From sequence record NC_025445.1: a DNA stretch of 40,981 nt; one strand, 5' to 3'. Both the position numbers and the translations under genes were made by a program. The notes beneath the pieces were generated by a model, which had not been told where the DNA came from, made no database searches, and was given only the letters and a program-made list of their open reading frames with translations. Below, in pieces: positions 1 to 40,981 of this stretch. Source of the stretch: Escherichia phage J8-65. Every line of letters starts with the position of its first letter. Positions within the stretch are counted from its first letter, which is position 1.

Positions 1-259
1 TCGACCCGAAGGAGCGCCTGCGCCCCCGTACGCCTGTGCGCGTGCGCGTGCATGACGTGTGCGCATTATGCGTGCGTGCCTGCGCGTGCGGTATTGCTCG
101 CGTGCGTGCGGTATAGTTCGCGCGTGCCCGTTTCCATTGTCGCGGTGTGGTGCTGTGTGGTGCTGCGTCCTGCTGCTGCGTGCTGCGCCACTGCTACCAC
201 TGGACGCGCCTGCGCTGGGCTGCTGGTGCTGGGCGGTGCTGCTGTGTGTATCGGTGGCT
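1..259. repeat. left direct terminal repeat (DTR)
   Basis: bases 1-259 are identical to 40723-40981; GT-rich, A-poor; typical T7-supergroup terminal redundancy. Confidence 0.85.
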
Positions 260-686
260 GGGCGCGGGGCTATCTATCTTTTTTCGTGGCGCTGCTGTCA
301 TAGCTCGCTTGCTGTGTGTGCTGTGTGTCGTGTGCGGTACTGTGTGCCATCCTGCTACGCTACCGCCTGCGCCCTGTGTCTCCAGCTCATCGCGTCACTG
401 TGTAACACTCTGATACTTGCTATCCGTTCGCGTTCACTCAATCGTCACTCCGTGTCTCTTTCGTTCCGCTCCGCGCTCCGCTATCGCACTGCGTGCTGCG
501 TCGCTTACGCTGCGTATCGCTACAGCTATACACTACAGTTACTTTCATTTAATCATTGATTTAAAAGGATTTATTTACGGTTATTCTGCTGTGTGTAAGC
601 TACGCAATAACCTATTCAATCAAATATTTATTATCAATGATTCCAGTGACTTATCGCCTTTTTGAGCTATTCAGTGAAAATAATTC

Positions 687-715
687 TTGCAATGTTGTTT
701 GTGATTTGCTGTAAT
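687..715 (+). promoter_or_regulatory. sigma70-like early promoter (TTGCAA-N17-TGTAAT)
   Basis: -35 TTGCAA 687-692, 17-nt spacer, -10 TGTAAT 710-715, in AT-rich block upstream of first genes. Confidence 0.5.
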
Positions 716-792
716 TCATCTCGCCGGACGACACAGCGTTAACGTGTCGGACGGTGTAAGACGGTAACACTGTTCTTTAACAATCTGGTGTG

Positions 793-821
793 TTGACAAG
801 GCAAGCTCACTATGCTGTAAT
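793..821 (+). promoter_or_regulatory. sigma70-like early promoter (TTGACA-N17-TGTAAT)
   Basis: consensus -35 TTGACA 793-798, 17-nt spacer, -10 TGTAAT 816-821. Confidence 0.6.
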
Positions 822-928
822 GCTTCCAGTCAGTCAGCAAGCTAAACAGTCATGGATAAAGACGTTAAAACCCACGTAGGCGAACTGATACGGTTTAATC
901 ATCTCAGAATGGGCGCTGATTAAAACGG

Positions 929-957
929 TTGACAGGATGAAACGAGTATGCTGTAAT
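929..957 (+). promoter_or_regulatory. sigma70-like early promoter (TTGACA-N17-TGTAAT)
   Basis: -35 TTGACA 929-934, 17-nt spacer, -10 TGTAAT 952-957; same architecture as 793-821. Confidence 0.6.
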
Positions 958-1007
958 GCACACCAGATTGACAGGCAGCAAGCCAGTCAGTCAGAAGTAA
1001 AAAGTAG

Positions 1008-1036
1008 TTGACAAGCTGAATACGATGTGATGTAAT
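1008..1036 (+). promoter_or_regulatory. sigma70-like early promoter (TTGACA-N17-TGTAAT)
   Basis: -35 TTGACA 1008-1013, 17-nt spacer, -10 TGTAAT 1031-1036. Confidence 0.6.
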
Positions 1037-1467
1037 CAGCACCGAGTTGAAAGGTTGCAAAACAACCTGCTCTGAGTGAACGTAAACTGGCCACGTAGTG
1101 TCACGGCCTCATGGGTATCCGGCGCAGCTAGGAACTGGTGAGGGCACCGCCGAAAGGCAATAGGGGTAGCGCCCGGTGCAAGGGAACGGAGAAGCGCGAT
1201 AGACGCAGCGCAGTATCAGCACAATCCCGAACGTCTTATAAGGCGCGGAGTGTAGCGGGTAGGTAGGCAAGCTGGTAACGGTGAGCCGGACTGCTGGAGG
1301 ACTCCTGAGAGTGGATGCAGACAATATCCACGGCGCGAAATGGGCGGGGCGATTTTTCAGGGTAGTGAATCCGACAAGCCAATCAATGCCAACGAGTGCA
1401 GACTGTACGGCGCGTCACAATGGGTTCACTATCCACCTGAAAATAGCCAACAACTGGAGAAATCAAT

Positions 1468-1857
1468 ATGTACCGTATCTATGCAAGCGCATATCGTCAG
1501 GGCAACGCTGAGTCAGTCAATCTGGCACTGCACTGCAAGGCACTGCGAACGGTGCAGGACATGTTCGGAGTGATTCCGGTCACACTGACAGGCAAGTTCG
1601 ACAATGCGTATGAGTTACGCATGGTCTTCCCTGTCGATGGAATCTACGAAATCCGGCAGGCTGTTAAGCTGTTTTGTAAAGCCTTCGAACAGGACTGCAT
1701 CATGGTAGTGACCAAAGACGACGATGCAATCTTCATGGACTCACCGTATCCGGGCAAGCCTGCTGGCAAGCTGGTCAGCAAGACTAACGAGGAAATGGAA
1801 GCCGGGCAGTTCACTGCTTGGACTTACGACGGTGAGCAATTTTGGGTAGTGGAGTAA
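1468..1857 (+). CDS. hypothetical early protein (129 aa)
   Basis: ATG start, GGAG upstream, first ORF after promoter cluster. Confidence 0.6.
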   Translation: MYRIYASAYRQGNAESVNLALHCKALRTVQDMFGVIPVTLTGKFDNAYELRMVFPVDGIYEIRQAVKLFCKAFEQDCIMVVTKDDDAIFMDSPYPGKPAGKLVSKTNEEMEAGQFTAWTYDGEQFWVVE

Positions 1858-1868
1858 GGAGCATGACC

Positions 1869-1943
1869 ATGTCCACTGCACTGTGTGTTATTGCGGCGGC
1901 GTGCTGGGTCATTGACCAGCGACTGAGCCGTCGCCGTGGCTGA
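1869..1943 (+). CDS. putative 24-aa hydrophobic micropeptide
   Basis: AAGGAG 7 nt upstream of ATG 1869; MSTALCVIAAACWVIDQRLSRRRG (hydrophobic core, basic tail); below ORF-track cutoff. Confidence 0.2.
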   Translation: MSTALCVIAAACWVIDQRLSRRRG

Positions 1944-1949
1944 TAGCCT

Positions 1950-1971
1950 ATAGCGTCCTACGGGGCGCTAT
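1950..1971 (+). promoter_or_regulatory. post-stop GC-rich stem-loop
   Basis: ATAGCG-tcctacgggg-CGCTAT after micro-ORF stop. Confidence 0.3.
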
Positions 1972-2004
1972 GTGAAATCAACCAAACCGACAAGGGGTAA
2001 CATC

Positions 2005-2532
2005 ATGACTACTGTAAAATACACCGCGTTCAAAGACGCTGCGGCGCTGGATAAAGCTATCGAAGCGACCGTTAAAAAGGCGCACTCCCTCCGTAACGAG
2101 ATTCAGAACGTTGCGGTCGGCATTATCCTGCACGCTTACCATCACGGCGACTATACCCGTGCTGAATCCTTCACCAACCAACTGGGTGACGGCGTTCGTG
2201 GTAAAGCACTGGTTGACTGGTTCGTCCAGTTCGGCGGCCTGATTGTAGGCGAGCATGAGGGTGGCAAGTCTGGCTTCGTTGGCTGGAAAGGTGCCGACTT
2301 CATCAAGAAGAACATCGACAAGGCGAAAGCCACGATGTGGTGGACTTGCAAGCCGGAAGCGGCCTTCGAAGGCTTCGACCTGCAAGAAGCGCTGGACAAG
2401 CTCATTGCCAAAGCTGAGAAGGCAATGAACAAGGCCAATGAGCTGCGCCACGAAGGGCGCGATGAGGATGCGAACAAGGTTGTCGTGCCTCAGAACGTGC
2501 TGGATGGGCTGCGCAAGCTGAAAGCTGCGTGA
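2005..2532 (+). CDS. hypothetical early protein (175 aa)
   Basis: ATG 2005 with AAGGGG RBS (ORF-track start 1972 is GTG); function unknown. Confidence 0.6.
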   Translation: MTTVKYTAFKDAAALDKAIEATVKKAHSLRNEIQNVAVGIILHAYHHGDYTRAESFTNQLGDGVRGKALVDWFVQFGGLIVGEHEGGKSGFVGWKGADFIKKNIDKAKATMWWTCKPEAAFEGFDLQEALDKLIAKAEKAMNKANELRHEGRDEDANKVVVPQNVLDGLRKLKAA

Positions 2533-2539
2533 TTACTGA

Positions 2540-2563
2540 GAAGGCATTCAAGCGAGTGCCTTC
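2540..2563 (+). promoter_or_regulatory. post-stop GC-rich stem-loop
   Basis: TGATTACTGA then GAAGGCA-ttcaagcgag-TGCCTTC, 7-bp stem. Confidence 0.4.
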
Positions 2564-2610
2564 GATTGTAACCACGGCAATAATGCCACAATCCTAACTG
2601 GAGACTTAAT

Positions 2611-2922
2611 ATGTCCAAATTAACTGTAGTCCTGCTGAACAACCTGCCTGCCTCTGCTTTCGGTGAAGGCGTTAAACTGGAAGACGTGCAGAGCAAGCAG
2701 TACGTCGCAATCACTGACGGTCAGGGCTACCTGATTGCAGGCATCAACAAGGACGGCGACTCGAAGGAAGAAATCGAAGCGCACTTCCGTGAACAGGGTC
2801 TGGATGCTGACATGCCGCTGGCGCTCATCGCCATGCTGAACGGCGTGCCTTTCGTTGACGCTGCCGACGTTGTAGGCGCAGATATCGACGAGGTTTACAG
2901 CGTCGAGTCTGACGACGAGTAA
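2611..2922 (+). CDS. small acidic early protein, paralog 1 (103 aa)
   Basis: strongly acidic with C-terminal ESDDE; shares a D-x-Q-x-x-L...KDGD motif with next two genes. Confidence 0.65.
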   Translation: MSKLTVVLLNNLPASAFGEGVKLEDVQSKQYVAITDGQGYLIAGINKDGDSKEEIEAHFREQGLDADMPLALIAMLNGVPFVDAADVVGADIDEVYSVESDDE

Positions 2923-2936
2923 GCTGGGCTAACTGA

Positions 2937-2959
2937 CAGGCCATTCGATGAGTGGCCTG
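2937..2959 (+). promoter_or_regulatory. post-stop GC-rich stem-loop
   Basis: AACTGA then CAGGCCA-ttcgatgag-TGGCCTG. Confidence 0.4.
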
Positions 2960-2988
2960 AATTGTTATTCCAAGCCAAAGGAGGCTGC

Positions 2989-3258
2989 ATGATTCGTGTG
3001 AGTTTGGTCAAAGACGCATCCGGCAAGGTGGTATTCTACCTGCTGGACAATCAGAAAGGGCTGACCCTGCTGGCGTACGTCAAAGACGGCGACCCAAGTA
3101 CGCAGGAGATTCTGGACTTCCTGATTGGTCAAGAGACCTATAGCGAGCTGCTGTTTGACGTGTCTGGCCGCACCGAAGCTGCCAATATTGAGTACGTCGA
3201 GGAACAGCACGGCGAGGTGACGCTGGAGTTCATCGGCACCATCCCGTTCGCTGAGTGA
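2989..3258 (+). CDS. small acidic early protein, paralog 2 (89 aa)
   Basis: ATG 2989 after AAGGAGG (ORF-track start 2962 is TTG); LDNQKGLTLLAYVKDGD motif. Confidence 0.65.
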   Translation: MIRVSLVKDASGKVVFYLLDNQKGLTLLAYVKDGDPSTQEILDFLIGQETYSELLFDVSGRTEAANIEYVEEQHGEVTLEFIGTIPFAE

Positions 3259-3265
3259 TTACTGA

Positions 3266-3287
3266 CAGGCCATCTGCGGGTGGCCTG
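3266..3287 (+). promoter_or_regulatory. post-stop GC-rich stem-loop
   Basis: TGATTACTGA then CAGGCCA-tctgcggg-TGGCCTG; same stem as 2937-2959. Confidence 0.4.
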
Positions 3288-3328
3288 AACTGTACTCACC
3301 CAACAATCAAAGTCTAAGGAGACTTATC

Positions 3329-3604
3329 ATGGCAAATGGTTACATCGTACGTGGCACCGAATCAAACAAAGTCGTGGCCTACGCACTGGAAAAGAGCGGC
3401 CACTATCTGGCGCACACTCGCCGCGACAACGAGCCGACCGATAGCGAAGGCGTGTTGGCCGAACTGAAACGCGAAGGCGTGCCGCCTGAACTCATCTTCA
3501 TCCTGTCTGGTATCCAGATTCACGAACTGCAAGATGCAGCCAAGCGTGTGTGGGGTGAGGGCGTAGAGCTGGAGCACATCGGTATCGTGGACGAAGCTGC
3601 GTAA
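3329..3604 (+). CDS. small acidic early protein, paralog 3 (91 aa)
   Basis: TAAGGAG RBS; LEKSGHYLAHTRRDNEP motif related to paralogs 1 and 2. Confidence 0.6.
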   Translation: MANGYIVRGTESNKVVAYALEKSGHYLAHTRRDNEPTDSEGVLAELKREGVPPELIFILSGIQIHELQDAAKRVWGEGVELEHIGIVDEAA

Positions 3605-3619
3605 CAGCGGGATTGACTC

Positions 3620-3643
3620 AAGCCAGTGTCTCGGCGCTGGCTT
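3620..3643 (+). promoter_or_regulatory. post-stop GC-rich stem-loop
   Basis: AAGCCAG-tgtctcggcg-CTGGCTT. Confidence 0.35.
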
Positions 3644-3680
3644 TATGGCAATACTGCCCCATCCATTTGAGGATTTAAAC

Positions 3681-3932
3681 ATGGCTAAGTTCGAACTGGT
3701 AAAATTCATCGACCCGTCTGACAACTCTGAGACCTTTGCTCAGTTCACCGACGACCGCACACAGGTGGCTATCTACACCAGTGAGTCGGCGGCGCGTGAC
3801 AACTTCGGTGAAGAGATATTCTTCGATTCGGTTGAAGAAGTGCGCAAAGGTGGCGGCCCTTACGCTGATGCACTGGAAGCGGCGCTGGAAGAAGGCGAAG
3901 TCGTTGACACTCTGGACGACGACGAAGAGTAA
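3681..3932 (+). CDS. small highly acidic early protein (83 aa)
   Basis: ATG 3681 with GAGGA RBS; about 24 D/E vs 6 K/R; C-terminal DTLDDDEE. Confidence 0.6.
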   Translation: MAKFELVKFIDPSDNSETFAQFTDDRTQVAIYTSESAARDNFGEEIFFDSVEEVRKGGGPYADALEAALEEGEVVDTLDDDEE

Positions 3933-3944
3933 GCGTGACGCCCG

Positions 3945-3968
3945 GTTGCCTCCTTGCGAGGGGGCAAC
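3945..3968 (+). promoter_or_regulatory. post-stop GC-rich stem-loop
   Basis: GTTGCCTCC-ttgcga-GGGGGCAAC. Confidence 0.35.
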
Positions 3969-4004
3969 ATGGCAATCATGCCATAACCTACTGGAGTATT
4001 GAAC

Positions 4005-4418
4005 ATGACTAAACTCGTACTGATTCACGGCATCGCTGGTGAGAAATTTGACGACGGTATCTCTGCACCTGTGCTGGCGCTGGAAGGTGAAGAGACCTTC
4101 GCTGTGCTGCAAGGTCTGGCTGAGGGTAGCGATATGGTACTGGCATCAGAAACAATTATCGAACAAGCCAGCGCAATCCGTGAGGCCGAGCACCTGCGTG
4201 GTGTAGCCGCAACGCTCGGTCACTGCGCTGGTAACGGCGGCCTGCGTGGGCATTCGGTCGGCGGTGTATTCCCCTGCGTAATCTTCTCGAAGGGCAACCC
4301 ACATGTGCATCTCGACTGGTGTTTCCTCGCACCGAACGGCGATGAGTTCGACGGCTTCGTAAGTTATGAAGATGCGTATGCAGCCGCGCAACAATGGCTG
4401 GAGGAAAGAGAGGTATAG
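4005..4418 (+). CDS. hypothetical protein (137 aa)
   Basis: ATG 4005 with GGAG RBS (ORF-track start 3999 is TTG). Confidence 0.6.
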   Translation: MTKLVLIHGIAGEKFDDGISAPVLALEGEETFAVLQGLAEGSDMVLASETIIEQASAIREAEHLRGVAATLGHCAGNGGLRGHSVGGVFPCVIFSKGNPHVHLDWCFLAPNGDEFDGFVSYEDAYAAAQQWLEEREV

Positions 4419-4419
4419 T

Positions 4420-4716
4420 ATGAGCAGAAGTGCTAAGTGGGATGCGTTGGTTCAGTGGGTGAAGGACAGCTTCGGCCCACCACCACAGCGCGTGGAAGTT
4501 GCAGACCCTGAGCCATTCGAGTACGTGACCAAGACCAGTGAGCAACTGGAGATTGGTGACTACATAGTAGCGTACTCTGGTTATGTGCAGCGCATCGGTG
4601 CCGTCGAGTATGATGGCAAACGACTGGTCGTTACGAAGGCAGGCCATGCTCCTGAGTATGAGTTCTACGCCTACGAGAATGACAAGTTCTCTATCCGTAA
4701 AGTAAAAGGTAAATAA
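4420..4716 (+). CDS. hypothetical protein (98 aa)
   Basis: ATG 4420 after GAGGAAAGAGAGG RBS, abuts upstream stop. Confidence 0.55.
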   Translation: MSRSAKWDALVQWVKDSFGPPPQRVEVADPEPFEYVTKTSEQLEIGDYIVAYSGYVQRIGAVEYDGKRLVVTKAGHAPEYEFYAYENDKFSIRKVKGK

Positions 4717-4719
4717 ATC

Positions 4720-5235
4720 ATGGCTATTAACTTCGCAACATTTGACAAACAGCAGTTCGAAGTAACCAAACGTCTGGCCGCAGAGATTGACGAGCGCCCG
4801 GAAGTATCCGACGTGATTGAATTTCGTGGTGGCTTCCTGCCAAAGATGACGTACGTGGCAGCAATTAAGGCAGGCCGACTGGACATGGTGGATATCATCC
4901 CGCCGACCCGCACTGGTGCCATCATCGCACGCAACATCACACTGCTGGCTGGTCTCGGCACCAAGTCTCTGGATGCAGCAGGTGAAACAGAGCGTGCTGT
5001 TCAGCTCCGCATGGCGGCAACGTTGGCAATCCGTTTCGCATGTGAAGAGACGGTACACGCCAGCTACCACGACTGGTATCAGGCATGTGAGAATGTGCCT
5101 GCCGACCTGAGCGAGACGCACGCAAGTGTGCTGTTCGCTGGCGAGGTACTGGATGCCATGCTGCAACAGTTGAAGGAAGGACTGGGTGAGCTGCTGGCGG
5201 CGGCGAGCGAGGTGAAACGTGCAACGCTCCACTGA
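4720..5235 (+). CDS. hypothetical protein (171 aa)
   Basis: ATG start, tight packing with flanking genes. Confidence 0.6.
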   Translation: MAINFATFDKQQFEVTKRLAAEIDERPEVSDVIEFRGGFLPKMTYVAAIKAGRLDMVDIIPPTRTGAIIARNITLLAGLGTKSLDAAGETERAVQLRMAATLAIRFACEETVHASYHDWYQACENVPADLSETHASVLFAGEVLDAMLQQLKEGLGELLAAASEVKRATLH

Positions 5236-5239
5236 TTTA

Positions 5240-5392
5240 GTGGTGCGTAAATCACCCACTGGTAAACACTGGTGGGTGGTGTACGCTGACCTACCGGGCA
5301 GACCGTTTGCTGTCCGTGACACAAAGTGGCAGGCCGAAGCTAAGCGTGATGACCTGCAACGTATCGTAAACAGAATGGGAGTACCAGCATGA
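5240..5392 (+). CDS. possible small protein (about 50 aa, GTG start)
   Basis: open frame fills the gap between flanking genes and ends in ATGA overlap with next start; no clear RBS. Confidence 0.25.
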   Translation: MVRKSPTGKHWWVVYADLPGRPFAVRDTKWQAEAKRDDLQRIVNRMGVPA

Positions 5393-5631
5393 CCATCATC
5401 AAAGACGAAAGCAAACTCGAAGTCGGTTCCGCATACAAGCTGAGCGGCGGTGTGTTCTGTTCGGTTGCACTGGACGTGAACGCAGGCAAGTTCATCTTCA
5501 AAGGGCGTGACGAATACAACCCGGACATGCTGCACTTCGAAGGTGTTACCGATGGCCGGGCGCAGTTCTTGTACCCGGAGCGGCTGGCCGATGGGCAGTA
5601 TGATTTGTCCAAGGTTGAAACAATCAAGTGA
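5389..5631 (+). CDS. hypothetical protein (80 aa)
   Basis: ATG start, GGGAG upstream. Confidence 0.55.
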   Translation: MTIIKDESKLEVGSAYKLSGGVFCSVALDVNAGKFIFKGRDEYNPDMLHFEGVTDGRAQFLYPERLADGQYDLSKVETIK

Positions 5632-5663
5632 CTTACTCGTGGCATTTCGTGAGAGATGCCACC

Positions 5664-5903
5664 ATGAAAGTAACTGTATTGCACAACATCGGAGGAGATA
5701 TGCTCAAAGTAATATTGTTGTTCCTGCTTCTGGTAATTATTTGGGGAGCGTTATGGGTGGGTCTTGCATCACTGGTGCTTATCCCTGCGGTCGGTGAGTC
5801 AGCCACTTCAACACTGGGCACACTGCTCGGCATGTTGGTGGGCTGGGGTCTGATGCAGTTGAGCCTGAGTGTAGGCCAGAATCGGGGGTGGATTAAATGG
5901 TGA
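5664..5903 (+). CDS. small membrane protein with two predicted TM helices (79 aa)
   Basis: ATG 5664; VILLFLLLVIIWGALWVGLASLVLIPAV and LGTLLGMLVGWGLMQLSLSV hydrophobic segments. Confidence 0.55.
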   Translation: MKVTVLHNIGGDMLKVILLFLLLVIIWGALWVGLASLVLIPAVGESATSTLGTLLGMLVGWGLMQLSLSVGQNRGWIKW

Positions 5904-6337
5904 AGCCTAAGTATAAAGTCGGGGATGAAATCGTAGGCGACGAAGGCACTGGCACCCGGTCGGGTAAGCTGAGTATCATCGCTTGGGTTAACCCTGACCG
6001 CCGAGCGTGGGAGCGTAGCGGGGAGACTCGTTACATCGTGAGCTGGATTGGTGAGCGCCTGAATGCGCAGCCGGATATCAGCCACTACAAATCTGACTGG
6101 CTGGAAGAGAACACCAGTCTGGTCAGCACGCCAGCCGAGAAGCGCGGTCGGTTCATGTGCTTGGTCGAAGGCAGCAACGCGCCGCCGAAGGTTGAGCACA
6201 TCACTGAGCGCGAGGCGCGTGAAGAAGCTGAACGTCTGGCAGAGCGGTGCGGAGGTACTGTCCGTGTGCTGCAAGTTGTGGCCAGCGTGAAGATGAAGAA
6301 GAAGATTCTGTACACACCGGACTGGGATAACGAATGA
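5897..6337 (+). CDS. hypothetical protein (146 aa)
   Basis: ATG start overlapping upstream stop. Confidence 0.55.
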   Translation: MVKPKYKVGDEIVGDEGTGTRSGKLSIIAWVNPDRRAWERSGETRYIVSWIGERLNAQPDISHYKSDWLEENTSLVSTPAEKRGRFMCLVEGSNAPPKVEHITEREAREEAERLAERCGGTVRVLQVVASVKMKKKILYTPDWDNE

Positions 6338-7047
6338 GAAAGTCAGTGAGCAATGATGAGTGGCCGGAGCTGGCGAGGCGTCTGCCGATAGGACAAAAGC
6401 GTCGGACGTTTCACGCTTGCTCACGCTCATTCAGTAAGACCAACTTCGAGTATGGCCGGAACAGCGAAGGCGTGTGGTGCAAGTGCCATCGCTGCGGCCA
6501 TGCTGATTTCAAACCCCTCAACCATGCACCGTATGTACCGCCAGCCAAAGAGCAGGTGAAGATACCGGGCGACGTTGTTCCGCTTATCGAAGTGATAGCG
6601 AAGCAGCCCGGACTGCTACTGCCAGCGTTGGAGAAGTATGAGCTGCTGCCACACCTGAGCGTGCTGACTGCCAGCCCAACGTACGGGCGTATCTACTTGC
6701 CGGACAACTCGGCAAGCTACTGTGGTCTGGACTACACCGGGCGGCAGTTCATTCCGTGGCGCTCGCCACACAACCATCTAATGGCAGTGACAGTAAGTAA
6801 TCACGACGACGATGAGTTCAAAGGGATATGGATTTACGACAGCGCATCAGCATATCTCGACCACGTTCGTCGTGGTGACAGAGTGGATGGCAATGCAGCG
6901 TTCGTAGCCAATGCCGACGATGCCACCGTACGCGCTCTGGTTAGCGTTGTGCTGGCCAATCGTTATGAAGTGATATCATTGCAGCACCGACAGAGCGACA
7001 GGCTCAGGCGTGAGCTGAGAGTGTGTGGCAGGGTGCGAACAATATAG
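6334..7047 (+). CDS. putative primase-like zinc-ribbon protein (237 aa)
   Basis: C-x16-C-x-C-x2-C cluster (CSRSF...WCKCHRCGH); sits directly upstream of helicase as in T7-like primase-helicase modules; no clear TOPRIM seen. Confidence 0.45.
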   Translation: MRKSVSNDEWPELARRLPIGQKRRTFHACSRSFSKTNFEYGRNSEGVWCKCHRCGHADFKPLNHAPYVPPAKEQVKIPGDVVPLIEVIAKQPGLLLPALEKYELLPHLSVLTASPTYGRIYLPDNSASYCGLDYTGRQFIPWRSPHNHLMAVTVSNHDDDEFKGIWIYDSASAYLDHVRRGDRVDGNAAFVANADDATVRALVSVVLANRYEVISLQHRQSDRLRRELRVCGRVRTI

Positions 7048-7056
7048 GAGGGTAAT

Positions 7057-8322
7057 GTGTTAGACAAACTGTTGCTCTCTGTCATGCGTGAGCGAGGGAA
7101 GTATAACTCCCTGCGCCATGCCATTCCAGAGGACACTATGAGTCAGACCACAGGCTACATGCTGCGTGCGTATGGCTCATACTTCGAGGCGTTCCCGGAT
7201 TCAGATTACGTGGATATGGAAACGCTAGGCACACACGTCCGGCTCAAGACTGGGAGTACACCGGAGCAGATGGCTGCGTTCGAATCGCTATGCCAGCAGC
7301 TCAAGGAATACCAGCCGACGAAGCAGCAGACCGAAGGCATCATCGACCAGTTAGTCGAGCTGGATACAGCAGGCAAGGTTAACCTCCTTGCGCAGAGGTA
7401 CGACAATGGCGATGAGATTGATTTCATCTATGAGCTGGGCCGCCTTGCAGAAGGCGCACGCCGCAGTCGAGGGCAGTCATCTGTCACTGATTACGTTGAC
7501 GATGATGTGGTTGATATTATCAATCGGACGGATGATGACCACGGTTTCAAGTTCGGTCTCATGTGTTTGCAGGACAGCGTTAGGGTACTTCTCCCCGGTG
7601 ACTCCGTTGCAATCGGCGCTCGACCCGACAGTGGCAAGACTTCCTTCATCGCGTTTAACCTTACGAGAATGGCGGCGACAGCAGCGAAGCTGTATCCGGG
7701 CCGACCAATCCTATGGTTCAACAACGAAGGGCAGGGCATCAACATCATCCCGCGCATCTACCAAGCGGCGCTCGGCTGTACGCTCCCGGAGTTAAAGGCA
7801 CTGGGTGCAGACAGGAAGAAGTTGCATGAGAAGTACGCGAAGGCGTTGAATGCTCCGGCCAACATCATACGTGTGAAGGACATGCACGGTGCAACGTTGG
7901 CCAAAGCGGAGCAGGTGATTGAAGCAATGAATCCCTGCATCGTGGTGTGGGATATGCTGGCAAACTTCAAGTTGTCTGTGGCTGACGCTAACAGCAACAA
8001 GGCCAGCCAAGTCGAGCAGCTCTGGCAGGAGGTACGTGAGCTGGCGGTACGTCATGACTTCGTATCGCTGGCTACGGTTCAGGTATCCGCAGACGGTGCC
8101 GACGATATGTTCCCCGCGCTAGACGCACTCAAGGATTCCAAGACTGGTATCCAAGGTGCGACCGATGTGATTGTCATGCTGGGTTCCGTTGACGACCCGG
8201 CGCTGGCAGCGAGGCGCGGCGTGAGCACTCCGAAGAACAAGCGGCAGATAGCTGGGCGTCCGTCCAACGTCCGTTCGCAGGTTCACTTCTATGCTGATAA
8301 ATGTCAATTCGAGGATATGTGA
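7057..8322 (+). CDS. DnaB-like replicative DNA helicase (421 aa)
   Basis: GTG start 5 nt after AGGAGG; Walker A GARPDSGKTS; position matches T7 gp4 helicase domain. Confidence 0.75.
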   Translation: MLDKLLLSVMRERGKYNSLRHAIPEDTMSQTTGYMLRAYGSYFEAFPDSDYVDMETLGTHVRLKTGSTPEQMAAFESLCQQLKEYQPTKQQTEGIIDQLVELDTAGKVNLLAQRYDNGDEIDFIYELGRLAEGARRSRGQSSVTDYVDDDVVDIINRTDDDHGFKFGLMCLQDSVRVLLPGDSVAIGARPDSGKTSFIAFNLTRMAATAAKLYPGRPILWFNNEGQGINIIPRIYQAALGCTLPELKALGADRKKLHEKYAKALNAPANIIRVKDMHGATLAKAEQVIEAMNPCIVVWDMLANFKLSVADANSNKASQVEQLWQEVRELAVRHDFVSLATVQVSADGADDMFPALDALKDSKTGIQGATDVIVMLGSVDDPALAARRGVSTPKNKRQIAGRPSNVRSQVHFYADKCQFEDM

Positions 8323-8675
8323 TGAGCAAGATAAAGGTAGGCGACCGCGTTCGTAACTGTGACACCAAGAGCGTACACTTCGGCGCGACTGGTACTGTGG
8401 TGGATATCGACAGCAAGTGCATCAGCATCCGGCGCGACGATGGCTCGCGTGGTTCCGGTATCTATGGTTCGTGGACTGCGCGGCCAGAGTGCTGGGAGCT
8501 ACTGGATGAAGTAGCCAAGGTGCCGGAGCCGACGAGCACTGACGAAGACTGGAGCTATGCAGAAGCTGAGCGTCTGTATCAGGCGGCGTGTGATGCCATG
8601 TCGCGGTACAATCAGTACATCGAGCGTAAGCCTACGACTAACTACCTGTCCGGCTCAGTGCCGAGCAAGTGGTGA
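8322..8675 (+). CDS. hypothetical protein (118 aa)
   Basis: ATG 8322 with GAGGA RBS, 1-nt overlap with helicase stop. Confidence 0.55.
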   Translation: MSKIKVGDRVRNCDTKSVHFGATGTVVDIDSKCISIRRDDGSRGSGIYGSWTARPECWELLDEVAKVPEPTSTDEDWSYAEAERLYQAACDAMSRYNQYIERKPTTNYLSGSVPSKW

Positions 8676-8839
8676 AAGGGCGCAGCTATCGTCGTTGCTC
8701 TTGCGGCGGCAGCCTGCTAACTGAGCAGGTCAAGGGCAAGGCCACTGGCAAAGTGCTGGTGATTTATGAGTGTGAAAAGTGTGGAGCGAAACAGTATGGA
8801 AGAACGCACGTATCGAGCGGCACCCTTAAACCAACGTGA
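8672..8839 (+). CDS. putative zinc-ribbon protein (55 aa, GTG start)
   Basis: GTGA overlap with upstream stop; CSC-x20-CEKC motif; overlaps next ORF in another frame. Confidence 0.3.
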   Translation: MKGRSYRRCSCGGSLLTEQVKGKATGKVLVIYECEKCGAKQYGRTHVSSGTLKPT

Positions 8840-8987
8840 GCAGGAACTCATCCGGGCACAGTACCGGAAGGGCGACGCATTCCGTGGTGCCGAGGCATTG
8901 GGTGAACGCTTCAACGTAGCACCCGAAGATATCTACGCCGTGGTTAACTTCACCTATACCAAGGGGAGAAAGAAAAGTGATAAGTGA
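8796..8987 (+). CDS. small HTH-like protein (63 aa)
   Basis: ATG 8796; LNQREQELIRAQYRKGDAFRGAEALGERFNVAPEDIYAVV resembles a sigma region 4 / LuxR-type HTH. Confidence 0.4.
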   Translation: MEERTYRAAPLNQREQELIRAQYRKGDAFRGAEALGERFNVAPEDIYAVVNFTYTKGRKKSDK

Positions 8988-9660
8988 TAACGACTTCAAG
9001 CGCGTGTGGGCAGAGGAAATCTGTCGGCTGTTGCAGGGCGAAGAGTTGAGCTTCGTTGTTGCAGGGGGTGGGGCACGAGACACTGCGCTTGGCGTAGACC
9101 CGAAGGACTTTGATATCGTGGTGTTCGGTTGGGGCGGTGACATGCAGCGCGTTGCTCGCCGACTGGACTGGCTGGATTCCCGGCTGGAAGACTGGGCTGC
9201 GGAGCATGAGCTAGACTACGAGTACATGCCGAGTTACCACGATGCAGAAGAGGGCGGCGACTTTGGCTCCCGACTGTACGGCGTGTACAAAGTTGGCCCG
9301 GTCGATATCATCATCAGCAAGTGCGGCTGCTGGTCACAGGTGCTGAACGAGTTCGACTTCAACCTGAACCAGTTCTACTTCCCGTCCAGTATCCCGCGCT
9401 ACTCCGGCCAGTACAGCCGTGACCCCGGCGACTTCATGGCGTACCCGTATGAGCCGAAGCTGACTGCCGAGGATGTGCAGTGGTATCCGGCGCTGGCCAG
9501 TCTGGTTGAAAGCTATGACGACCTTCTGACCCTGCGTGTGTGCCGACCGGATGCGAGCATGAGTCGTCTGGCTTACATGTTAGAGAAGCACGAGAAGCTG
9601 CTGCCCCGCATTCAGGAGTACGTGAATCGTATGCCTGACCATTTGGGTGGCACAGCATAG
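8977..9660 (+). CDS. class II CCA-adding-enzyme-like nucleotidyltransferase, short form (227 aa)
   Basis: GTG start after GGGGAG; VVAGGGARDTALGVDPKDFDIVVFG matches the GGxxRD...DxD head-domain signature of CCA-adding/poly(A) polymerase family; downstream DFNLN motif. Confidence 0.6.
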   Translation: MISDNDFKRVWAEEICRLLQGEELSFVVAGGGARDTALGVDPKDFDIVVFGWGGDMQRVARRLDWLDSRLEDWAAEHELDYEYMPSYHDAEEGGDFGSRLYGVYKVGPVDIIISKCGCWSQVLNEFDFNLNQFYFPSSIPRYSGQYSRDPGDFMAYPYEPKLTAEDVQWYPALASLVESYDDLLTLRVCRPDASMSRLAYMLEKHEKLLPRIQEYVNRMPDHLGGTA

Positions 9661-9670
9661 CGGAGGGGTA

Positions 9671-12136
9671 ATGGCAATTCGAGCACAGGTCATTGACGTT
9701 GAGACCGAGAACCATGACTGGTACGGTGAGCTGGCATCTCCACGCTGCCCGGACAACTACGTCGTGATGCAAGGCCAGCGCGATTGTGTGCTGACGAAGA
9801 ATGGCTGGGAGTTCTACGAGCGCGAAGAGTATCGGTACACGTCAAGGGAAGACTGGTTGCAGAACAAGAGTCTGCACCTGCACCCCGACACGAACATACT
9901 GGTGGCACACAACGCGCCGTACGAATTGAGCTGGTGGTTCCTGCATTACGGTGACGAGTTCACTGCCTTCCTCAAACGGGGTGGCCGTGTATTCTGTACC
10001 GCATATGCAGAGTACCTGCTGACTCACCAGCAATCGCAGTACCCATCGTTAAACGAAACCGCGCCGAAGTACGGCGGTACTCACAAGGTGGATGCAGTCA
10101 AGGCAATGTGGGAGTCAGGTTATCTGACCAGCCAGATTGACCCGGAGCTGCTAAGTGAGTACCTGTCCGGGCCGAGCGGCGATATCGAGAACACCACGAA
10201 GGTGTTCGTCGGGCAGTGGGCTGAGCTTACCAAACAAGGTATGCTACCGATGGCACTGACCCGTATGGAAGGGATGCTGATGTGGGCGTACATGATGCAC
10301 AGCGGCTTGCACGTTGACCGTGAAGTGGCTGAGCGGAATCGTCAGGAGTTACGCACGCAGATTGACGAGCTGACACAGAAGCTGCTGGATTATCTACCAG
10401 CGGATATGCCGGAGGAAGCACGTAACCAGTTCAAGTTCACGTCGGCATACCACATGTCAGCGTTCGTCTTCGGCGGCGTCATGAAGTATACGACCCGCGT
10501 ACCACGTACTGATGCAGACGGCAATCCAATCTACGTGAAGGTGGATGCGCCGCTGTTCAAGCGTGGCAAGGAGAAGTGGTTGAAGCACAAGGAAGAGTGC
10601 GAGTTCGATGAAGAGTCCGGGCTATGGTATGACCCGGTTGAGAAGGTACACCAAACTCTGTACACGGCAGGCAAGTTCAAGGGCGAGCCTAAGTTCGAGA
10701 AGCTGGCGACAGATGAGGTGGACACCAAGTGGGGCGATGTGCTGTACCCGCTGCCCGGTCTGCTCCGCGACAAGGACAGACGAGCGAAGGAGATAGCAGA
10801 CAACCTCGTATGGGAAGACCCGAAGCGTCCGGGTGAATATCTCCGGCGCACTGGTGACTGGGTGGGCAAGCGTAAGCTGGCTGATGGTACACCTGTGTTC
10901 AGTACGGCGGGTGAGGTGCTGGAGATTCTGGCTGCCCGTAAGATTCCCGGTGTGGTTGAAATCGCTGAACGTGCCAAGTCACAGAAAGACCTCGGCACCT
11001 ACTACTTGAGTGAGACCTTCGACGAAGAGGGTAACGTCACTGGCCAGTCAGGTATGATGCAGTTCATCCAGCCGGATGGGATTGTACATCACACCATTAA
11101 CATGACTGCGACGGAGACCACTCGCTTATCATCGGCACGACCGAATAGCCAGAACCTTCCGCGTAAAGGTACGAGTAAAGTTAAGCAGATGTTCACCTCC
11201 CGGTTTGGGCCGGGCGGCAGGATAGTCGAGGCTGACTACTCGGCGCTGGAAGTAGTAGGGCTGGCGGGATTCAGTAAGGATAAGAATCTCGTTAAGGCTC
11301 TGATGGATAACATCGACATGCACTGTATGCGTCTGGCCGCGCAGCTTGAGGAAGACTACGAAGAGGTGAAGCGTAAGGCGAAGGATGAATCCCATCCTGA
11401 CCACGAACGCTACAGCCAGATGCGTACCGATATCAAGCCGAAGGCATTCTCATATCAGTACGGTGCGACAGCGCGAGGCATCGCGTACTCCACTGGCTGT
11501 ACTGAGGAAGAGGCACAGGCATTCATCGACAACGAGAAGAGTCTGTTTCCAGAAGTGGAAGCATGGTTCGACAAGGTTATCTTCCCGGCAGTGGAGAAGT
11601 CCGGTCAGAGCAATGTGTTCAAGGAGCAGGATGAGAATGGACGGTGGTGCGTCTACCGCCGTGGCTACTTCAAATCTCCGGGCGGCACCTGCTATTCATT
11701 CCGTCAGTATGAGAAATGGAACAGCGCAGCTCGTGGGTATTTGATGGAATACAAGCCAACCCAAATGCGTAACTATCCGATTCAAGGTGAGACCGCGTTT
11801 TGGGTGCAGGGCATTGGTGGTCTGTTGTTCCGCTGGCTGCTGAGCAATGACTTCTTTGGTGGGCGTGTGGTTCCCATCAACCAAGTGCATGACGCATTCT
11901 ATTTCGACGTTGCGCCTGACTGTCCACACGAGTTCTTCGTAGGACTCAAGGCAATCATGGAGAGCATCCCGGAATACTATAACCACGTATGGCCTGAGTA
12001 TGACCTGACGGTGCCGTTCCCGGCAGAGGTGGAAGCAGGCCCAAGCATGTACGAGAAGCACCACGTAGAGACGACAGCCGAAGAAGTGCTGGAGTTCAAA
12101 CGTAACTTTCTGAAATCTAAGGGTATCGAGATATGA
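9671..12136 (+). CDS. family A DNA polymerase, T7 gp5-like (821 aa)
   Basis: ATG 9671 after GGAGGGG; exo motif VIDVETE; motif A DYSALEVVG; motif B RTDIKPKAFSYQYGAT; motif C VHDAF. Confidence 0.9.
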   Translation: MAIRAQVIDVETENHDWYGELASPRCPDNYVVMQGQRDCVLTKNGWEFYEREEYRYTSREDWLQNKSLHLHPDTNILVAHNAPYELSWWFLHYGDEFTAFLKRGGRVFCTAYAEYLLTHQQSQYPSLNETAPKYGGTHKVDAVKAMWESGYLTSQIDPELLSEYLSGPSGDIENTTKVFVGQWAELTKQGMLPMALTRMEGMLMWAYMMHSGLHVDREVAERNRQELRTQIDELTQKLLDYLPADMPEEARNQFKFTSAYHMSAFVFGGVMKYTTRVPRTDADGNPIYVKVDAPLFKRGKEKWLKHKEECEFDEESGLWYDPVEKVHQTLYTAGKFKGEPKFEKLATDEVDTKWGDVLYPLPGLLRDKDRRAKEIADNLVWEDPKRPGEYLRRTGDWVGKRKLADGTPVFSTAGEVLEILAARKIPGVVEIAERAKSQKDLGTYYLSETFDEEGNVTGQSGMMQFIQPDGIVHHTINMTATETTRLSSARPNSQNLPRKGTSKVKQMFTSRFGPGGRIVEADYSALEVVGLAGFSKDKNLVKALMDNIDMHCMRLAAQLEEDYEEVKRKAKDESHPDHERYSQMRTDIKPKAFSYQYGATARGIAYSTGCTEEEAQAFIDNEKSLFPEVEAWFDKVIFPAVEKSGQSNVFKEQDENGRWCVYRRGYFKSPGGTCYSFRQYEKWNSAARGYLMEYKPTQMRNYPIQGETAFWVQGIGGLLFRWLLSNDFFGGRVVPINQVHDAFYFDVAPDCPHEFFVGLKAIMESIPEYYNHVWPEYDLTVPFPAEVEAGPSMYEKHHVETTAEEVLEFKRNFLKSKGIEI

Positions 12137-13038
12137 CTAAGCCGAGTGTATTGAATCGCTTTAACACCATCGTTGAACAGTTCGTTGAAGAAGAAGGCGT
12201 AGACTTTAACGAAGCCGTGTCCGGTGGCGGCGGCAAGCTGATGCCGGAAGGTAAGGCACTGGCTCGCCTGATTCAGTATGTGGAAATCGGGCCGCAGCCT
12301 ATTAAGCAGGACGCAAGCAAACCGCCTGTCAATAAGTTCTTCCTCAAGTTCGCAGTGTGGGGTAAGGGTAAGGACAAGACCTCAACCTACCACGATGTGG
12401 TGGATGGCAAGATGGTGCCGGGCATTGTGCGCACGCAGTTCATTGCTGTTAAGAAAGACCTCAACAGCAAGTCCGGCGCGTACAAACTGTTCAAGCGTAT
12501 GAACCCGGAGAAGACTGCGAAGCACTTCGCTCAGCTCCTGAACAATACGTTCATCCTGCCTATCGTGCATAACGAATCAGGCGAGGGCGAGAACAAGAAG
12601 GTGTACGCCAACATCGACCTTGAGAACATCAGCCTCGCGGTTAACCCGGTGACTGATGAGCCGTTCGATGTGCCGGAGGTTGAGGACGAGTCGCTGTTCA
12701 AGCTGTTCCTGTGGAACCGTCCGACTAAGGAAGACTGGGAATCCCTGTACATTGAAGGGAAGAACGACGAGGGCAAATCCAAGAACTGGATTCAGGATGC
12801 TCTGCTGTCCAGCCCTGAGTATCCCGGCTCTCCGCTTGACCTGCTGCTGAATGGCGGCGGCGCTGGCTCTGCAATCTCTGAGCTGCCTGAGCTGGAAGAG
12901 GCGCAGGAGGAAGCGAAGGAAGTAACGCCGGAGCCGGAGGAACTGCCTACCAAGAAGGGTGGTAAGAAGGGTGCGACCGAGACCTCGCCGGAACCTGACG
13001 TGACTGGTGATGCTGACTTTGGCCTGCCGAGCCTGTAA
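12133..13038 (+). CDS. hypothetical protein with acidic C-terminal tail (301 aa)
   Basis: ATGA overlap with polymerase stop; acidic PE-rich C-terminus ending GDADFGLPSL; possible ssDNA-binding role is speculative. Confidence 0.55.
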   Translation: MTKPSVLNRFNTIVEQFVEEEGVDFNEAVSGGGGKLMPEGKALARLIQYVEIGPQPIKQDASKPPVNKFFLKFAVWGKGKDKTSTYHDVVDGKMVPGIVRTQFIAVKKDLNSKSGAYKLFKRMNPEKTAKHFAQLLNNTFILPIVHNESGEGENKKVYANIDLENISLAVNPVTDEPFDVPEVEDESLFKLFLWNRPTKEDWESLYIEGKNDEGKSKNWIQDALLSSPEYPGSPLDLLLNGGGAGSAISELPELEEAQEEAKEVTPEPEELPTKKGGKKGATETSPEPDVTGDADFGLPSL

Positions 13039-13046
13039 CTGATAAG

Positions 13047-13066
13047 GGCACAGGGAAGTGCCTTGG
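13047..13066 (+). promoter_or_regulatory. post-stop GC-rich stem-loop
   Basis: TAACTGATAAGGGCACagggaaGTGCCTTgg directly after stop; same ACTGA-hairpin pattern as early-region hairpins. Confidence 0.35.
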
Positions 13067-13073
13067 AGGTTTT

Positions 13074-13271
13074 ATGAGAGAGCTTGATGAAAGAGAGGTC
13101 ATCTACTACGACGACCCCAAGAGCATGAGCATGGTAATCAAGAGCCGCCGTGAAACAGTGTCCATGAGTTACGACATGTTCTTTACGCTCAGGCAAATGT
13201 TTCAGAACGAAGTGTTAAGGAGAGTCGATGAGCAGATTGCAGCGCTTGTTGGCGACAGCCGGAGCGATTGA
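13074..13271 (+). CDS. hypothetical protein (65 aa)
   Basis: GGAGG RBS, ATG start. Confidence 0.5.
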   Translation: MRELDEREVIYYDDPKSMSMVIKSRRETVSMSYDMFFTLRQMFQNEVLRRVDEQIAALVGDSRSD

Positions 13272-14205
13272 TGTAGACCAATTCGACGGGTACGTTGCGG
13301 GGCGCGTACTTCTTTGCGATGCAGACTCAACAGTGTATGTGGCCGCAGCCACAACGAAGAACATCGAGACAGCCAAGACGCGCTTCTGCTCCGGCGTCCT
13401 GACTGCCAAGTTCCTTGCTAATGCTCAGTCGGTTCGTATCGAGCTGACTGCTGCTGAGTGCAAGAAGGCTGGGCGGTACAAGCTGCGCGGTGTCAAGCTG
13501 TACCAGAGCAACCGTGATAAAGACCGGAAGCCGGGATTGGTCGAGCCGCTGCGCAAAGCTATTGGCCGCAACATGTTCAATATCCCGGACGGTGAGGATT
13601 GGTACGTTCACCTGAACTTCGACGTTGAGGCAGACGACACCTTAATCATGGACGCTTGGACGCTGGGGCTGGAGCACGCTGTAATCTACAGCGCTGACAA
13701 AGACCTGCGTTGTTGGCCGGGGCGCTTCCTCGACCCGTACGACAACAAGGTGCTGGAGCCGTGCAAGGGTATCGGCACGCTGTGGTGGCACGAGACGAAG
13801 AGTGACAAGTCTCTCATCGGTCATGGCCCAATCTTCTTTTGGGCACAGATGCTGATGGGTGACACTGCCGACGCCATAGCTGGCCTCGTTAAGTGTGGCA
13901 AACAAAGGGCGTGGGATTTACTGGAGAGCTATCAGGAAACCGAGGACGAGTCAGCCGTAGCCGAGCTGGTACTGCGGGAGTACATGGCCAAAGACCAGAA
14001 CCCGTGGCCAGAAGCCGTAGCCCTGTGGCTGCTGCGCACGCCGGAGTACACCTTCGCCGCTCACCTGAACACGCTGACTCTGAGCAAGGAGCTGCGTGTG
14101 TGGCTCCACAAGAAATTGATGGAGAAGTGGTATGAGGAAAGTGACTGGCGCGACACTGCTGCACCTACGGAAGAGTGCGATGGGTTGTCCTTGCCCACTC
14201 TGTAA
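13228..14205 (+). CDS. 5'-3' exonuclease, T7 gp6 / FEN-like (325 aa)
   Basis: AAGGAG RBS; N-terminal acidic LLCDADS, SADKDLRCWPG and GDTADAIAGL motifs parallel T7 gp6. Confidence 0.75.
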   Translation: MSRLQRLLATAGAIDVDQFDGYVAGRVLLCDADSTVYVAAATTKNIETAKTRFCSGVLTAKFLANAQSVRIELTAAECKKAGRYKLRGVKLYQSNRDKDRKPGLVEPLRKAIGRNMFNIPDGEDWYVHLNFDVEADDTLIMDAWTLGLEHAVIYSADKDLRCWPGRFLDPYDNKVLEPCKGIGTLWWHETKSDKSLIGHGPIFFWAQMLMGDTADAIAGLVKCGKQRAWDLLESYQETEDESAVAELVLREYMAKDQNPWPEAVALWLLRTPEYTFAAHLNTLTLSKELRVWLHKKLMEKWYEESDWRDTAAPTEECDGLSLPTL

Positions 14206-14512
14206 TGAACCAATGGTTGACCTCAAGCTCATGGTTGTTGACCACGACCATGTGACTGGGGAGATACGCGGCGTCATCTGCCGCTGGTGCAATGCGCAGC
14301 TCGGCAAGGTAGAGAACTCTGCCAACCGAGCCAAGCGCCAGCGCACGGTGGACGACTGGTTGGACAGCGCCATTGAGTGGCGGCGTAAGCAGCACACCGG
14401 GTTGATGTATCCGACGCATAAGACGGAGGCTGAGAAGAAGGAAGCCGCAGCCGCGAAACGTAAGAAGGCCGCAGCAGCGAGAGCGCGTGCCGTAATCACT
14501 AAGGGGAAATGA
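14132..14512 (+). CDS. endonuclease VII-type Holliday junction resolvase (126 aa)
   Basis: CPCPLC...DHDHVTGEIRGVICRWCN signature of T4 endo VII family; alternative start at ATG 14180. Confidence 0.8.
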   Translation: MRKVTGATLLHLRKSAMGCPCPLCNEPMVDLKLMVVDHDHVTGEIRGVICRWCNAQLGKVENSANRAKRQRTVDDWLDSAIEWRRKQHTGLMYPTHKTEAEKKEAAAAKRKKAAAARARAVITKGK

Positions 14513-15633
14513 TGAAGCTGTCGAACCAGCAGTTGAAAGAAGATATTGCCGAAGGTCTCGGCACCAAGGCAATCGCCGACAAGCACGACATGACCGAGAG
14601 CGCTATTCGTTATCGCAAGCGTCAGCTCGCCAAGAGTGGCTGGAGTCCTGAGCATGACATGACGAAGGAAGTGCCGGAACCCTACATGATTAAGGGTACG
14701 TCCACGCTGTATGACAAAGAGGGCAACGTAGTCCAGCAATGGGTGAAGACTGCGCTCGACCATGAACGTGAGCTGGCGCTGTTGCAGGTGGCAGTCGATG
14801 CCATCTGTGAGGATATCAAGCCTGAGCTACCACGACCGTACCGACGCGGCCCAGCCCCGGCTGAGTTGCTCGACCTGTTCGTATTGACTGACTACCACTT
14901 AGGTATGCTGTCATGGGCCGAAGAGACTGGCGCGGGTTGGGATATGCGGATTGCAGAAGACCTGCTGGTCAAGTGGTTCGCTGCCGCCATTGAGTCAGCG
15001 CCGCCAGCGCAGGTGGCTGTGCTCGGCCAGCTCGGTGACTTCCTGCACTGGGATGGACTGGATGCAGTGACCCCATCAAGCGGCCACGTACTGGACGCCG
15101 ATACCCGGTTCCAGAAGCTGACTCGTGTGGCCATTCGTTCGCTGCGCCGCATCATTGCCATGCTGCTGGACAAGTTCCCGCAGGTGCATGTCATCTGTGC
15201 GGAGGGCAACCACGATATGGCCAGCTCCATCTGGCTGCGCGAGTTGCTTACCGCGCTGTACGAGGATGAGCCGCGAGTCACCGTAGACCGCAACCCTGAC
15301 CCGTACTACTGCTATGAGTTCGGCGAGACTGCGCTGTTCTTCCACCACGGTCACAAGCGTAAAGCTGAGCAGCTTGAGACTGTACTGGTTGCCAAGTACC
15401 GCGAAGTGTATGGCAGAACGAAACATGCTTACGCTCACGTCGGCCACCTCCACCACAAGAAAGTGCTGGAGTCTCCGATTATGGTTGTTGAGCAGCACCG
15501 CACGCTGGCGGCTAAGGATGCGTATGCGTCTCGCGGCGGGTGGTTAAGTGAGCGGAGTGCCAGCGTGATTACCTACCACGCCCGGTTCGGTGAGGTGGCT
15601 CGCTTCACCATTAGTCCTGAGATGTTGGAATGA
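14509..15633 (+). CDS. calcineurin-like metallophosphoesterase with N-terminal HTH (374 aa)
   Basis: N-terminal HTH-like segment; GNHD and GHxH/HVGHLHH metal-binding motifs. Confidence 0.6.
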   Translation: MMKLSNQQLKEDIAEGLGTKAIADKHDMTESAIRYRKRQLAKSGWSPEHDMTKEVPEPYMIKGTSTLYDKEGNVVQQWVKTALDHERELALLQVAVDAICEDIKPELPRPYRRGPAPAELLDLFVLTDYHLGMLSWAEETGAGWDMRIAEDLLVKWFAAAIESAPPAQVAVLGQLGDFLHWDGLDAVTPSSGHVLDADTRFQKLTRVAIRSLRRIIAMLLDKFPQVHVICAEGNHDMASSIWLRELLTALYEDEPRVTVDRNPDPYYCYEFGETALFFHHGHKRKAEQLETVLVAKYREVYGRTKHAYAHVGHLHHKKVLESPIMVVEQHRTLAAKDAYASRGGWLSERSASVITYHARFGEVARFTISPEMLE

Positions 15634-15857
15634 TATACGACGATGACGTAATCCAACTCACTGCCAATGGCTGGGCTGTCGAATGGACAGCCCGGACACA
15701 GGTAGAGGTAGTTGAAGACACTGTAGTCATACGTCAGGGCGACGACGAAGTTACCCTGCCGTGGTGCTACATCCCTGACATGCTGAAAGCACTGGAGAAA
15801 GCGCAAGATGAACTTAAAAGATACCGTTGTGGTAGACCTCGACGGAACGTTGGCTGA
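15630..15857 (+). CDS. hypothetical protein (75 aa)
   Basis: ATGA overlap with upstream stop. Confidence 0.5.
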   Translation: MIYDDDVIQLTANGWAVEWTARTQVEVVEDTVVIRQGDDEVTLPWCYIPDMLKALEKAQDELKRYRCGRPRRNVG

Positions 15858-16335
15858 TGGCCGCTGGCGTCTGCACCTGCTGCCGCCGCCTGACCGCCGC
15901 CATCTCGACGAAGCGTGGGCCGAGTTCAACTTGGCAGGTGCAGATGACCCCGCGTTTCAGGATACGATTGACATTGTGAACGCTCTGGCCCTCACGTATC
16001 GCATTGTCATTCTGACCGGACGCGGGGCCGTGGCCCGTGAAGTAACCGAGCAATGGCTCGACGATAATGGGATGGTGTACGACAAGCTCATCATGCGTGA
16101 GATTGGCGACTGCCGTAAGGACACTGAGATGAAGCGTGCTGCGCTGGAGGATATTGGTATCGACAATATCGTCTGCGCCTTTGACGACCTGCCGCACATC
16201 GTGGACTTCATGCGCAGCCTCGGCATCACGGTTTATGAAGTGACTCGGTACGAGGACAATCACGAGTATGTTCACGCAAATGCTAAGTATGATGGCGCTA
16301 ACGATACGGTCATTGGAGGTAAGGCGAATGGGTAA
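15808..16335 (+). CDS. HAD-superfamily phosphatase (175 aa)
   Basis: N-terminal VVVDLDGTL (HAD motif I DxDGT). Confidence 0.65.
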   Translation: MNLKDTVVVDLDGTLADGRWRLHLLPPPDRRHLDEAWAEFNLAGADDPAFQDTIDIVNALALTYRIVILTGRGAVAREVTEQWLDDNGMVYDKLIMREIGDCRKDTEMKRAALEDIGIDNIVCAFDDLPHIVDFMRSLGITVYEVTRYEDNHEYVHANAKYDGANDTVIGGKANG

Positions 16336-16924
16336 GAAAGGTCAGAAGTTCTGTCTGGATATCAACCGCGAGTATCACGACAAGCTGCTCAATGAGCTGC
16401 GAGATAACGGTGCCATCCTGACATATGACGAGCCGTATGATGTACCCAACGACAGCAGGGATTATTACACCTGCGTCTACAACGGTAAGAAGATACTGCT
16501 GATACTGGAACCTTACGAGGTACAGGAAGTCGAGACGGCGTTCATCCCGGTTGACCCGTACGACCCTGCGCATGATGTTGAGGTGGCCGTGGCCAATAGC
16601 TCCGGGCCGGGCGGTATGAAGTATGATGGTGGCAAGCCACGCATGGCTCTGCTGTTCGATGGGTGCCCGAACGCACTGGCCGCTGTCGGCGAGGTGCTGA
16701 CGTTTGGCGCTCAGAAGTACGCTGCCCACTCGTGGCAGACTGTGCCGGAAGGTCAGGAGCGCTACAAGTCTGCGCTCATACGCCACCTACTGGCCGTGGG
16801 TAATGGTGAGGAACTGGATAGTGAATCTGGTCTGCACCATCTGGCCCATGCAGCGTGCAATGCGCTGTTCATTCTGGAACTGGAACTGAGGAAACGTAAT
16901 GAGTCGTTATCAAAAAGTGCTTGA
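16328..16924 (+). CDS. hypothetical protein, possible MazG-like all-alpha NTP pyrophosphohydrolase domain (198 aa)
   Basis: GGAGG RBS; C-terminal VGEVL...EELDSESGLHHLAHAACNALFILELE resembles MazG EExxE/D pattern; weak. Confidence 0.5.
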   Translation: MGKKGQKFCLDINREYHDKLLNELRDNGAILTYDEPYDVPNDSRDYYTCVYNGKKILLILEPYEVQEVETAFIPVDPYDPAHDVEVAVANSSGPGGMKYDGGKPRMALLFDGCPNALAAVGEVLTFGAQKYAAHSWQTVPEGQERYKSALIRHLLAVGNGEELDSESGLHHLAHAACNALFILELELRKRNESLSKSA

Positions 16925-17165
16925 TGATACAGTGGTTGATGGTAAAGTGTGCGGTGCCTGTCACGGCAGCGGCACCTTCCACAGTATGCTGATGAACAAA
17001 GAGATTGTGCTGTGCGAGTGTGAAGCCTGCGGCGGTACGGGTACGAGTGACCCGGTATTACAGCGGCAGGTGCTGTGTGAGTTGGGGCTGCGCAGTCAGG
17101 TACAGCCGGGCTACTCTGAACCTACGTTCATTGATGTGCCGAATAACAAAGACGATTACGAGTAA
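16899..17165 (+). CDS. small zinc-finger protein with CxxCxGxG repeats (88 aa)
   Basis: CGACHGSG and CEACGGTG DnaJ-like zinc-binding repeats. Confidence 0.55.
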   Translation: MSRYQKVLDDTVVDGKVCGACHGSGTFHSMLMNKEIVLCECEACGGTGTSDPVLQRQVLCELGLRSQVQPGYSEPTFIDVPNNKDDYE

Positions 17166-17174
17166 GGGGATGTG

Positions 17175-19604
17175 ATGGATTTGCTGGCAGAACAGATTCG
17201 ACTGGAAGAAGAGGCGCGTGCCCGTCACCGGGCAGGCTGGTTAGATAACGTACGAGATGCGATAGACTCAGGCCGCGCCTCGGCGGTGCCACTGTTGCAG
17301 CGAGCGATGGTTGAGGCATACCCCACTGTCGAAGCTGCAATGCTGGATATCCTGAACGAAACTACTCGTGGGTTCGGTGCGCAGTACCGCACGTATCTTC
17401 GTGAAGTTGGGGCCAAGACCTGTGCGTCTCTGGCCCTGAGCATGGCGGTGTCCGGCGCGACCGGGCGTACCGCCGTGACTCAACTGCTCCGCGAGATGGG
17501 GCAGGCAATGATGGCTGAGGTAGTCTATGCGAGAGCTGAGAAGGCTGGCAAGCGCGAGGCTGCGTACATGGAGAAGGTTCGCCGTGACGTGAACAAGTCC
17601 AAGTCCAAGTCGCCGAACCACATCTACAACAAGGCACGCGCTGCCTCAGCCAACGTTGGTGTCGAAACTGAAATCCTGCCACAGCGTGCGCTCATCACAA
17701 TCGGCAAGTTGATGATGCGTGCTGTCGAACCGACTGGTCTGGTCAAGACTGTCCGAGTCGGCGGTAGCTTGAAGAACCGGGCGACGGCGCACTTCGCTCT
17801 GCATGACGATGTGCTCATCATGCTTGAGGATTGGATGAAGCTGCCACACCTCGGCATCAACTGTTACCCACCGCTGATTGTGCCGCCAGCTCAAATCAAT
17901 GCGAATGGCTTCGGCGGTATGTGGCACTCTCCGGGGCAGGCAGCGACGTATGTGGCAATCAGCAAGCTCAAGCACCCGGCGTACCGTAAGTTAGGTATTG
18001 ACCCACTGCCAGTGATTGAGCCGTGCATGATGCTGTCGAGCGTTCCGTTCCGCGTGAACAAGATGGTGCTGGAGTTCCTGCAAGCCAACCGAACCGGGGT
18101 GATGGGGTTGCCTGTTGCGCCAGTAGAACCGAAGCTGCCGTTCACTATCCCGGAGGGCGTAACGTTCAGCCAGTACATCAGCAAGTTCCCGGCTGAGATG
18201 CAGCAGCGTATGGATGCTGAGGCACACGAGTTCAAGGTCAAGACTCGCATCTACCACAATGACATGAAGAAGTTCACCACGCAGATTCAGGCACTGAGCA
18301 GTGCGCTGCGCGAGGCTGAGCAGTACAAAGTGTACGAGCGAATCTACCTGCCGACGTACGCCGACACCCGTGGCCGTTGCTACTATGCCTCAGCCCTGAA
18401 CCCGCAAGGCATTGACGCAATTCGTGCTTTGCTTGAACTGGCCGACCCGGTGCCGTTGGGTAAGGAGGGTCTGTTCTGGTTGAAGGTTCATGTGGCCAAC
18501 TGCTTCGGCTATGACGCTACAGACTTTGAAGACAGGGCAGCGTGGACTGATAAGACAATGCCGCGACTGCGCGAGGCTTGCCGTCTGCCGGAGGCATACG
18601 ACTCGTTCTGGTCTGAGGCTGACAGCCCACTGTGTGCATGGGCGGCTGCGGTAGAGCTGGTGCGTGCGCTGGATAGCGGGAACCCGGAAGAGTATCCGTG
18701 CCGCGTGGTGACGCAATGGGATGCAACATGCTCAGGTCTGCAACATCTCTCCGCAATGCTGCGCGACGAGGTGGGTGGTGCTGCGGTCAACCTGATTGAT
18801 TCCGTAGGACGTAAGGCAGACATCTACGTTAAGACCGCTACAGCGGCTCTGGAGGCGTTAAAGGAAGCAGAGGCAACCAACCCTACGGTCTTGGGTTCGT
18901 GGCTCGTACAGACGGGCATAGAGCGCGGCATGGCCAAGAAGCCTGTGATGACTTATGTGTACGGTGCGACACGCCACGGCATGGTGGATTACTATGCTCT
19001 GTATTTGCGAGAGCACAACACTCCGCTGCCGGAAGGGTACACCCTGTTCCAGTGTGCAATGTACATCGCCGGGTTCATGTGGGATGCAATTCCTCGCGTG
19101 GTGCCGAAGGCTGCTGAGCTGATGGCGTGGCTGCAAGCTATCGCATCGGAGGCAGCGGCTAACGGGGAGTACGTGGAGTTCACTGCTCCGTCTGGTCTGC
19201 GCATGGTGAACATGTATCAGGCTCACAAAGAAACCACTATGGGTATCAAGCTGATGGGTGTTCATGCCATCAAGCTGCGCGAGTACATCGACAAGCCAGA
19301 CGGTCGCAAATGTGCGGCTGCGATTGCTCCGAATTTTGTACACGCGATGGATGCCAGCCACATGATGAAAGTTCTGTGGGAGATGTGGAATAACGGGATT
19401 TACATGGTGTCTATCCATGATTCATTCGGTGTTGCAGCGGCTCATGCAGGTCTACTGCACAAAGTCATCCGTGAAAAGTTCGTGCAGATGTACGAGGAAC
19501 ATGACCCGATTCAACAACTTGCTGTGAGATATTCTAAGGAAGCTCCGGCGCGGGGTCAGTTGGATATCAACGAGGTCAAGAAATCCTCCAAATTCTTCTG
19601 CTAA
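17175..19604 (+). CDS. single-subunit DNA-directed RNA polymerase, T7-like (809 aa)
   Basis: ATG 17175 after AAGGGGA; WDATCSGLQHLSAM, KKPVMTYVYGAT and SIHDSFG match T7 RNAP motifs A, B, C. Confidence 0.92.
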   Translation: MDLLAEQIRLEEEARARHRAGWLDNVRDAIDSGRASAVPLLQRAMVEAYPTVEAAMLDILNETTRGFGAQYRTYLREVGAKTCASLALSMAVSGATGRTAVTQLLREMGQAMMAEVVYARAEKAGKREAAYMEKVRRDVNKSKSKSPNHIYNKARAASANVGVETEILPQRALITIGKLMMRAVEPTGLVKTVRVGGSLKNRATAHFALHDDVLIMLEDWMKLPHLGINCYPPLIVPPAQINANGFGGMWHSPGQAATYVAISKLKHPAYRKLGIDPLPVIEPCMMLSSVPFRVNKMVLEFLQANRTGVMGLPVAPVEPKLPFTIPEGVTFSQYISKFPAEMQQRMDAEAHEFKVKTRIYHNDMKKFTTQIQALSSALREAEQYKVYERIYLPTYADTRGRCYYASALNPQGIDAIRALLELADPVPLGKEGLFWLKVHVANCFGYDATDFEDRAAWTDKTMPRLREACRLPEAYDSFWSEADSPLCAWAAAVELVRALDSGNPEEYPCRVVTQWDATCSGLQHLSAMLRDEVGGAAVNLIDSVGRKADIYVKTATAALEALKEAEATNPTVLGSWLVQTGIERGMAKKPVMTYVYGATRHGMVDYYALYLREHNTPLPEGYTLFQCAMYIAGFMWDAIPRVVPKAAELMAWLQAIASEAAANGEYVEFTAPSGLRMVNMYQAHKETTMGIKLMGVHAIKLREYIDKPDGRKCAAAIAPNFVHAMDASHMMKVLWEMWNNGIYMVSIHDSFGVAAAHAGLLHKVIREKFVQMYEEHDPIQQLAVRYSKEAPARGQLDINEVKKSSKFFC

Positions 19605-19687
19605 TTTAGTCTTATATTTCTTGCACTTAATGAAAGTAACTGTTCTGGTATACCCAGATTACTCTCGTAGTGCATTGGAGATTCTCT

Positions 19688-19870
19688 ATGAAAGACTCAC
19701 CATTAGACAGAGTGACGTTCAACAAAGGACAACTAGCTCTCTTAGAGAAAGCATTCGGTACATGGGAGAAGGTAGGGAAGACCATCACCCATGAATCAGA
19801 TATCTCACTACTGAATAGAGAAGCAGGTAAACAGGACGTGTTGGACTTCATCCGTGAAAGGACTGTGTAA
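19688..19870 (+). CDS. hypothetical protein (60 aa) in low-GC island
   Basis: ATG 19688 with GGAG RBS; atypical low-GC codon usage. Confidence 0.5.
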   Translation: MKDSPLDRVTFNKGQLALLEKAFGTWEKVGKTITHESDISLLNREAGKQDVLDFIRERTV

Positions 19871-20289
19871 TGAAAGTATCTGTAGTGGACAACATACATC
19901 ACACCACGATGCCAATCGACATTCGGATTGCTGTAGCCAAAGGTATACAGGAAGAACGCCAATGGTCTGATTTACCGTGGGATGTGATAGTAGACGCCAT
20001 GTATGATGCCACCGCCAACGGATGCACTGATGTGTATGTCCACGATTCTGACGGTGCTCTCATGGGCTGTGCTCATCTCGGTGAGCTGTTCGATATTCAT
20101 GTGGGGCCGTGTGCCGTTGTAATGGCTATGTATGTATGGCCCCAGTATCGCAACCGGGGAGTGACCCGTCTCATCCTCCGCGAACTCAAACGCGCTGCCC
20201 GGCAAGCTGGGTTGCGCTGGTGCGGTTACTCCCACATGGTACGTCCTTATGTTCAGGAATACCGATTCATTGATTTGGAGAAACCGTAA
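19870..20289 (+). CDS. hypothetical protein, possible GNAT-like fold (139 aa)
   Basis: VVMAMYVWPQYRNRGVTRLILREL resembles GNAT motif A region; low-GC. Confidence 0.45.
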   Translation: MKVSVVDNIHHTTMPIDIRIAVAKGIQEERQWSDLPWDVIVDAMYDATANGCTDVYVHDSDGALMGCAHLGELFDIHVGPCAVVMAMYVWPQYRNRGVTRLILRELKRAARQAGLRWCGYSHMVRPYVQEYRFIDLEKP

Positions 20290-20549
20290 TGGGTAGCGTA
20301 GGCAAAGTTTTCAAAGGCATTGGCTCTGTCTTCGGACTGGGTAGCCAAACCCCGAAGTACACCATCAAGACCGACCCGAATCAGGTTCGTGCGGAGACGA
20401 TGAACGCGAACCTGCAAGCAGATTTGTCGAACGATAACACCCCAACGATTCAGTCCGGTGGTCAGGTTAGTTCTGCCTCCGATACTCTGTCGGGCCGACG
20501 CCGCCGCACCGGAACGGGTGTAGCAAGCAACCTCGGCATTGGGAGTTAA
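20289..20549 (+). CDS. small virion protein, T7 gp6.7-like (86 aa)
   Basis: Gly/Ser-rich with basic RRRR patch, directly upstream of portal as in T7. Confidence 0.5.
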   Translation: MGSVGKVFKGIGSVFGLGSQTPKYTIKTDPNQVRAETMNANLQADLSNDNTPTIQSGGQVSSASDTLSGRRRRTGTGVASNLGIGS

Positions 20550-20552
20550 CGT

Positions 20553-22115
20553 ATGACCCAAGACGCGCAGAACGTCAGCTATGAGTCTCTGTGGCAGAAA
20601 TACCGGGACAGCAACGTTGTGACGAAGGCTCGTGAGTACAGCCGCTATACACTGGCTAAGCTGGTGAGCGAGTATGACCTGGCTGACACGGACGATATGA
20701 ACCGCCAGCAGATTACTCGTGACTATCAATCTGTCGGCGCTCTGCTCGTCAACAACCTCGTTGCTCGATTGGGCGAGTTCCTGTTCCCGGCTTCCGCTCG
20801 TTTCGTGAAGCTGAAACTTAACAAGGTGTCTGAGCAGCAGCGGCAGCAACTGTCGCAAGTCAATCAGGCACTCATCACTATTGAGAAAGCCATCGTTGAC
20901 AAAGCCAAAGAAAACGGTGGTTATGCCGACCTGCTCCAATGTATTGCCCAGCAAGCCGTGACTGGTAACGCCGCGCTGTACCGCGATATGGAAACTGGAA
21001 CGTACCGTGTGTACGGTCTGGAATCCTTCGTGGTGCAGCGCGACGGTCGTGGCGTTGTAACGGACGCAATCGTCAAGGAACGCATCCAGTGGGATGCGTT
21101 GCCTATGGAGTTCCAGAAGCAGCTCGAAGCTAAGGGCTTCCGTTGCAGCGGTAACAAACGCATTTGGCTGTACACCCGCGTCAAGCGTGTGCCGCGCCAG
21201 AACAACTTTGGCTATGAAGTGACGCAGCAGGTGGGCAACTACCAAGGCTGCGTTTATACCCCCGGTAAGGATTACTACCCTGAAAAAGTCTGCCCTTGGA
21301 TTTTCCCAGTGTGGTCTTTGAAGTCTGGCGAGCATTATGGTCGCGGGATTGTCGAAGACCACGCTGGGGATTTCGCACGTCTGTCGATGCTGAGTGAGCA
21401 CAGCGCCCTGTACATGCAAGAAGCCTTGCGCGTGCTGTGGAAGCTGACTGGCTCAGGCGGCAACGCTGACGATATCGAATCCGCAGAGACTGGTCAGGTG
21501 GTTCCGCTACAGTCCGGCACCCAACTTGAGGGGCTGGAGGTCGGGGATTACCAGAAAGTCCAACAGGCTCGTGACGAGATTAACCAGATTGTGCAGCGAC
21601 TCGCGCAGGCGTTCATGTACACTGGTGAGTTCCGTGATTCTGAACGTACCACCGCAACCGAAGTGCAGCAGGTAGCAACCAGCGCCGAACGCGGGTTGGG
21701 TGGCCCGTACTCCATGCAGGCTAAGACCCTCCAGATTCCGCTGGCGTACGTCTTGCTCGCGGAGATTGACGAGTCCACCGTACCCGATATCGTTGGCAAC
21801 ATCCTATCCCTTCAAGTCGAAGCAGGTCTGGATGCCCTCGGTCGCAGTATCGAAGCAGAGACGCTCATTCGTGCGCTCTCAGATTCGCAGGCAGCAATGG
21901 TTGCTGTCCAGAACATCAACGGCGTTGCTAACACCATCGACCCACATAAAGTCCTTGAGGTTATCTTCGCTTCCAACGGCGTCGCGCTGGATGACTATCG
22001 CAAGTCACCACAAGACTTGGCCAATGAAGGCCGTGCCATCGACAATGCAGCAGCCGCTGCCGCAGGCGTACAGCCGGGCGCAGTCGATGTAGCGCCGAAC
22101 GTCGCACAGATTTAA
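20553..22115 (+). CDS. portal (head-tail connector) protein (520 aa)
   Basis: size and position (portal-scaffold-capsid order) as T7 gp8. Confidence 0.8.
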   Translation: MTQDAQNVSYESLWQKYRDSNVVTKAREYSRYTLAKLVSEYDLADTDDMNRQQITRDYQSVGALLVNNLVARLGEFLFPASARFVKLKLNKVSEQQRQQLSQVNQALITIEKAIVDKAKENGGYADLLQCIAQQAVTGNAALYRDMETGTYRVYGLESFVVQRDGRGVVTDAIVKERIQWDALPMEFQKQLEAKGFRCSGNKRIWLYTRVKRVPRQNNFGYEVTQQVGNYQGCVYTPGKDYYPEKVCPWIFPVWSLKSGEHYGRGIVEDHAGDFARLSMLSEHSALYMQEALRVLWKLTGSGGNADDIESAETGQVVPLQSGTQLEGLEVGDYQKVQQARDEINQIVQRLAQAFMYTGEFRDSERTTATEVQQVATSAERGLGGPYSMQAKTLQIPLAYVLLAEIDESTVPDIVGNILSLQVEAGLDALGRSIEAETLIRALSDSQAAMVAVQNINGVANTIDPHKVLEVIFASNGVALDDYRKSPQDLANEGRAIDNAAAAAAGVQPGAVDVAPNVAQI

Positions 22116-22125
22116 TGGAGATTAC

Positions 22126-23346
22126 ATGTCAGGTGAATACCAACCTACTGCCGCACCCGCTCCCCAAAACGTACCCGCTGGCCCGACCTATGCTCCCTCT
22201 GGTCACAGCGGTAATGATTATGGTGGAAGCCCACAGGTGGTACAGAACCCAGCGCTTGGTCGCTTAGGTACGCCGATTGAACTGCCTCGCGGCGGCGCAA
22301 CTCCGCAGCCTCAGCAGCCTTTCGCGCAGCCGGGCCTGATTCCAAATCAGGAGTACAACCCGTATGCCAACCAGTCGCAGGGAAATCCAAGCCCTTACGC
22401 ACCCGTACCTCAGCAGAACCCGTATGGTTCTCCGCAACCGCAGTCGCCGTACGCGGCACCACCTATTCCGATTAATGGGTATCCGCAACAGGGCTACACG
22501 CCTCCGGGCCAAGCGGCTCCGGCTCAGCAGTTCCAGCAGCCTGTAGCACCGCAGCCATATGCTTTCGACCCGTACGGTCGTCAGCCGGGCCAGCCACAGC
22601 AGCAGCCTCAGCAGCCGCAGCAGCAGACTCAACCTTTCCAGCAGTTGCAGCCGCAACAGCAGCCGCCTGTCCAGAACCAGCAGCTCACTGCTGACAAGCT
22701 GGCCAAGCAGGAAGGAGGTCTAACCCCGGAGCAGGTTGCACAGATTTTCCCTGACCAAACCAGTCAGGCAGTATTCCAAGGCATGGACACCATCGCCCGT
22801 GGCCAGAACATCGACCTGCTTGCAGCGTTCGGTCAGGCTTACGAGCGACGCGACCCGACCTTGGTGAACGACCGTTACCTTGCGCAGTTCGACCCGCAGA
22901 CCGTGGCTATCCTGAAAGGACAGTTCGGTGCGCTGGTAGCCGCAGGGCAGCAGCGCGATGCGCAGATTGAGCAGCAGGTGTACCAGATGGCTGGTGGCGA
23001 GCAACGTTGGAACCTCGCAGTACAGGCATTCAACACCGCAGCAGACCCTGCAACAGTCGATGCTGTCGTAGCAGCAGTGAACTCAGGCGACCCGAATCAG
23101 GTACGTCTGGCAGTGAACACCATCCTCCAGTTCACTGGTGCCCAAGGCAATATGATTCAACGTAGTGGTCAGAGTTTGACGCCCAATGGTGGCGGCCAAG
23201 CACCTCAAGAGGTGATGACCAATGAGGCTTTCCGTCAGCATCTTGGCTGGCTTGAGCAGGCGCACCCGGTTGGTTCCCCGGAATACAACCGTCACTATCA
23301 AGAGCTGGTAGAGAAGCGTCGTCAAGCCAAGGCTATGGGCTACTAA
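22126..23346 (+). CDS. scaffolding protein with P/Q-rich low-complexity N-terminal half (406 aa)
   Basis: position between portal and capsid; N-terminal ~190 aa Pro/Gln/Tyr-rich. Confidence 0.65.
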   Translation: MSGEYQPTAAPAPQNVPAGPTYAPSGHSGNDYGGSPQVVQNPALGRLGTPIELPRGGATPQPQQPFAQPGLIPNQEYNPYANQSQGNPSPYAPVPQQNPYGSPQPQSPYAAPPIPINGYPQQGYTPPGQAAPAQQFQQPVAPQPYAFDPYGRQPGQPQQQPQQPQQQTQPFQQLQPQQQPPVQNQQLTADKLAKQEGGLTPEQVAQIFPDQTSQAVFQGMDTIARGQNIDLLAAFGQAYERRDPTLVNDRYLAQFDPQTVAILKGQFGALVAAGQQRDAQIEQQVYQMAGGEQRWNLAVQAFNTAADPATVDAVVAAVNSGDPNQVRLAVNTILQFTGAQGNMIQRSGQSLTPNGGGQAPQEVMTNEAFRQHLGWLEQAHPVGSPEYNRHYQELVEKRRQAKAMGY

Positions 23347-23369
23347 TTTCTTTCTAAGGATTTTCGTAT

Positions 23370-24362
23370 ATGGCAGCTAACTCCTATACCCCGAACCAGT
23401 TCCGTCCACACTGGGGTGGCGCGAACTCTGACAACGACATTCACCTTGAGGTGTATGACCGTGACGTGCAGACCCAGTTCATTTACAACTCCATCTTCCG
23501 TTCCGGTCTGACCAACTTCAAGTCTGTGGCTAACCAGTCCAACACTTGGCGTGGCGACCGCCTCGGCAGCGTGACCGTGAAAGGTCGTAAATCTGGTGAG
23601 TCTCTGGTGAACCAGCCAGTTCGCTCTGAGAAGCTGATTGTCACCGTGGATACCGTGTCTTACATTCGTATCCCGATTGACTATCAGGACGACTGGACTG
23701 CGCCGGACTTCCGTGCTGAGCTGACCCGTAACATGGGTACTTCTCAGGCGAAGGCGTTCGACCAAGCGCACGTAATTCAGCTCCAGAAGTGTGCTGACTT
23801 CGTGCCTCCGACTTCTCTGGCTGGCGCATTCAACGCTGGTATCAAAGAGAAGATTACGCTGACTGGCACCGTCGCTTCTGAGGAAGACGACGCAAGCGCA
23901 ATCGTGCATGGCCACAAGAAAGTTATCGAAGCGTTCATTCGCCGCGATGCCGACCTTGGCCGTCTGGTTACGCTGATTGACCCGGCGTGGTTCAGCATCC
24001 TGCTGGAGCACAAGAAACTGATGAACGTTGAGTTCACTGGTGGCCGTGGTGTGAACGACTTCGCAATGCGCCGCGTTGCGTACGTCAACGGTATTCGCCT
24101 GATTGAGAGCAATGCTTTCCCGCAGGCTGCAATCACCGACCACATCCTCGGTGCTGACTTCAACGTCACCGCCGACGAAATCAAGCGCAAGCTGATTGTG
24201 TTCGACCCGTCTCTGGCTCTCGTTACCGTCGAAGCCCAACCGCTGTTCAACCGCGTGTGGGATGACGAGAAAGAGATGACCAACGTTCTGGATAGCTTCC
24301 ACATGTACACCGTGGGTCAGAAGCGTCCTGACGTGGTGGGTGTCGTAACCACCGAAGCCTAA
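23370..24362 (+). CDS. major capsid protein (330 aa)
   Basis: size and position as T7 gp10; followed by a terminator-like hairpin. Confidence 0.85.
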   Translation: MAANSYTPNQFRPHWGGANSDNDIHLEVYDRDVQTQFIYNSIFRSGLTNFKSVANQSNTWRGDRLGSVTVKGRKSGESLVNQPVRSEKLIVTVDTVSYIRIPIDYQDDWTAPDFRAELTRNMGTSQAKAFDQAHVIQLQKCADFVPPTSLAGAFNAGIKEKITLTGTVASEEDDASAIVHGHKKVIEAFIRRDADLGRLVTLIDPAWFSILLEHKKLMNVEFTGGRGVNDFAMRRVAYVNGIRLIESNAFPQAAITDHILGADFNVTADEIKRKLIVFDPSLALVTVEAQPLFNRVWDDEKEMTNVLDSFHMYTVGQKRPDVVGVVTTEA

Positions 24363-24372
24363 TGGCAAACTC

Positions 24373-24410
24373 GAAGCCCTTCTCTGAGGGGCTTCTATGA
24401 TTGTCGTTAC
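24373..24410 (+). terminator. stem-loop after capsid gene (T-phi-like candidate terminator)
   Basis: GAAGCCC-ttctctgag-GGGCTTC 7-bp GC-rich stem (24373-24395) followed by U-rich tatgattgtcgtt. Confidence 0.5.
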
Positions 24411-24422
24411 AGGAGACTTATC

Positions 24423-24971
24423 GTGACTCTACTCGAAGCAGTAAACATTGTTCTTCGGGCATTGTCTGAGCACACCGTATCCTCGACTGAGATTCGAAAC
24501 CCGTCCGTCACTCTTGCCCTCGACAAGATTGCCATCGCACAGGAAGAGGTTCTCACTGACGGTTGGTGGTTCAACAACATCCGAATCACCATTCCACGCG
24601 AGTCGGATGGTCGAGTCAAATACCCCGCAGACGCACTGAGCTTCATCCCGGATGGGTTTGAGTGTATCGTGCGAGGCGGGTATCTTTACAACGCCCAATC
24701 CCAAACCTTTGTTTTTACTGAGGATGTTCCGGGATTGGTTACTTATGACCTTGAGTGGGATGACCTTCCAAGTCCAGTCCAGCGACTGGTTGCGTATCAG
24801 GCAGCCATCTCTGCGTATGCTGATGATATGGGAGACAATCCTCCGGTGTCGGTTACTGGCGGCTATGCGAACGCATTGCAACAGTGCCAGTCTATCCACA
24901 CCCGTCAACGTCGATTCAATGCTCGCCAGCGTCAGAGCTGGTGGCGATATGAGAGTGCTCGGAGAGGATAA
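24423..24971 (+). CDS. tail tubular protein A (182 aa)
   Basis: GTG start 7 nt after AGGAG; N-terminus parallels T7 gp11; position. Confidence 0.75.
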   Translation: MTLLEAVNIVLRALSEHTVSSTEIRNPSVTLALDKIAIAQEEVLTDGWWFNNIRITIPRESDGRVKYPADALSFIPDGFECIVRGGYLYNAQSQTFVFTEDVPGLVTYDLEWDDLPSPVQRLVAYQAAISAYADDMGDNPPVSVTGGYANALQQCQSIHTRQRRFNARQRQSWWRYESARRG

Positions 24972-27415
24972 TGCCAGTTTACCAAGGCTCGTATAAATCC
25001 ATCCTCGGCGGCGTAAGCCAGCAGGTCTATACTGACCGACAGCTATCGCAGGTTGAGGAACAGGTCAACATGACCTCCGATACCGTTCGTGGCCTGCGCA
25101 AGCGCCCCGGCACTCGCCTAAGTCGTGACGTAAGTTCGACCAACGCGACTGTATGGAGCCTTGGAAATTTTGGCCACCTCCGGTTCTACACCACTAACTT
25201 AGGGTGGGGGATTACCACGTTCATCGTTAACACGAAGACCGGGTACGTGACCTCCATTGTAGAGACAGAGACTGTCCAGTTCATGGGGCAGTCGAATTAT
25301 CTCATCGCAAATAACCCCGACGACATTGTATTCACGACCGTGGGCAACACCATGTACGTTGCCAACTGTTCCAAGCTGCCCGTGCTAATCGAGAACGAAA
25401 CGCGAATGAATCCGGGTCGCCGGGGTTACTATTTCGTGCTGGCTGGTTCCTATGGGAAGCAGTACACAGTGCGCGTACAGACCACGCTCGGTGCCGTGAG
25501 CGCAACGTACACGACGCCCAATGCAGACCAGACCAGTGCGTCTGACCATGCAACGCCAGAGTACATCATCAGCCAGCTCAAGTCTCAGCTCGACGCCGCT
25601 GTGGGTGGTGCTTCTGGTCTTGAGATTGTTCAGGCTGATGGTGCGTACCTGTACCTGCAATGCACTGAGGCTGCGGCAGATATGAACGTGTCAACCTCGA
25701 CAGGTTCAACGTACGCCATTGCATCCAACACCCACACTGTAGACCTGACCACAAAGCTCCCGGCGAGACTGCCTGCGGCGGCGGGTGGGTTCATCATGAC
25801 TGTGGGCGACGCCAGCTTCGCTCAATACTTCCAGTGGAGTTACAATGACTCGCGCTGGGTTGAGAAAGGTGCCTACGGTTCCCCGACCGGGATTAACCCA
25901 AGCACCATGCCGCTGGTGTTCAAGACCTCCGCTACCACGAATCAGCACACTTTCGCTCAGGGTAGCTGGCCGGGCCGCTTGGCTGGTGATGACCTGACCA
26001 ATGCCATCCCTGCATTCACCGATGCGAATGGTGTGGGTATCACTGGCTTGGCCTCGTTCCAAGGTCGCCTGATTGTATTTAGCGGCCCGTACATCACAAT
26101 GGGTTCCAGCAACAAGGACGACCGGAACAACTTCTTCCGCACCACTGTTACGCAGGTGCTGGACGATGACCGCATTGAGTTCACAGCATCCAGCTTCGCC
26201 GGGGCTTCGTTCCGGTACGGGGTGCCGTTCAACTCTGACCTGATTCTGGCCAGTGAGGAACACCAAGCTGTCATCCCCGGACGCAACCAAATCCTGACGC
26301 CGAACAACGCCACCGCCGTGTTGACCTCGACGTACCAGATGGACACCGGGGTATCGCCGACCACCTCTGGCCGCAGCCTGTATTATTCGTACCCGCGCTC
26401 GAACAGCTCGTTCTCCGTCAAGGAGATGCTGCCGTCCGGTTACACGGATTTGCAGTACGTGAGTCAGGACGTGACCGACCACCTGCCGACTTATCTGGAA
26501 GGAGCTAACAGCTACATCTCTGCCAGCACCACGAACAACATCGTCGTGTTCGGCTCGACCACTGAGAAGTCCACGCTATACGTGAACGAGTACCTCTGGT
26601 CAGGCGATGAGAAGGTGCTGTCGTCTTGGCATCGCTGGGAGCTATACGGCACCATCCACGCCGCATGGTTCGTCCGTGAGGTTCTGGTTGTGCTGGTTGA
26701 GCAGCAGGGCCACATGAACATGCTCACGCTGTCCATGCGAGATTCTCCAGACCCGACTGACCCGACGCGTTTCCTCCCGGCAACGGATTACAGCCAGCTC
26801 ATGACTGTGACCAACCCGGCGACGGACAGCTCGTACATCCAGTTCGCGGCTGACGGAATCCAGAAAGCGCTGTGGGATATCATCCAAGCCCGGTATCTGG
26901 CTGATGGCAACTGGGATTTCATGACCACGGTTGTGCCGTCCGGCCAGTACATCGGTGCCGAGGTTGGTATCAAGTCCATCGACACTGCGAACCGACGTGT
27001 GTACCTGCAACCTTCGTACGGCAGCACATCGCTGTATGTGGGCCTGCGATTCACTGCAACGTTCAGCCCTACGCCGCCGAGAATCTTCAACGGCGACGGT
27101 TCGTATATGGACGTGAATAAGATGGTCATCATGCACTACAACTTCACGTTGCGGTACACGAGCCTCTTCACCATCACGGCCAGTGACCGTGGGGCGTACT
27201 CCGCACTGAACATCATCTCCAGCCCGATTCGGTACACGAGTCAGGAGCTGGGTCTGGAGTCAGCAACTCTGGCGAAGCGTGCGCACCTCAAAGTGCGTAT
27301 GGGTCTGGAGGTTGAGTCCAGCAGCATGGTGGTCACGTCCACTACGGCAGGCGACCTGAACATTCAAGGTTTAGGTTATTACATCAAGTTCTATAACAAG
27401 GTTCGGAGAATTTAA
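24971..27415 (+). CDS. tail tubular protein B (814 aa)
   Basis: size (T7 gp12 ~794 aa) and position. Confidence 0.8.
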   Translation: MPVYQGSYKSILGGVSQQVYTDRQLSQVEEQVNMTSDTVRGLRKRPGTRLSRDVSSTNATVWSLGNFGHLRFYTTNLGWGITTFIVNTKTGYVTSIVETETVQFMGQSNYLIANNPDDIVFTTVGNTMYVANCSKLPVLIENETRMNPGRRGYYFVLAGSYGKQYTVRVQTTLGAVSATYTTPNADQTSASDHATPEYIISQLKSQLDAAVGGASGLEIVQADGAYLYLQCTEAAADMNVSTSTGSTYAIASNTHTVDLTTKLPARLPAAAGGFIMTVGDASFAQYFQWSYNDSRWVEKGAYGSPTGINPSTMPLVFKTSATTNQHTFAQGSWPGRLAGDDLTNAIPAFTDANGVGITGLASFQGRLIVFSGPYITMGSSNKDDRNNFFRTTVTQVLDDDRIEFTASSFAGASFRYGVPFNSDLILASEEHQAVIPGRNQILTPNNATAVLTSTYQMDTGVSPTTSGRSLYYSYPRSNSSFSVKEMLPSGYTDLQYVSQDVTDHLPTYLEGANSYISASTTNNIVVFGSTTEKSTLYVNEYLWSGDEKVLSSWHRWELYGTIHAAWFVREVLVVLVEQQGHMNMLTLSMRDSPDPTDPTRFLPATDYSQLMTVTNPATDSSYIQFAADGIQKALWDIIQARYLADGNWDFMTTVVPSGQYIGAEVGIKSIDTANRRVYLQPSYGSTSLYVGLRFTATFSPTPPRIFNGDGSYMDVNKMVIMHYNFTLRYTSLFTITASDRGAYSALNIISSPIRYTSQELGLESATLAKRAHLKVRMGLEVESSSMVVTSTTAGDLNIQGLGYYIKFYNKVRRI

Positions 27416-27416
27416 T

Positions 27417-28151
27417 ATGGGTTGGGCTGTCTTCGCCAAAGCTGGTGCTGACGCCACGAACTCTTTCATTACCACGTATGCGCAAGGACGCGCTGAGCGT
27501 GCGCAGATGAAAGCTGTGCAAGCCGAGAATGAGCGGCTGAACAAGCAGACGTGGCAAGCAATGGGCCAGCGTATCAATACCGTCAACCTCCAGCGTGGGC
27601 TGCTCCGGCAGCAGACTGGCACCGACCTGTACAACATCAACAAGGAAGCGAACCGCGCAGCCGGGGCGAGCATCAACAACGCCGCCGCTGCCGGGATTGA
27701 AGGTGCGTCGGTCGATGAGGCGGTTACGGATATCAACCGACAGAATCAGGAAAGCCAAGCGCAGACCAGATTCAATGAGCAGGTTCAGGAGATGAACCTT
27801 GACACCAGCATTGAGGATATCGTGAACACGGCTGTGGCCGCTCAGCGCTACTCTCAGAAACCAGCAAGCAACAGTGTTATCCTTGGCCGCGCCATCGGCG
27901 TGTCGGCAATGCAGTTCGCGTCCAGCCTTGCGCAGACGAGTTTCAACTACATGCCTACTGAGGGTGCCAAAGGTGCTGGTACGACTGGTGGCTCAGGTGC
28001 TACGGCATCGACGTTCGACAATCTCGGAACGTCTGCCAGTTACAGCACCACCAATTGGATGCAGAAGGCCGGGGAGTTTAACCCTGTGCCAGCGCAGTAT
28101 GATTCTAATCGTTACTTGGGCTATGGCTCTGGTAACATCTTTGGGAGCTAA
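27417..28151 (+). CDS. internal virion protein A (244 aa)
   Basis: position after tail tubular B; Gln/Ala-rich. Confidence 0.65.
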   Translation: MGWAVFAKAGADATNSFITTYAQGRAERAQMKAVQAENERLNKQTWQAMGQRINTVNLQRGLLRQQTGTDLYNINKEANRAAGASINNAAAAGIEGASVDEAVTDINRQNQESQAQTRFNEQVQEMNLDTSIEDIVNTAVAAQRYSQKPASNSVILGRAIGVSAMQFASSLAQTSFNYMPTEGAKGAGTTGGSGATASTFDNLGTSASYSTTNWMQKAGEFNPVPAQYDSNRYLGYGSGNIFGS

Positions 28152-28153
28152 TC

Positions 28154-30850
28154 ATGGCAACTATGCGTGACCAGCGTGGCGCTAACCTTAACGCTGCGCA
28201 GCAGGGCGTACCAAATGTGCAGCAGGCTCAGACTCCGTTCAGTCTCGCAGGCCGCGATACTCGCATTGACACGTTTCCTACTGAGTCCATCCAGCGCATC
28301 ATGAACATGGCCAGCAATCTCGCTGGTCAGGTTACTGAGCGTGCGGTTGAGGAAGAGTATCTGAAAGGTGCGAACGCGGCAGCGTCCGGCCAAGCTGTGG
28401 AGGATTTGGACTCCAACTGGCTGACTGCCGAGTTCCACAAGGCTGGTTATAACGACCAGTACAAGCGTATGCAGATGGCGCAGGCTGCCTCTGATATCTC
28501 GGCCAACATGACCGAGTACGCGAAAATGTCTCCGCAGGACTTCCTGAAAGTCGTTGACCAGAAGACGCAGAGCATCTTCAACAACACTGATGGCATGACC
28601 ATGAATGGTCGTAGGTCGCTGCTGGAGAACCAGCTCACGTTCAGCAATACGCTGATTCGTACGCAGGCTGCTCAGCACGGCAAATACCTGATTGAGCAGC
28701 GTGCTTCTATGTACAATGCGCAGGGTAATACTCTCGTTACTCTGGCGGCTCAGGCTAAGGCAACGGGCGACGGCGGCGCGTACGCTAACGCCACGGCTGC
28801 AACGATGGCATGGGCCAAATCCATTCTGGCCGATGAGAAGCTGCCGCTGGAAACCCGGCGTACTCAAGTCGTGTCCATGATGAGCAACATGCTGTCACAA
28901 GACCTCCGCACCCCGGTGGAGACCGCCGTTAACTCCGGGATGTTCAACGATTTGCCTGCTGATGATTTGGCCAAACTTCAAGGCCAGATTCGTGAATCGA
29001 AGAACCGCACCGAGGTTCAGGACAACATGGGATTGCTGGAGCAGTACGGCCAGCTCAATGCACGTCAGGCAGTCTTCGGAGATGTAGACCCTAAGACGTA
29101 CACTGGCATCCTCCAGCAGCTCGCAGATAACAAGCTCATATCTGCGTCCGGCTACAGCTCTGCTATCGAGGGCTACTACAAGGACTACGCCAAGCAAGCG
29201 AAGGCCAACCAGCTCGGTCAGGCATACGCCACAGGGAACCAGACGTACATGCTCCAGCAGGGCGCGAGCGAACAGGATGGTGCCGACGCATTCATCAAAG
29301 CTCGCATGAAGCAGCCGGGCGCGACGGCAAGCTCCGTGGCATTCGACCTGCTGCAAGTTGGCGCACAGACTGGCTTCCCTTCTGCGTATAAGTCTGCTGC
29401 CAAGCTGATTGAGCCAGCCCTGTCGAACTTCGGCACCGTGGACGAGATGAACCCTGATGCCGCCGCTACCGTGACCGGGCTGATTGACCGCGTAACTGTG
29501 GCAGAGAATCAGGGTGACAAGACCGCATGGACGAAACTACTGTCTGGTCTGTCCGAAGAAAACCAAGAGAAGATGGTGTACATGCGCGAGCAGATTAAGG
29601 CTGGCCGTACCATCAACCAAGCGGGTCAGGGTTACATTAAGCAGCAGCAGGATTACGCTGGCTTAACCCCAGCTCAGAAATCCCAAATCCTCACTCAGCG
29701 TCAATCTGACGTTAACAGTGTGGTAGGCTCCCTTGAAGCACAGGGCTTCCTCTCTCGCACTTGGCAAGGTCTGGCTGGTCTGTTCTCAGACACTCAGCGC
29801 AACCTGTTCCAAGCTCGCGTCGCATCTGGTGACATTACTGCTGCGCAGGAAATGTCGGAGGTGTCTGCCGCGTACCGCGAAGAGTTGCAGGCTGTCGTGC
29901 TCAAGAACCCGAACATCACGAAAGACGGTATGGAAGCTCTCGCGTCTGCGAAGCTGGCCAACCGCGTGCTGCGTGTGGGTGAGTCTACTTTCAGCCCCGG
30001 CAGTGTGCTTATCGCTCCGAGAAACCAAACTGTTCAGTCTATGCTTGGCTTGCCTGCTGACGTGGCACCAGACCGTATCGGTCGTGCTATCGCCTCACTT
30101 GACCAGAGCAAGGCACCAGAAGGTTTCGAGACGTCGTACTCGTTTATGCCCGATGGTTCGCTCAACGTTCAATACTTCAACAAGACAGGTGACGTATCTC
30201 CGAACAGCTACCGGATTACTCCGCAGGCTATTCAGGAACGCATCCGTGAAGATGACCGGGCGGCGGCCACCGCGAACAACGAAGTCTACGGCGACGGGAA
30301 ACTCTTTGTCGATAAGAACAGCAACATCGGTATCCGCGTCAACGGTGTCAATACCGCTGGTGTGGAAGAATCCTACATGTTGCAGGCTCGTGGCAAGCTG
30401 ATTGAGTTCGAGGGTATCCGTAACCAGACGTACCGTGACAGCACAGGCGTCCAGACCAACGGCGTCGGCATCTCTAACCGCAGCCCGTACTTTGCAGAAG
30501 GTCAGGCTTCCGGTATGAAGGGTGGCACGGAGTGGTCTCCGCGCACCATCCACGACACGTTCGTGAACCACACGAATATGGTTGCCCGGCAGATGCCCGG
30601 TCAGGCAGCGGCGCTCGGTTGGAGTCGTGACAAAGACGCTCAGTTCCAGTTCATGATGCAGATGGGCTATCAGGCTGGCACCGACTGGTATCGCTCTGGC
30701 GGTGCTTACGGCAAGCTGGCTGATGCAATCCGCGTCGGCGACCGGGAGCAGGCGTTGCAGGCACTGTCCAACACCCCGGCGTTCAAGCTGTCTCAGGATG
30801 ACCGCAAGCAGTATTACATCCAAACTCTACTCGCAGGTATGCAGGAATGA
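28154..30850 (+). CDS. internal virion protein B with C-terminal lysozyme-like domain (898 aa)
   Basis: C-terminal ~150 aa (FQFMMQMGYQAGTDW...REQALQAL...) parallels the T4-lysozyme C-lobe. Confidence 0.75.
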   Translation: MATMRDQRGANLNAAQQGVPNVQQAQTPFSLAGRDTRIDTFPTESIQRIMNMASNLAGQVTERAVEEEYLKGANAAASGQAVEDLDSNWLTAEFHKAGYNDQYKRMQMAQAASDISANMTEYAKMSPQDFLKVVDQKTQSIFNNTDGMTMNGRRSLLENQLTFSNTLIRTQAAQHGKYLIEQRASMYNAQGNTLVTLAAQAKATGDGGAYANATAATMAWAKSILADEKLPLETRRTQVVSMMSNMLSQDLRTPVETAVNSGMFNDLPADDLAKLQGQIRESKNRTEVQDNMGLLEQYGQLNARQAVFGDVDPKTYTGILQQLADNKLISASGYSSAIEGYYKDYAKQAKANQLGQAYATGNQTYMLQQGASEQDGADAFIKARMKQPGATASSVAFDLLQVGAQTGFPSAYKSAAKLIEPALSNFGTVDEMNPDAAATVTGLIDRVTVAENQGDKTAWTKLLSGLSEENQEKMVYMREQIKAGRTINQAGQGYIKQQQDYAGLTPAQKSQILTQRQSDVNSVVGSLEAQGFLSRTWQGLAGLFSDTQRNLFQARVASGDITAAQEMSEVSAAYREELQAVVLKNPNITKDGMEALASAKLANRVLRVGESTFSPGSVLIAPRNQTVQSMLGLPADVAPDRIGRAIASLDQSKAPEGFETSYSFMPDGSLNVQYFNKTGDVSPNSYRITPQAIQERIREDDRAAATANNEVYGDGKLFVDKNSNIGIRVNGVNTAGVEESYMLQARGKLIEFEGIRNQTYRDSTGVQTNGVGISNRSPYFAEGQASGMKGGTEWSPRTIHDTFVNHTNMVARQMPGQAAALGWSRDKDAQFQFMMQMGYQAGTDWYRSGGAYGKLADAIRVGDREQALQALSNTPAFKLSQDDRKQYYIQTLLAGMQE

Positions 30851-33800
30851 TTACACAAGAATCGCTCGACAAGTTCATGGCTCCCAAGCAGGGGGCCAAC
30901 GCCCCTACGCTGGTGATTCCAGCTCCCGTAAAAGCTGAGACGCTCAGCACTCCACTGCAAGATGCCACTCGTCAGGGTGCCGTTGAGCAGTTCGAAAAGA
31001 TGCAGGAACTGGAAGCCACTCCGATTGCCACGGCGTTGAGCGCTTCTGTGAAGAACTGGGATACCACTCAGCTCTTTGATGCCGCCTTCAACAAGCCTAC
31101 TTTTCAGGCTGACCCTAACTTCAAGCCCAATGAGGCATTGCAGCAGGTTCAGTTCCCGATTGGTGAAGACGACAGAACCTTCCTGTTTAAATCCAAATCT
31201 ATGGACGAGTTCAACTGGCGTACGCAGCAGCTCCAAGAGATGCGCGAGCGTACCCAGTTGGCTCAAACTGCCCCGGTGATGAACGCGGTTCTGCAATTTG
31301 CTGACCCGCTGTACCTCGCCACCGACCTGCTCTCGATGGGAGCAGGCACTGCCCTGAAACTTGGTCGCCTCGGAACCGCCGCTGTCGGTGCAGCTTCAAC
31401 TGCTGCTGCTATGACAGCGGTGGGTAATGAAGCACGCCCAGTGTCTCAGAACGAAATCATCTTCGCGGCTGCCCTGCACGGGGCGGCCACCACTGCATTC
31501 TATCGCCCGGCCCCGGTACAGCGCTCGCTGGCCGATATGTCGCCGGAGGAATTTGCAGCGGAGATGCAGCGACGTAATGGTATTGACCCGAACAACCCGC
31601 CGCAGTTTGACCCGGAGAATGCTATGGCTCCGCTGGCCATGTCGCTGGGCTTCGGTGGTCGTCGTGGCGCTATGGAGGTGGATGAGGTTCCTGAGTCTAT
31701 CCGAGCCACCGCACAGCGCGGCCTTGACCTCGCACGCCGTGGTGAGCAGACAAACCCCAAACGCCCATTCCTTGAGTGGTCTCTGTTCAAGACGTTCAGC
31801 CAACACTCGGACGAATCCAGTGCCCTCGCCGGGCGTCTGCTGGATGACCCGTTGAACCCCAACATGACCTCCGCTGCGTCTATTCAGCGCGAGACTCAGG
31901 CTCGCTTCGGCGTGCTGCTGAACCAGTATGAGGACACACTGCGCCACGCCCTGAACACGGATGGCTGGACTAACGTGCGTCGATTCGTTGACCCGGTAGG
32001 CTATCGCCGTGCTCAGCAGGAGTTCGAGCAGGCAGTTCGACTTGAGCTGGACAGACGTATGATTGACCCTAACTTCAAAGGGGCCAATGCTAACGTGGCG
32101 CAAGCTGCTGACAGACTGGGTGAATACTCGCGTGCTGTTGGCCGGGAGCTGGAGGCTAAGGGCATGGTTGAGCCGGGCTTCGTCGAGAAGAACCCGTACT
32201 ACTACCCGCGCCGGATGAACGTGACCAAGGTTGAGCAGGCTGAGCAACTGCTCGGTAAGAAAGCCTTCATGAAGCAAATGACCACTGCTGTGCAGCGCGG
32301 TATCGGCTCTGACCGTCCTACTGCCAACGTCATTGCACATGCGATGGTAGAGCGTGCTCGCCGTAAGGGTTACGGTATCGACAACTCCGGTCACATCATC
32401 AACAAGGAGGGCCGCGATGAGCTGCTCGAAATCATCAACAACGCGAAGGGATTCGACGAGGCTGCCAAGGCCCGTGCGTCAGCACTCCTTCGTGAAGCCG
32501 GAGAGGATTCTGGTAGAGCGCCAATGCTTAAAGCGCGTATCAACATTGATATGATGCACCAGCTTGGCCCTAACTTGCAGGTGCGTGACCTGTTCGATGA
32601 CAGTATCGCCAGCATGATGGACAGCTACAACCGCCGCATTACGGGGCGACTGGCTCTGCATGAGGCTGGTTTGGGTACTGACGCCGAACGCGCCGCAGCT
32701 CGTGAGGCTCTGGCCAAATCTATCCCGGACGGCAATGCGCGTCGTCAGGCTCTCGACCAATATGACAACATCATCAGCTATTACATGGGTGCGCCCGTAG
32801 GTGAAGAGATGCCGCAGTTCATGCGCCAGCTCTCCGCGCTGACACAGGCCACTGGTTTGGCTGCTTCTGGTTTGTGGCAGTTGGTCGAATACGGTACGAT
32901 GATGCAACGTTTCGGGGCGGTCAATACATTTCGCGCCATGATGCGTACAGTTCCCGAAGCACGGGCACTATTTAAGCAGATGCGAGCATCTACAGTGGAA
33001 GGACGCCAATTGGCTCTCGACACTGAGGAAGCTCTTACGGCTGCTGTGGCGAGCGATATTCGTATGCGTCCTATCATGCAGCACTACGACGATATGTTCT
33101 CTGCGGATAAGTCTCCGTGGGTTATGCGTATGGAACACCTGCGTGACGCCACGATGTTCATCAACATGCAGAAATACATCCACTTCCATCAGACCCGCAC
33201 CAACGCCGCACTGGTTATGCAGACGCTGCGTAAGGCTGCCGAGGGTGATGCGAAGGCTATCGCTGCCATGAAAACTTACGGTGCTAACGACCAGCTACTG
33301 GCCGATATCCGCAAGGAAGTTGGCAAGTCCGGCACCAAGCCGGATGCGTGGGATGAAGGTGTATTCAACCGCTCCCGCATTGTCATGATGAACGCTATGG
33401 ATGACGCTATCGTACGCGCCCGTGTGGGCGAGCTGCCTGCATTCGCTGAGTTCAGTACCCTCGGTAAGTTCCTGTTTACGTTCCGTCGATTCGTCGCGGC
33501 AACGCACAACAAGACGCTGGTGGGTACTTGGAACCGTGAAGGTGCCCGTGGACTGGCTACGCTTATGGCTTACCAGTATCCGCTGGCAATGATGGCTACG
33601 GCTGCGAACAATGTTATCTCTGGCAAAGGCTTCGACGATAAGCGACCTATTGGTGCGCTGGCTGGTCAAGCACTGAACTATCTCGGTGCCATTGGCTTCG
33701 CCTCCGAGTTCACTGGTGTCCTGACTGGACAGCAGCGCAGCTTCGGTGCGCCGGGTCTGCTGTTCCTTGACCGCATGTACGGTATTGCTGGCGCAACTGC

Positions 33801-33948
33801 TGCGACTGGCGGTTCCCTGCTGTCGGGTGATATTGACCAAGCTGGGCATGATGCTCGCAAAGCTGCGGGTAACATCATTCAAGCACTTCCCCTCATTTCC
33901 ATTGTGCCGGGTGTCCGAGCACTCAACGAAGCAGTTAAGGGCGAATAA
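30847..33948 (+). CDS. internal virion protein C (1033 aa)
   Basis: largest structural ORF, position as T7 gp16-like ejection protein. Confidence 0.7.
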   Translation: MITQESLDKFMAPKQGANAPTLVIPAPVKAETLSTPLQDATRQGAVEQFEKMQELEATPIATALSASVKNWDTTQLFDAAFNKPTFQADPNFKPNEALQQVQFPIGEDDRTFLFKSKSMDEFNWRTQQLQEMRERTQLAQTAPVMNAVLQFADPLYLATDLLSMGAGTALKLGRLGTAAVGAASTAAAMTAVGNEARPVSQNEIIFAAALHGAATTAFYRPAPVQRSLADMSPEEFAAEMQRRNGIDPNNPPQFDPENAMAPLAMSLGFGGRRGAMEVDEVPESIRATAQRGLDLARRGEQTNPKRPFLEWSLFKTFSQHSDESSALAGRLLDDPLNPNMTSAASIQRETQARFGVLLNQYEDTLRHALNTDGWTNVRRFVDPVGYRRAQQEFEQAVRLELDRRMIDPNFKGANANVAQAADRLGEYSRAVGRELEAKGMVEPGFVEKNPYYYPRRMNVTKVEQAEQLLGKKAFMKQMTTAVQRGIGSDRPTANVIAHAMVERARRKGYGIDNSGHIINKEGRDELLEIINNAKGFDEAAKARASALLREAGEDSGRAPMLKARINIDMMHQLGPNLQVRDLFDDSIASMMDSYNRRITGRLALHEAGLGTDAERAAAREALAKSIPDGNARRQALDQYDNIISYYMGAPVGEEMPQFMRQLSALTQATGLAASGLWQLVEYGTMMQRFGAVNTFRAMMRTVPEARALFKQMRASTVEGRQLALDTEEALTAAVASDIRMRPIMQHYDDMFSADKSPWVMRMEHLRDATMFINMQKYIHFHQTRTNAALVMQTLRKAAEGDAKAIAAMKTYGANDQLLADIRKEVGKSGTKPDAWDEGVFNRSRIVMMNAMDDAIVRARVGELPAFAEFSTLGKFLFTFRRFVAATHNKTLVGTWNREGARGLATLMAYQYPLAMMATAANNVISGKGFDDKRPIGALAGQALNYLGAIGFASEFTGVLTGQQRSFGAPGLLFLDRMYGIAGATAATGGSLLSGDIDQAGHDARKAAGNIIQALPLISIVPGVRALNEAVKGE

Positions 33949-36332
33949 TGGCCAATAGCTACAACGCATACGTGGCAAACGGAACGCAGACCGCGTTCCT
34001 TGTCACCTTCGAACAACGAGTGTTCACGCAGATTCAGGTGTACCTTAACTCCGAACTCCAGACGAGTGGGTACACCTACAACTCCGTGACCAAGCAAATC
34101 ATATTTGATACCGCCCCGCTCGCCGGGGTGATTGTCCGACTACAACGGTACACCTCAGAAGTGCTGCTGAACAAGTTCGGTCAGGATGCTGCCTTCACTG
34201 GTAGCAACCTCGACGAGAACTTTGAGCAGATTCTCTTCAAGGCAGAAGAGACGCAGGAAGCATGGCTGGCTCCGCTTGACCGTGCCCTGCGCGTACCGAA
34301 CTCTGAGGTGTCAATCAACGCACTGCCTAACGTCGCAGGCCGCCGCAACAAGGCGCTGGGCTTCGACAACAACGGCCAACCCTTCATGGTGCCGCTGGTT
34401 GATATACCCGACTCTGCGCTGGCTATCGCGCTGGCGATGAATGACGGCGGTAAGTGGATTGGTACTCTCGGCGGTGGCACATTCCTCGACCGTCAGGATA
34501 CTGTCTGCCTGTCTGAGTTCACCAACAACACTGGTTACGCCTCTGTCGCCGCTGCGTGCCAAGCCTGCTTCGACTACGCCAAAGCCAACAACAAGGTTGT
34601 GGACGCTCGCGGTTGGGAAGGTACTGTGAACTCAACCATCACTATGGATGGTATCGAGGTTGTCGGCGGTACGTGGAACGGCACAGCGGATATCCGTCTG
34701 CTGAATGCTACGTTCCGCAACTTCTCTGCATCAAAGGTTCGTGTCTGCTACTGGGGCGGTAATGTACGCATTGCTGATTACGAGTTCACTGACCACCCAT
34801 CGGCATCGAAAGTTGCCAGCATCCTGTTCCAAGGCAACATCGCCGGGGGCAGCTACGTCATTGAGAACGGCGTACACCGCAACGGTTACTTCGGTATTCT
34901 CCAGCAGGGTACTGGTGAGGCCATTGATAACGGTGTGATTCGCAACATCGCTCTGATGGATATGTCCGGCGACGGCATTGAGATGAACGTAATCAACAAG
35001 CACTATGACGGTGGCCTGTCGATTGAGAACATCTACCTCGAAAATATCAACGGTATCAACCCAACCTCCAACCCATCCTTCGTCTCCAACTGGGGTATCG
35101 GGATTGGTCTGGCTGGTCAAGGGCCGTTTGGCTGGGATGCTGCTGAGACCCAGTACGCGAAGAACATCACAGTCCGTGGTGTCCATGCTCCGCGTGGCGT
35201 GCGTCAGGTCATCCACTTCGAGGTGTCCAAGAACTGCTCGGTGTACGACGTACACGCTAACCCTGACCTTACTGTCTCCAACGGTACAGGTCTGACGGCT
35301 GCTGGCGTTATTACCTACGGCTGCAAGGATATCGTCATTGACGGCGTGTACGGTGAGCCTATCGTGGGCAGCACAGGTACTGACCCGGCTGCTGTGCGTC
35401 TCGTGATGTGCGAGTGGGGTTCCAACCAAGCAGGTGCTGGTGGCGTGCCGGGTGCATCGAACCCATCGTTCAACATGACCCTGCGTAACATCTACACCAA
35501 GACTGGCCGTATCTACGCTGGTATTGGTTCCGATGATGTGAACACCAACGTGTACCACCTTGAGAACATCCACTGCTACCGTCTGAGCCTCTTCGGTGTG
35601 GCCACCATCCTGAACATGACCAACGTGACGGGTGTTGACTTCGACTGCGTAGGCGATGACTCCAGCGGCGGTACGTCCTCCAACGGTGTGTACCCGCGAC
35701 GCAAGACCGTCCTCAATATGGTGAACGTGAACTTCTATGGCCCCGGCAACACCGAGGGTGCCCTGTACAGTAAAGCTCGCTACTCGGATATCAGTACGCT
35801 GAACTCCAACGTGCGTGCTATTCCGTACACCAACATCCAAGGTGACGTCGGCGTTATCCTGTCTCCGGTCAACCGTATGTACACACTGCCGAACGACCTC
35901 GCAACTCTGACTGGTGGGGAGTTCCCGACTGGTAAAGAGTTCTGCGAGGGTACGGTACTGTTCAAGACGGACGGTACAGGTGGTAACTTCATCGTGACCC
36001 GGTTCGGTGCCTACATCCCGGACGACGGCAACAACTTCAAGGTGCGTGCTGCTGCCGCTGGCCAGACGTATCTGGAGCAGAACCTGACTCCGGCTGGTAC
36101 TCAAGCCTCGACCTCGTGGCTGTATCATAAGCCTATCTCTGCTGGTACTCGCCTGAACATTCCGGGCGCAGGGCCAAGCGGCGGTACGCTTACGGTCACT
36201 GTGATGCGAGCGCCGTATCAGGTAGACAACAACATCGGGAACCCGGTGCGCATTGATATCAGCCCGGCAATCGTAACTGCGATTCCGGCAGGTACTCAGC
36301 TCGCCGCCACGTACCCGGTCGCATTCATCTAA
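33948..36332 (+). CDS. tail fiber / tailspike with probable beta-helix depolymerase domain (794 aa)
   Basis: N-terminal ~120 aa parallels T7 gp17 tail-attachment domain; central region has repetitive NG/GG-rich beta-helix-like repeats. Confidence 0.75.
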   Translation: MANSYNAYVANGTQTAFLVTFEQRVFTQIQVYLNSELQTSGYTYNSVTKQIIFDTAPLAGVIVRLQRYTSEVLLNKFGQDAAFTGSNLDENFEQILFKAEETQEAWLAPLDRALRVPNSEVSINALPNVAGRRNKALGFDNNGQPFMVPLVDIPDSALAIALAMNDGGKWIGTLGGGTFLDRQDTVCLSEFTNNTGYASVAAACQACFDYAKANNKVVDARGWEGTVNSTITMDGIEVVGGTWNGTADIRLLNATFRNFSASKVRVCYWGGNVRIADYEFTDHPSASKVASILFQGNIAGGSYVIENGVHRNGYFGILQQGTGEAIDNGVIRNIALMDMSGDGIEMNVINKHYDGGLSIENIYLENINGINPTSNPSFVSNWGIGIGLAGQGPFGWDAAETQYAKNITVRGVHAPRGVRQVIHFEVSKNCSVYDVHANPDLTVSNGTGLTAAGVITYGCKDIVIDGVYGEPIVGSTGTDPAAVRLVMCEWGSNQAGAGGVPGASNPSFNMTLRNIYTKTGRIYAGIGSDDVNTNVYHLENIHCYRLSLFGVATILNMTNVTGVDFDCVGDDSSGGTSSNGVYPRRKTVLNMVNVNFYGPGNTEGALYSKARYSDISTLNSNVRAIPYTNIQGDVGVILSPVNRMYTLPNDLATLTGGEFPTGKEFCEGTVLFKTDGTGGNFIVTRFGAYIPDDGNNFKVRAAAAGQTYLEQNLTPAGTQASTSWLYHKPISAGTRLNIPGAGPSGGTLTVTVMRAPYQVDNNIGNPVRIDISPAIVTAIPAGTQLAATYPVAFI

Positions 36333-36341
36333 GGAGTAATC

Positions 36342-36632
36342 ATGGCATCCGTGAATAAGCAGCTCGATGGGCTGCACCGGATGCTGGTTGAGTATCTGAC
36401 CACTCGGCTGTCTGAGTGCATGAAGCCCGGTAACGAGCCAATGCCAGCAGCCGAGCTGTCGGTACTTCGCCAGTTCCTGAAAGACAATGGCATCCAAGCA
36501 GATGCTGACCACGCCGACGACCTGCTGGCGCTGCAAGAGCAGCTCAACAAAGAGAAGTCGGATACGGAGCGGAAGTCCATCATGGACTCTGCCATCAAAG
36601 CAATTGCAGAAGATAGCGGGATGATGCACTAA
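36342..36632 (+). CDS. terminase small subunit (96 aa)
   Basis: size and position as T7 gp18; AAGGAG RBS. Confidence 0.7.
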   Translation: MASVNKQLDGLHRMLVEYLTTRLSECMKPGNEPMPAAELSVLRQFLKDNGIQADADHADDLLALQEQLNKEKSDTERKSIMDSAIKAIAEDSGMMH

Positions 36633-38392
36633 TGGATTTACAACGCCGCATGGTGATGGCAGGAATCGTTCGCGCACACTACGAGAACAACTTCCCGCTG
36701 TTCCTGCATGACTACTTCGCATGGCTGGGCTTTGACCTCACTGAAATGCAGCTCGATATTGGCCGCTACATGGCCGACCGGACGCTCAAGAACAAGTGCG
36801 TCATGGCTCAGCGCGGTGAGGCCAAGTCCACCATCGGCATTGCCCGTGCCCTGTATGAGTTCGTCCAGATGCCTAACGCCACCGTGCTGCTGGTATCTGG
36901 TTCTGACGACTATGCGGGTACGCTCTCGCACGCCATCGTATCTGCCATTATGCAATGGGACAGGTTGGAATGGCTGCGCCCTGAAACTCGCGCTGGCGCA
37001 CGTACCTCTTATACAGACGGTTTCGATGTACACCACGCATTTCGTATTCCTGATAAACAGCCCTCTGTCAAAGCGGTCGGTATCTTCGGCCAGTTGCAGG
37101 GGAACCACGTATCGCTGTTGATTGCCGATGACGTGGAGACTACCAGTAACGGTAGCTCTCCTGCCAACCGCGCCCGTATCAACACCCTGACCAAAGAGTT
37201 CGCGGCTATCGCCAACGACGGCGCAGAGATTCTGTACCTCGGCACGCCGCAGACTCAGGATTCCATCTACAACACGCTCCCGCAGCGTGGCTTCGACGTT
37301 CGCATCTGGCCCGGTCGTTTCCCAACGGTTGAGGAAGAAGAACGCTACGGCGGCTGTCTGGCCCCGTGGATTAAGCAGAAGATGGATGGCCACCCTGAAC
37401 TGCGTACTGGTTACGGTATCCTTGGGAACCGTGGTGCGCAGACTGACCCTCAGCGTTACTCCGAAGAGAAGCAGCTACAGAACGAACGAGACTACCAGCA
37501 GGCAGGCTTCCAGCTACAGTTCATGCTGGACACGTCGCTGTCAGATGCACTGAAACAGACTCTGCATATCCGGGATGTTATCTTCTTCCACGGCTCGCCG
37601 CAGTCTGCACCGGAGTATCTGCACTGGTCGAATCATTCGCGTCACTTGGCCGAGCTGCCAATGGACTTCCCACTCGCTCGCGCCCAGCTCTATCTGGCCG
37701 CTGACTTCTCTGAGACGTATGTACCATTCACGAATACCAAGGCGTTTCTTGACCCTGCTGGTGGTGGGTCGGACGAATCCGTTCTCTTCGCCACAGCTTC
37801 TATCGGCCCGTTTATCCACGTCATCGGTATGCACGTCTACCACGGCGGCCAGACGGAAGAGAACATCAAGGCGGCGGTAGAGTGGTGCCACGAGCTGGGT
37901 GTCCAGCACATCACCATTGAGGACAACATGGGCCACGGTGCCGTGACCAACATGTACCGTGGTGAGATTAAGCGTCAAGGACTGACAATCGGCTGTGAGG
38001 GTATTTACTCCAGCGGCCAGAAAGAAGTGCGTATCATCAATCGGTTGAGTCCTATCCTCCAGCGCCACCGCGTGGTAATCCACTGGTCGGTTGTTGAGGA
38101 AGACCTGCGCCTGTGCCGGGCCATGAACAACGGTGGCCGGGAATATAGCCTGTTCTGGCAGATGCAGAACTTGACGCAGGACAAAGGCTCCATTCCGCAC
38201 GATGACCGCATCGAAACCCTATCCGCTGCCGTGTATCTCCACGCCGAGGTACTCCAGCAAGACGAACATGAAGAGGCCCAAAAGCGTGAAGTGGCCGCCG
38301 CTCGTGAGTTTGTTGCCAACCCAATGGGGTACGACGACTCGAAGTGGCGCAGTCATAAGCGTGTCCGTGGCACTCGTCGGAGAATCCGCTAA
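36632..38392 (+). CDS. terminase large subunit (586 aa)
   Basis: same length as T7 gp19; ATPase-like N-terminus and DPAGGGSDES nuclease-like motif. Confidence 0.85.
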   Translation: MDLQRRMVMAGIVRAHYENNFPLFLHDYFAWLGFDLTEMQLDIGRYMADRTLKNKCVMAQRGEAKSTIGIARALYEFVQMPNATVLLVSGSDDYAGTLSHAIVSAIMQWDRLEWLRPETRAGARTSYTDGFDVHHAFRIPDKQPSVKAVGIFGQLQGNHVSLLIADDVETTSNGSSPANRARINTLTKEFAAIANDGAEILYLGTPQTQDSIYNTLPQRGFDVRIWPGRFPTVEEEERYGGCLAPWIKQKMDGHPELRTGYGILGNRGAQTDPQRYSEEKQLQNERDYQQAGFQLQFMLDTSLSDALKQTLHIRDVIFFHGSPQSAPEYLHWSNHSRHLAELPMDFPLARAQLYLAADFSETYVPFTNTKAFLDPAGGGSDESVLFATASIGPFIHVIGMHVYHGGQTEENIKAAVEWCHELGVQHITIEDNMGHGAVTNMYRGEIKRQGLTIGCEGIYSSGQKEVRIINRLSPILQRHRVVIHWSVVEEDLRLCRAMNNGGREYSLFWQMQNLTQDKGSIPHDDRIETLSAAVYLHAEVLQQDEHEEAQKREVAAAREFVANPMGYDDSKWRSHKRVRGTRRRIR

Positions 38393-39063
38393 TGTCTTTG
38401 ATTTCTATCACTAATCAGCAGCGGTACGATATTGGCTACCGTGCCAACATCGCCGCCAATCTGACCCAACGCTTCGTGAACAACACGAAGACACTGACGG
38501 CTGAGCAGGCTGCGCCAATCGACGCGGCCATTACCCAGCTCATGACGGCTCTGGAAGCCGCTGGCTACACCTCTGTACCGGAAGGCTCTGCCATCGTCGC
38601 AGACGGCGCTGCAACCACTGTGGTGAACGCGAACGGTACTGTGCAGAAGGCTGCCACCTTCGACGTTAACGGTGAGACGGTTACTGTCGCCCTGCCTGCT
38701 ACTGTCGGTATGAAGTCCAACAACGACTCCATCTCTGTGCAGAACGTGAATGGTGCGGCTGGTGTAACCTCCACCTCGTACGTGGACAGCAACGGTGTAC
38801 TGGTCGCCGCCCGGCTGCCAGCAACCACGGCTGTAATCGCCAGTGGCAACAACATCCAGATTCGCAACTCCGCTGGCACCGCCATCGGTAACGCGACCTT
38901 CACCGTATCCAACGGTGTCATCACGTACGGTACACTTCCTGCGACCATTGCTGGCGTAGCGAACGGTGCCACCCTCACTGGTGTAGCGCCGACTGGCACG
39001 TACACCAATACCGTAACCTTCACTGTCGCTGGTGGTGTTATCACTGGCATTGCACTGTCCTAA
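38392..39063 (+). CDS. beta-rich repeat protein, possible fibrous or receptor-binding accessory (223 aa)
   Basis: three internal repeats (ATFDVNGETVTVALPAT / ATFTVSNGVITYGTLPAT / VTFTVAGGVITGIAL); Thr/Val/Gly/Ala-rich. Confidence 0.5.
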   Translation: MSLISITNQQRYDIGYRANIAANLTQRFVNNTKTLTAEQAAPIDAAITQLMTALEAAGYTSVPEGSAIVADGAATTVVNANGTVQKAATFDVNGETVTVALPATVGMKSNNDSISVQNVNGAAGVTSTSYVDSNGVLVAARLPATTAVIASGNNIQIRNSAGTAIGNATFTVSNGVITYGTLPATIAGVANGATLTGVAPTGTYTNTVTFTVAGGVITGIALS

Positions 39064-39074
39064 CGGGAGATTTT

Positions 39075-39260
39075 ATGTCCTTAGCAACTTCTACCGCCGC
39101 TGAGCGTGCGGGACTGGTGGCGGCCTGCAACATGCTGGCCAAATACCTCAACGTGTACACGGAAGACTACCACCTGAATACGGCTGACACTGACCTGCTG
39201 GCTGAGCATCAGGTGTACATCGACCGTGTGAAAGCAGCTACGGCTGCCATCGACGCATAA
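39075..39260 (+). CDS. hypothetical protein (61 aa)
   Basis: GGGAG RBS; no TM segment. Confidence 0.5.
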   Translation: MSLATSTAAERAGLVAACNMLAKYLNVYTEDYHLNTADTDLLAEHQVYIDRVKAATAAIDA

Positions 39261-39270
39261 GAGGTAGCGT

Positions 39271-39762
39271 ATGAAACTGTCTCGGCTATTGGCCGGGGCA
39301 GTCCTCTCATTGTCTCTGACTTTGACGGGCTGCTCCGCAACTAGCGCACTGTCTGCTGTAACTTCGGCTGTCTCTCCTAACAAGCCGGAACTGACGGCAC
39401 AGGTAGGTGCAGAGAACACGAAGCAAGGCATCGGTGTGACTGCGAAACAGTCCGACGAAACCGAAGTCGGTGACGTATCAGGTAACGCGAAAGTGGATAC
39501 CGCTAAACAGGGTAGTAACGCTACGACCGTCAAGGACGTTACAGGCGGCTCTGTAAACGCTTCTAAGCAGGGGTCTCAGATGACCCAAGGGAACGTACAG
39601 GCTAAGACTGTTATCGTCTCACAGAGCGACCCACGCAGCCTATTGTGGGCATTTGGCATGGGCCTTACGTGTATTCTTGGTTTGGTAATGTGGTTTGTAC
39701 CATCTCCGTGGAAGAGGAAGGTAAGAGATGACGGAAGCAAAACGAAAGGAGCCGACTCCTAA
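39271..39762 (+). CDS. candidate unimolecular spanin: lipoprotein with C-terminal TM helix (163 aa)
   Basis: N-terminal signal with lipobox LTLTGC; C-terminal LLWAFGMGLTCILGLVMWFV TM segment then basic tail; topology as phage T1 gp11. Confidence 0.55.
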   Translation: MKLSRLLAGAVLSLSLTLTGCSATSALSAVTSAVSPNKPELTAQVGAENTKQGIGVTAKQSDETEVGDVSGNAKVDTAKQGSNATTVKDVTGGSVNASKQGSQMTQGNVQAKTVIVSQSDPRSLLWAFGMGLTCILGLVMWFVPSPWKRKVRDDGSKTKGADS

Positions 39763-40114
39763 CATCCACTCGCGTATGGGTGCAGTGGAGGCTCGTATGC
39801 AGACCGTAGAACTACGCCTCGACAAACACGAAGTGCAAATCGCTAACCTTGAGAAAGGCGACGCTGCGATGCTCACGAAGCTGGCTGAGAACGACTCGCG
39901 CTGGCAGCAGGTTCAGCAGCAGCTCTTGGTGGTCGAGCAGATTCAGGATATCCAGAGAACTATGAGCCATATCGGTAAGTTGTTTACGGCGGCAGCACAC
40001 GCCGTCAAATGGTGCCTGTTAACCGCATCCCTGTGCAGCGGTGTGTATTTAGCAATTAAGGCTGGCGACCTCACAGCTCTCCAGTCCTTTATCACAAGCA
40101 TTATGGGGATGTAA
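39728..40114 (+). CDS. lysis-cassette membrane protein, candidate atypical holin (128 aa)
   Basis: GAGGAAGG RBS; ~85-aa coiled-coil-like N-terminus then one hydrophobic segment WCLLTASLCSGVYLAI; sits between spanin and endolysin. Confidence 0.45.
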   Translation: MTEAKRKEPTPNIHSRMGAVEARMQTVELRLDKHEVQIANLEKGDAAMLTKLAENDSRWQQVQQQLLVVEQIQDIQRTMSHIGKLFTAAAHAVKWCLLTASLCSGVYLAIKAGDLTALQSFITSIMGM

Positions 40115-40650
40115 TGACTAACTTTGAAATCTGTATGAAGTTCACCGGGCTGGCAGAAGGCGGGTACACCAAGCTGCCCGGTGACACTGGAGGGGAAACG
40201 AATCATGGAATTAGCGACGCTCGTGATGGCAAACTGGATGGCCGAATTTGTGGTGTCCCTACTGGGCTTGGTGGCTCTATTTGTGTGCCTGTCAAACAGC
40301 TCACCAAAGAGCAAGCCAACGCTATCTACCGGGCCGAGTATTTCGACCCCATCAAAGGTGACGAGCTACACCCTGCGATTGCATGTGCCGTGTTCGACTA
40401 CGGTGTCAACTCCGGTATCAGCCGTGCGGCGAAAGCTCTACAGCGGGTATGCGGCGTTGCACAAGACGGGGTTATTGGCCCTGCAACCGTGGCAGCAGCC
40501 AAACGTCTGGAACCTCACTCCGCAGCAGCATCCATCTGTGACCTTCGTATTGCGTTCCTAAAGGCTTCTACAGCCCCGACAATCGTTCGGTATAGGGATG
40601 CCTTGGTTGCCCGTGCAAAACGCTGTAGCGCGTACTGTGCGACGTTATAG
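40114..40650 (+). CDS. endolysin, GH108 muramidase with PG_binding_3-like C-terminal domain (178 aa)
   Basis: N-terminal LAEGGYTKLPGDTGGETNHGI matches the GH108 EGGY motif; C-terminal region resembles PG_binding_3; no N-terminal SAR/TM segment. Confidence 0.75.
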   Translation: MTNFEICMKFTGLAEGGYTKLPGDTGGETNHGISDARDGKLDGRICGVPTGLGGSICVPVKQLTKEQANAIYRAEYFDPIKGDELHPAIACAVFDYGVNSGISRAAKALQRVCGVAQDGVIGPATVAAAKRLEPHSAAASICDLRIAFLKASTAPTIVRYRDALVARAKRCSAYCATL

Positions 40651-40722
40651 GGGCATTGAAAGCTAGGACATTGAACAGGCGTTTCCCGGCTTGAAAATTG
40701 ACTATTTGTGCGTGGGCCTCCC

Positions 40723-40981
40723 TCGACCCGAAGGAGCGCCTGCGCCCCCGTACGCCTGTGCGCGTGCGCGTGCATGACGTGTGCGCATTATGCGTGCGTG
40801 CCTGCGCGTGCGGTATTGCTCGCGTGCGTGCGGTATAGTTCGCGCGTGCCCGTTTCCATTGTCGCGGTGTGGTGCTGTGTGGTGCTGCGTCCTGCTGCTG
40901 CGTGCTGCGCCACTGCTACCACTGGACGCGCCTGCGCTGGGCTGCTGGTGCTGGGCGGTGCTGCTGTGTGTATCGGTGGCT
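40723..40981. repeat. right direct terminal repeat (DTR)
   Basis: identical to 1-259; window ends at last repeat base so the true DTR could be longer. Confidence 0.85.

Follow-up and report, generated by a model that had tools for sequence, protein, structure and literature searches.

Hairpin-punctuated cassettes of small, strongly acidic and fast-evolving early genes in Escherichia phage J8-65

We show that the early region of Escherichia phage J8-65 (NC_025445.1) contains a real cluster of early, accessory, fast-evolving and strongly acidic mini-proteins, several of which are diverged paralogs. Each gene of this array forms a cassette, in which a coding sequence with its own Shine-Dalgarno (SD) sequence is preceded by a stable hairpin, and the content and order of these cassettes differ between phages. 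The fourth gene, D, is unrelated in sequence to A, B and C, is equally small and more acidic, and has a similar predicted topology. We favor, with a probability of about one half, the reading that the array encodes paralog-rich accessory early acidic proteins, organized in hairpin-punctuated cassettes, which probably bind host proteins. An earlier note on this DNA, made from the sequence alone, had described the genes as a tandem family of Ocr-like DNA-mimic candidates; we could confirm its observation in part, and its interpretation is likewise partly supported.

Results

Genome context and layout of the early operon

The window analyzed here is the whole stretch of 40,981 bp, which constitutes a complete Autographiviridae genome of the genus Bonnellvirus (J8-65/smaasur type) and is identical to the IMG/VR entry UViG 2706795724. 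Escherichia phage smaasur (Bonnellvirus, species J865) is about 95% identical to the window over positions 2000-6000. All genes of the window are encoded on the + strand. The acidic array sits downstream of three sigma-70-like repeats and of a gene for a SAM lyase, whose counterpart in smaasur is annotated as an anti-restriction SAMase (Table 1). The repeats are probably host sigma-70 early promoters, predicted to drive the whole early operon, and LIMEzero carries three annotated host promoters at equivalent positions. Directly upstream of the array lies the PHROG-1448 gene, which is found in all relatives, encodes a protein with a pI of 9.2 and serves as an anchor. In the window, the gene for the SAM lyase, itself a classic anti-restriction gene like Ocr, thus stands where Ocr stands in T7. 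In Autographiviridae, the leading region is variable and often contains anti-defence genes (PMC12455610), and bonnellviruses differ from each other mainly in small hypothetical genes (PMC7552041). We found no functional studies of Bonnellvirus, J8-65 or LIMEzero early ORFs in the literature.

Table 1. Features of the J8-65 early region (positions in the window)
Feature	Position	Strand	Properties and evidence
Three direct repeats GTTGACA-N17-TGTAAT	792-823, 928-959, 1007-1038	+	repeat search, family D1
T3-type S-adenosylmethionine lyase (anti-restriction), first early gene	1468..1857	+	Pfam PF23780 E 5e-26; phrog_2226 E 5e-29
Conserved basic 175-aa early protein, PHROG 1448, second gene	2005..2532	+	phrog_1448 E 1e-52
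Two-stem hairpin copy 1, overlaps upstream stop codon	2528..2576	+	R1 66 bits; MFE -23.3 kcal/mol, z -6.9
Gene A	2611..2922	+	103 aa, net charge -15, A/A2 family
Hairpin copy 2	2925..2972	+	R1 67.8 bits; z -4.9
Gene B	2989..3258	+	89 aa, net charge -10, rare paralog of C
Hairpin copy 3, overlaps B stop codon	3254..3300	+	R1 58.6 bits; z -4.9
Gene C	3329..3604	+	91 aa, net charge -7, B/C family
Different 10-bp hairpin and GGCAATACTGCC mini-hairpin, C-D spacer	3618..3660	+	MFE -19.5 kcal/mol, z -3.6
Gene D	3681..3932	+	83 aa, net charge -18, separate family
10-bp hairpin and ATGGCAATCATGCCAT mini-hairpin, spacer after D	3944..3985	+	MFE -23.9 kcal/mol, z -4.4
A2-type paralog remnant, 43 aa, fused in frame to next gene	4005..4133	+	
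Conserved early gene, phrog_18383 (smaasur_5444 type)	4134..4418	+	phrog_18383 E 9e-19

The array encodes four strongly acidic proteins

Genes A to D are real genes: they have orthologs, their dN/dS values lie below 1, and every one of them combines an ATG start with an SD sequence. The four open reading frames agree with their description in the earlier note, including its exact count for D of 24 acidic (D/E) against 6 basic (K/R) residues in 83 aa; the corresponding counts are 21/6 for A, 16/6 for B and 16/9 for C. We place the true start of B at the ATG at 2989, because the alternative TTG at 2962 falls within a hairpin. At the protein level, orthologs of A occur in 15 phage records and those of C in 14, with a range of 13-15 phages across the four genes. 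Together with the ORF at 3999-4418, A to D have the five most negative charge densities among the approximately 48 ORFs of the genome, reaching -0.22 per residue in D and -0.15 in A. The ORF at 3999-4418 is a fusion: its first part (4005-4133) aligns with the N-terminus of P0035 and Lidtsur_1861, two intact proteins of 97-98 aa, and the orthologs of the downstream gene in smaasur, Kc261 and other phages begin at the methionine at 4134. The C-terminal tails vary within families. In the window, for example, the last residues are SDDE in A and DEAA in C, and the LDDDEE tail of D is specific to the lineage of the window.

Profile comparisons define two firm paralog pairs and a probable superfamily

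The genes at 2611, 2989 and 3329 had been proposed to be tandem paralogs. When A, B, C and D were compared as single sequences, only B and C exceeded chance, with 35% identity across 51 aligned aa, a Smith-Waterman z of 5.4 and a single equally high score in 1000 shuffles; the A-B comparison was not significant (z=1.7), and the A-C alignment (z=3.0) was out of register. We built family profiles after clustering the early-region proteins of 12 genomes, and hhalign aligned B with C over nearly their full length (93.1%, E 3e-7) and A with A2, a family comprising Lidtsur_1861 and P0028-P0035 (95.8%, E 8e-9). On these profile alignments the paralogy of B and C and that of A and A2 are firm.

The proposal that A belongs with B and C stands at the profile level only. 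With trimmed profiles, A/A2 matched B/C at 67.5% (E 5e-5, score 30.8), and none of 100 block-shuffled controls reached this score (11.6+-1.9, maximum 19.4; reversed profile 10.0), while unrelated families stayed at or below 3.2% in the same run. Once the LIMEzero members had been added, the match was 25% (E 8e-4), the top cross-family pairs lay at 25-39% and the next-best pair, c0s-c10, at 9.1%. The strength of the A/A2-B/C link therefore varies with alignment composition, from 25 to 67%. Here, c0s denotes a further family of about 93 aa, present in two copies in most other bonnellviruses. In every version of the analysis, the pairs A/A2-B/C, B/C-c0s and A/A2-c0s were the best three of 66 family pairs, and they aligned in register. 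A first merged-profile value of 94% for A/A2 against B/C was rejected as inflated by 12 spacer-derived columns; it is an artefact, because the N-terminal extensions involved ('MAILPQPF..') are the translated conserved spacer hairpin.

The motif that the earlier note saw as shared between the genes (KDGD/RRDNEP) could be traced. In a relaxed alignment, NKDGD-SKEEIEAHF of A falls on VKDGDPSTQEILDFL of B, and the VKDGDPSTQEILDFL/NKDGD segment with its DG(D/E)(S/P) motif corresponds to the beta3-alpha1 loop in both the predicted A and C domains. Profiles, predicted topology and motif position thus agree on an A/A2-B/C link that we consider moderately supported, and a single superfamily of A/A2, B/C and possibly c0s is probable. 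This is an old and strongly diverged group of acidic mini-proteins of about 90-110 aa, of which the window array contains three intact copies (A, B and C) and one truncated copy (A2', 4005-4133). D showed no detectable sequence similarity to A, B or C (hhalign at or below 1.5%), and the earlier note had not claimed any for this fourth gene.

Predicted structures share a small alpha+beta topology

The AlphaFold2 (AF2) model of D (pLDDT 89.2, 22 sequences) has a predicted beta3-alpha3-beta core followed by a disordered acidic tail, with strands at residues 4-11, 16-23 and 28-32, helices at 35-40, 51-57 and 59-71, and a final strand at 73-78. A and C were predicted as a single linker-joined construct with a paired alignment of 35 rows, and the arrangement of the two domains relative to each other was ignored. 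Per-domain pLDDT values were in the range of about 76-78: the A domain (about 78) was modeled as beta-beta-beta-alpha-alpha-beta with an insert after beta1, and the C domain (about 76) as beta3-alpha3-beta. The superfamily fold is hence predicted to be beta3-alpha2/3-beta with a disordered acidic tail, and the predicted topology of D resembles that of A and C, though its sequence is unrelated. Weak structural neighbors common to both lists are the beta3-alpha3 N-terminal capping domains of the MR/MLE enolase superfamily (2og9, 2poz, 2p88, 4mgg, 2qde, 3q45 and 2zc8), in agreement with a single small alpha+beta topology shared by A, C and D.

There was no significant fold match for any of A to D. 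A Foldseek search of BFVD with D returned its orthologs and one uncharacterized LIMEzero protein (TM 0.69) and nothing else. Searches of Pfam, PHROG and NCBIfam with A to D gave no match, profile searches of PDB sequences gave chance matches only (E up to 10), and a tblastn search of 72,556 plasmids, including plasmid leading regions, with A and D as queries also gave no match. These results show no kinship with Ocr, neither in sequence nor in fold, and the predicted structures are alpha/beta rather than all-helical.

The families are confined to two genera and evolve rapidly

Members of the families are restricted to the early regions of Bonnellvirus and Waewaevirus. A k-mer-seeded search of 5.8 billion proteins returned 16-19 clusters per family, nearly all on contigs of about 42 kb, and an exhaustive HMMER search with D identified four genuine clusters among 1.84e9 representative proteins. 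The other 54 HMMER matches to D were discarded as long repeat proteins (e.g. the ankyrin-repeat protein P0055), in which only an Ala/Glu-rich helix aligned. Of the 12 genomes compared, 10 carry D, and B is restricted to smaasur, Kc261 and a few metagenomic contigs. The early array of LIMEzero (Waewaevirus) includes an A-type ORF7 (97%), a B/C-type ORF9 (90%) and a D-type ORF12 (96%), together with ORF6 and ORF8, which are c0s-type. Since this phage of another genus carries the same array, the array must be older than the split between Bonnellvirus and Waewaevirus.

The cassettes are arranged as A-B-C-D in the window, as B-C-A-c0s-D in Kc261 and as A-C-A2 in Lidtsur; A, B and C are missing from ROV85, and D is missing from smaasur. 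The acidic families evolve 2-3 times faster than their neighbors. The dN/dS values of A, C and D range from 0.32 to 0.45 (A 0.45, C 0.38), compared with 0.13-0.20 for the neighboring SAM lyase and PHROG-1448 genes and the families c5, c1b and c7, and pairwise values across the acidic families lie between 0.27 and 0.45, with no gene-wide value above 1. The earlier description of a diversified family of small acidic early proteins is supported. Among related phages the locus is hypervariable, and it changes more rapidly than its surroundings. All members of every family are negatively charged (A/A2 -9 to -20, B/C -5 to -16, D -5 to -18), and the number of acidic positions that are conserved is small in A (2 of 21) and C (5 of 16) and reaches 9 of 24 in D. 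However, most small early proteins of the genus are acidic, so charge alone discriminates little.

A conserved RNA hairpin separates the cassettes

Spacers of 66-78 bp lie between the acidic genes, and each contains a stable hairpin (z -3.6 to -6.9); genes further downstream abut. Hairpin copies 1 to 3 (Table 1) represent one element that is 81% identical between copies and consists of an upper 10-bp stem and a lower stem of 4+4 bp, which often takes in the stop codon, joined by an asymmetric internal loop (UGA / AUUG). A covariance model of this element, R1, identified 22 + strand copies in 13 relatives, in which 94.9% of the paired cells are standard pairs, compared with 29-44% in slid controls. 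Moreover, 8 of the 18 pairs show compensatory changes, a covariation score that 0 of 500 shuffles reached. R1 is thus conserved as a structure and is a well-supported RNA element. The hairpin at 3618..3660 gave no match to R1, and a search of positions 1-7000 against Rfam assigned no family to the hairpins. LIMEzero carries an R1 copy after each of ORF3 to ORF8, and the hairpin that follows the PHROG-1448 gene is succeeded by A, B, C or other genes, depending on the phage. The hairpins are considerably better conserved than the genes they flank (81% nucleotide identity against 13-35% amino-acid identity).

A role of the spacers as promoter sites was considered and rejected, as a sigma-70 scan of 7 kb yielded one weak site, compared with 4.5 expected from shuffles, and none in the R1 copies. 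In a terminator scan of the spacers, a weak T-run was found only after the hairpin at 2937-2959; given this near-absence of T-runs, the hairpins are not typical intrinsic terminators.

Discussion

Our preferred reading, in which the array supplies accessory early proteins that bind host factors, brings together the early position of the genes, their charge and an analogy with known phage inhibitors, and on this basis of context, charge and analogy a host-binding function appears to be the most likely one. The proteins would act as dispensable accessory factors that bind and neutralize host proteins stoichiometrically, through bulk negative surface charge and acidic tails. Likely targets would be basic nucleic-acid-binding host proteins, for instance the nucleases of defence systems, nucleoid factors or replication factors, and different paralogs may address different targets. 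The hairpins, by analogy with the RNase III sites of T7, may process or stabilize the polycistronic early mRNA, and they could double as recombination points for cassette shuffling, because they are much better conserved than the genes. An extended version of this reading, which we regard as unlikely, is that A/A2, B/C, c0s and possibly D are members of one ancient, continually reshuffled superfamily of acidic beta3-alpha3-beta mini-proteins, in which each protein would serve as a decoy or charge mimic for another nucleic-acid-binding protein of the host, from defence or from housekeeping, and RNase III-punctuated cassettes would recombine at their hairpins. If true, the locus would be the Autographiviridae counterpart of the PeSL system of T4-type phages and could be called an 'anti-defence cassette array', and its fold would be new among anti-defence proteins.

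Three other explanations have to be weighed against the host-binding reading. The acidic proteins may serve the phage's own program, either by neutralizing basic phage proteins (e.g. the PHROG-1448 product) or by docking with their acidic, aromatic-containing C-terminal tails on replication proteins. The tails DDVDFSA, DDIDFDA, IPFAE and DGDFEAE found among the acidic proteins recall the C-terminus of SSB and the acidic tails, ending in Phe, with which T7 gp2.5 and gp4 dock on replication proteins; in addition, a conserved basic protein adjoins the array, and D is as widespread as noted above. However, conservation of these tails does not hold within families, the rate of evolution of the genes exceeds that of their neighbors, and their copy number and presence vary, with A to C absent from ROV85 and D from smaasur, which would be unexpected for a core function, and we therefore doubt this explanation. 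We likewise hold it to be rather improbable that the proteins are Ocr-like DNA mimics, whose carboxylates would imitate B-DNA and block type I restriction-modification (R-M) or BREX systems, with paralogs generated by an arms race. The high charge densities of D and A, the maintenance of net charge in each family and the early position beside an anti-restriction gene would be in line with such a role, and known mimics have many unrelated folds, are often acidic and act broadly against defence systems (bioRxiv 10.1101/2025.06.06.658234). Yet A to D resemble neither Ocr nor any solved mimic in sequence or fold, their folds are predicted to be small and alpha/beta instead of an elongated helical dimer, and the phage already has a SAM lyase against type I R-M. 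Moreover, the small number of conserved acidic positions argues against a precise phosphate-mimicking pattern, the searches with A and D gave no homologs in plasmid leading regions, and gene-wide dN/dS remains below 1.

The explanation to which we give the least credence is that the genes are decaying or near-neutral passengers, with acidity as a compositional by-product and the hairpins as the real functional elements. Their high substitution rates and patchy presence, the visible truncation of one copy (4005-4133) and the gap in conservation between hairpins and genes are what would be expected of passengers. This is countered by dN/dS values that are well below 1 across many pairs, by the persistence of the families over two genera, by a strong SD sequence in every gene and by confident AF2 folds and a net charge that is conserved in all members, which together make the passenger explanation very improbable.

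The leading regions of T7-like phages have proved to be a source of proteins for anti-defence and host takeover, and A to D with their relatives provide a compact and experimentally tractable set of leading-region genes in phages that can be plated on E. coli K-12. Our analysis separates the paralogs of the array from the non-paralogs, rules out kinship with Ocr and gives confident models that lack a fold match. The covarying hairpin gives access to the study of early mRNA processing and accessory-gene shuffling in Autographiviridae, and should a defined target exist for even one paralog, the family would represent a natural variant series for specificity studies.

Comparison with known systems

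Like Ocr (gp0.3) of T7, the proteins of the array are small, very acidic and encoded early, at the leading end of a T7-like genome, and the charge density of D is close to that of Ocr. However, A to D are not homologs of Ocr: the searches run here revealed no sequence homology, Ocr is all-helical and elongated whereas A, C and D are predicted to be alpha/beta (beta3-alpha2/3-beta), neither a dimer nor a phosphate-like spacing of charges is indicated for A to D, and the acidic genes do not come first in the genome, as the first gene of the window is the SAM lyase. A parallel in size, single-domain organization and negative charge is provided by the small acidic phage inhibitors T7 gp2, T7 gp5.9 and Ugi and by the anti-CRISPR (Acr) DNA mimics AcrIIA4 and AcrIF2. 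Such inhibitors are single domains of 50-100 aa, several of them alpha/beta, with a negative surface that fills nucleic-acid-binding sites of host proteins.

The hairpins resemble the early RNase III sites of T7 (R0.3, R0.5, R1, R1.1 and R1.3) in architecture and placement, which points to a putative role in processing. The T7 sites have an upper and a lower stem on either side of an asymmetric internal loop and lie between the cistrons of the host-transcribed early mRNA; there is no sequence relationship between them and the hairpins of the window, and the stems in the window are shorter (8 + 10 bp). In T4-type phages, the intergenic stem-loop motif PeSL flanks small variable ORFs in a hyperplastic region, and close relatives differ in gene content and order at these motifs (PMC2839356, PMC4122927). 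The hairpins of the window are similarly a conserved intergenic motif flanking variable ORFs whose order varies. In contrast to PeSL, which includes an early promoter, the spacers of the window have no detectable sigma-70 promoter, the phage lineage also differs, and shuffling at the window hairpins, unlike that in the PeSL system, is deduced from synteny only.

Finally, the same genome layout is seen in the early-region ORFan arrays of phiKMV-like phages and LIMEzero, and LIMEzero ORF6 to ORF9 and ORF12 are members of the families described here and equally uncharacterized. The acidic array of J8-65 is thus an uncharacterized example of the leading-region accessory gene arrays of T7-like phages.

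Conserved hairpins between the early genes

The boundaries of the small acidic early genes carry a two-stem hairpin that is far more strongly conserved than the genes on either side of it. We found 22 copies on the + strand across 13 relatives, and compensatory changes in 8 of its 18 base pairs identify it as a covarying, conserved element, for which no family was found in Rfam. Further along the genome, the covariance model of the hairpin gave a weak match (16 bits, 24361-24408) where ORF 23370-24362, presumably the major capsid gene, reaches its stop codon; this match may represent a terminator or stabiliser hairpin.

Coordinates of the elements and example genes discussed
Feature	Source	Position	Strand	Context
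Two-stem hairpin	Window	2528-2576, 2925-2972, 3254-3300	+	Early-array gene boundaries
Two-stem hairpin	LIMEzero (L023)	2952-3000, 3251-3298, 3563-3609, 3918-3966, 4291-4342, 4650-4696		Early-array gene boundaries
Mini-hairpin ATGGCAATnnTGCC	Window	3645-3680, 3971-3986		Spacers; also spacers in loci L007, L013 and at proteins P0026/P0027
Direct repeats GTTGACA-N17-TGTAAT	Window	792-823, 928-959, 1007-1038
Acidic aromatic tails (examples)	Locus L002; protein P0047; window	L002 1819-2157; window 3244-3258
c0s genes (example)	Locus L002	2223-2504, 2842-3126

Gene models and family boundaries

A second, conserved mini-hairpin occurs in some spacers, where it creates a false in-frame start translated as 'MAILP(Q/H)PF..' that lengthens the ORF calls of acidic gene D (to 3645) and of several orthologs. 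These extensions inflated a profile-profile comparison, of A/A2 with B/C, from 67% to 94%, and we rejected the higher value. The D profile also drew in long ankyrin-repeat and other repeat proteins (P0055-P0109) through a helix-turn segment, 'GG-x-YA-x-AL-x-AAL-x-GEVV', and these were discarded as compositional or repeat noise rather than homology.

Downstream, ORF 4005-4418 consists of two parts joined in frame. Over its first 43 codons (4005-4133) it matches the N-terminal portion of P0035 and Lidtsur_1861, which are intact proteins of 97 aa from A2, a family homologous to A, and the remainder is the conserved gene smaasur_5444/phrog_18383, which in other phages starts at the Met corresponding to window position 4134. 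The fusion looks like a recent deletion scar, and the block between acidic gene C and this conserved gene is replaced in the window relative to the bonnellvirus smaasur.

The window alone may understate the size of the superfamily. Most bonnellviruses carry two copies of a further acidic family of ~93 aa, c0s, which the window lacks; in BLAST clustering c0s falls together with the C-terminal portion of the PHROG-1448 protein (175 aa, window 2005-2532), and profile comparison links it weakly (12-39%) to A/A2 and to the paralogs B/C.

In phrog_2226, as in the records of LF82-23 and LIMEzero, the SAM lyase upstream of the array (PF23780, window 1468-1857) bears the label 'SAM-dependent methyltransferase', probably a propagated misnomer. 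No convincing gene was found at the left end (window 1-560), a stretch crowded with direct repeats that are short and GC-rich, among them TGGTGCTGCG and GCGTGCGGTAT (families D2, D4, D6, D11 and D19). The stretch is probably a terminal-repeat or packaging region.

Comparison with known systems

The three direct repeats are probably strong early promoters for host RNAP, comparable to T7 A1-A3; the LIMEzero record annotates three host promoters at similar positions. In architecture, the two-stem hairpin is similar to the early RNase III sites of T7. Among proteins in the A, B, D-variant and c17 families, many C-terminal tails finish in an acidic run that has an aromatic residue close to its end (DDVDFSA, DDIDFDA, GTIPFAE, DDDGDFEAE, NDGDFEALE); this tail is not conserved in the window's own A, C and D. 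Such tails recall the C-terminal DDDIPF of SSB and, likewise, the tails of T7 gp2.5 and gp4.

Follow-up and report, generated by a model that had tools for sequence, protein, structure and literature searches.

A Bonnellvirus-restricted small membrane protein encoded ahead of the primase gene in Escherichia phage J8-65

The genome of Escherichia phage J8-65 (NC_025445.1), analysed here over its whole length of 40,981 bp (the window), contains at 5700..5903 a gene for a small membrane protein, designated TM67. We found that TM67 represents a new family restricted to the genus Bonnellvirus, within the known small inner-membrane hairpin proteins of phages. Comparison with relatives shows that it is a real gene under purifying selection and not a chance ORF, and by the same comparison the start site was shown to be ATG 5700, giving a product of 67 aa. 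The function that we tentatively prefer, by analogy, is that of an accessory factor directed at the membrane, comparable to T4 Imm in superinfection exclusion.

On its own such a protein is ordinary, as small lineage-specific membrane proteins without assigned function abound in phage genomes, and the records of all relatives already list TM67 as a "hypothetical protein". What is at stake is the timing of lysis in the Bonnellvirus group, and the possible existence of Imm-like exclusion proteins among T7-like phages. Both the Bonnellviruses and the sister genus possess a soluble endolysin and a u-spanin with no recognised holin (PMC6139136, PMC8402661), and TM67 is among only two or three membrane proteins of J8-65 that could contribute to lysis. 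The mapping of putative promoters and of a hairpin also provides a first transcription map for Bonnellvirus.

Gene identity and membrane topology

Phage J8-65 belongs to Bonnellvirus (J8-65/smaasur type) in the T7 supergroup of Autographiviridae, now Stentvirinae. The genome is complete, with direct terminal repeats of 259 bp, and the genes are on the + strand throughout, in the order of early genes, primase/helicase, DNA polymerase, nucleases, RNA polymerase (17172-19604), structural genes, terminase and lysis genes. Around the TM67 locus, J8-65 shares 91-94% identity with the Escherichia phages smaasur, megetsur and mellemsur. The locus contains the following features.

5639..5662, + strand: 10-bp hairpin GUGGCAUUUC-GUGA-GAGAUGCCAC, abutting the promoter; conserved and covarying, with no U-tract
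5664..5679, + strand: phage-RNA-polymerase promoter-like motif ATGAAAGTAACTGTAT, with a predicted transcript start at ~5679-5681; contains ATG 5664
5691..5696, + strand: Shine-Dalgarno sequence GGAGGA, 3 nt 5' of ATG 5700
5700..5903, + strand: TM67 coding sequence, 67 aa plus stop, MLKVILLFLLLVIIWGALWVGLASLVLIPAVGESATSTLGTLLGMLVGWGLMQLSLSVGQNRGWIKW; from the ORF list, the annotation of relatives and dN/dS
5703..5789, + strand: TM1, residues ~2-30, very hydrophobic, with a conserved stripe of V4, L7/F8, V12, W15, W19 and A23
5784..5807, + strand: turn P29-x-x-G32-E-x-x-T36, with invariant P29, G32 and T36; predicted periplasmic
5805..5861, + strand: TM2, residues ~36-54, with the invariant glycine stripe G40xxxG44xxxG48, plus T36 and M52
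5874..5900, + strand: C-terminal tail GQNRGWIKW, with conserved G59, [RK]62, W64, [IV]65, [KR]66 and W67; predicted to lie at the cytoplasmic interface
5897..6337, + strand: gp146, 146 aa, phrog_28324; its ATG overlaps the TM67 stop by 7 nt (ATGGTGA)

The ORF of TM67 spans 5628..5903 (+) and has in-frame ATGs at 5664 (79 aa) and 5700 (67 aa). The original prediction left the size at 67-79 aa; the shorter form holds, and the 79-aa form was rejected because ATG 5664 is not conserved as a start codon. Among the eight genomes examined, the equivalent ATG was open and in frame in three (J8-65, smaasur and Kc261), was followed by a stop in megetsur, and was out of frame in altidsur, usur, Lidtsur and ROV85. 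In every relative GGAG or GAGG is located 4-9 nt upstream of the ATG equivalent to 5700, and annotated relatives always have the coding sequence called as 66-67 aa. The upstream ATG is probably kept because it is part of the conserved promoter motif, not because it is a start codon, and with a predicted transcript start at ~5679-5681 it would lie upstream of the message.

Homologues of TM67 were detected by tblastn in 18 phage records, all Bonnellvirus, with identity down to 45%, and the gene was always located directly 5' of the same 146-150-aa gene and primase. The length was 66-67 aa throughout, the single indel being 3 nt. The dN/dS values ranged from 0.04 to 0.47, those within allele classes being 0.04-0.19 and those between classes no higher than 0.47.

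Hydropathy was calculated on the Kyte-Doolittle scale with a 19-residue window (KD19), and insertion energy was summed on the Hessa scale. TM1 showed a KD19 peak of 2.88 and a Hessa sum of -4.7 kcal/mol, and is the most hydrophobic segment among all real genes of J8-65. For TM2 the KD19 peak of 1.41 and the Hessa sum of +3.7 denote moderate hydrophobicity only, so that of the two strongly hydrophobic segments claimed from the sequence at first the one was borne out and the other overstated. AlphaFold2, run on a 10-sequence alignment, placed the helices at residues 2-31 and 33-61 with a mean pLDDT of 88; this hairpin and the KD19 peaks support two TM helices. On the holin-like size and topology proposed originally, hydropathy, charge distribution and AlphaFold2 agree.

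The turn, P29-x-x-G32-[E/D/T] across relatives, has a net charge of -1 or 0, the N-terminus M-[LF]-[KR] has a net charge of +1, and the last 15 residues have a net charge of +1 to +3 across relatives, confirming the short basic C-terminus (QNRGWIKW) noted before. As these charges obey the positive-inside rule, TM67 is predicted to be an inner-membrane helical hairpin with both termini inside (N-in/C-in), an orientation which we infer from the charges and the modelled fold. The tail consists of 9-15 residues, with no acidic residues and no extended charged domain. Outside the two helices there are ~20 residues in total, and neither hydropathy nor AlphaFold2 gave a soluble domain. The conserved residues form one stripe for each helix, which could most simply be read as intramolecular packing of Trp on Gly within the hairpin.

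Promoter motif, hairpin and operon context

The 14-mer ATGAAAGTAACTGT found at 5664 is repeated exactly at 19630, 25 nt beyond the RNA polymerase gene, and at 548-535 on the minus strand; a further copy with one mismatch is located at 19870. All ten Bonnellvirus genomes compared have the motif ATGAA[AG]G[TC]NNCTNT[AT] at the same three to four places, with variable positions that co-vary among the copies of one genome: the version is GTAACTGT in J8-65 and smaasur, GTGTCTATA in megetsur, altidsur and LF82-23, GCTACTATA in usur and Kc261, and GTGACTATA in ROV85 and glasur. Such change in concert within a genome is expected of promoters for the phage's own RNA polymerase. The consensus ends in GTGACTATAG, which we take to resemble the T7/SP6 promoter core. 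In the LIMEzero record a "putative phage specific promoter" is annotated at two equivalent sites, one 5' of primase and one just after the RNA polymerase gene. The copy before TM67 always ends in TAT followed by TGG, not in TAG followed by TGA, and thus represents a variant of the promoter.

The hairpin at 5639-5662 had a fold z of -2.5. Across 10 distinct sequences, 99% of the cells were paired and compensatory double changes occurred in six of the ten pairs, and this covariation was reached by none of 500 shuffles. A terminator is annotated in LIMEzero at the equivalent place. An Rfam search of 5000-6500 gave no credible family. We also considered a 12-mer around the hairpin as a repeated motif, and rejected it as not enriched; what is repeated is the 14-16-mer that starts at 5664.

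From this arrangement, TM67 is probably the first cistron of a DNA-metabolism operon driven by the phage polymerase, with a leader of ~21 nt. Its overlap with gp146 is kept in all relatives, and gp146 in turn overlaps the start of primase at 6334. The promoter and hairpin context suggests expression from mid-infection onward: a terminator-like hairpin joined to a phage-polymerase promoter, with the polymerase gene 11 kb downstream, would give mid and not immediate expression.

Distribution of the gene and the lysis cassette

A profile search of 1.84 billion representative proteins recovered only three genuine TM67 clusters, which came from Bonnellvirus-type contigs with the same synteny; three longer matches were taken as spurious, being repetitive proteins aligned in short stretches. 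No family was matched by TM67 in Pfam (E <= 1), PHROGs (E <= 10), NCBIfam (E <= 1) or PADLOC. The IMG/VR scan with the gp146 profile revealed J8-65 itself and two close relatives only. LIMEzero, of the sister genus, contains neither TM67 nor gp146, and there the terminator and promoter abut primase. In the Logan contig ERR12379741_2275, a divergent relative, TM67 is absent and the hairpin and promoter abut the gp146 homologue.

Two allele classes of TM67 were found with ~50% identity, while core proteins are 85-95% identical, and these classes pair with the two gp146 classes in all four combinations. J8-65 itself has TM67 (99%) and primase (97%) of smaasur type, yet its gp146 is of megetsur type (95%, against 47% to smaasur). 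Over 10 genomes the distance matrix of TM67 correlated with neither gp146 (r = -0.02) nor primase (r = -0.05), and co-variation with every other gene pointed to no specific partner, the best r of 0.54 comparing with an all-pair mean of 0.58. The holin-slot protein gp105 (below) and the u-spanin ranked 3rd and 4th of 37 genes, with r ~0.5, the two genes being linked. The allele class is independent of host genus, as E. coli phages carry either class and each class is also found in phages of other genera.

A second, unrelated family of small two-TM proteins (59-62 aa) is variably present in the same middle region. It was found in altidsur, usur, Kc261, ROV85 and glasur, frameshifted in megetsur, and absent from J8-65, smaasur, Lidtsur and LF82-23; the TM67-less contig ERR12379741_2275 carries a 62-aa member. 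Its basic loop suggests a topology opposite to that of TM67. LIMEzero has an unrelated membrane protein of 53 aa (ORF35) after a late promoter, which was rejected as a TM67 analogue (hhalign probability 1.3%).

The lysis genes occupy 39271-40650. TM67 is ~33.4 kb away, in line with the original view of a gene far from the lysis cassette, which has the following composition.

39271..39762, + strand: u-spanin of the T1 gp11 family, with lipobox LTGC and a C-terminal TM; phrog_1804, E = 6e-37
39797..40114 (128 aa from 39728), + strand: gp105, holin-slot protein, with a coiled coil and a C-terminal TM; phrog_35530; weakly XhlA-like
40114..40650, + strand: endolysin, GH108 + PG_binding_3; PF05838, E = 1.5e-21

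The u-spanin of J8-65 has been described as 163 aa, and J8-65 and LIMEzero as the sole phages with a T1-gp11-family u-spanin and no pinholin/SAR-endolysin cassette (Kongari et al., PMC6139136); the supplementary tables of that paper hold no holin call for J8-65. The Kc261 paper identifies the endolysin only (PMC8402661). By hydropathy and sequence, the endolysin has no N-terminal hydrophobic, signal or SAR segment. Therefore, a hole-forming holin would be required.

We found no holin-family protein in the cassette or elsewhere in the J8-65 genome by PHROG, Pfam and NCBIfam searches, and no holin is annotated in any relative. To this extent the cassette does lack a canonical holin, as had been stated, but the slot between u-spanin and endolysin is filled by the conserved gp105. 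In this protein a coiled coil at the N-terminus is followed by a C-terminal TM, for which the KD is 1.3 in J8-65 and 1.5-1.8 in LIMEzero and two more distant contigs. Its homologue is ORF54 in LIMEzero and was also found in the two contigs, and the order spanin-gp105-endolysin is kept in Bonnellvirus, LIMEzero and both contigs. KP34-like phages carry a holin in the same spanin/endolysin order (PMC4411677). PF10779 (XhlA) matched gp105 in all five aligned members below threshold, with a best E of 0.006 and 16 bits against the cut-off of 34.7 bits, the match falling in the coiled coil, where spurious matches are common.

A holin embedded in the endolysin gene, in the +1 frame at 40181-40561, was considered and rejected as unsupported. 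This frame is open in ten of ten genomes, contains a strong TM-like segment, and gave P = 0.004-0.04 against synonymous-codon shuffles. Equally long +1 frames exist in other genes, synonymous divergence of the endolysin gene is not lower in the overlap than elsewhere in the gene, and the product had no PHROG match.

Candidate functions and known systems

In the explanation that we prefer, TM67 is a lineage-specific accessory gene outside the core replication or lysis machinery. The protein would sit in the cytoplasmic membrane with its termini cytoplasmic and a turn of ~7 residues periplasmic, the very hydrophobic TM1 packing on the glycine-zipper TM2 and the basic/aromatic tail lying at the inner interface. 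It would be made from mid-infection, as the first cistron behind a promoter of phage-RNA-polymerase type and with its translation coupled to gp146, and would act within the inner membrane of the infected cell by blocking or modifying a membrane step. The precedent would be of the T4 Imm type, where genome translocation of a second phage across the inner membrane is prevented; the exclusion function of TM67 is suggested entirely by this analogy.

Considering its accessory behaviour, strong allelic divergence and free reassortment, a membrane factor directed to host or competitor fits TM67 best. The accessory reading is also favoured by the variable presence of the second two-TM family in the same middle region, and by gp105, which already occupies the holin slot in two genera and two more distant contigs. 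The imm gene of T4 encodes a small two-TM inner-membrane protein and is located in the DNA-metabolism gene region. Against exclusion, TM67 resembles neither Pfam Imm_superinfect (no match at E <= 1) nor any known exclusion protein. The mid expression deduced above also counts against it, as a gene for exclusion should belong to the immediate-early set transcribed by the host. With TM67 found in every one of the 18 isolates, its occurrence is more uniform than that of typical accessory genes, and one stripe per helix can be explained by packing of the hairpin, leaving no obvious partner-binding face. J8-65 is also without a proven holin and its endolysin is soluble, a further point against exclusion.

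A lytic role would take one of two forms. TM67 could be the two-TM part of a two-protein holin with the XhlA-like gp105, a reading by analogy that is the main rival of the preferred one and that we regard as possible but doubtful: TM67 would be harmless from mid-infection, and late gp105 would time the permeabilisation that releases the soluble GH108 endolysin. Such a soluble endolysin needs a hole-forming holin, and the search of the whole genome supplied no family member for this task. TM67 is the sole small two-TM protein conserved across all Bonnellviruses, and its TM2 carries a glycine zipper, a feature common in oligomerising pore formers. The architecture of gp105, a coiled coil with C-terminal TM, is that of XhlA and SPP1 gp24.1, and both it and the u-spanin stand near the top in co-variation with TM67. 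In SPP1 and PBSX the XhlA-type protein requires a two-TM holin, either alone being harmless and co-production lethal, and in SPP1 early transcription of the two-TM holin gene contrasts with late transcription of the XhlA-type gene, which dictates the tempo (PMC6316719). However, that co-variation lies below the genome-wide mean, the XhlA matches never reached the Pfam threshold in a coiled coil prone to spurious matches, TM67 matched no holin family, and its short tail lacks an extended charged domain. In LIMEzero and in the two more distant contigs the gp105 homologue is accompanied by neither TM67 nor any called two-TM gene in the cassette, and ERR12379741_2275 is without TM67 altogether. 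The host of J8-65 is Gram-negative, and to our knowledge XhlA-type systems occur only in Gram-positive phages. That Bonnellvirus lysis proceeds by a split holin of SPP1/PBSX type, with the TM67 partner moved 33 kb to the head of the replication operon, is a somewhat unlikely proposition; if true, the membrane would already contain TM67 from mid-infection, and the time of lysis would be set by late gp105 alone. The other form, a classical stand-alone displaced holin or antiholin, we consider very improbable. The size and predicted N-in/C-in topology match a class II holin, and no relative has an annotated holin, the Kc261 genome (PMC8402661) included. Holins apart from the endolysin are known in some Autographiviridae, such as SP6 and JG068 (PMC3765740), but these displaced holins are still within the late region, whereas TM67 is 33 kb from the cassette. 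Being the first gene behind a predicted middle promoter, a stand-alone holin would risk premature lysis. TM67 also shows no conserved dual start, its tail of 9-15 residues with no acidic residue departs from the charged cytoplasmic C-terminus in the general definition of holins, no holin family was matched, and the slot is taken by gp105.

Two further readings leave lysis aside. TM67 might inhibit or hijack a specific inner-membrane protein of the host, such as a divisome or cell-wall component, a transporter or a membrane-bound defence, in host takeover or counter-defence. The accessory, mosaic behaviour fits this equally, the gene is surrounded by a region of small lineage-specific genes, and a binding face could be provided by the conserved stripes within the membrane. 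Precedents are SPO1 gp56 and phiX174 E, small phage membrane proteins by which division or a cell-wall step is blocked. We nevertheless judge this unlikely, with no candidate target, no match in PADLOC or another family, and an allele class that does not track host genus. Tethering of the replication machinery (gp146, primase and helicase) to the membrane would suit the position of the gene, since TM67 is translationally coupled to gp146 and gp146 to primase, the TM67-gp146 overlap persists where an HNH gene is inserted between gp146 and primase, and the cytoplasmic tail is conserved. However, the ~20 residues outside the membrane hold no soluble domain, LIMEzero and ERR12379741_2275 keep the module of promoter, (gp146), primase and helicase with no TM67, and TM67 alleles combine with either class of gp146 or primase, as the near-zero correlations above indicate. 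The model of gp146 itself is mediocre (pLDDT 65), showing generic SH3/KOW-like barrels with no PDB match at E <= 0.001. Lacking a soluble domain, being absent beside the same replication module and showing no allele co-adaptation, TM67 has little prospect as a replisome anchor.

Among known systems, the phi29 proteins p16.7 and p1 are membrane organisers of replication which are encoded with replication genes and have a soluble DNA- or protein-binding domain. TM67 is likewise a membrane protein encoded with replication genes, but it has no such domain and is dispensable in relatives keeping the replication module. Phage 21 S21, T7 gp17.5 and phiKMV gp44 have 60-70 aa and two helices in N-in/C-in topology, with a stripe of glycine or small residues in one TM. 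TM67 shares the length, the two helices, the predicted topology and the glycine stripe with them, and differs from these class II holins and pinholins in having no dual start, a much shorter and less charged tail, and a location outside the late region; as the J8-65 endolysin is soluble and not of SAR type, a pinholin would not suffice.

SPP1 gp26 and PBSX XhlB are also small and two-TM, and a possible XhlA-like partner, gp105, adjoins the endolysin in J8-65. TM67 is not homologous to them, its gene is 33 kb from the endolysin cassette, and the host is Gram-negative. T4 Imm differs from TM67 in having no sequence similarity to it and in its immediate-early host promoter, against the phage-polymerase promoter of TM67; in common, both are small inner-membrane proteins with two predicted TM segments, in virulent phages, encoded away from the lysis genes among DNA-metabolism genes of pre-late (for TM67, predicted) expression.

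Probable phage promoter motif, hairpin and mosaic genes

The 16-nt motif ATGAAAGTAACTGTAN is conserved and recurrent, with 3-4 copies per genome in Bonnellvirus, and its variable bases change in concert inside each of these genomes; it is probably a promoter of the phage RNA polymerase. The motif copies and neighbouring elements are located in the window as follows.

5664-5679 (+): motif copy
19630-19645 (+): motif copy
19870-19885 (+): motif copy
548-533 (-): motif copy near the left end
5639-5662: hairpin of 10 bp, directly upstream of the predicted middle promoter
5389-5631: ORF of 80 aa, just 5' of the hairpin

The left-end copy is in leftward orientation with all genes behind it, and an AT-rich stretch (555-720) adjoins it; this could be an origin or an end-processing element.

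Through comparison across relatives, compensatory changes were found in six pairs of the hairpin, and in the record of the sister-genus phage LIMEzero the corresponding position carries a terminator annotation, but the window hairpin has no U-tract. The 80-aa ORF was found only in the window, the relatives smaasur and Lidtsur and contig L012, and is missing in the other relatives; it is a variable cassette closing the early region. Between 5700 and 7047 the mosaic boundaries are sharp and coincide with gene junctions: TM67, the predicted two-TM hairpin protein, is of the smaasur type (99%), as is the primase (97%), but gp146 (5897-6337), lying between them, is megetsur-type (95%, versus 47% to smaasur).

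Lysis cassette and other small membrane proteins

39797 (39728)-40114: holin-slot protein gp105, coiled coil followed by a C-terminal TM segment
40181-40561: +1-frame ORF, about 126-140 codons, within the endolysin gene (40114-40650)
L018 28254-28433, L021 16897-17076 and L031 11777-11965 (compared sequences): second two-TM family, 59-62 aa with a basic loop
L030 583-744 (LIMEzero): ORF35, LIMEzero-specific membrane protein of 53 aa

The protein gp105 is likely a holin or holin component. Its matches to XhlA (PF10779) were consistent but sub-threshold, and it is kept in LIMEzero as well as in two contigs of more distant origin. The +1-frame ORF contains a strong TM-like segment and stays open throughout the ten Bonnellvirus genomes and in contig L033; it is longer than expected from synonymous shuffles (P = 0.004-0.04). 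A coding role is nevertheless unsupported, because no special constraint on endolysin synonymous sites was found within the overlap.

The second two-TM family is unrelated to TM67; some Bonnellviruses encode it just 5' of their RNA polymerase region. We found no window counterpart near 16900-17170; the family is also missing in smaasur, Lidtsur and LF82-23, and in megetsur its gene is frameshifted. LIMEzero ORF35, the second gene behind the late promoter, has an N-terminal segment of weak hydrophobicity, a strong TM segment and an RWLRG tail; in the sister genus it is a candidate for a role in lysis or exclusion.

Scaffolding-gene repeats and possible host-type early promoters

22581-22666: CAGCCN/CAGCAG repeat run inside the scaffolding-protein gene
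792-823: GTTGACA-N17-TGTAATGC, sigma-70-type in appearance
928-959: second copy of the same element

The repeat run encodes a Gln/Pro-rich stretch in the scaffolding protein. The GTTGACA-N17-TGTAATGC pair looks like strong sigma-70-type early promoters of the host, and both copies match in position what the LIMEzero record labels “putative Pantoea specific promoters”.

Follow-up and report, generated by a model that had tools for sequence, protein, structure and literature searches.

Two small overlapping open reading frames (ORFs) precede a nucleotidyltransferase (NTase) gene in Escherichia phage J8-65, and the question raised by this locus is whether both of them encode proteins and, if they do, whether the two proteins act together. 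A sequence-only reading of the region had proposed a small zinc-ribbon protein and a helix-turn-helix (HTH) protein. The whole stretch of DNA that was analysed, here called the window, is 40,981 bases long and is the complete genome of a phiKMV-like podovirus in the genus Bonnellvirus (Autographiviridae); it has direct terminal repeats of 259 bp. The same contig is present in IMG/VR as UViG 2706795724. Sequence identity at this locus is 97.9% with Escherichia phage smaasur and 78-84% with other Bonnellvirus phages. A survey of coliphages from Danish wastewater describes bonnellviruses as differing "primarily in small hypothetical genes" (PMC7552041). The local genes all lie on the + strand and run from the primase and helicase through a 117-aa gene, the zinc-ribbon ORF (zinc ORF), the HTH gene and the NTase into the DNA polymerase (Table 1). 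The product of the 117-aa gene has a weak SH3-like N-terminus, with a match to Pfam SH3_12 that falls below threshold, and the gene has a pN/pS of 0.30.

Table 1. Coordinates of genes and sequence features around the overlapping ORFs of phage J8-65, numbered from the first base of the window.
Feature	Position	Strand	Evidence or remark
Primase	6334-7047	+	
DnaB-like helicase	7057-8322	+	
117-aa gene, upstream of zinc ORF	8322-8675	+	Hypothetical protein in the annotation of all relatives
Zinc ORF, 56 aa (55 aa from GTG 8672)	8669-8839	+	Four-Cys motif, selection, AF2 model
GGAG Shine-Dalgarno of HTH gene	8783-8786	+	9 nt before ATG 8796
63-aa HTH ORF	8796-8987	+	phrog_31596, AF2 model, profile matches
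44-nt overlap, zinc ORF/HTH ORF	8796-8839	+	Predicted zinc-protein tail and HTH N-terminus encoded by the same DNA
Nucleotidyltransferase (NTase)	8977-9660	+	phrog_1614, E = 7e-45; weak PolyA_pol/PcnB head-domain matches
DNA polymerase	from 9647	+	

The anatomy of the two ORFs was largely as first described. The zinc frame, given earlier as 55 aa from a GTG at 8672, is open throughout, but its start is more likely to be the in-frame GTG at 8669, which gives a protein of 56 aa, because Lidtsur has ATG at the position equivalent to 8669 and GTA at the position equivalent to 8672. The GTG at 8672 does lie in a GTGA overlap with the stop codon of the upstream gene (TGA 8673-8675). All four cysteines of the proposed CSC-x20-CEKC signature are present (C10-S-C12 and C35-E-K-C38), but the spacer between the two pairs is 22 residues rather than 20. 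The 63-aa ORF is also where it had been placed, in the +1 frame relative to the zinc frame, and shares 44 nt with it. A longer, 73-aa reading of this ORF from an ATG at 8766 is open in some relatives only, and the PHROG match spans the 63-aa part alone, not the extension.

Both overlapping frames are genuine protein-coding genes under purifying selection. The homologous region was taken from 14 related phage records, and the alignment was free of gaps. In the segment that belongs to the zinc ORF only (8672-8795), the zinc frame had a pS of 0.216 and a pN of 0.045, for a pN/pS of 0.21, compared with pN/pS values of 1.0 and 1.4 in the other two frames, which contained 33 and 40 stops across the 14 sequences. 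Third codon positions accounted for 19 of the 31 variable sites in this segment (binomial p = 0.0013). In the segment that belongs to the HTH gene only (8838-8976), pN/pS was 0.17 in the HTH frame, with no stops in the 14 sequences, and 1.3 and 3.6 in the other two frames, with 12 and 55 stops. Neighbouring genes had pN/pS values of 0.09-0.30, indicating that both small ORFs behave like ordinary genes. The comparison of synonymous sites and conservation that had been suggested for both frames thus came out in favor of coding, and stops interrupting the Cys-motif frame in relatives, which the sequence-only reading had named as grounds for abandoning it, were absent from all 14 sequences. Of the 14 fetched Bonnellvirus records, 13 have an intact zinc ORF, as does L016, and C10, C12, C35 and C38 were invariant in all 15 Bonnellvirus copies (the window, the 13 records and L016).

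The zinc frame has also been kept over a greater evolutionary distance. Pantoea phage LIMEzero (genus Waewaevirus) encodes diverged homologues of both proteins next to each other (tblastn; 45% and 58% identity), as does L019, a LIMEzero-like contig identified in a scan of IMG/VR. In both of these the zinc ORF is intact though unannotated, with a start codon that runs into the stop of the gene before it (GTGA in LIMEzero and ATGA in L019). Between the window and these two sequences pS was 0.77-0.84, which is saturated, and pN was 0.37-0.41. Such a combination of saturated synonymous sites and lower pN indicates that the zinc reading frame has long been kept by selection. It is therefore scarcely credible that the zinc frame is open by chance in an intergenic spacer, or that the two ORFs are what is left of a homing endonuclease in decay. 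Most gene callers do skip the zinc ORF, and the HTH resembles the DNA-binding modules of homing endonucleases, but both frames are under purifying selection, the zinc ORF is retained while synonymous sites saturate, its Cys residues are invariant, and no HNH, GIY-YIG or other nuclease motif was found in either ORF. A chance ORF in particular is rejected on the selection seen at the codon level.

We infer a small C4 zinc ribbon for the first protein, which may bind nucleic acid or another protein. Its AF2 model, built from a shallow alignment, has predicted strands at residues 2-9, 15-22, 29-35 and 41-45, places the Cys pairs in two turns and has a mean pLDDT of 74, with a predicted disordered tail at residues 48-56 where pLDDT is below 50. 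The top Foldseek matches in the PDB were the zinc ribbons of Pol I A12.2, RNase P Rpp21, eL42 and NrdR, with probabilities of 0.98-0.99 and TM scores of 0.55-0.60 but weak E-values of 0.2-0.4, which is not surprising for a domain of about 45 residues. A viral structure library returned the Lidtsur orthologue first, followed by assorted small phage zinc ribbons. No match above threshold was found in Pfam, PHROG, NCBIfam or PDB sequences, and none of the PDB sequences matched below E = 1. Scores fell short of the family thresholds for RNHCP (PF12647; 20.3 bits against 24), Ribosomal_L44 (PF00935; 16.5 against 25) and NCBIfam L44e (14.2 against 87). A paralogue of the primase zinc-binding domain was also considered (BLASTP E = 0.085) and was rejected when hhalign of the two alignments gave a probability of 2% over 14 columns.

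Like A12.2/TFIIS/Rpb9, Rpp21, eL42/L44e and the N-terminus of NrdR, the zinc protein carries a pair of Cys knuckles separated by about 22 residues, which in the model occupy beta-hairpin turns. Unlike in those ribbons, the first knuckle is CxC and not CxxC, and the protein stands alone as a 56-aa phage product whose tail is predicted to be disordered, outside any polymerase, ribosome or repressor. The knuckles themselves differ within the family, being CxC...CxxC in Bonnellvirus, CxxC...CxC in L019 and CxxC...CxxD in LIMEzero. With Asp in place of the fourth Cys in LIMEzero, zinc binding may not be universal among these proteins.

The second protein is well supported as an HTH protein. Its AF2 model (pLDDT 83) is a three-helix bundle with a helix-turn-helix pair, formed by helices at residues 13-22, 32-39 and 43-50 and followed by a basic C-terminal tail. 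The protein belongs to phrog_31596 (E = 1.5e-41), a deposited family with no functional name or fold assignment. It had no Pfam match at E <= 1 itself, and among the homologous stretches of its relatives the Pfam families HTH_38, HTH_7, CENP-B_N and HTH_23 were above or near threshold, with MRP-L20 also labelled. When the family profile was compared with 1.84 billion representatives, only two close clusters were found, and beyond these the matches were to repeat modules of NUMOD4/HNH and GIY-YIG homing endonucleases and of multi-HTH proteins (E = 3e-8 to 5e-4). The HTH protein shares with the homing-endonuclease modules the signature L-x-x-x-E/Q-x-x-x-I-R-x-x-Y-x-x-G...L-A-x-K/R-F/Y-N-V-x-x-x-x-I/V-x-x-V/I-V. 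Unlike homing endonucleases, the protein consists of one module, neither ORF encodes a nuclease domain, and the gene is at a fixed syntenic position and under purifying selection, not a mobile insertion. The HTH protein is the conserved one of the two small proteins and is most likely a stand-alone, sequence-specific DNA binder resembling the tandem modules of homing endonucleases.

The HTH part of the earlier label stood. Its description as sigma region 4 / LuxR-like proved marginal, and the homing-endonuclease modules match far better. Against the PDB, the best profile matches were RpoH region 4 (E = 0.0039), the PAI subdomain of Sleeping Beauty (0.011) and CENP-B (0.027), so that the sigma-like resemblance is one of several that are equally loose. 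As in sigma-70 region 4, the protein has a three-helix HTH with a preceding helix, and the profile aligns with RpoH 228-269 (region 4.2). Unlike sigma factors and LuxR-GerE proteins, it is a 63-aa stand-alone protein that lacks the remaining sigma regions as well as any receiver or ligand domain, and Sigma70_r4, Sigma70_r4_2 and GerE are absent among the Pfam families of its close relatives too. Foldseek returned generic HTH proteins weakly, with matches to sigma-4 and NarL at E >= 1.8 and TM 0.39-0.47. In view of the weak Foldseek E-values for both models, the two fold assignments rest on motif, model and probability.

The two genes do not have the same distribution. In the Escherichia phage LF82-23, a bonnellvirus, the zinc ORF is cleanly absent: the upstream gene ends in TGG TAA, which is followed by AGGAGAACACG and then the ATG that starts the HTH gene. 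The zinc ORF is likewise missing from the IMG/VR contig L018 and from the metagenomic lineage P0004/L022, in both of which the HTH gene directly abuts or overlaps the upstream gene. The zinc ORF thus appears to be an optional accessory that was lost or never gained in these three lineages. A search of 5.8 billion proteins returned two matches to it; in the phage collection it occurs in 19 records, all Bonnellvirus or LIMEzero, and in IMG/VR at four loci, all from Bonnellvirus/LIMEzero lineages. Homologues of the HTH protein were found in 20 phage records and those of the NTase in 136.

These absences and counts indicate that the pair is not obligate and that neither protein is a general regulator of the NTase. 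The earlier proposal of a regulatory pair, taken here as an obligate two-part regulator of the downstream NTase, has in its favor the position of the genes, which are adjacent, overlapping, immediately upstream of the NTase and coupled to it; the order of HTH then NTase is also kept in every lineage seen. This proposal was not supported and is now distinctly improbable, as LF82-23, L018 and L022 all retain HTH and NTase without the zinc ORF, the NTase is found in far more records than either small gene, and LIMEzero and L019 have one extra small gene between HTH and NTase. No operator-like element was found between HTH and NTase, no sigma-70-type promoter or terminator was found between or around the genes, and there was no repeated phage-promoter motif near the locus.

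A different possibility is an accessory role for the zinc ribbon in host takeover or anti-defence, as with the small zinc-ribbon proteins of restriction alleviation; the protein would then have no functional link to the HTH, and its gene would simply have been inserted between two coupled genes. The gene is present in some phages and absent from others, whether of one genus or of different genera; members of the family occur in Bonnellvirus and Waewaevirus-like phages alone, and the protein is small and encoded in the early/middle region. Matches in the viral structure library include a "restriction alleviation protein", an MqsA-type ribbon and NrdR-like ribbons. These matches are to generic zinc ribbons, however, at E >= 0.06, and no sequence match links the protein to any named family, so we regard such a role as unlikely.

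Signals for translation are arranged differently in the two small genes. The zinc ORF has no convincing Shine-Dalgarno (SD) sequence in any lineage, and its start is always on the preceding stop (GTGGTGA in the window). A start codon placed on the preceding stop is the classic arrangement for coupling by termination and reinitiation. For the HTH gene an independent ATG and SD are present, both conserved, and the GGAG lies within the zinc codons TGT GGA GCG (Cys38-Gly39-Ala40) of the second knuckle. The GGAG is also found in LIMEzero, and LF82-23, which has no zinc ORF, carries a stronger SD, AGGAG, 6 nt before the HTH ATG. Further downstream, the HTH gene and the NTase share 11 nt where one stops and the other starts, and the NTase has an SD of its own, GGGGAG, at 8963-8968, 8 nt upstream.

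The tail of the zinc protein that the overlap encodes, together with the few residues that precede it, is the least conserved part of that protein, while the HTH residues Y6, R7, P10 and L11 encoded by the same DNA are invariant across genera. This difference suggests that the overlap is constrained mainly by the HTH frame. The exact 44-nt overlap is also found in LIMEzero (L015 2268-2311) and L019 (2495-2538), and the conservation of both its length and its +1 relation in three diverged lineages counts in favor of a programmed +1 (or -2) frameshift producing a fusion of zinc ribbon and HTH. Such a fusion is nevertheless extremely unlikely. No slippery motif or stimulatory structure is shared by the overlaps of Bonnellvirus, LIMEzero and L019, and folding gave a z-score of 0.37; initiation of the HTH gene has signals of its own, and the gene stands alone in the three lineages without the zinc ORF; and the overprinted zinc tail is variable and predicted to be disordered.

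Taken together, the locus is best explained as two separate small proteins encoded in a part of the DNA-metabolism operon where genes are tightly packed and translationally coupled, an explanation to which we assign a probability of roughly 65%. According to this explanation, the zinc ORF would be translated by termination-reinitiation from the 117-aa gene, and ribosomes finishing the zinc ORF would pass through the HTH initiation site. The HTH gene would then be read in two ways, one dependent on coupling and the other on the SD that precedes it. Within the overlap, the zinc frame would specify a disordered tail that varies freely, so that sharing the DNA would cost little. The zinc protein itself would be an accessory C4 ribbon slotted between two coupled genes, and the HTH protein would most likely bind phage or host DNA in the middle phase of infection. 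Seen this way, the locus is an instance of ordinary tight phage gene packing, and the present evidence opens no new biological question. It would also provide a clean example of a small accessory gene placed between translationally coupled genes, with a disordered tail overprinted on the start of its neighbour.

One feature of the zinc ORF does not follow directly from this explanation. The pS of the zinc-only segment was below that of all 562 overlapping 41-codon windows of five neighbouring genes (minimum 0.217, 5th percentile 0.258, median 0.39). The low value may be due to chance, as the segment contains only 41 codons, and it could also result from recombination or from the embedded SD, but it hints at a further constraint beyond the two-protein model. 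RNAalifold predicted three hairpins in the zinc-only segment with one compensatory pair, for which shuffling and slide controls were weak. Folding in and around the overlap and the zinc ORF was no more stable than that of shuffled sequence (z = 0.37, 0.70 and 0.12), and a search of the region against Rfam gave no match. An RNA element in the zinc ORF or overlap was not supported in view of these null z-scores, the Rfam result and the weak RNAalifold controls.

The same observations bear on whether the zinc protein could act on RNA. In phage Mu, com encodes a small C4 zinc protein, and the gene overlaps the start of the next gene, mom. The layout in J8-65 resembles that of com-mom, and the zinc ribbon could by analogy bind mRNA and activate translation of the overlapping HTH gene. 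The predicted hairpins and the unusual scarcity of synonymous variation within the zinc ORF count in favor of this role. It is nevertheless highly improbable, given that the region folds no better than shuffled sequence and has no Rfam counterpart, that the zinc protein has no match to the Pfam Com family at E <= 1 or to any PDB sequence below E = 1, and that in three lineages the HTH gene functions in the absence of the zinc ORF. We consider it very unlikely, too, that zinc ribbon and HTH are the two halves of a split transcription or translation factor, acting either by Com-like RNA tuning of the HTH or as an appropriator resembling sigma region 4 that redirects host RNA polymerase. If the first form were true, the zinc protein would bind RNA from the ORF that encodes it, which is conserved and constrained at synonymous sites, and so tune translation of the HTH gene. 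If the second were true, the two proteins would assemble and redirect host RNA polymerase in a phiKMV-like phage.

The zinc ORF has already been deposited as a hypothetical protein in three relatives, ROV85 (gp43, WXX18593.1), Kc261 (QQM15412.1) and Lidtsur (YP_009821622.1), and most sister genomes leave it unannotated. These deposited orthologues are 87-89% identical to the window protein, and none has a functional name or fold assignment. Those papers on Bonnellvirus and LIMEzero that were searchable mention neither ORF. The present analysis, useful chiefly for annotation, adds a conserved 56-aa zinc-ribbon gene that is absent from most Bonnellvirus records, and provides the first fold-level labels for two "hypothetical" phage proteins, as a predicted zinc ribbon and a predicted HTH module of the homing-endonuclease type. 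The earlier remark that only the longer, out-of-frame ORF was included in the ORF track has its parallel in the databases, where most related records likewise annotate just the 63-aa ORF. The reverse is seen in Kc261 and in the RefSeq record of Lidtsur, in which the zinc ORF is annotated and the HTH gene is omitted, which shows that gene callers retain just one member of the overlapping pair.

Synonymous diversity is lowest across the segment read only as the zinc ORF, the 56-aa frame encoding a predicted four-Cys zinc ribbon. Its pS of 0.216 was the lowest in the neighbourhood: across 562 neighbouring 41-codon windows the median was 0.39, and no window fell below 0.217. Three hairpins were proposed here by RNAalifold, with one compensatory pair, and their stability did not exceed that of shuffled sequence.

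Annotation of the overlapping pair differs among related phages. In Kc261 and the RefSeq record of Lidtsur, the zinc ORF is annotated and the well-conserved 63-aa helix-turn-helix (HTH) gene, homologous to 8796-8987, is not. The opposite choice was made in ten other records, and only ROV85 has both annotated. The zinc ORF is itself absent from three lineages, LF82-23 and those of two related contigs (L018 and L022). The junction in LF82-23 looks like a clean deletion of the zinc ORF; a stronger AGGAG Shine-Dalgarno (SD) remains for the HTH gene, and the old GTG start is now in frame with it. The LIMEzero lineage has an additional gene of 63-67 aa between the HTH gene and the nucleotidyltransferase, which is absent in Bonnellvirus.

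Features of the window and related records
Feature	Record	Coordinates
Direct terminal repeats	window	1-259; 40723-40981
GTTGACA...TATGCTGTAATGC, two copies	window	792-823; 928-959
Primase	window	6334-7047
Proposed hairpins	window	8663-8700; 8712-8730; 8743-8761
Lowest-pS segment	window	8672-8794
Zinc ORF absent	LF82-23 (L012)	969-990
Zinc ORF absent	L018	2088-2677
Zinc ORF absent	L022	2622-3186
Additional gene	LIMEzero (L015)	2449-2640
Additional gene	LIMEzero-like contig (L019)	2649-2852

The separate 237-aa primase contains a conserved HxC...CxxC zinc site (H27, C29, C51, C54) and has no Pfam domain on record. A relationship between this protein and the zinc ORF, raised by weak BLASTP similarity, was not confirmed by hhalign.

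Start codons in the mechanical ORF list disagree with the relatives' annotations at 8301/8322 and 9647/9671. Relatives start the upstream 117-aa gene at ATG 8322 rather than 8301, and the DNA polymerase about 10 nt past the nucleotidyltransferase stop rather than at GTG 9647.

Exact 259-bp direct terminal repeats identify the window as a phage genome that is linear and complete, and IMGVR_UViG_2706795724_000001 is the same contig. Near the left end, the two GTTGACA...TATGCTGTAATGC copies, 136 nt apart, resemble strong early promoters of the sigma-70 type, which host RNA polymerase would recognise.

Follow-up and report, generated by a model that had tools for sequence, protein, structure and literature searches.

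The window analysed here, the whole 40,981-nucleotide stretch of Escherichia phage J8-65 DNA (NC_025445.1), encodes a 227-residue protein that descends from the class II nucleotidyltransferases (NTases) but falls outside the CCA-adding enzymes as these are defined. The protein is probably active as a nucleotide-adding enzyme. The explanation that we favour, tentatively and at a little under an even chance, is that it would be a catalytically competent, stand-alone class II head that extends RNA 3' ends with relaxed specificity and acts in host takeover or counter-defence.

A first-pass annotation had described a short CCA-adding-enzyme-like NTase in the replication block of this phage, a member of the Autographiviridae (Bonnellvirus). 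The open reading frame was confirmed, with a translation exactly as quoted, and the description of its surroundings also held: primase, DnaB-like helicase and DNA polymerase genes flank the gene, which is placed between the latter two.

8977-9660, + strand: NTase gene, 227 aa, stop codon included (open reading frame and translation)
8964-8969, + strand: GGGGAG, Shine-Dalgarno-like, 7 nt 5' of the GTG (direct sequence reading)
6334-7047: primase
7057-8322: DnaB-like helicase
about 9672-12136: DNA polymerase
15808-16335: stand-alone PNKP-type 3'-phosphatase

The start codon is the GTG at 8977; the relatives glasur and megetsur have an ATG at the same position, and the start position is kept in relatives. 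The GTG lies 11 nt within an upstream 63-aa open reading frame, so that translation of the two may be coupled. Comparison with three Bonnellvirus orthologues gave dN/dS values of 0.06-0.19, which indicated strong purifying selection. With its GTG start, Shine-Dalgarno site and dN/dS, 8977-9660 is a real gene. The database protein with 100% identity to the product is a J8-65 'hypothetical protein', a label that most Bonnellvirus copies also carry.

Single-sequence searches of Pfam, NCBIfam and the PDB gave sub-threshold matches confined to motif A, and family profiles were therefore needed. The proposed check against Pfam PF01743 (PolyA_pol) fell short with the single sequence, which scored 15.0 bits (E 0.032) over residues 28-57 only, below the gathering threshold of 23 bits; TIGR01942 (pcnB) gave an E-value of 5e-4. 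In contrast, a profile of 86 relatives did reach the class II enzymes, and its top 14 matches among solved structures were all class II CCA enzymes and poly(A) polymerases (E 5e-9 to 1e-4). Using hhalign, the family matched a five-sequence class II alignment with a probability of 96.8% (E 2.6e-10, 153 aligned columns), compared with 0.2% for a reversed-sequence decoy, and the J8-65 subfamily profile alone reached 87% (E 3.9e-6). The family profile also matched a genuine PolyA_pol protein (P0128, E 1e-9). A few family members, such as P0031 at 24.7 bits, passed the PolyA_pol threshold, which places the family at the edge of that model. The AlphaFold2 model of the 227-aa protein had a pLDDT of 90.5, and the top Foldseek matches were all class II CCA enzymes, with ANT(2'')-Ia and MenT1 among the weaker ones. 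Structure prediction thus bore out a Pol-beta superfamily NTase fold of class II lineage, with class II enzymes as the closest structural neighbours and a complete carboxylate triad. The concern raised in the first pass, a different NTase family with unaligned catalytic Asp residues, was not borne out, since the profiles and hhalign gave class II and the Asp residues were invariant.

The motifs and other elements of the protein were located as follows.

9058-9123, + strand: motif A, residues 28-49 VAGGGARDTALGVDPKDFDIVV (alignment and family conservation)
9301-9315, + strand: beta-strand VDIII, residues 109-113, with D110 (conservation; strand predicted at 109-114)
9352-9375, + strand: degenerate motif B FDFNLNQF, residues 126-133 (hhalign and family conservation)
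9382-9480, + strand: subfamily insertion, residues 136-168 PSSIPRYSGQYSRDPGDFMAYPYEPKLTAEDV (alignment occupancy)
9544-9588, + strand: C-terminal motif R190-x-D192-x-S194-x-x-R197-x-x-x-M201-x-x-K204 (family conservation)

The N-terminus had been described as nearly collinear with the class II catalytic head. As evident from the alignment, residues 28-51 VAGGGARDTALGVDPKDFDIVVFG matched residues 5-28 of E. coli CCA (sequence taken from NC_000913.3) without gaps, with 12 of the 24 residues identical. In the hhalign comparison, GGGARD...KDFD (residues 30-46) was aligned to GGAVRD...KDRD of E. coli CCA, and the same stretch also matched poly(A) polymerase and CCA enzymes in the PDB. The class II form of motif A (GGxVRD, then DxD) was thus present; it comprises G30 and G31, R34 and D35, and the metal-binding carboxylates D44 and D46, each invariant in 86/86 family members. 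D110, conserved in 84 of the 86, is presumed to be the third catalytic carboxylate; its pairing with the Glu of the class II 'EVTTFR' strand would follow from the hairpin pattern and not from a confident alignment. The relatives in which the GGxxRD loop and carboxylates are invariant share merely 21-33% identity with the J8-65 protein. The fold, the homology, the metal triad D44/D46/D110, the GGxxRD nucleotide-binding loop, purifying selection and family membership are established.

The remaining class II motifs were degenerate or absent. A 'DFNLN' motif (D127-N131) does follow motif A, as had been noted. In hhalign it pairs with the RRDLTINA of motif B in E. coli CCA: F126 takes the place of the second R, while D127 and N131 match the D and the N. 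In this context (NEFDFNLNQ), Asp and Asn were retained and both Arg were lost; F126, D127, N129 and N131 were conserved in at least 96% of the family. The RRD of motif B, which is the ribose-recognition element of class II enzymes (PMC2910056), was found in none of the 86 family members. The motif D EDxxR is the amino-acid template that selects CTP and ATP, and CCA addition tolerates no substitute for its D and R (PMC11784652). This template was absent from the J8-65 protein, and EDxxR-like strings occurred in 3/86 relatives, all at unaligned positions. No motif E was recognisable in the protein, and neither PolyA_pol_RNAbd nor any other domain came up in the Pfam scan. The body and tail that bind tRNA are missing, with 102 residues from the start of motif B to the protein end (family median 70).

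Class II CCA enzymes have a total length of about 400 aa, and their body and tail bind tRNA. Compared with class II enzymes (E. coli Cca and PcnB; PDB 3aql, 4wby, 3h37 and 1miv), the J8-65 protein is about half as long, in agreement with the earlier estimate (227 vs 412 aa for E. coli CCA), and lacks RRD, the ED of EDxxR, motif E, PolyA_pol_RNAbd, body and tail. The designation as CCA-enzyme-like therefore held for the class II head, in which the Asp residues are aligned and invariant, but not for these specificity and tRNA-binding elements. Similarly small, single-domain proteins with the NTase fold are NP_344798.1 (PDB 2la3), a stand-alone CCA-enzyme head-domain protein, and the MenT-type NTase toxins (PDB 8an4). 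The MenT enzymes are toxic and lengthen tRNAs at the 3' end (PMC10435456). The J8-65 protein showed neither sequence or profile membership of the MenT or AbiEii families nor a cognate antitoxin neighbour.

The insertion behind motif B is a subfamily feature. The alignment columns of residues 141-165 were filled in merely 6-45 of the 86 sequences, so most family members lack it; its FPSSIP, G144, R148, Y158 and P160 were invariant across the 14-sequence subfamily, and AlphaFold2 confidence was lower here (block means 72-81). The C-terminal motif opens a long terminal helix (residues 195-218). R197 was invariant (86/86), while R190, D192, M201 and K204 were each the majority residue (53-70%). 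In hhalign with -M 50, the helix coincided with the class II motif D helix; S194 then matches the D of EDxxR and R197 the R, and this Arg may be the sole EDxxR residue kept. A low-confidence, low-mact pairing of the same helix with motif E arose in a run with -M first, in which the query insertion was kept as match columns and the alignment shrank to 32 columns; it was not relied on, and -M 50 gave the motif D helix instead; the terminal helix may correspond to either motif.

The protein is a full-length member of PHROG 1614, 'nucleotidyltransferase' (E 7.4e-45, residues 9-225 on profile positions 20-207 of 268), and the subfamily and family profiles matched at 100% in hhalign. The family comprises 383 clusters at 50% identity, with retrieved members mostly of about 150-230 aa, and homologues were found in 136 phage records. 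It shares conserved motifs and a DNA polymerase neighbourhood with the J8-65 protein and also takes in the 'tRNA nucleotidyltransferases' of Pectobacterium, Pseudomonas, Yersinia and Acinetobacter Autographiviridae. The structural neighbours in BFVD were short NTases from many Autographiviridae, and the model of the Pantoea phage LIMEzero nucleotidyltransferase gave TM values of 0.76/0.86 with 37% identity to the J8-65 protein. The Bonnellvirus/LIMEzero branch carries the post-motif-B insertion (FPSSIP...) and spans 200-230 aa, compared with a family-typical length of about 185 aa. The recurrent neighbourhood was helicase ... NTase ... DNA polymerase, or DNA polymerase followed by NTase; in Drulisvirus the NTase gene lies downstream of the polymerase gene, whereas in J8-65 it lies upstream. 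The family is a widespread accessory gene of Autographiviridae, usually located beside the DNA polymerase gene. We found no small neighbour, such as an antitoxin or specificity-subunit gene, that the Bonnellvirus, Drulisvirus-like and other contexts have in common, no homologues on plasmids or in the chromosomes and prophages of E. coli, and no match to PADLOC defence-system families, the last as expected for a phage protein.

A previous report found the NTase in 37/46 Pectobacterium Autographiviridae but in only 60 of >500 others, and without a direct analogue in the type phage T7 (PMC7693777). The family has been annotated and discussed as 'putative tRNA nucleotidyltransferase' (PMC7693777, PMC7291057, PMC9145550); it is already known and named, and as an annotation the J8-65 protein is an ordinary further member. 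The literature found on experimental characterisation of the family gave homology-based statements only, apart from a toxicity screen in which Gp22 of Klebsiella phage fHe-Kpn01 was toxic in E. coli (PMC7291057). Gp22 is itself a family member (hhalign 99.6%, E 2e-24; BLASTP 32% identity, E 1e-11), although it lacks the 30-aa insertion of the J8-65 subfamily. This toxic homologue is merely 32% identical, and over-expression toxicity specifies no mechanism.

The architecture, a class II head followed by a single helix that corresponds to the first helix of the neck, suggests the following activity. The protein would bind NTP and Mg2+ and move NMP, template-free, onto a nucleic-acid 3'-OH. RNA would be the most probable acceptor, given that 3'-end extension of RNA is what all close structural relatives do. 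With RRD, the ED of EDxxR and every tRNA-binding domain gone, the enzyme is expected to be lax about both nucleotide and substrate, and hence to tail or cap RNA ends instead of building C-C-A in order. As the elements for ribose, base and tRNA specificity are missing, the name 'tRNA/CCA nucleotidyltransferase' is, strictly speaking, probably a misnomer. The patchy distribution of the gene among related phages and the toxicity of one family member suggest that the biological role would most likely be host takeover or counter-defence in particular hosts and not core replication.

The family was also compared with Gad2 (Pfam PF26128), an anti-defence protein against Gabija from SPbeta-like Bacillus phages, whose hosts are Gram-positive. 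Gad2 is a predicted NTase and toxic, with a mechanism described as unknown as of 2026. The family profile matched 38 Gad2 homologues with a probability of 88% (E 3e-6, 138 columns, Gad2 residues 17-163; decoy 0.1%), and the Gad2 N-domain HMM scored up to 22.5 bits on family members against 7.5 bits or less on class II controls. Precomputed weak PF26128 matches were present on several members, including proteins 61-70% identical to the J8-65 protein. The N-terminal ~165 residues of Gad2 aligned over the whole mini-NTase span, sharing IAGG...DxD, FDF and the terminal SxxRxxK[MY]xxK helix (Gad2 residues about 149-160). No relationship between Gad2 itself and class II enzymes could be detected (10.7%), and the mini-NTase family is therefore its nearest detectable relative. 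Both are phage-encoded, each with members toxic on expression. In contrast, the J8-65 subfamily profile alone gave 0.7% against Gad2, which makes the link a weak and indirect one that runs through the wider family. The local Pfam scan of the 227-aa protein found no PF26128 match and no Gad2-like ~400-aa architecture. Additionally, Gad2 is about 400 aa long with a large extra C-terminal region, has no RD after GG, carries an invariant Gln at the D110 position and shows TVCMG in place of NxNQ after FDF.

On the strength of this similarity, the J8-65 protein might be a Gad2-like anti-defence NTase that nucleotidylates a defence protein or phage DNA ends and thereby inactivates or blinds a host immune system, such as Gabija or another one that senses DNA ends. 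The accessory, host-linked distribution of the family agrees with such a role. So does the position of the gene in the helicase-polymerase interval, which in T7 is the home of gene 4.5, described as an inhibitor of a toxin-antitoxin system. That role of gene 4.5 is listed in a gene-map legend (PMC7693777). Given the missing subfamily signal and the different architecture and residues of Gad2, we consider this proposal unlikely. A broader version, in which the mini-NTases and the Gad2 N-domain would form one counter-defence clade derived from a class II head, appears more doubtful still. Here, with ribose and base discrimination lost, the enzymes would add nucleotides to nucleic-acid ends or to a defence protein and so blind immune systems that sense ends or target tRNA ends, Gabija among them. 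If so, the J8-65 protein would be the first Gram-negative, T7-like representative of the clade, and its biochemistry would reveal the Gad2 mechanism; if the Gad2 link is true, an enzyme of 180-230 aa would offer a tractable model for it. The host-linked accessory spread in therapeutic-type podophages, the toxicity of one member to E. coli and the place of the family as closest detectable relative of the Gad2 NTase domain make it a reasonable candidate, cheap to follow, for an enzyme of host takeover or counter-defence.

The protein could also be a miniaturised but genuine tRNA CCA-repair enzyme that rebuilds damaged tRNA 3'-CCA during infection, for example against defences attacking tRNA 3' ends, which do exist (PMC12851939, PMC11245113). 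Its nearest kin, by homology and by structure, are enzymes that add CCA or A, the literature label points the same way, R197 may be the templating Arg of EDxxR, and the PNKP-type 3'-phosphatase of the phage could heal 3'-phosphate ends before extension. However, RRD, the ED of EDxxR, motif E and the tRNA-holding body and tail are all absent, and over-expression of a homologue was toxic, not neutral. The window contains no tRNA genes, and thus no phage tRNAs needing CCA, and the E. coli host already has its own cca. We regard CCA repair as improbable. A functional pair of NTase and phosphatase was also considered and rejected: the phosphatase occurs in 1256 phage records, most without the NTase, and, as these far outnumber the NTase carriers, it is no specific partner.

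A DNA terminal transferase would add untemplated (deoxy)nucleotides to phage or host DNA 3' ends for replication, end protection or host-DNA processing. Distantly related phages consistently carry the NTase gene right beside the DNA polymerase gene, either upstream or downstream of it, and Autographiviridae genomes are linear with exposed ends. The adjacency and the loss of the ribose-recognition RRD equally fit action on DNA ends. To our knowledge, however, no enzyme of class II lineage acts on DNA; the gene is missing in T7 and most Autographiviridae and is thus not needed for their replication, and the adjacency may merely reflect a common middle-gene transcription unit. This reading has a slim chance, as does an NTase with a non-nucleic-acid target, acting through AMPylation or NMPylation of a host protein or on a small molecule. 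Other NTase-fold enzymes of ~180 aa use antibiotics or proteins as substrates, and the loss of RRD and of the motif D ED could mean a quite different substrate. Finally, a catalytically dead remnant that only binds, as a decoy or structural protein, is very improbable: several class II motifs are lost, but the metal carboxylates and GGxxRD are invariant among these distant relatives under strong purifying selection, the pattern expected of an enzyme.

The DNA of J8-65 was 97% identical to that of phage smaasur, which is classified as Bonnellvirus J865 within the Autographiviridae. ORF prediction and translation placed the nucleotidyltransferase (NTase) gene, whose product is the protein quoted in the first-pass annotation, among the following genes:

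6334-7047, primase, upstream of the NTase gene
7057-8322, DnaB-like helicase, upstream of the NTase gene
8977-9660, + strand, NTase, encoding a 227-aa protein
9647-12136, + strand, DNA polymerase, with a GTG at 9647 in the mechanical ORF list that makes it overlap the NTase gene

Three small ORFs also lie upstream of the NTase gene. Because the primase and helicase genes precede it and the DNA polymerase gene follows it, its earlier assignment to a replication block was right. The sequence revealed a GTG start codon with GGGGAG 7 nt before it; the start position is common to the orthologues, some of which use ATG. Pairwise dN/dS values against three Bonnellvirus orthologues were 0.06-0.19, indicating a real gene under purifying selection. 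The likelier start of the polymerase is ATG 9672 rather than GTG 9647; this ATG is preceded by GGAGGGG, corresponds to the annotated start in phage glasur and is located 11 nt past the NTase stop.

As a single sequence, the J8-65 NTase appeared to resemble class II enzymes (CCA-adding enzymes as well as poly(A) polymerases) only weakly, with 15 bits against the Pfam PolyA_pol model over residues 28-57 only, E 5e-4 for TIGR01942 pcnB and E 0.33 for a poly(A) polymerase in the PDB. The protein matched PHROG 1614 'nucleotidyltransferase' (E 7e-45), a large family of phage mini-NTases that formed 383 clusters at 50% identity in our representative library and whose retrieved members were mostly about 150-230 aa long. 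When a profile built from 86 members was compared with solved structures, each of the best 14 matches was a class II CCA-adding enzyme or a poly(A) polymerase (E 5e-9 to 1e-4). With hhalign, the 86-member family aligned to the class II head and neck at 96.8% (E 2.6e-10, 153 columns) and the J8-65 subfamily alone at 87%, compared with 0.2% for reversed decoys; the class II set (n = 5) comprised E. coli Cca and PcnB from the genome and three others from PDB alignments. The PolyA_pol score stayed below its 23-bit threshold, whereas the family profile reached the class II enzymes, and the proposal of a CCA-enzyme-like nucleotidyltransferase held at that level. We consider it highly probable that the J8-65 protein descends from class II enzymes and is active as an NTase.

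Motifs A-E of the N-terminal catalytic core define the class II enzymes; among them, motif D (EDxxR) serves as an amino-acid template for CTP/ATP (PMC11784652), and ribose is recognized by the RRD of motif B (PMC2910056). Motif A (GG-x-x-RD...D-x-D) was invariant in all 86 family members, and the presumed third carboxylate, D110, located on the second strand of a hairpin, was kept in 84 of them. The protein is an NTase head of the class II lineage; its active site is intact, and it is under selection. Motif B, xFDFN(I/L)NQ, aligned on RRDLTINA with its Asp and Asn kept but both Arg residues gone, and RRD occurred in none of the 86 members. Motif C (IIDPxxG) corresponded to [YF]-x-G in most members and to W-Y-P in J8-65. 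The sole strongly conserved C-terminal element, R190-x-D192-x-S194-x-x-R197-x3-M-x2-K204, opens the terminal helix and includes the invariant R197. In the better hhalign run this helix fell on that of motif D, S194 matching the templating Asp and R197 the templating Arg, and a low-confidence run aligned it to motif E instead; EDxxR as such was absent under either alignment, chance strings in 3 of the 86 members being unaligned. The J8-65 protein ends about 100 residues past motif B (family median, 70), which leaves no space for the remaining neck, body and tail, and a domain scan detected no RNA-binding domain. Additionally, an insertion at residues 136-168 with an invariant FPSSIP was conserved in the J8-65/LIMEzero branch and missing from most family members.

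By tblastn, 136 phage records contained the protein, most of them from Autographiviridae of Pseudomonas, Escherichia, Klebsiella, Yersinia, Pantoea and Pectobacterium, with labels varying among nucleotidyltransferase, tRNA nucleotidyltransferase, poly(A) polymerase and hypothetical. The structural neighbors in BFVD agreed with this picture (LIMEzero TM 0.76/0.86), and searches of plasmids and of E. coli genomes yielded no homologues. The family is already known, and the J8-65 copy is a new member currently labeled 'hypothetical'. Evseev et al. named the family putative CCA-nucleotidyltransferases, rooted its tree on LIMEzero and noted that 37 of 46 Pectobacterium Autographiviridae carry the gene, versus only 60 of >500 others (PMC7693777). 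The NTase is an accessory gene with a host-linked distribution. Even in distant phages it neighbors the DNA polymerase gene, being located upstream of it in J8-65, Lidtsur and locus L005 and immediately downstream in fHe-Kpn01 and loci L008/L009; no conserved small partner gene accompanied it. A few members were present in other phage-like contexts. Outside the usual Autographiviridae layout were a 273-aa member near acyl-carrier-protein genes on a 91-kb contig (L006, 6001-6822) and a 159-aa member beside a resolvase (L007, 1527-2006). Another protein in the library, the 1455-aa metagenomic P0128, has four tandem units, each of PolyA_pol plus RNA-binding type.

Our literature search found no biochemical study of any family member. 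Spruit et al. reported that Gp22 of fHe-Kpn01 (182 aa), which resembled CCA enzymes by HHpred, was toxic in E. coli (PMC7291057). We found Gp22 to be a mini-NTase (hhalign 99.6%, E 2e-24; BLASTP 32% identity over 123 residues), and one distant family member is thus toxic. The J8-65 protein would catalyze Mg2+-dependent transfer of an NMP from an NTP to a 3'-OH; since its close relatives all extend RNA 3'-OH ends, RNA is the most probable acceptor. With RRD, ED and the tRNA-binding domains lost, nucleotide and acceptor specificity would be relaxed, and the protein may act in host takeover or counter-defence. This full account, a class II-type head acting on RNA 3' ends with relaxed specificity in takeover or counter-defence, is offered tentatively, as plausible but somewhat short of probable; Gad2-like counter-defence and CCA repair overlap it in part.

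Gad2 is an anti-Gabija protein of about 400 aa from SPbeta-like phages, a predicted NTase that is toxic (10.1101/2023.05.01.538930; PMC12904381). Precomputed Pfam annotations placed PF26128, the 'Gad2' model carried by all Gad2 homologues retrieved, on several mini-NTases, and our local Pfam scan gave no PF26128 match. We compared the family with an experimentally verified Gad2 homologue from the supplement of 10.1101/2023.05.01.538930 and 38 of its relatives. The alignment of the family profile with Gad2 spanned residues 17-163 of the latter (88%, E 3e-6, 138 columns; decoy 0.1%) and took in IAGG...DxD, FDF and a terminal SxxRxxK[MY]xxK helix, whereas Gad2 scored only 10.7% against class II enzymes. 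An HMM of the Gad2 N-domain gave family members up to 22.5 bits and class II sequences up to 7.5 bits. On these scores, the mini-NTases are the nearest detectable relatives of the Gad2 NTase domain, a weak and transitive link that serves as a lead rather than a classification. In contrast to the family, Gad2 has no RD following GG and carries an invariant Gln where the family has D110, and the J8-65 subfamily alone revealed no similarity to Gad2 (0.7%). A Gad2-like counter-defence role for the J8-65 NTase is unlikely.

True tRNA CCA repair, one of the functions suggested in the first-pass annotation, is decidedly unlikely: four defining features were absent, the motif anatomy gave no support (RRD, EDxxR and the tRNA-binding parts being missing), and no phage tRNA genes were present in the window. 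Terminal transfer to DNA ends would suit the adjacency to the polymerase and the lost ribose motif and is nonetheless improbable, as is nucleotidylation of a protein or small molecule; an inactive binder is scarcely credible. The probable mis-naming of the family, a homologue's toxicity and the remote link to Gad2 add slightly to the interest of this NTase.

The following further genes were observed:

1468-1857, + strand, early gene with a match to S-adenosylmethionine lyases (PF23780, E 5e-26)
8301-8675, + strand, 124-aa protein after the helicase, its N-terminus weakly SH3-like (PF18129, below threshold)
8669-8839, + strand, 56-aa CxC...CxxC zinc-ribbon ORF with a weak Pfam RNHCP match
8796-8987, + strand, 63-aa ORF (phrog_31596, E 1e-41)
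15808-16335, + strand, stand-alone PNKP-type HAD 3'-phosphatase, 175 aa (PF25109, 56.9 bits), kinase domain absent
16268-16924, + strand, 218-aa ORF, C-terminal half similar to the dATP/dGTP diphosphohydrolase N-terminal domain (PF18909, E 6e-33)

The phosphatase, often annotated as 'polynucleotide kinase', could in principle ready 3' ends for NTase extension, and its homologues also adjoin the NTase-bearing Drulisvirus-like loci L008/L009. However, they were spread over 1256 phage records, a range much wider than that of the NTase, so a specific coupling is not indicated. The 218-aa ORF overlaps the phosphatase gene by 68 nt, so its true start may be further downstream. The product of 1468-1857, listed in PHROG as a SAM-dependent methyltransferase, probably degrades SAM as an anti-restriction enzyme of the T3 type. 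Just upstream of the NTase gene, the 56-aa and 63-aa ORFs overlap by ~44 nt in different frames; tblastn found both conserved in Lidtsur, glasur, megetsur and smaasur, and each of the four GenBank/RefSeq records examined annotates only one of the pair. The 124-aa protein has a counterpart with 28% identity at the same position in L008 (2459-2773).

Follow-up and report, generated by a model that had tools for sequence, protein, structure and literature searches.

Related phage and bacterial systems

Bacteriophage T5 carries three pre-early genes, A2, A1 and dmp, which encode a DNA-binding protein, a metallophosphatase that digests the host chromosome and a 5′-dNMP phosphatase (Dmp), respectively. 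A1, a metallophosphoesterase (MPE), has been found to be both necessary and sufficient for digestion of the host chromosome (bioRxiv 10.64898/2026.04.02.716235). On the same strand, dmp follows the A1 gene after a few hundred bases that contain small ORFs. Another phage MPE, Gp48 of mycobacteriophage A10ZJ24, is expressed early, has phosphodiesterase and DNase activity and destroys host DNA (PMC12287305). Gp48 is described as an MPE with five conserved motifs, with no helix-turn-helix (HTH) domain mentioned.

Calcineurin-fold and HAD proteins are also paired in bacteria. In PUA-Calcineurin-CE-HAD, calcineurin-CE and then HAD act on free dNTPs, and MazG replaces the calcineurin domain in related systems (bioRxiv 10.64898/2026.01.15.699771). 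The likeness to the phage genes lies in this pairing. The bacterial defence module is a host immune effector in which sensing of m6-dAMP leads to collapse of the dNTP pool, whereas no PUA sensor is encoded in the phage block.

A different use of such enzymes is RNA repair. Calcineurin-type phosphatases are able to heal RNA ends, as exemplified by Clostridium thermocellum Pnkp (CthPnkp). A preliminary description of the present locus proposed an RNA end-healing or counter-defence toolkit, in which the MPE, the HAD phosphatase or both would heal the 2′,3′-cyclic-phosphate or 3′-phosphate RNA ends left by tRNA-cleaving defence nucleases, perhaps together with a nucleotidyltransferase encoded at 8977. 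Nucleotide sanitising or remodelling of the dNTP pool was offered there as the alternative.

Genome context and layout of the block

The window analysed here, 40,981 nucleotides, is the complete genome of Escherichia phage J8-65 (NC_025445.1), a Bonnellvirus (Autographiviridae, T7-like coliphage) with terminal repeats of 259 bp. The block of interest consists of four tightly packed genes on the + strand, encoding an HTH-fused MPE, a 75-residue protein, a HAD phosphatase and a DUF5664 protein, and is 94% identical to its counterpart in Escherichia phage smaasur. As in T5, the MPE gene precedes the phosphatase gene on the same strand with a small ORF between them. However, the T5 genes lie in the first-step-transfer region, while the block is located in the replication (class II, middle) operon of its phage.

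The block is flanked by endonuclease VII on its 5′ side and by the phage RNA polymerase side of the operon on its 3′ side. Upstream in the same operon are a 5′-3′ exonuclease (13228–14205, + strand) and, directly before the MPE, endonuclease VII (14132–14512, + strand), with family matches to PHROG 107, PF02945 and PHROG 423. Directly downstream is a DnaJ-type zinc-finger protein (16899–17165, + strand), followed by the single-subunit RNA polymerase (17172–19604, + strand). Start and stop codons overlap as ATGA both where the MPE begins within the stop codon of endonuclease VII and where the small ORF begins within that of the MPE. A search of the + strand from 14200 to 17200 for promoter-like and terminator-like signals found none. 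The four genes of the block are translationally coupled.

The preliminary description spoke of three consecutive genes. All three are present on the + strand with strong family support, with a revised start for the third, but a conserved small ORF (15630–15857, + strand), which is annotated in smaasur, intervenes between the MPE and the HAD phosphatase. In other Bonnellviruses its product is 46–48% identical in amino acid sequence, compared to 81–92% for the flanking genes, and family searches with the 75-residue protein gave no match.

Partners expected of an RNA-repair system were also sought. Family scans of the sizeable unassigned early ORFs revealed neither a polynucleotide 5′-kinase nor an RNA or DNA ligase, tblastn of the window with phage ligase and kinase gave no match, and both enzymes are absent from the annotations of relatives. 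A phage RNA-repair system of Pnkp plus RNA ligase was rejected for the window, in which these searches found no 5′-kinase and no ligase. The genome does encode a Pol β-type nucleotidyltransferase with a weak PcnB-like head, which favours RNA repair. It fits poorly as part of a toolkit, being only weakly PcnB/CCA-like over ~40 residues, 5 kb away from the block and adjacent to DNA polymerase.

The HTH-metallophosphoesterase

The first gene (14509–15633, + strand) encodes a 374-residue protein of PHROG 704, annotated as “DNA repair exonuclease” or “phosphoesterase”. Its N-terminal HTH domain (residues 1–45; 14509–14643, + strand) is seen in the predicted model, with helices at residues 6–14, 19–25 and 30–42, and in the matches of homologs to the families HTH_23, HTH_28, HTH_1, HTH_8 and GerE. 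The calcineurin-fold catalytic core occupies residues ~120–374 (14866–15630, + strand). Five metal-binding motifs (DxH, GD, GNH[DE], H and GHxH) are present as D128/H130, G176-D177, G233-N-H-D236, H280/H282 and G312-H-L-H315, and they are invariant in 29 homologs. With all five motifs and the β-sandwich MPE fold of the calcineurin-like metallophosphoesterase superfamily, the earlier call of an HTH joined to a calcineurin-type MPE with GNHD and GHxH motifs is confirmed.

The structural neighbours of this protein are generic phosphodiesterases and the Mre11/SbcD nucleases. Sequence identity to Mre11/SbcD and to the MJ0936 phosphodiesterase is only 8–16%, and these proteins have neither the N-terminal HTH nor the family-specific EQHRTLA...SRGGW motif. 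Membership of the Mre11/SbcD group was rejected, as the C-terminal capping domain is absent and the model ends with the core at residue 374. An SbcC/Rad50-like gene was found neither in the window nor in the annotations of relatives.

The phosphatase of CthPnkp shares binuclear MPE chemistry with the window protein but is absent from its structural matches, and no kinase or ligase partner accompanies it in the window genome. The defining feature of the λ-phosphatase/CthPnkp clade is a motif II of the form GDxxDRG. In the window MPE this motif reads GDFLHWDG instead, and an identity of the λ-phosphatase/CthPnkp type was rejected.

Nor is homology to T5 A1 demonstrable over the catalytic domain. 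A1 belongs to PHROG 1745, to which the window MPE gives no match. Comparison of the two families by hhalign (29 HTH-MPE sequences versus 21 of A1) yielded a probability of 63%, confined to only 24 columns around GNHD (NHD-A-S-WL). In both phages, however, the MPE comes with a DNA-binding partner: the window MPE has its HTH fused, T5 has the separate protein A2, which is not similar to the window HTH, and A1 homologs outside T5 have an N-terminal HTH.

The HTH-MPE family occurs in 2,052 of 50,697 phage records (about 4%), and in many phages, including Shemara, Sciku, Henu8 and lambdoid contigs, it is solitary. In the Drexlerviridae it was reported as persistent: 508 of 522 genomes carry it, and “PNK” and dNMP kinase genes often come next (PMC13164509). 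The MPE is near-core in these T1-like phages, with a predicted function.

The HAD phosphatase

The next conserved enzyme (15808–16335, + strand) is a stand-alone HAD phosphatase of 175 residues, assigned to the Pnkp/Dmp clade by PF25109 (HAD_PNKP; 56.9 bits, cut-off 27.6) and PHROG 415. The HAD motifs I–IV are present (D10-L-D12-G-T14, T70, K104/K109 and D126-D127), as are T70-G-R72 and D105. The HAD phosphatase with a DLDGTL motif that was noted previously is thus retained, with DLDGT at residues 10–14 and its type narrowed to Pnkp.

Among solved structures, it is best matched by the phosphatase domains of Pnkp1 (4xrp, E = 1.4e-7) and T4 Pnkp. Both are RNA-repair enzymes, a point in favour of RNA repair. 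Upon alignment to 1ltq, D10/D12, R72, D105 and D126/D127 correspond to D165/D167, R213, D254 and D277/D278 of T4 Pnkp, residues essential for its phosphatase. However, T4 Pnkp and Pnkp1 have a kinase domain, whereas the window protein is a HAD domain alone and has genes for deoxynucleotide enzymes as neighbours instead. A bifunctional Pnkp was rejected, since a P-loop 5′-kinase is neither fused nor adjacent and none is found in the window, and the database label “polynucleotide kinase” cannot be right for this gene.

PHROG 415 is matched about equally well by T5 Dmp (E = 3.6e-57), whose dNMP phosphatase activity is established by experiment, and by the window HAD (E = 2.5e-54). When the two proteins are compared directly, the pairwise alignment gives no score and the profile comparison reaches 19.8 bits, covering only the N-terminal 55 residues (a third of the protein). 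The corresponding direct comparisons give 34.7 bits for Capnocytophaga Pnkp1 and 18–22 bits for T4 Pnkp. By direct comparison, the window HAD is closer to polynucleotide 3′-phosphatase domains than to T5 Dmp.

The DUF5664 protein

The longest ORF of the last gene starts at 16268, the start given in the preliminary description. A start at 16328 is most likely, because a GGAGGT Shine-Dalgarno sequence precedes its ATG and the smaasur annotation agrees. The resulting protein (16328–16924, + strand) has 198 residues and two domains: an N-terminal SH3/KOW-like β-barrel (16328–16597, + strand), which varies among homologs, and a helical DUF5664/PF18909 domain (16613–16921, + strand) with four helices in the model, a predicted dNTP pyrophosphohydrolase. 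The match to PF18909 (dGTP_diPhyd_N, formerly DUF5664) scores 113.2 bits (cut-off 27; E = 5.8e-33), and that to PHROG 801, “dATP/dGTP pyrophosphohydrolase”, has a value of 4e-47. The earlier call of a MazG-like all-alpha protein is retained as a predicted all-alpha NTP hydrolase with a putative relationship to MazG, and the N-terminal barrel is a further domain.

In Arthrobacter phage Wayne, DUF5664 occurs as a stand-alone enzyme that, in assays with Mn2+, hydrolyses dATP, dUTP and dGTP to the dNMPs (PMC12884076). The window protein belongs to the same Pfam family, and tblastn shows ~39% identity over part of the DUF5664 domain to an Arthrobacter phage homolog. Compared to the Wayne enzyme and to MazZ of Acinetobacter phage SH-Ab 15497, the window protein has an extra N-terminal SH3/KOW-like domain. 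MazZ has the architecture DUF5664-DUF550, and DUF550 is lacking here. Since tblastn of the window with PurZ, DatZ and MazZ of S-2L gave nothing significant, a Z-genome pathway is not indicated. Compared to T5, the DUF5664 dNTPase is an additional component of the window block.

Gene neighbourhoods in other phages

The recurrence of this arrangement was surveyed in 80 viral loci, each centred on a HAD homolog (33–100% identity) and together forming 18 clusters at 70% identity, a redundant set that comprises the nearest relatives only. An MPE gene lies at most 400 nt upstream of the HAD gene in 50 of the 80 loci and 10 of the 18 clusters, and a dNMP kinase (PHROG 139) or DUF5664 gene lies at most 400 nt downstream in 60 of 80 and 10 of 18, respectively. 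Across Autographiviridae, Drexlerviridae and Guernseyvirinae, HAD is usually preceded by an MPE and followed by a dNMP kinase or DUF5664. The P-loop protein beside HAD in other lineages is the dNMP kinase, not a polynucleotide kinase. The MPE is of PHROG 704 or PHROG 221, two families between which a search for sequence similarity found none, and all four combinations of these with dNMP kinase or DUF5664 were seen.

Several individual phages illustrate the pattern. Ralstonia phage Reminis has the same order of HTH-MPE, HAD and DUF5664. In Webervirus the HTH-MPE, HAD and P-loop kinase genes adjoin, and in Kagunavirus K1H the same three form an opposite-strand cassette within the tail genes. A 44-kb podovirus-like contig has the order T5-A1 homolog, DUF5664, HAD, DNA ligase and DNA polymerase, and the best solved relatives of its HAD are 5′(3′)-deoxyribonucleotidases. 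In LIMElight, HAD and DUF5664 occur with no adjoining MPE. The three families differ in host spectrum and in their number of phage records (1,256 and 773 besides the 2,052 with HTH-MPE). Shared ancestry accounts for part of the synteny. Overall, the comparative genomics points to deoxynucleotide metabolism for the block.

Proposed function and alternatives

The most likely targets of the block are DNA and free deoxynucleotides, and it probably does not serve as an RNA-repair kit. More specifically, we consider it about an even call that it forms a module for DNA breakdown and deoxynucleotide hydrolysis, a variant of the T5 A1-Dmp theme, with functions predicted by homology and gene context. 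The HTH-tethered binuclear MPE would bind DNA and cut phosphodiester bonds, and with the exonuclease and endonuclease VII it may degrade host DNA or process DNA ends. The DUF5664 domain would convert selected dNTPs to dNMP and PPi, an activity demonstrated for its relative, with a specificity here that is presumed. HAD, whose catalytic residues are present, would remove the monoester phosphate from 5′- or 3′-dNMPs or from 3′-phosphorylated DNA ends. Their joint effect may be a choice of the deoxynucleotides available during infection, for example by removal of dUTP or of host-derived nucleotides. An MPE, a HAD and a deoxynucleotide enzyme occur together, as a mix-and-match module, in several phage families. 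Several observations speak against this reading: in direct comparison HAD is closer to polynucleotide 3′-phosphatase domains than to Dmp, the HTH-MPE is not demonstrably homologous to A1 and is solitary in many phages, and part of the synteny reflects common descent. In most lineages, moreover, the partner of HAD is a dNMP kinase, which suits salvage better than disposal and would form a futile cycle with a 5′-dNMPase. Of the two earlier readings, the evidence favours the alternative, sanitising or dNTP-pool remodelling.

HAD_PNKP membership, the residues aligned with the T4 Pnkp phosphatase essentials, the presence of Mre11 and SbcD among the best structural matches and the adjoining exonuclease and endonuclease VII are also consistent with DNA end-healing. 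HAD would then be a DNA 3′-phosphatase similar to yeast Tpp1 and the T4 Pnkp phosphatase, turning blocked 3′-phosphate into 3′-OH ends, and the HTH-MPE an Mre11/SbcD-like end-processing nuclease, both in the service of DNA polymerase, exonuclease, endonuclease VII and, in relatives, ligase. In Reminis-like phages and at several viral loci, the next gene after the block encodes an ATP-dependent DNA ligase, but the window genome has no ligase, and the MPE has neither a Rad50/SbcC partner nor a capping domain. The ends produced by MPE nucleases, FEN-type exonucleases and endonuclease VII carry a 3′-OH, and the phage therefore has no obvious source of 3′-phosphate DNA ends. End-healing also fails to explain why a dNMP kinase or DUF5664 dNTPase is conserved downstream and why HAD is exchanged for a deoxyribonucleotidase-like HAD, and we regard it as unlikely.

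The three enzymes may instead have no joint function and be independently mobile accessory hydrolase genes that share a permissive slot in the replication operon, each with its own role, such as dUTP sanitation by DUF5664. Their very different distributions and host spectra, the solitary HTH-MPEs and the LIMElight arrangement are in line with this. Such independence is nevertheless improbable: the same order recurs in three phage families, non-orthologous replacement occurs at both flanks of HAD, and the K1H trio moves as one cassette.

An anti-defence role is more improbable still. The MPE would cleave cyclic (oligo)nucleotide messengers, or the trio would erase danger signals or alarmones, with the HTH autoregulating as in anti-CRISPR-associated regulators. 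For jumbo phages, a counter-nucleotide role has been suggested for calcineurin-like phosphodiesterases (PMC7824862), and one bacterial defence is set off by the m6-dAMP that host DNA releases on degradation (bioRxiv 10.64898/2026.01.15.699771). HTH-MPE genes often occupy moron-like spots, with their own RBS and terminator beside an Imm-like gene, and elsewhere lie between lysis and terminase genes. However, a PADLOC/anti-defence family scan gave no match, the MPE of the window genome sits within the replication operon, and its near-core status in Drexlerviridae is unusual for anti-defence genes.

RNA repair is highly improbable, with no kinase or ligase found in the window, no GDxxDRG in the MPE, DNA or deoxynucleotide enzymes as neighbours of the block in all lineages, a dNMP kinase in the third slot of other phages, and a 3′-phosphate removal that would block host RtcB repair. 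Mre11/SbcD-type matches of the MPE and a MazG-like protein acting on free nucleotides had been named beforehand as evidence against it, and this is largely what was found, the latter for a relative.

The reading of the block as a DNA-breakdown and deoxynucleotide-hydrolase module can be widened. Tentatively, and with more doubt than confidence, the block would be one case of a widespread combinatorial module that takes the “unique” scorched-earth strategy of T5 beyond the Demerecviridae. Its MPE slot would be filled by one of three unrelated families (PHROG 704 HTH-MPE, PHROG 221 or T5-A1-like), its HAD slot by a Pnkp/Dmp-type or 5′(3′)-deoxyribonucleotidase-like protein and its third slot by a dNTPase (DUF5664 or MazG) or by a dNMP kinase. 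The module would demolish host DNA and set the fate of released or pre-existing deoxynucleotides, possibly erasing nucleotide danger signals (m6-dAMP) that trigger bacterial immunity. If the trio does act like T5 A1-Dmp, rapid demolition of host DNA, coupled to deoxynucleotide catabolism, would be widely used by phages instead of being peculiar to T5. This would bear on the way in which phages silence the expression of host defences, on the triggering and evasion of nucleotide-sensing immune systems, and on the annotation of therapeutic coliphages and Klebsiella phages. The block is accessible to cheap experiments in easily grown E. coli phages.

Genomic setting of the block

The window is a complete, linear phage genome of 40,981 bases (Autographiviridae), flanked by exact direct terminal repeats of 259 bp (1-259 and 40723-40981) and identical to the IMG/VR contig UViG_2706795724_000001. 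From 14000 to 17200 it shares 94.1% identity with Escherichia phage smaasur (Bonnellvirus, Autographiviridae). All genes lie on the + strand in a phiKMV-like order: early genes, primase, helicase, nucleotidyltransferase, DNA polymerase, an unknown gene, 5'-3' exonuclease, endonuclease VII, the block of four genes at 14509-16924, a zinc-finger protein, RNA polymerase and the structural genes. Start and stop codons overlap at the block's gene boundaries (ATGA at 14509 and 15630, then overlaps of 8 nt and 26 nt), and no promoter-like or terminator-like sites were found on the + strand inside it. On these features the block is a single, translationally coupled part of the replication operon.

Components of the block

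The three genes that the preliminary description placed here exist, and the motifs quoted for them are present. They are not strictly consecutive, as a conserved 75-aa ORF (15630-15857, + strand) lies between the first and the second. The first (14509-15633) encodes a 374-aa helix-turn-helix protein with a calcineurin-fold metallophosphoesterase (HTH-MPE, PHROG 704). Its MPE has an Mre11-like GNHD motif, and its motif II, GDFLHWDG, differs from the GDxxDRG that characterizes both lambda-phosphatase and the phosphatase of Clostridium Pnkp. The protein has neither a capping domain nor a Rad50/SbcC partner, and it represents a distinct, phage-specific, HTH-tethered MPE family. Neither homology to the DNA-binding A2 protein of phage T5 nor similarity to the MPE of PHROG 221 was found for HTH-MPE. 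Compared with T5 A1 by hhalign, it gave a probability of 63%, confined to 24 columns around the GNHD motif. Literature searches returned no described function for PHROG 704 or the Bonnellvirus genes. An early "HTH" gene, 008, in a Kagunavirus transcriptome paper is a candidate that could encode an MPE homolog.

The 75-aa ORF is retained in all Bonnellviruses examined, with 46–48% protein identity compared to 81–92% for the flanking genes. Its fast evolution could be that of a regulator, inhibitor or partner of the putative nuclease.

The HAD phosphatase (15808-16335, + strand; 175 aa, 56.9 bits on PF25109 HAD_PNKP) has its best alignments with Pnkp1 (4xrp, E 1.4e-7) and T4 Pnkp, in both cases with the phosphatase domain. 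Every catalytic motif is present, and the residues essential in T4 Pnkp are conserved. A kinase domain is absent, which makes the database label "polynucleotide kinase" wrong for this protein. PHROG 415 carries that label even though it contains kinase-less HAD phosphatases, including the dNMP phosphatase Dmp of T5, and the label propagates into GenBank.

The third gene proposed earlier stands as a gene (113 bits on PF18909, DUF5664), but its start is most likely at 16328 on the + strand, given a preceding GGAGGT Shine-Dalgarno sequence and the smaasur annotation, and it encodes two domains. The N-terminal one is modeled as an SH3/KOW-like barrel of about 90 residues (16328-16597, + strand). 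Matches to this barrel are all weak, with none as strong as E 0.001, and among DUF5664 homologs it is variable, swapped or absent. As to the MazG-like character suggested for the protein, hhalign against S-2L MazZ, a PDB-sequence profile search and Foldseek against the PDB were all negative for MazG homology; the last matched only the N-terminal SH3-like domain. NCBIfam gave nothing useful. A Z-genome pathway was ruled out by the absence of PurZ and DatZ.

In Drexlerviridae, a stand-alone SH3 protein (DUF7244) is encoded directly after the gene for the homologous MPE and has been counted as part of the lysis module (PMC13164509). Its place might rather be with the MPE and nucleotide genes; no sequence link was found between it and the SH3/KOW-like barrel. 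Annotation of the DUF5664 domain itself is also affected by labels, as the matching PHROG 5033 and PHROG 2252 are called "endolysin; inhibits RNA polymerase", which propagates, for example, to an "endolysin" in Vibrio phage K172.

Gene neighborhoods in other phages

The most informative evidence is provided by the surroundings of these genes in other phages. Among 50,697 phage records, HTH-MPE occurs in 2052, the HAD in 1256 and DUF5664 in 773, and their host spectra differ. These differing distributions mean that the three genes are not an obligatory set. HTH-MPE can stand alone, as in Shemara and Sciku, where its cassette is set, on the opposite strand, amid structural genes. Lambdoid or P22-like contigs have it between lysis and terminase genes, and in the T1-like Henu8 it adjoins the lysis cassette. 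In a Vibrio siphovirus, HTH-MPE and DUF5664 are 1 kb apart inside the head module. A TerS-like role, suggested by two contigs in which it precedes terminase genes, was rejected because other lineages place HTH-MPE in replication, lysis or tail regions.

A survey anchored on the HAD covered 80 viral loci (33–100% identity, 18 clusters at 70%) from lineages that include Bonnellvirus, LIMEzero, Melnykvirinae, LIMElight and relatives, Ralstonia phage Reminis, Webervirus and Kagunavirus K1H. An MPE, either HTH-MPE or the unrelated PHROG 221 family, lies within 400 nt upstream of the HAD at 50 of the 80 loci (10 of the 18 clusters). Directly downstream, 60 loci (10 clusters) have either an adenylate/cytidylate-kinase-like dNMP kinase (PHROG 139) or a DUF5664 protein, and all four pairings of the two MPE types with the two downstream enzymes are found. 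In Reminis the order is HTH-MPE, HAD, DUF5664 and then DNA ligase, and the MPE, HAD and kinase of Kagunavirus K1H sit between tail genes as a self-contained cassette on the opposite strand. A 2026 paper remarks in passing that a "DNA repair exonuclease" persists in 508 of 522 Drexlerviridae genomes, mostly followed by a "polynucleotide kinase" and a dNMP kinase; its authors suggest that the genes enlarge the replication module and improve the supply of nucleotides (PMC13164509).

In two further lineages (L080, 8490-8705; L086, 6953-7078), genes similar to S-2L MazZ, which are of the MazG type, follow the HAD homolog downstream at a distance of 1.5–3.5 kb. They may be another non-orthologous NTP pyrophosphatase in this neighborhood.

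Parallels with phage T5

The T5 pre-early genes are ordered A2 (DNA-binding), a small ORF, A1 (a predicted metallophosphatase of PHROG 1745), two small ORFs and dmp; the small ORFs separating A1 from dmp parallel the 75-aa ORF that separates the MPE from the HAD. Host chromosome digestion requires A1 and can be achieved by A1 alone; Dmp turns the dNMPs set free into nucleosides, and these are excreted (bioRxiv 10.64898/2026.04.02.716235). Both phosphatases match PHROG 415 (Dmp over its whole length at E 3.6e-57, the HAD in the window at 2.5e-54), but their direct similarity is weak (19.8 bits, in the N-terminal third only) and below that of the HAD to Pnkp1. The HAD resembles polynucleotide 3'-phosphatases at least as much as Dmp, and homology alone cannot settle whether its substrate is a 5'-dNMP or a 3'-phosphate.

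Outside Demerecviridae, A1 homologs frequently have N-terminal HTH domains. One of them (42% identity) lies in a T7-like replication operon on a podovirus-like contig (L099; Logan SRR12762283, 43,970 nt; 5001-8713), contrary to the impression given in the literature that A1 hardly occurs outside Demerecviridae. The order there is primase, helicase, a small ORF, the A1-like MPE, DUF5664, a HAD, DNA ligase and DNA polymerase, with a third MPE family and a second HAD family filling the corresponding slots. This HAD is of a different family, with mitochondrial 5'(3')-deoxyribonucleotidases as its best solved relatives (E 0.003, nearly full length), and is a predicted deoxyribonucleotidase-type replacement.

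Two further precedents fit. One MPE, from a mycobacteriophage, has DNase activity and destroys the DNA of the host (PMC12287305), and a bacterial pair of calcineurin-CE and HAD breaks down free dNTPs in successive steps; in related systems MazG is found in place of the calcineurin domain.

Functional interpretation

The common denominator across every context is DNA and deoxynucleotide chemistry, and the block is therefore read as a variant of the T5-type theme, a reading to which we give an even chance. More broadly, it is likely that DNA or deoxynucleotides, rather than RNA, are what the block acts on. In the T5-type reading, the DNA-binding MPE would cut DNA, and the HAD, with its catalytic residues in place, would take a monoester phosphate off its presumed substrates, which are deoxynucleotides or the 3' ends of DNA. 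The DUF5664 domain would hydrolyze some dNTPs, an activity known in a relative. Against this reading, the link with a dNMP kinase that most lineages show points to salvage more than to disposal, and much of the synteny may be inherited. It is possible, though doubtful, that the "unique" T5 strategy of host-DNA demolition and nucleotide disposal is in fact widespread.

The alternative of DNA end-healing agrees with the Pnkp-type HAD, the Mre11/SbcD-like fold and the ligase neighbors, but leaves the dNMP kinase, the DUF5664 partner and the nucleotidase-type replacement unexplained, and we consider it unlikely. That these are independent genes in one shared slot is contradicted by their mix-and-match adjacency and the K1H cassette, and is quite improbable. 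Destruction of immune nucleotide signals, slightly less probable again, would fit the moron-like positions of the MPE, but has no direct support, and PADLOC returned no hit for either the nucleotidyltransferase or the proteins of the block. The RNA-repair toolkit of the preliminary description is highly improbable, as kinase and ligase were not found in the window, the expected MPE signature is missing, and the "CCA-like" nucleotidyltransferase, unsupported as a member, is distant and merely faintly PcnB-like.

The genes of the block are already present, and partly wrongly annotated, in sequenced relatives, and each family is already known. The novelty lies in reading them as part of a combinatorial module of MPE, HAD and deoxynucleotide enzyme analogous to T5 A1-Dmp.

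Other genes in the window

Several + strand genes outside the block also have recognizable features. The early gene at 1468-1857 belongs to the S-adenosylmethionine lyase family (PF23780, E 4.9e-26), which has the T3-type anti-restriction function. The Pol-beta-type nucleotidyltransferase (8977-9660, PHROG 1614), just upstream of DNA polymerase, is shared with gh-1-like Pseudomonas T7-like phages, and its likeness to PcnB/poly(A) polymerase is confined to about 40 residues of the head domain. After DNA polymerase, 12133-13038 encodes a 301-aa protein (PHROG 862) that matches the NGO0469 phage replication-initiation family weakly and below threshold; its syntenic counterpart in a Melnykvirinae phage bears the annotation "single-stranded DNA-binding protein". 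Directly upstream of the phage RNA polymerase, 16899-17165 encodes a protein of 88 aa containing two zinc-finger motifs of the DnaJ type (CxxCxGxG), which belongs to PHROG 6060 ("anti-termination protein Q-like") and is conserved in Bonnellviruses and LIMEzero.

Follow-up and report, generated by a model that had tools for sequence, protein, structure and literature searches.

Genes and features at the junction

We analysed the sequence record NC_025445.1 of Escherichia phage J8-65 (40,981 nt, hereafter the window), which belongs to the genus Bonnellvirus. The interval 19605 to 20289 lies between the gene of the phage RNA polymerase (RNAP) and the first structural gene. The following features are found there, in window coordinates:

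17172..19604 (+), single-subunit RNAP gene, 810 aa, from the ORF list; its counterparts in the smaasur, Lidtsur and RZ4 records bear the annotation RNA polymerase
19605..19687 (+), non-coding spacer of 83 nt, GC 0.349
19628..19647 (+), P1, predicted late promoter of the phage RNAP, TAATGAAAGTAACTGTTCTG, about 25 nt past the RNAP stop
19644..19658 (+), small hairpin TCTGG-tatac-CCAGA with a 5-bp stem, where the P1 transcript would have its +1 to +14
19688..19870 (+), ORF60, conserved small helical protein of 60 aa; GGAG 7 nt before the ATG
19868..19887 (+), P2, the motif's second copy, TAATGAAAGTATCTGTAGTG, differing at one position from the 18-mer described below
19870..20289 (+), ORF139, predicted minimal GNAT-fold N-acetyltransferase of 139 aa; stop overlaps the next start (TAATG)
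20289..20549 (+), ORF86, small virion protein whose gene opens the structural block; matches PHROG 35536 'virion structural protein' at E 1.4e-51

The two small ORFs of 60 and 139 aa that had been listed in a sequence-only reading of this DNA are thus both present. ORF86 has equivalents in related phages that are annotated as structural protein.

ORF60 is a coding sequence and a real gene; its variable sites are distributed over the three codon positions as 19/13/47. No Pfam or PHROG family was matched, and an exhaustive profile search returned seven proteins at E <= 0.001, five of them clear relatives. In a profile search confined to syntenic loci, LUZ19 gp27 (E 6.8e-5) and LKA1 ORF38 (E 0.019) were the top two of 274 ORF fragments. 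Pairwise BLASTP gave only E 0.067 for LUZ19 gp27 and no match to LKA1 ORF38. On the strength of the profile search, ORF60 is a distant homologue of LUZ19 gp27. The best AlphaFold model reached a pLDDT of 84, being reliable in one of five runs only, and a fold search with it gave no significant match. A homeodomain-like protein was considered on a weak signal (PDB E 0.09; PF00046 in 5 of 10 family members, best E 0.052) and was dropped, as the model gave no support; nor is a ribbon-helix-helix fold, our initial guess, supported.

For ORF139, a possible GNAT-like motif had been suspected from the sequence, and this is borne out by profile matches above the cut-offs (PF00583, 32.2 bits, cut-off 20.7; PF13508, 28.9 bits, cut-off 27) and by a confident AlphaFold model (pLDDT 93, pTM 0.86). 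The elements of the model are E2-8, H16-29, H37-46, E52-58, E64-75, E79-89, H98-112, E117-125 and E128-135, and they comprise the mixed beta-sheet, the alpha1-alpha2 pair and the alpha3 helix after beta4 by which the GNAT fold is recognized. A Foldseek search gave 392 matches at E <= 0.001, with GNATs in all the top places. Since the model lacks a helix between the last two strands, we regard ORF139 as a minimal version of the fold. Motif A (Q/R-x-x-G-x-G/A), which binds the pyrophosphate of acetyl-CoA at the beta4-alpha3 junction, is matched in part by residues 94-99 (R-N-R-G-V-T): R-x-x-G is present, and Thr takes the place of the final G/A. R94 does not vary in the family alignment, and G97 and V98 hardly do.

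By sequence comparison, ORF139 is a homologue of gp28 (Rac), the host-shutoff acetyltransferase of LUZ19 (2020, PMC7552054). BLASTP against LUZ19 gp28 gave an E value of 4e-14 with 34% identity over 108 aa, and tblastn found matches at the equivalent gene of phiKMV, LUZ19, LKD16, LKA1 and LIMEzero. The gene has this position in 136 phage records. The LIMEzero protein, ORF36, is 54-55% identical to ORF139 and is listed in the homologue table of the Rac paper (PMC7552054). Both ORF139 and Rac have a GNAT fold with the conserved core D..HVG...Y.P.YRN.GV, and either gene lies downstream of the RNAP gene and a small ORF, immediately next to the first virion gene. The differences concern length (139 aa versus 157 aa, ORF139 being without the C-terminal tail of the LUZ19 protein), the host (E. 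coli here, Pseudomonas for LUZ19) and the pocket. In Rac the pocket reads QYV---------AR, and these four residues, mutated in LUZ19 Rac, are needed for the phenotype (PMC7552054). ORF139 keeps Y88, V89 and R100 of the four and has Met for Gln (MYV...TR), while the pocket of the LKA1 homologue reads QYV...SP. Acetylation of host proteins with acetyl-CoA in the course of host takeover is the most likely function that we would predict for ORF139 by analogy. How far the function of Rac itself can be transferred is uncertain because the published effect is genus-specific: Rac-type cleavage of RNAP's alpha subunit is reported as specific to Phikmvvirus and was not seen with the LKA1 homologue (PMC7552054). 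The homologue places a Rac-type acetyltransferase in E. coli phages, so that the way in which Rac leads to alpha cleavage could be studied in a far more tractable host.

A candidate promoter motif of T7 type in four copies

An 18-nt motif of T7 type, ATGAAAGTAACTGTAGTG, occurs four times in the window at <=2 mismatches and was not found in any of 100 shuffles. Two copies lie at the junction, in the spacer (19630, +) and on the GNAT start (19870, +), and two elsewhere:

5664..5681 (+), third copy, just past a strong hairpin (5640-5662; -13 kcal/mol, z -6.4) and upstream of the replication genes
531..548 (-), fourth copy, exact consensus, antisense, in the AT-rich non-coding left end

The motif agrees with the T7 promoter in 10 of 17 positions, among them TAAT (-17 to -14) and ACT (-6 to -4). 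The three non-coding sites (antisense left end, upstream of the replication genes, after the RNAP gene) are orthologous across the bonnellviruses scanned; the copy upstream of the replication genes was not found in aldrigsur at <=4 mismatches. Among 12 bonnellviruses, four variants of the motif can be distinguished (GTAACT, GTGACT, GTGTCT, GCTACT), each of which is common to the copies within one genome. The RNAP residues that align with the specificity loop of T7 (~670-700) differ by motif class as well (...KETTM-GIKLMGVHAIKL, KEIALNNINLMGIHGIKL, KETMLNNINLMGIHSIKL, KESPM-HLHLMGVHQIKL), a correspondence that covers only four classes in 12 genomes and is confounded by shared ancestry. From these similarities we predict that the 18-mer is a candidate promoter of the phage's own T7-type RNAP. 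We found no published promoter consensus for Bonnellvirus RNA polymerases, for which the motif would now provide a candidate; pairs formed by the four natural variants and their respective specificity loops might be used as orthogonal expression parts.

P1 has orthologues after the RNAP gene in the 12 bonnellviruses. Alignment with the T7 phi promoters would place its start site at about 19645-19648, where the window deviates from the consensus (ACTGTTCTG instead of ACTGTAGTG). A scan of 19000-20700 revealed neither a sigma-70 promoter on the + strand nor an intrinsic terminator. The earlier suggestion that late transcription may start in this spacer gains support in silico, as a motif copy lies where a promoter was mapped in LUZ19 and where one is annotated in LIMEzero. 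The small hairpin that had been pointed out in the spacer exists at 19644-19658 but is weak (-5.5 kcal/mol, z -2.1, 10 of 200 shuffles folding equally well), and we did not retain it as a significant structure. Relatives carry different short palindromes at this spot (GGTATACC, GTGATATGTATCAC, GTGATAGATATCAC); the hairpin may be a 5' stem-loop or merely part of a conserved initially transcribed sequence.

P2 overlaps the stop of ORF60 and spans codons 1-6 of the GNAT gene, and its start site is predicted at about 19885, downstream of the GNAT ATG. In 10 of the 12 bonnellviruses the GNAT gene opens with 12 nt that are identical to the P1 variant of that genome; in Lidtsur, P2 and the phage's own P1 match at 12 of 18 positions. 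In LIMEzero, codons 2-6 of the GNAT gene are an exact match to the different promoter motif of that phage. A promoter copy at the GNAT start is thus kept in two genera with differing promoter sequences and represents a compact case of DNA that would serve as promoter and encode a beta-strand at the same time. P2 of the RZ4, aldrigsur and usur classes retains the initial 12-14 nt of the motif, which by analogy with T7 would be the polymerase-binding part, but its start region reads ACTACTATG or ACTATTATG versus ACTATAGTG. Owing to this deviation, P2 of these classes may bind the polymerase without firing well.

The arrangement can be compared with that of LUZ19, for which the phage-specific promoters P001 and P007-P009 were mapped by ONT-cappable-seq (Putzeys et al. 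2024, PMC10914365). Both genomes contain four copies of a motif of about 20 bp, those of J8-65 being predicted promoters. P001 is antisense in the early region and parallels the copy at 531..548 (-), and P007 and P008 follow the RNAP gene, with motif copies that begin 8 nt past the RNAP stop and, another 197 nt downstream, within the 5' end of gp27. The motif sequences themselves are unrelated (GgtTATGTCACacACAnnGG vs TAATGAAAGTAACTGTAGTG); LUZ19 has its embedded copy in gp27 and its remaining one upstream of the capsid gene, whereas in J8-65 these two are found on the GNAT start codon and upstream of the replication genes. In the Pantoea phage LIMEzero (FR751545), a member of a different genus, the four-site layout is the same and the motif is different. 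Its record annotates a 'putative phage specific promoter' 2 nt past the RNAP stop and another one upstream of the primase gene, which match the copies at 19630 and 5664, the latter annotation comprising a terminator and a phage promoter at the place equivalent to that of the third copy. The record is restricted to these two; exact further copies at the GNAT start (20744) and in antisense at 638-652 are unannotated.

A conserved junction and its predicted transcription

Both small genes are found at the same place in the related phages. ORF60 occupies the same position in all 20 phage records that carry it (56-100% identity), full-length ORF139 does so in 20 of 20 phage records, and the gene order is the same across the related records compared. 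Syntenic homologues of both can be followed out to the Pseudomonas phiKMV-like phages. Judged from these sequence comparisons and from the analogies drawn above, we assign a probability of roughly 75% to the reading that the interval represents the conserved junction between RNAP and structural genes (P1, ORF60, P2, Rac-like GNAT) of a phiKMV-type Bonnellvirus, and not an imported island.

According to this reading, the phage polymerase, once made, would drive late transcription from P1 and P2. Transcripts from P1 would comprise ORF60, the GNAT gene and the structural genes; those from P2 would start past the GNAT start codon and hence carry the structural genes only. P2 would thereby provide the structural genes at a higher dose than the two small genes.

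A tentative extension, which we consider improbable, is that P2 acts as a built-in timer that shifts expression from GNAT to structural genes, that the P1-P2 pair is a T7-style origin of phiKMV-type phages, or both. As a timer, P2 would be fired by accumulating polymerase; its messages would lack the start codon of the GNAT gene, and its activity might hamper the transcription of ORF60 and this gene from P1 or by read-through, so that expression would move from a host-takeover enzyme to structural proteins only. As a transcription-activated origin, P1, P2 and the AT-rich DNA would allow the phage RNAP to prime replication or to open the DNA, a role that is compatible with late transcription.

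The model for such an origin is T7, where the region of phi1.1A and phi1.1B is the primary origin of replication. In the T7 record (NC_001604) these class II promoters are annotated 26 and 101 nt downstream of gene 1, within a stretch of 36% GC that is followed by one of 28% GC. Both phages have two tandem promoters, predicted ones in J8-65, within ~100-280 nt of the RNAP stop, in AT-rich DNA and with small genes next; in J8-65 the two copies are 240 nt apart in the second-deepest GC trough of the window, and the arrangement is kept in LIMEzero and LUZ19. However, the AT-rich DNA is mostly coding here (ORF60) and less extreme than in T7 (0.30-0.42 per 50 bp vs 0.28), and the copy at 5664, which precedes the replication genes, would be just as good a candidate. 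The T7 RNAP gene is early and its promoters drive DNA-metabolism genes and the origin, whereas here the RNAP gene adjoins the structural genes and the promoters are predicted to drive late genes. To our knowledge, no replication origin has been mapped in any phiKMV-like phage. An origin at this site appears rather doubtful.

It is distinctly less probable that the repeated 18-mer is not a promoter but a binding site of another protein or an RNA-level signal for processing or translation, with the GNAT start resembling it by a chance MKV. Every copy contains an ATG, which at 19870 is a real start codon, many small genes begin with MKV, and the start of ORF60 is annotated at the spacer copy in usur and Kc261, where the two share a frame. 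Nevertheless, one copy lies on the strand opposite to all genes, so that a signal at the mRNA level does not fit. The ORF that begins at the motif ATG in the spacer (19630-19794, 54 codons) was discarded, as it lacks a conserved length and varies from 12 to 88 codons among relatives. The GNAT N-terminus follows the motif (MKVSVV, MKVTIM, MKVSTM, MKATTM), and this change of residues together with the motif points to selection at the DNA level. The likeness to T7 promoters and the parallel between motif classes and the specificity-loop region likewise speak for a promoter. An RNA signal could be sought in the fold of the whole spacer (-22.2 kcal/mol, z -3.4), a long hairpin which can enclose the motif at P1 and which is also significant in RZ4 (z -3.7) and aldrigsur (z -3.9), but not in Lidtsur, usur and LIMEzero. 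As the structure is present in some relatives only, it was not adopted; nor was any Rfam family matched at E <= 1 in 19200-20600.

Low GC content and the question of imported DNA

The sequence-only reading had described the interval as an AT-rich stretch of about 680 bp, and this agrees with the computed values: GC is 0.474 across 19605-20289 versus 0.557 for the genome, about 3.3 SD below the mean (685-bp windows, mean 0.556, SD 0.025). At this scale, only this region and the left end (136-1366) fall below -2 SD. The borders are different from those proposed. Rather than setting in right after the RNAP stop, the dip begins about 300 nt inside the RNAP gene, whose final 205 nt already have a GC of 0.468; rather than lasting through the second ORF, it ends in the first third of ORF139 (GC 0.47 in the 5' 180 nt, 0.55 in the 3' 240 nt). 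The minimum lies at 19556-19955. By parts, GC amounts to 0.349 in the spacer, 0.437 in ORF60, 0.514 in ORF139 and a normal 0.556 in ORF86. In the tail of the RNAP gene, amino-acid composition can account for the dip only partially, as GC3 (0.55 versus 0.66 for the whole gene) is lowered along with GC at codon positions 1+2 (0.46).

As the origin of the low GC, an import of ORF60 and the GNAT gene as a horizontally acquired moron had been put forward; a recent foreign descent of this two-gene cassette would explain the composition and the rare codons. Apart from the GC value itself, ORF60 has the highest fraction of TTA+ATA+AGA and the second-lowest GC3 among 42 genes (0.48, and 0.53 for ORF139, versus 0.63 +/- 0.07), and GNATs are common accessory genes in phages. 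We nevertheless hold this explanation to be very unlikely: it fails by the refuting condition that had been set along with it, since the relatives compared all share these genes and the low-GC profile.

Patchy presence of the two genes among close relatives was not observed in the 20 records, and the seven GC profiles that were made (the window and six relatives of two genera, namely five bonnellviruses and LIMEzero) agree in the shape of the dip, with a drop of 0.10 to 0.20 around the RNAP stop; it is weaker after the RNAP gene in the Pseudomonas phages LUZ19 and LKA1. The onset within the RNAP gene and the normal composition of the GNAT gene in RZ4, aldrigsur, usur and LIMEzero (GC 0.53-0.545, GC3 ~0.61) also argue against an import. 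Neither insertion scars nor a terminator were found at the locus, and the two genes do not form a self-contained unit with promoter and terminator of their own: the promoter is predicted to be of the phage's late type and the GNAT stop overlaps the next start.

The compositional break would then mark a regulatory region, by which a false lead is removed. The low GC probably belongs to the neighbourhood of the promoters; all four motif copies lie in local GC minima, at percentiles 0.8-4.7 of 300-bp windows. The promoters do not fully account for it, since the GC3 of ORF60 is 0.33-0.53 in all relatives. As to the codons TTA, ATA and AGA, which had been called frequent, the direction is right but the counts are tiny: ORF60 contains two TTA (0.16 expected), two AGA (0.14 expected) and no ATA, and ORF139 contains three ATA (0.35 expected), one TTA and no AGA.

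Predicted promoters downstream of the RNA polymerase gene

The window has a phiKMV-type genome layout, in which the RNAP gene (17172-19604) closes the replication block and adjoins the structural genes. The spacer that follows (19605-19687) leads to a 60-aa gene (ORF60, 19688-19870, +) and a 139-aa gene (ORF139, 19870-20289, +), both of which exist as the sequence-only reading had described them. Spacer 18-mers were slid against the genome, allowing up to two mismatches and with 100 shuffles as control. In this way ATGAAAGTAACTGTAGTG was found four times in the genome and never in the shuffles.

Copies of the motif in the window (coordinates, strand, location)
531-548, -, exact copy in the AT-rich non-coding left end
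5664-5681, +, copy 3' of a strong hairpin, upstream of the replication genes
19630-19647, +, P1, predicted promoter in the spacer
19870-19887, +, P2, copy in codons 1-6 of ORF139, the GNAT gene

Extended by the two bases before it, the motif is TAATGAAAGTAACTGTAG, compared with TAATACGACTCACTATAG for the T7 promoter. Scanning of five other bonnellviruses revealed four copies each in smaasur and RZ4 (whose version ends in GACTATAGTGA), three each in Lidtsur and usur and, at up to four mismatches, two in aldrigsur. Most of the motif's sites in the window recur in these genomes. Four variants occur (GTAACT, GTGACT, GTGTCT and GCTACT), and copies within one genome share one variant. Differences among the four promoter classes are also seen in RNAP, in the segment (19180-19270, residues ~670-700) that corresponds by alignment to the T7 specificity loop; a promoter recognised by the phage's own enzyme would be expected to behave in this way.

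The second copy coincides with a start codon. The GNAT gene opens with 12 nt identical to the genome's own P1 variant in 10 of 12 bonnellviruses, and the protein N-terminus follows it (MKVSVV, MKVTIM, MKVSTM or MKATTM); these residues form strand beta1 in the AlphaFold model (local pLDDT 97). Judged by alignment with T7, the P2 start site would lie near 19885, 15 nt past the A of the ATG, and P2 messages would therefore be without the start codon of the GNAT gene and code for structural genes only. The P2 start region is off consensus in three of the four classes, and P2 of Lidtsur matches its own P1 at 12 of 18 positions.

The layouts of LIMEzero, LUZ19 and T7 all agree with the motif being a phage promoter. 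The T7 record places phi1.1A and phi1.1B 26 and 101 nt beyond gene 1, where the DNA has 36% GC. LUZ19 carries its promoter motif 8 nt past the RNAP stop, with a second occurrence 197 nt further on within gp27, and its antisense promoter P001 (PMC10914365) parallels the window copy at 531-548 (-). In LIMEzero a putative phage-specific promoter is recorded 2 nt 3' of the RNAP stop, and a second one ahead of the primase gene. The motif itself, AAGGCAAGCACTAAG, differs from that of the bonnellviruses; an exact, unannotated copy occupies codons 2-6 of the GNAT gene, an exact antisense copy parallels that at 531-548 (-), and an annotated terminator-promoter pair (7255-7313) resembles window 5640-5681. 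The LIMEzero record (FR751545) annotates two promoters only; its unannotated matches lie at 638-652 (-), 20744-20758 (+) and 33870-33884 (+), two of the three being exact.

We infer that the phage RNAP would begin late transcription at P1 and P2, with P1 serving ORF60, the GNAT gene and the structural genes, and P2 the structural genes alone. A late start in the spacer had been suggested before, and the predicted P1 supports it in silico. The small spacer hairpin noticed at the same time exists (19644-19658) but is weak (-5.5 kcal/mol, z -2.1). That the tandem promoters also, or instead, act as a T7-style replication origin is rather unlikely. A non-promoter role for the repeated motif is unlikely: it co-varies at the DNA level and looks like a T7 promoter, one of its copies runs antisense to every gene, and the reading frame that the spacer ATG opens lacks conservation.

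From LUZ19, LIMEzero and T7, the gene pair, the Rac family and promoters 3' of the RNAP gene were already known. Apparently undescribed are a promoter consensus for Bonnellvirus, the four natural variants in which it occurs, each with a different specificity loop as its partner, and the conserved way in which one promoter copy overlaps the start codon of the GNAT gene. No mention of promoters was found in the Bonnellvirus literature searched, and the bonnellviruses discussed here are not named in PMC11880802. The four natural polymerase-promoter pairs might be orthogonal.

Some further features of the motif copies can be added. The leftward copy at 531-548 (-) opposes the direction of all genes, and in every one of the five other bonnellviruses scanned, antisense copies turn up in the non-coding end region. 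At 5640-5681 a hairpin, UGGCAUUUCGUGAGAGAUGCCAC (-13 kcal/mol, z -6.4), is directly followed by a motif copy, then by GGAGGAG and, at 5700, an ATG. Such an arrangement resembles a terminator-promoter pair preceding the replication genes; a simple terminator scan made no call there because a T-run is missing. In the RZ4/aldrigsur class, TAGTGATATGTATCA occurs twice in the spacer, before the promoter and at the predicted +1, and the paired copies could form a long hairpin (RZ4, record L003, 2084-2193, z -3.7; aldrigsur, record L004, 2684-2794, z -3.9).

Base composition and conservation of the locus

The GC content of 19605-20289 is 0.474 vs 0.557 genome-wide, about -3.3 SD (685-bp windows), and only one other such trough occurs in the genome, at the non-coding left end. 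The dip claimed by the sequence-only reading is thus real, but its borders were misplaced: it starts inside the RNAP gene, whose last 205 nt are already at 0.468, has its minimum at about 19556-19955 and ends inside ORF139, whose 3' 240 nt are normal (0.55). Rare codons are enriched as claimed, yet with counts of just 0 to 3; GC3 is 0.48 in ORF60 and 0.53 in ORF139, vs 0.63 +/- 0.07 (42 genes). Low GC goes with the promoters, since all four motif copies lie at the 0.8th to 4.7th GC percentile (300-bp windows).

Across a 2-kb stretch around the locus, smaasur (species Bonnellvirus J865, family Autographiviridae) is 96% identical, and other bonnellviruses of Escherichia, Cronobacter, Pantoea, Kosakonia and Enterobacter are 78-81% identical. 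ORF60 matches a protein of Escherichia phage J8-65 at 100% identity, and the window is therefore that phage or an isolate hardly different from it. Every related record keeps the order RNAP, ~60-aa ORF, 139-aa ORF, small virion protein, portal. ORF60 has the identical position in all 20 phage records carrying it. ORF139 is full-length in 20 records and has weaker matches in a further 116, mostly Pseudomonas phiKMV-like phages, where it also lies directly 3' of the RNAP gene. When GC profiles were aligned at the RNAP stop codon, the window, five bonnellvirus relatives and LIMEzero, of the different genus Waewaevirus, showed a matching dip that sets in ~300 nt before the stop, is deepest at 0 to +200 and is gone by +400 to +500; LUZ19 and LKA1 (GC 0.62) fall to 0.49-0.55 at the equivalent place. 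Both genes are long-standing residents of the locus. Their earlier interpretation as a horizontally acquired moron is scarcely credible, since relatives carry both genes in synteny with the same dip, an outcome that the sequence-only reading had itself put forward as refuting a moron, and the GNAT gene itself is of normal composition in RZ4, aldrigsur, usur and LIMEzero.

The two small genes

The GNAT-like motif noticed in ORF139 is borne out: the protein is above threshold for Pfam PF00583 and PF13508, and its AlphaFold model (pLDDT 93) has GNATs without exception as top Foldseek matches. ORF139 is a GNAT and a homologue of Rac, LUZ19 gp28 (E 4e-14), an acetyltransferase tied to cleavage of the alpha subunit in the host's RNAP (PMC7552054). 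LIMEzero ORF36, listed as a Rac homologue (PMC7552054), is 54-55% identical to it. The enzyme may acetylate host proteins during takeover. It may or may not cause alpha-subunit cleavage in E. coli: the effect was reported as genus-specific (PMC7552054), and the pocket Gln is replaced by Met in the window GNAT. PHROG 2746 ('host range and adsorption protein') also matches this protein (19870-20286, E 2.2e-12); for a GNAT-like family this label seems questionable.

ORF60 is genuinely protein-coding: its variable sites are distributed 19/13/47 by codon position. Among 274 ORF fragments from the LUZ19 and LKA1 loci, its profile ranked LUZ19 gp27 (E 6.8e-5) and LKA1 ORF38 (E 0.019) as the top two. 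PDB matches of the family profile (19688-19867) were all weak and solely to homeodomains (Hox-A13, E 0.09), Pfam Homeodomain was the best weak match in 5 of 10 family members, and the common pattern is RV.FTK.QL..LE..F. This homeodomain-like sequence signal is weak, and the structure model gave it no support. In usur (MN850624, 20844-21110) the homologue is annotated with 88 aa because the promoter-motif ATG is in frame there, as it is in Kc261. The conserved protein begins ~27 codons further on, and the annotated usur start is thus probably wrong.

Further downstream, the scaffolding protein (22126-23346) begins with ~190 residues that form a long Q/P-rich stretch of low complexity, e.g. PQQQPQQPQQQTQPFQQLQPQQQPP; within the same gene, usur has an annotated repeat_region.

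Follow-up and report, generated by a model that had tools for sequence, protein, structure and literature searches.

The window analysed here is the whole 40,981-nucleotide stretch from Escherichia phage J8-65 (NC_025445.1). The gene under study, flanked by the portal gene (20553..22115, PF12236) on one side and the major capsid gene (23370..24362, phrog_267) on the other, carries the following features:

22126..23346, + strand: head scaffolding protein gene, 406 aa plus stop codon, assigned from the ORF list, a PHROG profile and the neighbouring genes
22117..22120, + strand: Shine-Dalgarno sequence GGAG, read from the sequence, followed 5 nt later by the scaffold ATG and 12 nt later by a GTG in the +1 frame
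22234..22287, + strand: conserved short linear motif QVVQNPALGRLGTPIELP, residues 37-54, from a 19-member family alignment
22291..22695, + strand: P/Q/Tyr-rich region, predicted to be intrinsically disordered, residues 56-190, from composition, pLDDT <50 and conserved motifs
22573..22680, + strand: indel-prone poly-Q/P tract, residues ~150-185, holding a weak CAG repeat
22717..23145, + strand: helical core domain, residues ~198-340, AlphaFold2 helices with pLDDT 70-87
23221..23334, + strand: predicted C-terminal helix-turn-helix, residues 366-403, with the basic end VEKRRQAKAMGY

The product matches phrog_36307 over its full length (residues 1-406 on profile positions 1-417 of 417, E=1.6e-241), and parts of it match phrog_1018 (residues 142-405, E=2.6e-15) and phrog_1052, annotated ‘head assembly’ (residues 154-335, E=1e-6). 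Foldseek matches among the BFVD predicted viral structures are annotated Autographiviridae scaffolds, with E down to 7e-27, and a 98% identical homologue in smaasur carries the annotation "scaffolding protein". The portal-scaffold-capsid gene order is shared with LIMEzero, LKD16, Drulisvirus, Kotilavirus and T7. The full-length profile match, the neighbouring genes and the structural matches bear out the scaffold identity proposed in the initial annotation.

The N-terminal half had been described as a stretch of about 190 residues rich in P, Q and Y, and its composition agrees. Residues 1-192 comprise 22.4% Q, 22.4% P, 9.4% G, 9.4% A, 6.2% Y and 5.2% N, with only 10 charged residues; for the N-half overall, P and Q together make up 45%, charged residues 4.7%, and 16 aromatics (~8%) occur at a median spacing of 10. 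In 100-aa windows the N-half peaks at 58% P+Q, against a maximum of 20% elsewhere in the predicted J8-65 proteome, where P averages 4.3% and Q 4.9%. The half is not uniform, as residues 1-60 are P/G/A-rich with only 6.7% Q, while residues 61-192 hold 29.5% Q and 24.2% P. Motifs that recur in residues 56-190 are NPY[AG], SP[YF]AAPP, PPGQAAP and [DN]PYG. The claim of NPY and cagcag repeats stands in part: the peptide quoted for it, QPQQQPQQPQQQTQPFQQLQPQQQPP, is found at about residues 156-181, but NPY itself occurs only twice (three NP[YFWA] matches, including NPA, with the related SPY and DPY also present) and the CAG array is weak.

Apart from the QVVQNPALGRLGTPIELP motif, which is the only segment of the N-half with predicted secondary structure, residues 1-197 are without secondary structure and have pLDDT <50 in an AlphaFold2 model built on the 19-sequence family alignment; pLDDT and composition are both proxies for disorder. 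Low charge and evenly spaced aromatics in a low-complexity polar context give the N-half a prion-like composition, which holds in 18 family members, and the earlier description of this half as disordered and prion-like is thus consistent with both measures. The C-terminal half is predicted to be helical, as had been expected, with helices over residues 201-341 and 366-403 (pLDDT 70-87). The helical core is the only part of the scaffold that aligns to phiKMV-type scaffolds, to phrog_1018 and, weakly, to T7 gp9. A flexible Gly-rich linker (residues 341-361, pLDDT <50) precedes the C-terminal pair of helices, 366-379 and 385-403 (pLDDT 77-81), in which Y387, Y391, L394, R398, K402 and G405 are invariant among the 19 family members. 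By analogy with the helix-turn-helix of the P22 scaffold, this element is most likely a coat-protein binder.

The N-half is no oddity of J8-65. It is present at full length in every one of the ~18 Bonnellvirus-type records, and an N-half of 160-195 aa with the same P/Q/Y character occurs in 12 more lineages, which are 49-71% identical. All these relatives are thus PQ-rich, the finding that the initial annotation had named as counting against its reading. The motifs VVxNPALG, NPYG, SP[YF]AAPP and PPGQAAP are conserved family-wide. Aromatics make up 7.4-8.9% of the N-half across the family, numbering 13-17 with a median spacing of ~10 (6-10 across members), and charged residues make up 0.5-5.6%; Q varies from 18 to 37% and Pro from 18 to 25%. 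Within QVVQNPALGRLGTPIELP, residues N41, P42, A43 and G45 are invariant in the 19 family members, and V39, L44 and P54 are at least 90% conserved. The dN/dS ratio is 0.2-0.35 for the N-half versus 0.08-0.09 for the C-half, and 0.15-0.55 for the P/Q/Tyr-rich region. On this evidence we read the P/Q/Tyr-rich region as the conserved, predicted-disordered N-half of a family of scaffolds, not as a quirk of J8-65.

A clear homologue outside the genus is ORF39 of the Pantoea phage LIMEzero (Waewaevirus), which occupies the same gene position and is 73% identical in its C-half. Its N-half is P/Q/aromatic-rich, with 37% Q, and has the motifs VVQNPALG, NPYG, SPFAAPP, PPGQAAP and FNPY in common with J8-65. 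No functional work on the N-terminal region of LIMEzero or PHROG 36307 proteins was found in the searchable literature.

More distant scaffolds contradict the statement that T7-type scaffolds are compact. T7 gp9, at the same gene position, has a low-complexity N-half of ~130 residues followed by a helical C-half, and the first 130 of its 307 residues are 30% Asp/Glu. A family alignment compared with T7 gp9 in hhalign gave E=7e-4 at a probability of only 26%, over the helical core including an AGGxxR[WF] motif, so homology is marginally detectable. The T7 protein differs in that its N-half is strongly acidic, not P/Q-rich, and it is 100 residues shorter. The phiKMV-type scaffolds (LKD16 gp31, Ar-KM gp36) likewise sit between portal and capsid genes and have a homologous helical C-half at ~29% identity. 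Their N-terminus is a low-complexity, Pro-rich stretch of ~130 aa, P/Q/V/A-rich in LKD16 gp31, in which VQVMPNPV resembles VVQNPALG; they differ in their length (327 aa) and in an N-half rich in P, V and A, in which aromatics are few and Q is less frequent. Ar-KM gp36 has been detected by MS in virion preparations, is invisible in cryo-EM, and gives a poor AlphaFold model. Bonnellvirus scaffolds span 406-411 aa, and long low-complexity N-halves occur in T7 gp9 and the phiKMV type too. Among such N-halves, that of J8-65 is distinctive by its uncharged P/Q/aromatic chemistry and its length.

The 5′ end of the gene carries two further, overlapping features:

22132..22254, + strand: scaffold codons 3-43, a P/A/G/S-rich leader with near-zero synonymous variation (dual-constraint block)
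22133..22267, + strand: putative small overprinted ORF, read in the +1 frame relative to the scaffold, GTG start at 22133, 44 aa, VNTNLLPHPLPKTYPLARPMLPLVTAVMIMVEAHRWYRTQRLVA

At the nucleotide level, the conservation of this block is matched by about 3% of 120-nt windows across the genome, and other hyper-conserved blocks exist, so synonymous-site and codon-position statistics were used in place of raw conservation. Among degenerate codons with an invariant amino acid in Bonnellvirus, 3 of 33 are polymorphic in codons 3-43, compared to 173 of 255 elsewhere in the scaffold sequence (binomial P=3e-12). At codon positions 1/2/3 the variable sites number 5/5/4 in the block and 81/67/254 in the remainder. 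Set against the whole genome, the block is among the top 0.37% in synonymous identity, and its third-position share is among the lowest 0.1%. Its variable sites are third positions in the +1 frame (M/I/I, T/T, V/V/V), yet they alter the scaffold residue (A/T/S, S/G, N/H). The rate of changes that are synonymous in the scaffold and nonsynonymous in the +1 frame (dSN) is 0.043 in the block versus 0.36-0.37 in three control regions within Bonnellvirus, and 0.32 versus 0.66-0.72 when deep lineages are included. An alternative-frame test of dNN/dNS gave 0.42 (P=0.06) and 0.80 (P=0.11), with a control region giving similar values of 0.61-0.72.

At the protein level, the predicted +1 peptide has a Pro-rich N-terminus followed by one hydrophobic/basic helix, which AlphaFold2 places at residues 20-43 (pLDDT 91-95). 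Its hydrophobic peak exceeds a synonymous-recoding null in 10 of 10 carriers (P=0.001-0.14, with P<=0.011 in 7) and not in two non-carriers, and peptide similarity between deep lineages reaches z=3.5-5.6 against control-window means of 0.15-1.0. Substitutions between J8-65 and P0006 are conservative in the +1 frame (K/R, Y/F, V/M, V/L). Between P0007 and P0008, several scaffold-synonymous changes are radical in the +1 peptide (L to R or the reverse), and constraint there is therefore looser. By count, 10 of 12 deep lineages have the +1 ORF with an ATG, GTG or TTG at +5 or +8 after the scaffold ATG, and the lineages without it are nested within the tree. Most lineages have a weak start codon (GTG/TTG), which in J8-65 is 12 nt away from the Shine-Dalgarno sequence, and a membrane-spanning segment would usually be longer than the hydrophobic run, which has 8-15 residues. 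Both LIMEzero and P0016 lack the +1 ORF and retain the QVVQNPALGRLGTPIELP motif; LIMEzero lacks scaffold residues ~2-27, and so at least that part is dispensable for scaffolding. In phiKMV-type scaffolds the +1 ORF is absent, with the frame closing after 19 codons.

Two other ways of reaching the +1 frame were rejected. An ATG at 22115, which overlaps the portal stop, is TTG in half the genus and is followed by TGA in Lidtsur. As for read-through or frameshifting from the portal gene, an indel of 2 nt separating the portal stop from the ribosome-binding site shifts the frame relation between clades, so there is no conserved portal link. Further alternative-frame ORFs in the CAG-rich part (22364..22546 and 22559..22723 on the + strand; 22264..22656 and 22145..22462 on the - strand) were set aside as well, as they show ordinary synonymous variation; stops are absent in every frame there because the sequence is CAG/CCG-rich. 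No homologue of the +1 peptide was found in 5.8 billion proteins, PHROGs or Pfam. Absence from protein databases is to be expected of an ORF that has not been called.

We propose that two layers jointly explain this gene, a disordered scaffold arm and a second, +1-frame gene in the first ~43 codons, and give this reading a probability of roughly 0.6.

For the arm, gene identity, conservation and disorder follow from the data above, and the mechanism is what we infer. Residues ~37-190 would form an ancient, selectively maintained disordered arm common to Bonnellvirus/Waewaevirus-type scaffolds. The C-terminal helical domain and basic helix-turn-helix would bind capsid protein, as in P22, and the disordered arms would face the procapsid lumen. 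Weak multivalent contacts by aromatics and motifs may concentrate the scaffold into a condensate-like or gel-like core, aid nucleation at the portal and fill space, until the arm exits via capsid openings as DNA enters. Such an exit is conceivable because the arm is flexible and protease-independent. The scaffold of P22, gp8, probably works in a similar way: its C-terminal helix-turn-helix binds coat protein and its disordered N-terminus is mobile in the procapsid, and no sequence or fold match to the J8-65 scaffold was seen. No protease is involved in the P22 case. The disordered P22 segment is ~40 residues long and negatively charged, with release by DNA repulsion proposed, and charge-repulsion expulsion can be proposed by composition for the acidic T7 N-terminus; the J8-65 arm is ~190 residues and nearly neutral. 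As it is uncharged, its expulsion cannot depend on charge repulsion from DNA.

In sticker-spacer models, regular aromatics in a low-charge, Q-rich context typify self-associating domains. Phase separation would fit the evenly spaced aromatics and low charge of the N-half, while its 23% proline disfavours amyloid-like behaviour or ordered self-association; the literature searched held no phase-separation data for phage scaffolds of this type. The resemblance to FUS-type prion-like domains and cereal prolamin repeats is in composition only. It lies in the Q/P/G/A spacers, regular aromatics, very low charge and PQQPF-like strings, and the J8-65 N-half differs in its lack of homology to prion-like domains and its far higher proline content.

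It is possible, if rather unlikely, that the arm does not self-associate at all: it would then serve only as an entropic spacer, or as a ‘bristle’ that determines size, and carry embedded motifs that bind portal or internal-core proteins. The very high proline content (18-25%) would favour extended, non-sticky chains, the best-conserved elements are discrete motifs (VVxNPALG) and not bulk composition, and the mobility of the P22 N-terminus inside procapsids is in keeping with such a role. The constancy of the aromatics, their even spacing, the low charge and the Q-richness are nevertheless what self-associating low-complexity domains typically show. Capsid assembly depends on scaffolding proteins, whose disordered parts have hardly been studied outside P22. 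The Bonnellvirus-type family offers a natural contrast, in which a very long, uncharged, aromatic-studded P/Q arm can be set against the acidic tails of P22 and T7. It allows one to ask whether scaffold cores can be condensate-like phases, and how a scaffold exits without charge repulsion from DNA.

For the +1 layer, the constraint is observed and translation is what we infer from it. There is a strong in silico case that the first ~43 scaffold codons encode a second small protein, an unannotated candidate. Ribosomes recruited by the scaffold’s ribosome-binding site would start at a GTG, TTG or ATG located 5-8 nt past the scaffold ATG, and the product of ~27-45 residues would have a Pro-rich N-terminus, one hydrophobic helix and a basic end. 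The hydrophobic +1 frame would in turn impose the leader’s composition, by way of xGT, xCT and xAT codons (G/S/A/P/N/D/Y/H). We lean, with some reserve, towards an ancient overprinted gene in Bonnellvirus-type scaffolds that is read from the scaffold ribosome-binding site and acts when head assembly begins, for instance as a membrane tether or chaperone for the portal-scaffold initiation complex, or in infection timing. An endolysin and an Rz-like spanin are annotated elsewhere in Bonnellviruses, so a lysis role for the peptide is not implied.

The main competitor to an overprinted gene, though an improbable one, is that block 22132-22254 is a nucleic-acid element, such as an mRNA feature tuning scaffold translation, a processing site or a DNA signal, with the +1 ORF as a compositional by-product. 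The openness of the +1 frame is fully accounted for by composition (synonymous recoding P=0.2-1.0) and was discarded as evidence for the ORF after that test; the dNN/dNS ratios are not significant, and the peptide is without homologue. The block follows directly on the scaffold start codon, in a stretch subject to constraints from translation initiation, and it folds less stably than shuffled sequences (z=+1.47), so that an unstructured 5′ coding region could be what is selected. Avoidance of structure at 5′ ends, however, normally spans ~10-15 codons, compared to 43 here, and neither a stable nor a conserved structure was seen in the block, nor any Rfam, promoter-like or terminator-like match. 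An RNA element was rejected because the fold is weak and because the Rfam matches, isrG and IRES_Bip, scored far under their gathering thresholds and fell in the CAG tract, on its minus strand. Further points count against a nucleic-acid element: wobble variation returns at codon 44, the site of the +1 stop, and the constraint ends there in every clade; five different scaffold dipeptides (SG/FG/SD/FD/SY) all leave the +1 start codon in place; lineages with diverged nucleotides keep both third-position T and the hydrophobic run; and replacements are conservative in the +1 frame.

If the overprinted gene is real, it would be a hidden gene in therapeutically relevant Autographiviridae, with E. 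coli, Enterobacter, Cronobacter, Kosakonia and Pantoea among their hosts, and an example of what standard annotation overlooks. ‘Silent’ changes in the scaffold 5′ end would then not be silent, which calls for caution in recoding or truncation. The first ~40 leader residues would owe their composition to the other frame, making this low-complexity segment a footprint of dual coding. The arrangement would be a tailed-phage counterpart of phiX174 E, a small hydrophobic-helix protein that lies wholly within D in a shifted frame, like the candidate here. The phiX174 D protein is an external scaffold, and Rz1 nested in Rz of lambda is another case of a shifted-frame gene. The phiX174 pair differs from ours in that there is no homology and the phage is an ssDNA microvirus, and in that the candidate ORF sits at the very 5′ end of its host gene and apparently shares that gene’s ribosome-binding site.

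The near-identity of codons 3-43 could also stem from a short segment that recombination recently swept through the genus, but this is most improbable. Bonnellvirus scaffold genes are indeed mosaic (MSGEY versus MFGES heads, and two versions of residues ~130-150), and the share of equally conserved windows noted above is compatible with such an event. Yet neutral drift after such a sweep should yield, for the most part, changes at third positions, as in conserved capsid and portal blocks (0/0/5 and 1/0/5), and the block instead has clade-specific differences at codon positions 1 and 2. The low synonymous divergence and raised +1 similarity persist, moreover, in lineages far outside the genus.

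Slippage on cagcag repeats had been offered as an origin for the extension, and it accounts for part of what we see. Bonnellvirus scaffolds differ in length by at most 5 codons, always in-frame, and 12 of the 14 indel columns among their genes sit in the poly-Q/P tract (residues ~150-185), where the usur and forsur records carry a repeat_region annotation. TRF reports weak CAG arrays within 22582-22631, one of 30 nt (22597-22626) having 10 copies at 77% matches; an imperfect array of 30-45 nt falls short of a slippage-type microsatellite. Slippage thus explains 1-5-codon indels in this tract and not a region shared between lineages at ~50% identity. The broader view is that the whole PQ-rich half is filler without a function, which slippage in CAG/CCG-rich DNA has made and kept up and which its disorder makes tolerable; this view draws on these same arrays, indels and annotations and on the variation in Q content (18-37%). 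We consider it very unlikely, as the half remains alignable with conserved motifs between lineages only ~50% identical, its dN/dS is well under 1, nearly all indels fall in one ~35-residue tract, and aromatic number, spacing and near-zero charge are constant. TRF found no tandem repeat over the rest of the N-half, whose ~150 other residues are non-repetitive and can be aligned family-wide. Capture of the PQ region from a host, suspected from a resemblance to the FtsK linker, was rejected after a distant-mode blastn search of 22290-22700 against 5,426 E. coli genomes gave no match.

An artefact of annotation or assembly is a scarcely credible account of the long ORF: a Cronobacter phage RZ4 record does begin its CDS at an internal Met (277 aa), and with phrog_1018 and the phiKMV-type scaffolds the alignment starts only at residue ~142-228, but that Met occurs in only 3 genomes, and the fusion of two genes that had been raised as a caveat is ruled out by an ORF that is uninterrupted in every genome behind a GGAG Shine-Dalgarno and ATG kept across all relatives, by the full-length phrog_36307 match, by purifying selection on both halves, in the scaffold frame for the N-half, and by the agreement of independent assemblies from isolates and metagenomes.

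Escherichia phage J8-65 is a Bonnellvirus (Autographiviridae), sharing 98.2% identity with Escherichia phage smaasur over positions 20500-24400 and 84-87% with about 16 other phages of Escherichia, Enterobacter, Cronobacter, Kosakonia and Pantoea. The scaffold gene of this region is flanked as follows:

20553..22115, portal gene (PF12236), adjoining the scaffold ORF on one side
22126..23346, + strand, scaffold ORF, 406 aa, with GGAG 5 nt 5' of the ATG
23370..24362, major capsid gene (phrog_267), adjoining the scaffold ORF on the other side

The ORF, presumed by the initial annotation to encode a scaffold, indeed does so, as judged from this placement and from an end-to-end match to PHROG 36307 ('head scaffolding protein') in a profile search (E=1.6e-241). 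The match to the broader scaffold family phrog_1018 is limited to residues 142-405; the protein belongs to the Autographiviridae scaffold family (PHROG 36307/1018). Between the portal stop and the scaffold ATG (22113-22125), a 2-nt indel (TAA--TGGAG vs TAATTTGGAG) splits two Bonnellvirus clades and decides whether the two genes share a frame. At 22115 an ATG overlaps the stop codon of the portal gene; the other clade has TTG at this site. In Cronobacter phage RZ4 (463-1296) the scaffold CDS is annotated from an internal Met that is found in three genomes only; the resulting 277-aa product, without the first 134 codons, appears to be an annotation error brought about by the low complexity of the 5' half.

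The composition of the N-terminal half is as originally described, rich in Pro, Gln and Tyr. Residues 1-192 comprise 22.4% Q, 22.4% P and 6.2% Y with just 10 charged residues, and residues 61-192 reach 29.5% Q and 24.2% P, against a background of 4.9% Q and 4.3% P in the phage proteome. In 100-aa windows, P+Q rises to 58% here, compared to a maximum of 20% elsewhere in that proteome. The proposed disordered-then-helical architecture also holds: AlphaFold2, run with a 19-sequence alignment, predicts no secondary structure for residues 1-197 (pLDDT <50). Residues ~200-340 are modelled as a helical domain (pLDDT 70-87) and 366-403 as a terminal helix-turn-helix, with a Gly-rich linker (340-361) between them.

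This half is not peculiar to J8-65, and the original interpretation is supported in part. The scaffold genes of all 15 aligned Bonnellvirus genomes encode 406-411 aa and can be aligned over the entire N-terminal half, and all 12 further lineages from a protein search (49-71% identity, 374-406 aa) have a P/Q/aromatic N-terminal half of 160-195 residues. Family-wide, P is 18-25% and Q 18-37%, while aromatics are kept at 7.4-8.9% (13-17 residues, median spacing ~10, 6-10 among members) and charged residues at 0.5-5.6%. Recurring motifs are VVxNPALG (in which N41, P42, A43 and G45 are invariant), NPY[AG], QSP[YF]AAPP, PPGQAAP and NPAYQFNPYG. As dN/dS is 0.2-0.35 in the N-terminal half and 0.08-0.09 in the C-terminal half, both are under purifying selection, which together with the full-length profile match excludes a fusion of two genes. 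Replication slippage on 'cagcag' repeats had been offered as a source of the region. A CAG array is present, although modest (10 imperfect units, 22597-22626), and slippage tunes the tract at residues ~150-185 but that tract only, as nearly all in-frame indels are confined there. The N-terminal half is a conserved, selected and disordered region, an ordinary feature of its scaffold family, yet unstudied and chemically distinctive. The genes are also mosaic: among the Bonnellvirus records, residues ~1-5 read either MSGEY or MFGES, residues ~130-150 either AQQFQQPVAPQPYAFDPYG or AQQPGLAPNNPAYGFNPYG, and the independent assortment of these alternatives indicates recombination inside the gene.

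Nor are T7-type scaffolds normally compact, as had been supposed. T7 gp9 (307 aa) has 130 low-complexity residues at its N-terminus (30% D/E), LKD16 gp31 (327 aa) has ~130 P/Q/V/A-rich residues, and Drulisvirus and Kotilavirus scaffolds have low-complexity N-termini of ~90 residues, so the architecture is general; the J8-65 family is set apart by its length and its neutral P/Q/aromatic chemistry. BFVD matches are mostly 237-317 aa long (vs 406 aa), homology to T7 gp9 is marginal, and PDB sequence and fold searches returned nothing specific. The protein probably acts as the P22 and T7 scaffolds do, yet family membership with them is not demonstrable. Among the 5,426 E. coli genomes searched, none contains a match to the PQ-coding DNA. 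VVQNPALG (22234-22287) resembles VQVMPNPV, which the phiKMV-type scaffold LKD16 gp31 carries close to its N-terminus, and a distant relative (P0019) has a weaker counterpart, PIQNPARG; this likeness suggests a short linear motif common to scaffolds well beyond the PQ-rich family. In the literature searched, Bonnellvirus papers do not mention the scaffold gene, and no phage scaffold of this type is reported to phase-separate.

In P22, coat protein is bound by the scaffold's C-terminal helix-turn-helix, and by analogy the basic helix-turn-helix of the J8-65 protein probably does the same. Its neutral P/Q arms would then point into the procapsid lumen, where spaced aromatics and repeated motifs would make weak multivalent contacts. 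Such contacts would raise the local scaffold concentration and occupy the procapsid interior; the portal or core proteins may be partners too, and VVxNPALG is the motif likeliest to mediate a specific contact. Release by repulsion from DNA has been proposed for the acidic P22 N-terminus. Because the J8-65 arm is uncharged, its scaffold would leave without such repulsion, and arm flexibility alone would have to permit exit.

The part most deserving follow-up is a candidate overprinted gene at the scaffold 5' end:

22132..22254, block of scaffold codons 3-43 with near-zero synonymous variation
22133..22267, + strand, candidate +1-frame ORF, ~44 aa

Across 15 Bonnellvirus genomes, only 3/33 amino-acid-invariant degenerate codons in the block are polymorphic, against 173/255 in the remaining gene (binomial P=3e-12), while amino-acid replacements occur at codons 2, 5, 11, 23, 28 and 30. 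Variable nucleotides at codon positions 1/2/3 number 5/5/4 in the block and 81/67/254 elsewhere. In the nucleotide alignment, wobble positions vary as usual at the 3' end of the portal gene, almost nothing changes between ~22132 and ~22257, and wobble variation resumes at codon 44. The +1 ORF (22115/22133..22267) stops exactly at this point, and the sites that do vary within the block are third positions of that ORF (M/I/I, T/T, V/V/V). Among 8,618 forty-codon windows genome-wide (J8-65 vs three other Bonnellvirus genomes), the block ranks in the top 0.37% by synonymous identity and, by the share of changes at third positions, in the lowest 0.1%. Other conserved blocks (capsid, portal, terminase) show few changes, almost exclusively third-position ones. 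The gene for tail tubular protein A (24423-24971) starts with GTG, so an ATG-only ORF caller picks the overlapping wrong-frame 24652..24996; its variable sites (4/17/1) are aberrant like those of the block, providing a positive control for the frame analysis. The first ~43 scaffold codons carry a second constraint.

That the block is an RNA element finds no support: it folds more weakly than shuffled sequences, and it contains no Rfam, promoter or terminator match. The constraint is best explained by the +1 ORF. In an OLGenie-style partition, divergence that is scaffold-synonymous and +1-nonsynonymous (dSN) is 0.043 in the overlap vs 0.36-0.37 in three control regions, or 0.32 vs 0.66-0.72 with deep lineages added. 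The dNN/dSN ratio is ~0.7 in the overlap (not significant) vs 0.11-0.46 in controls (P<0.001). With dSN of the controls as the neutral rate, constraint acts on both frames (~0.12 for +1, ~0.19 for scaffold); the dNN/dNS test of the +1 frame is suggestive only, and the +1 constraint is looser between deep lineages P0007 and P0008.

In DNA of ten deeper lineages the ORF is kept except in LIMEzero/P0012 and P0016, whose nested positions in the tree imply an ancestral ORF with two or more losses. Each carrier has ATG, GTG or TTG 5-8 nt past the scaffold start, despite differing scaffold residues there. The predicted peptides share a plan of N.NL, a Pro-rich stretch and a basic residue, then a hydrophobic run of 8-15 residues; they end in a basic tail, and the frame closes at the codons for VVxNPALG. 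Compared to synonymous recoding, openness of the +1 frame is not significant (P=0.2-1.0), third-position T is enriched, and the hydrophobic peak stands out in the 10 carriers (P=0.001-0.14) but not in non-carriers (0.35-0.43). Similarity of the +1 peptides between deep lineages is higher than under the recoding null, with z of 3.5-5.6; for control windows the means are 0.15-1.0 and the maximum is 2.6. For the 44-aa peptide, AF2 predicts an extended Pro-rich N-terminus and one helix at residues 20-43 (pLDDT 91-95). The hydrophobic run falls short of a typical membrane span, and the start codon is weak; protein and family databases gave no homologue or family match. The peptide would probably be made at a low ratio from the ribosome-binding site common to the scaffold. 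Its gene position, and the reported assembly of SPP1 procapsid precursors at the membrane, prompt the speculation of a membrane or portal-initiation role. The phiX174 gene D product is an external scaffold, and lambda Rz1 is nested within Rz. Lysis gene E of phiX174 lies wholly inside gene D. Both nestings are conceptual precedents, with homology to neither.

Other loci also stand out. Just upstream of the portal gene, 20289-20549 encodes an 86-aa 'virion structural protein' (phrog_35536), likened by gene position alone to gp34 of the phiKMV-like phage Ar-KM, which a 2026 preprint compares to T7 gp7.3 and describes as a factor in ejectosome assembly. A SAMase-like early gene (1468-1857) has a synonymous identity of 0.80 over its whole length vs a genome mean of 0.44 (four Bonnellvirus genomes), and a 57-nt perfect run lies just 5' of it (1407-1463). 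The longest perfect-identity run against Lidtsur, altidsur and Kc261 is 80 nt (36677-36756), in the 5' part of the gene for the large terminase subunit (36632..38392). Over 40 codons there, synonymous identity is 0.95 and just 2 sites vary; the TerS/TerL junction could hold a further element, either cis-acting or dual-coding.
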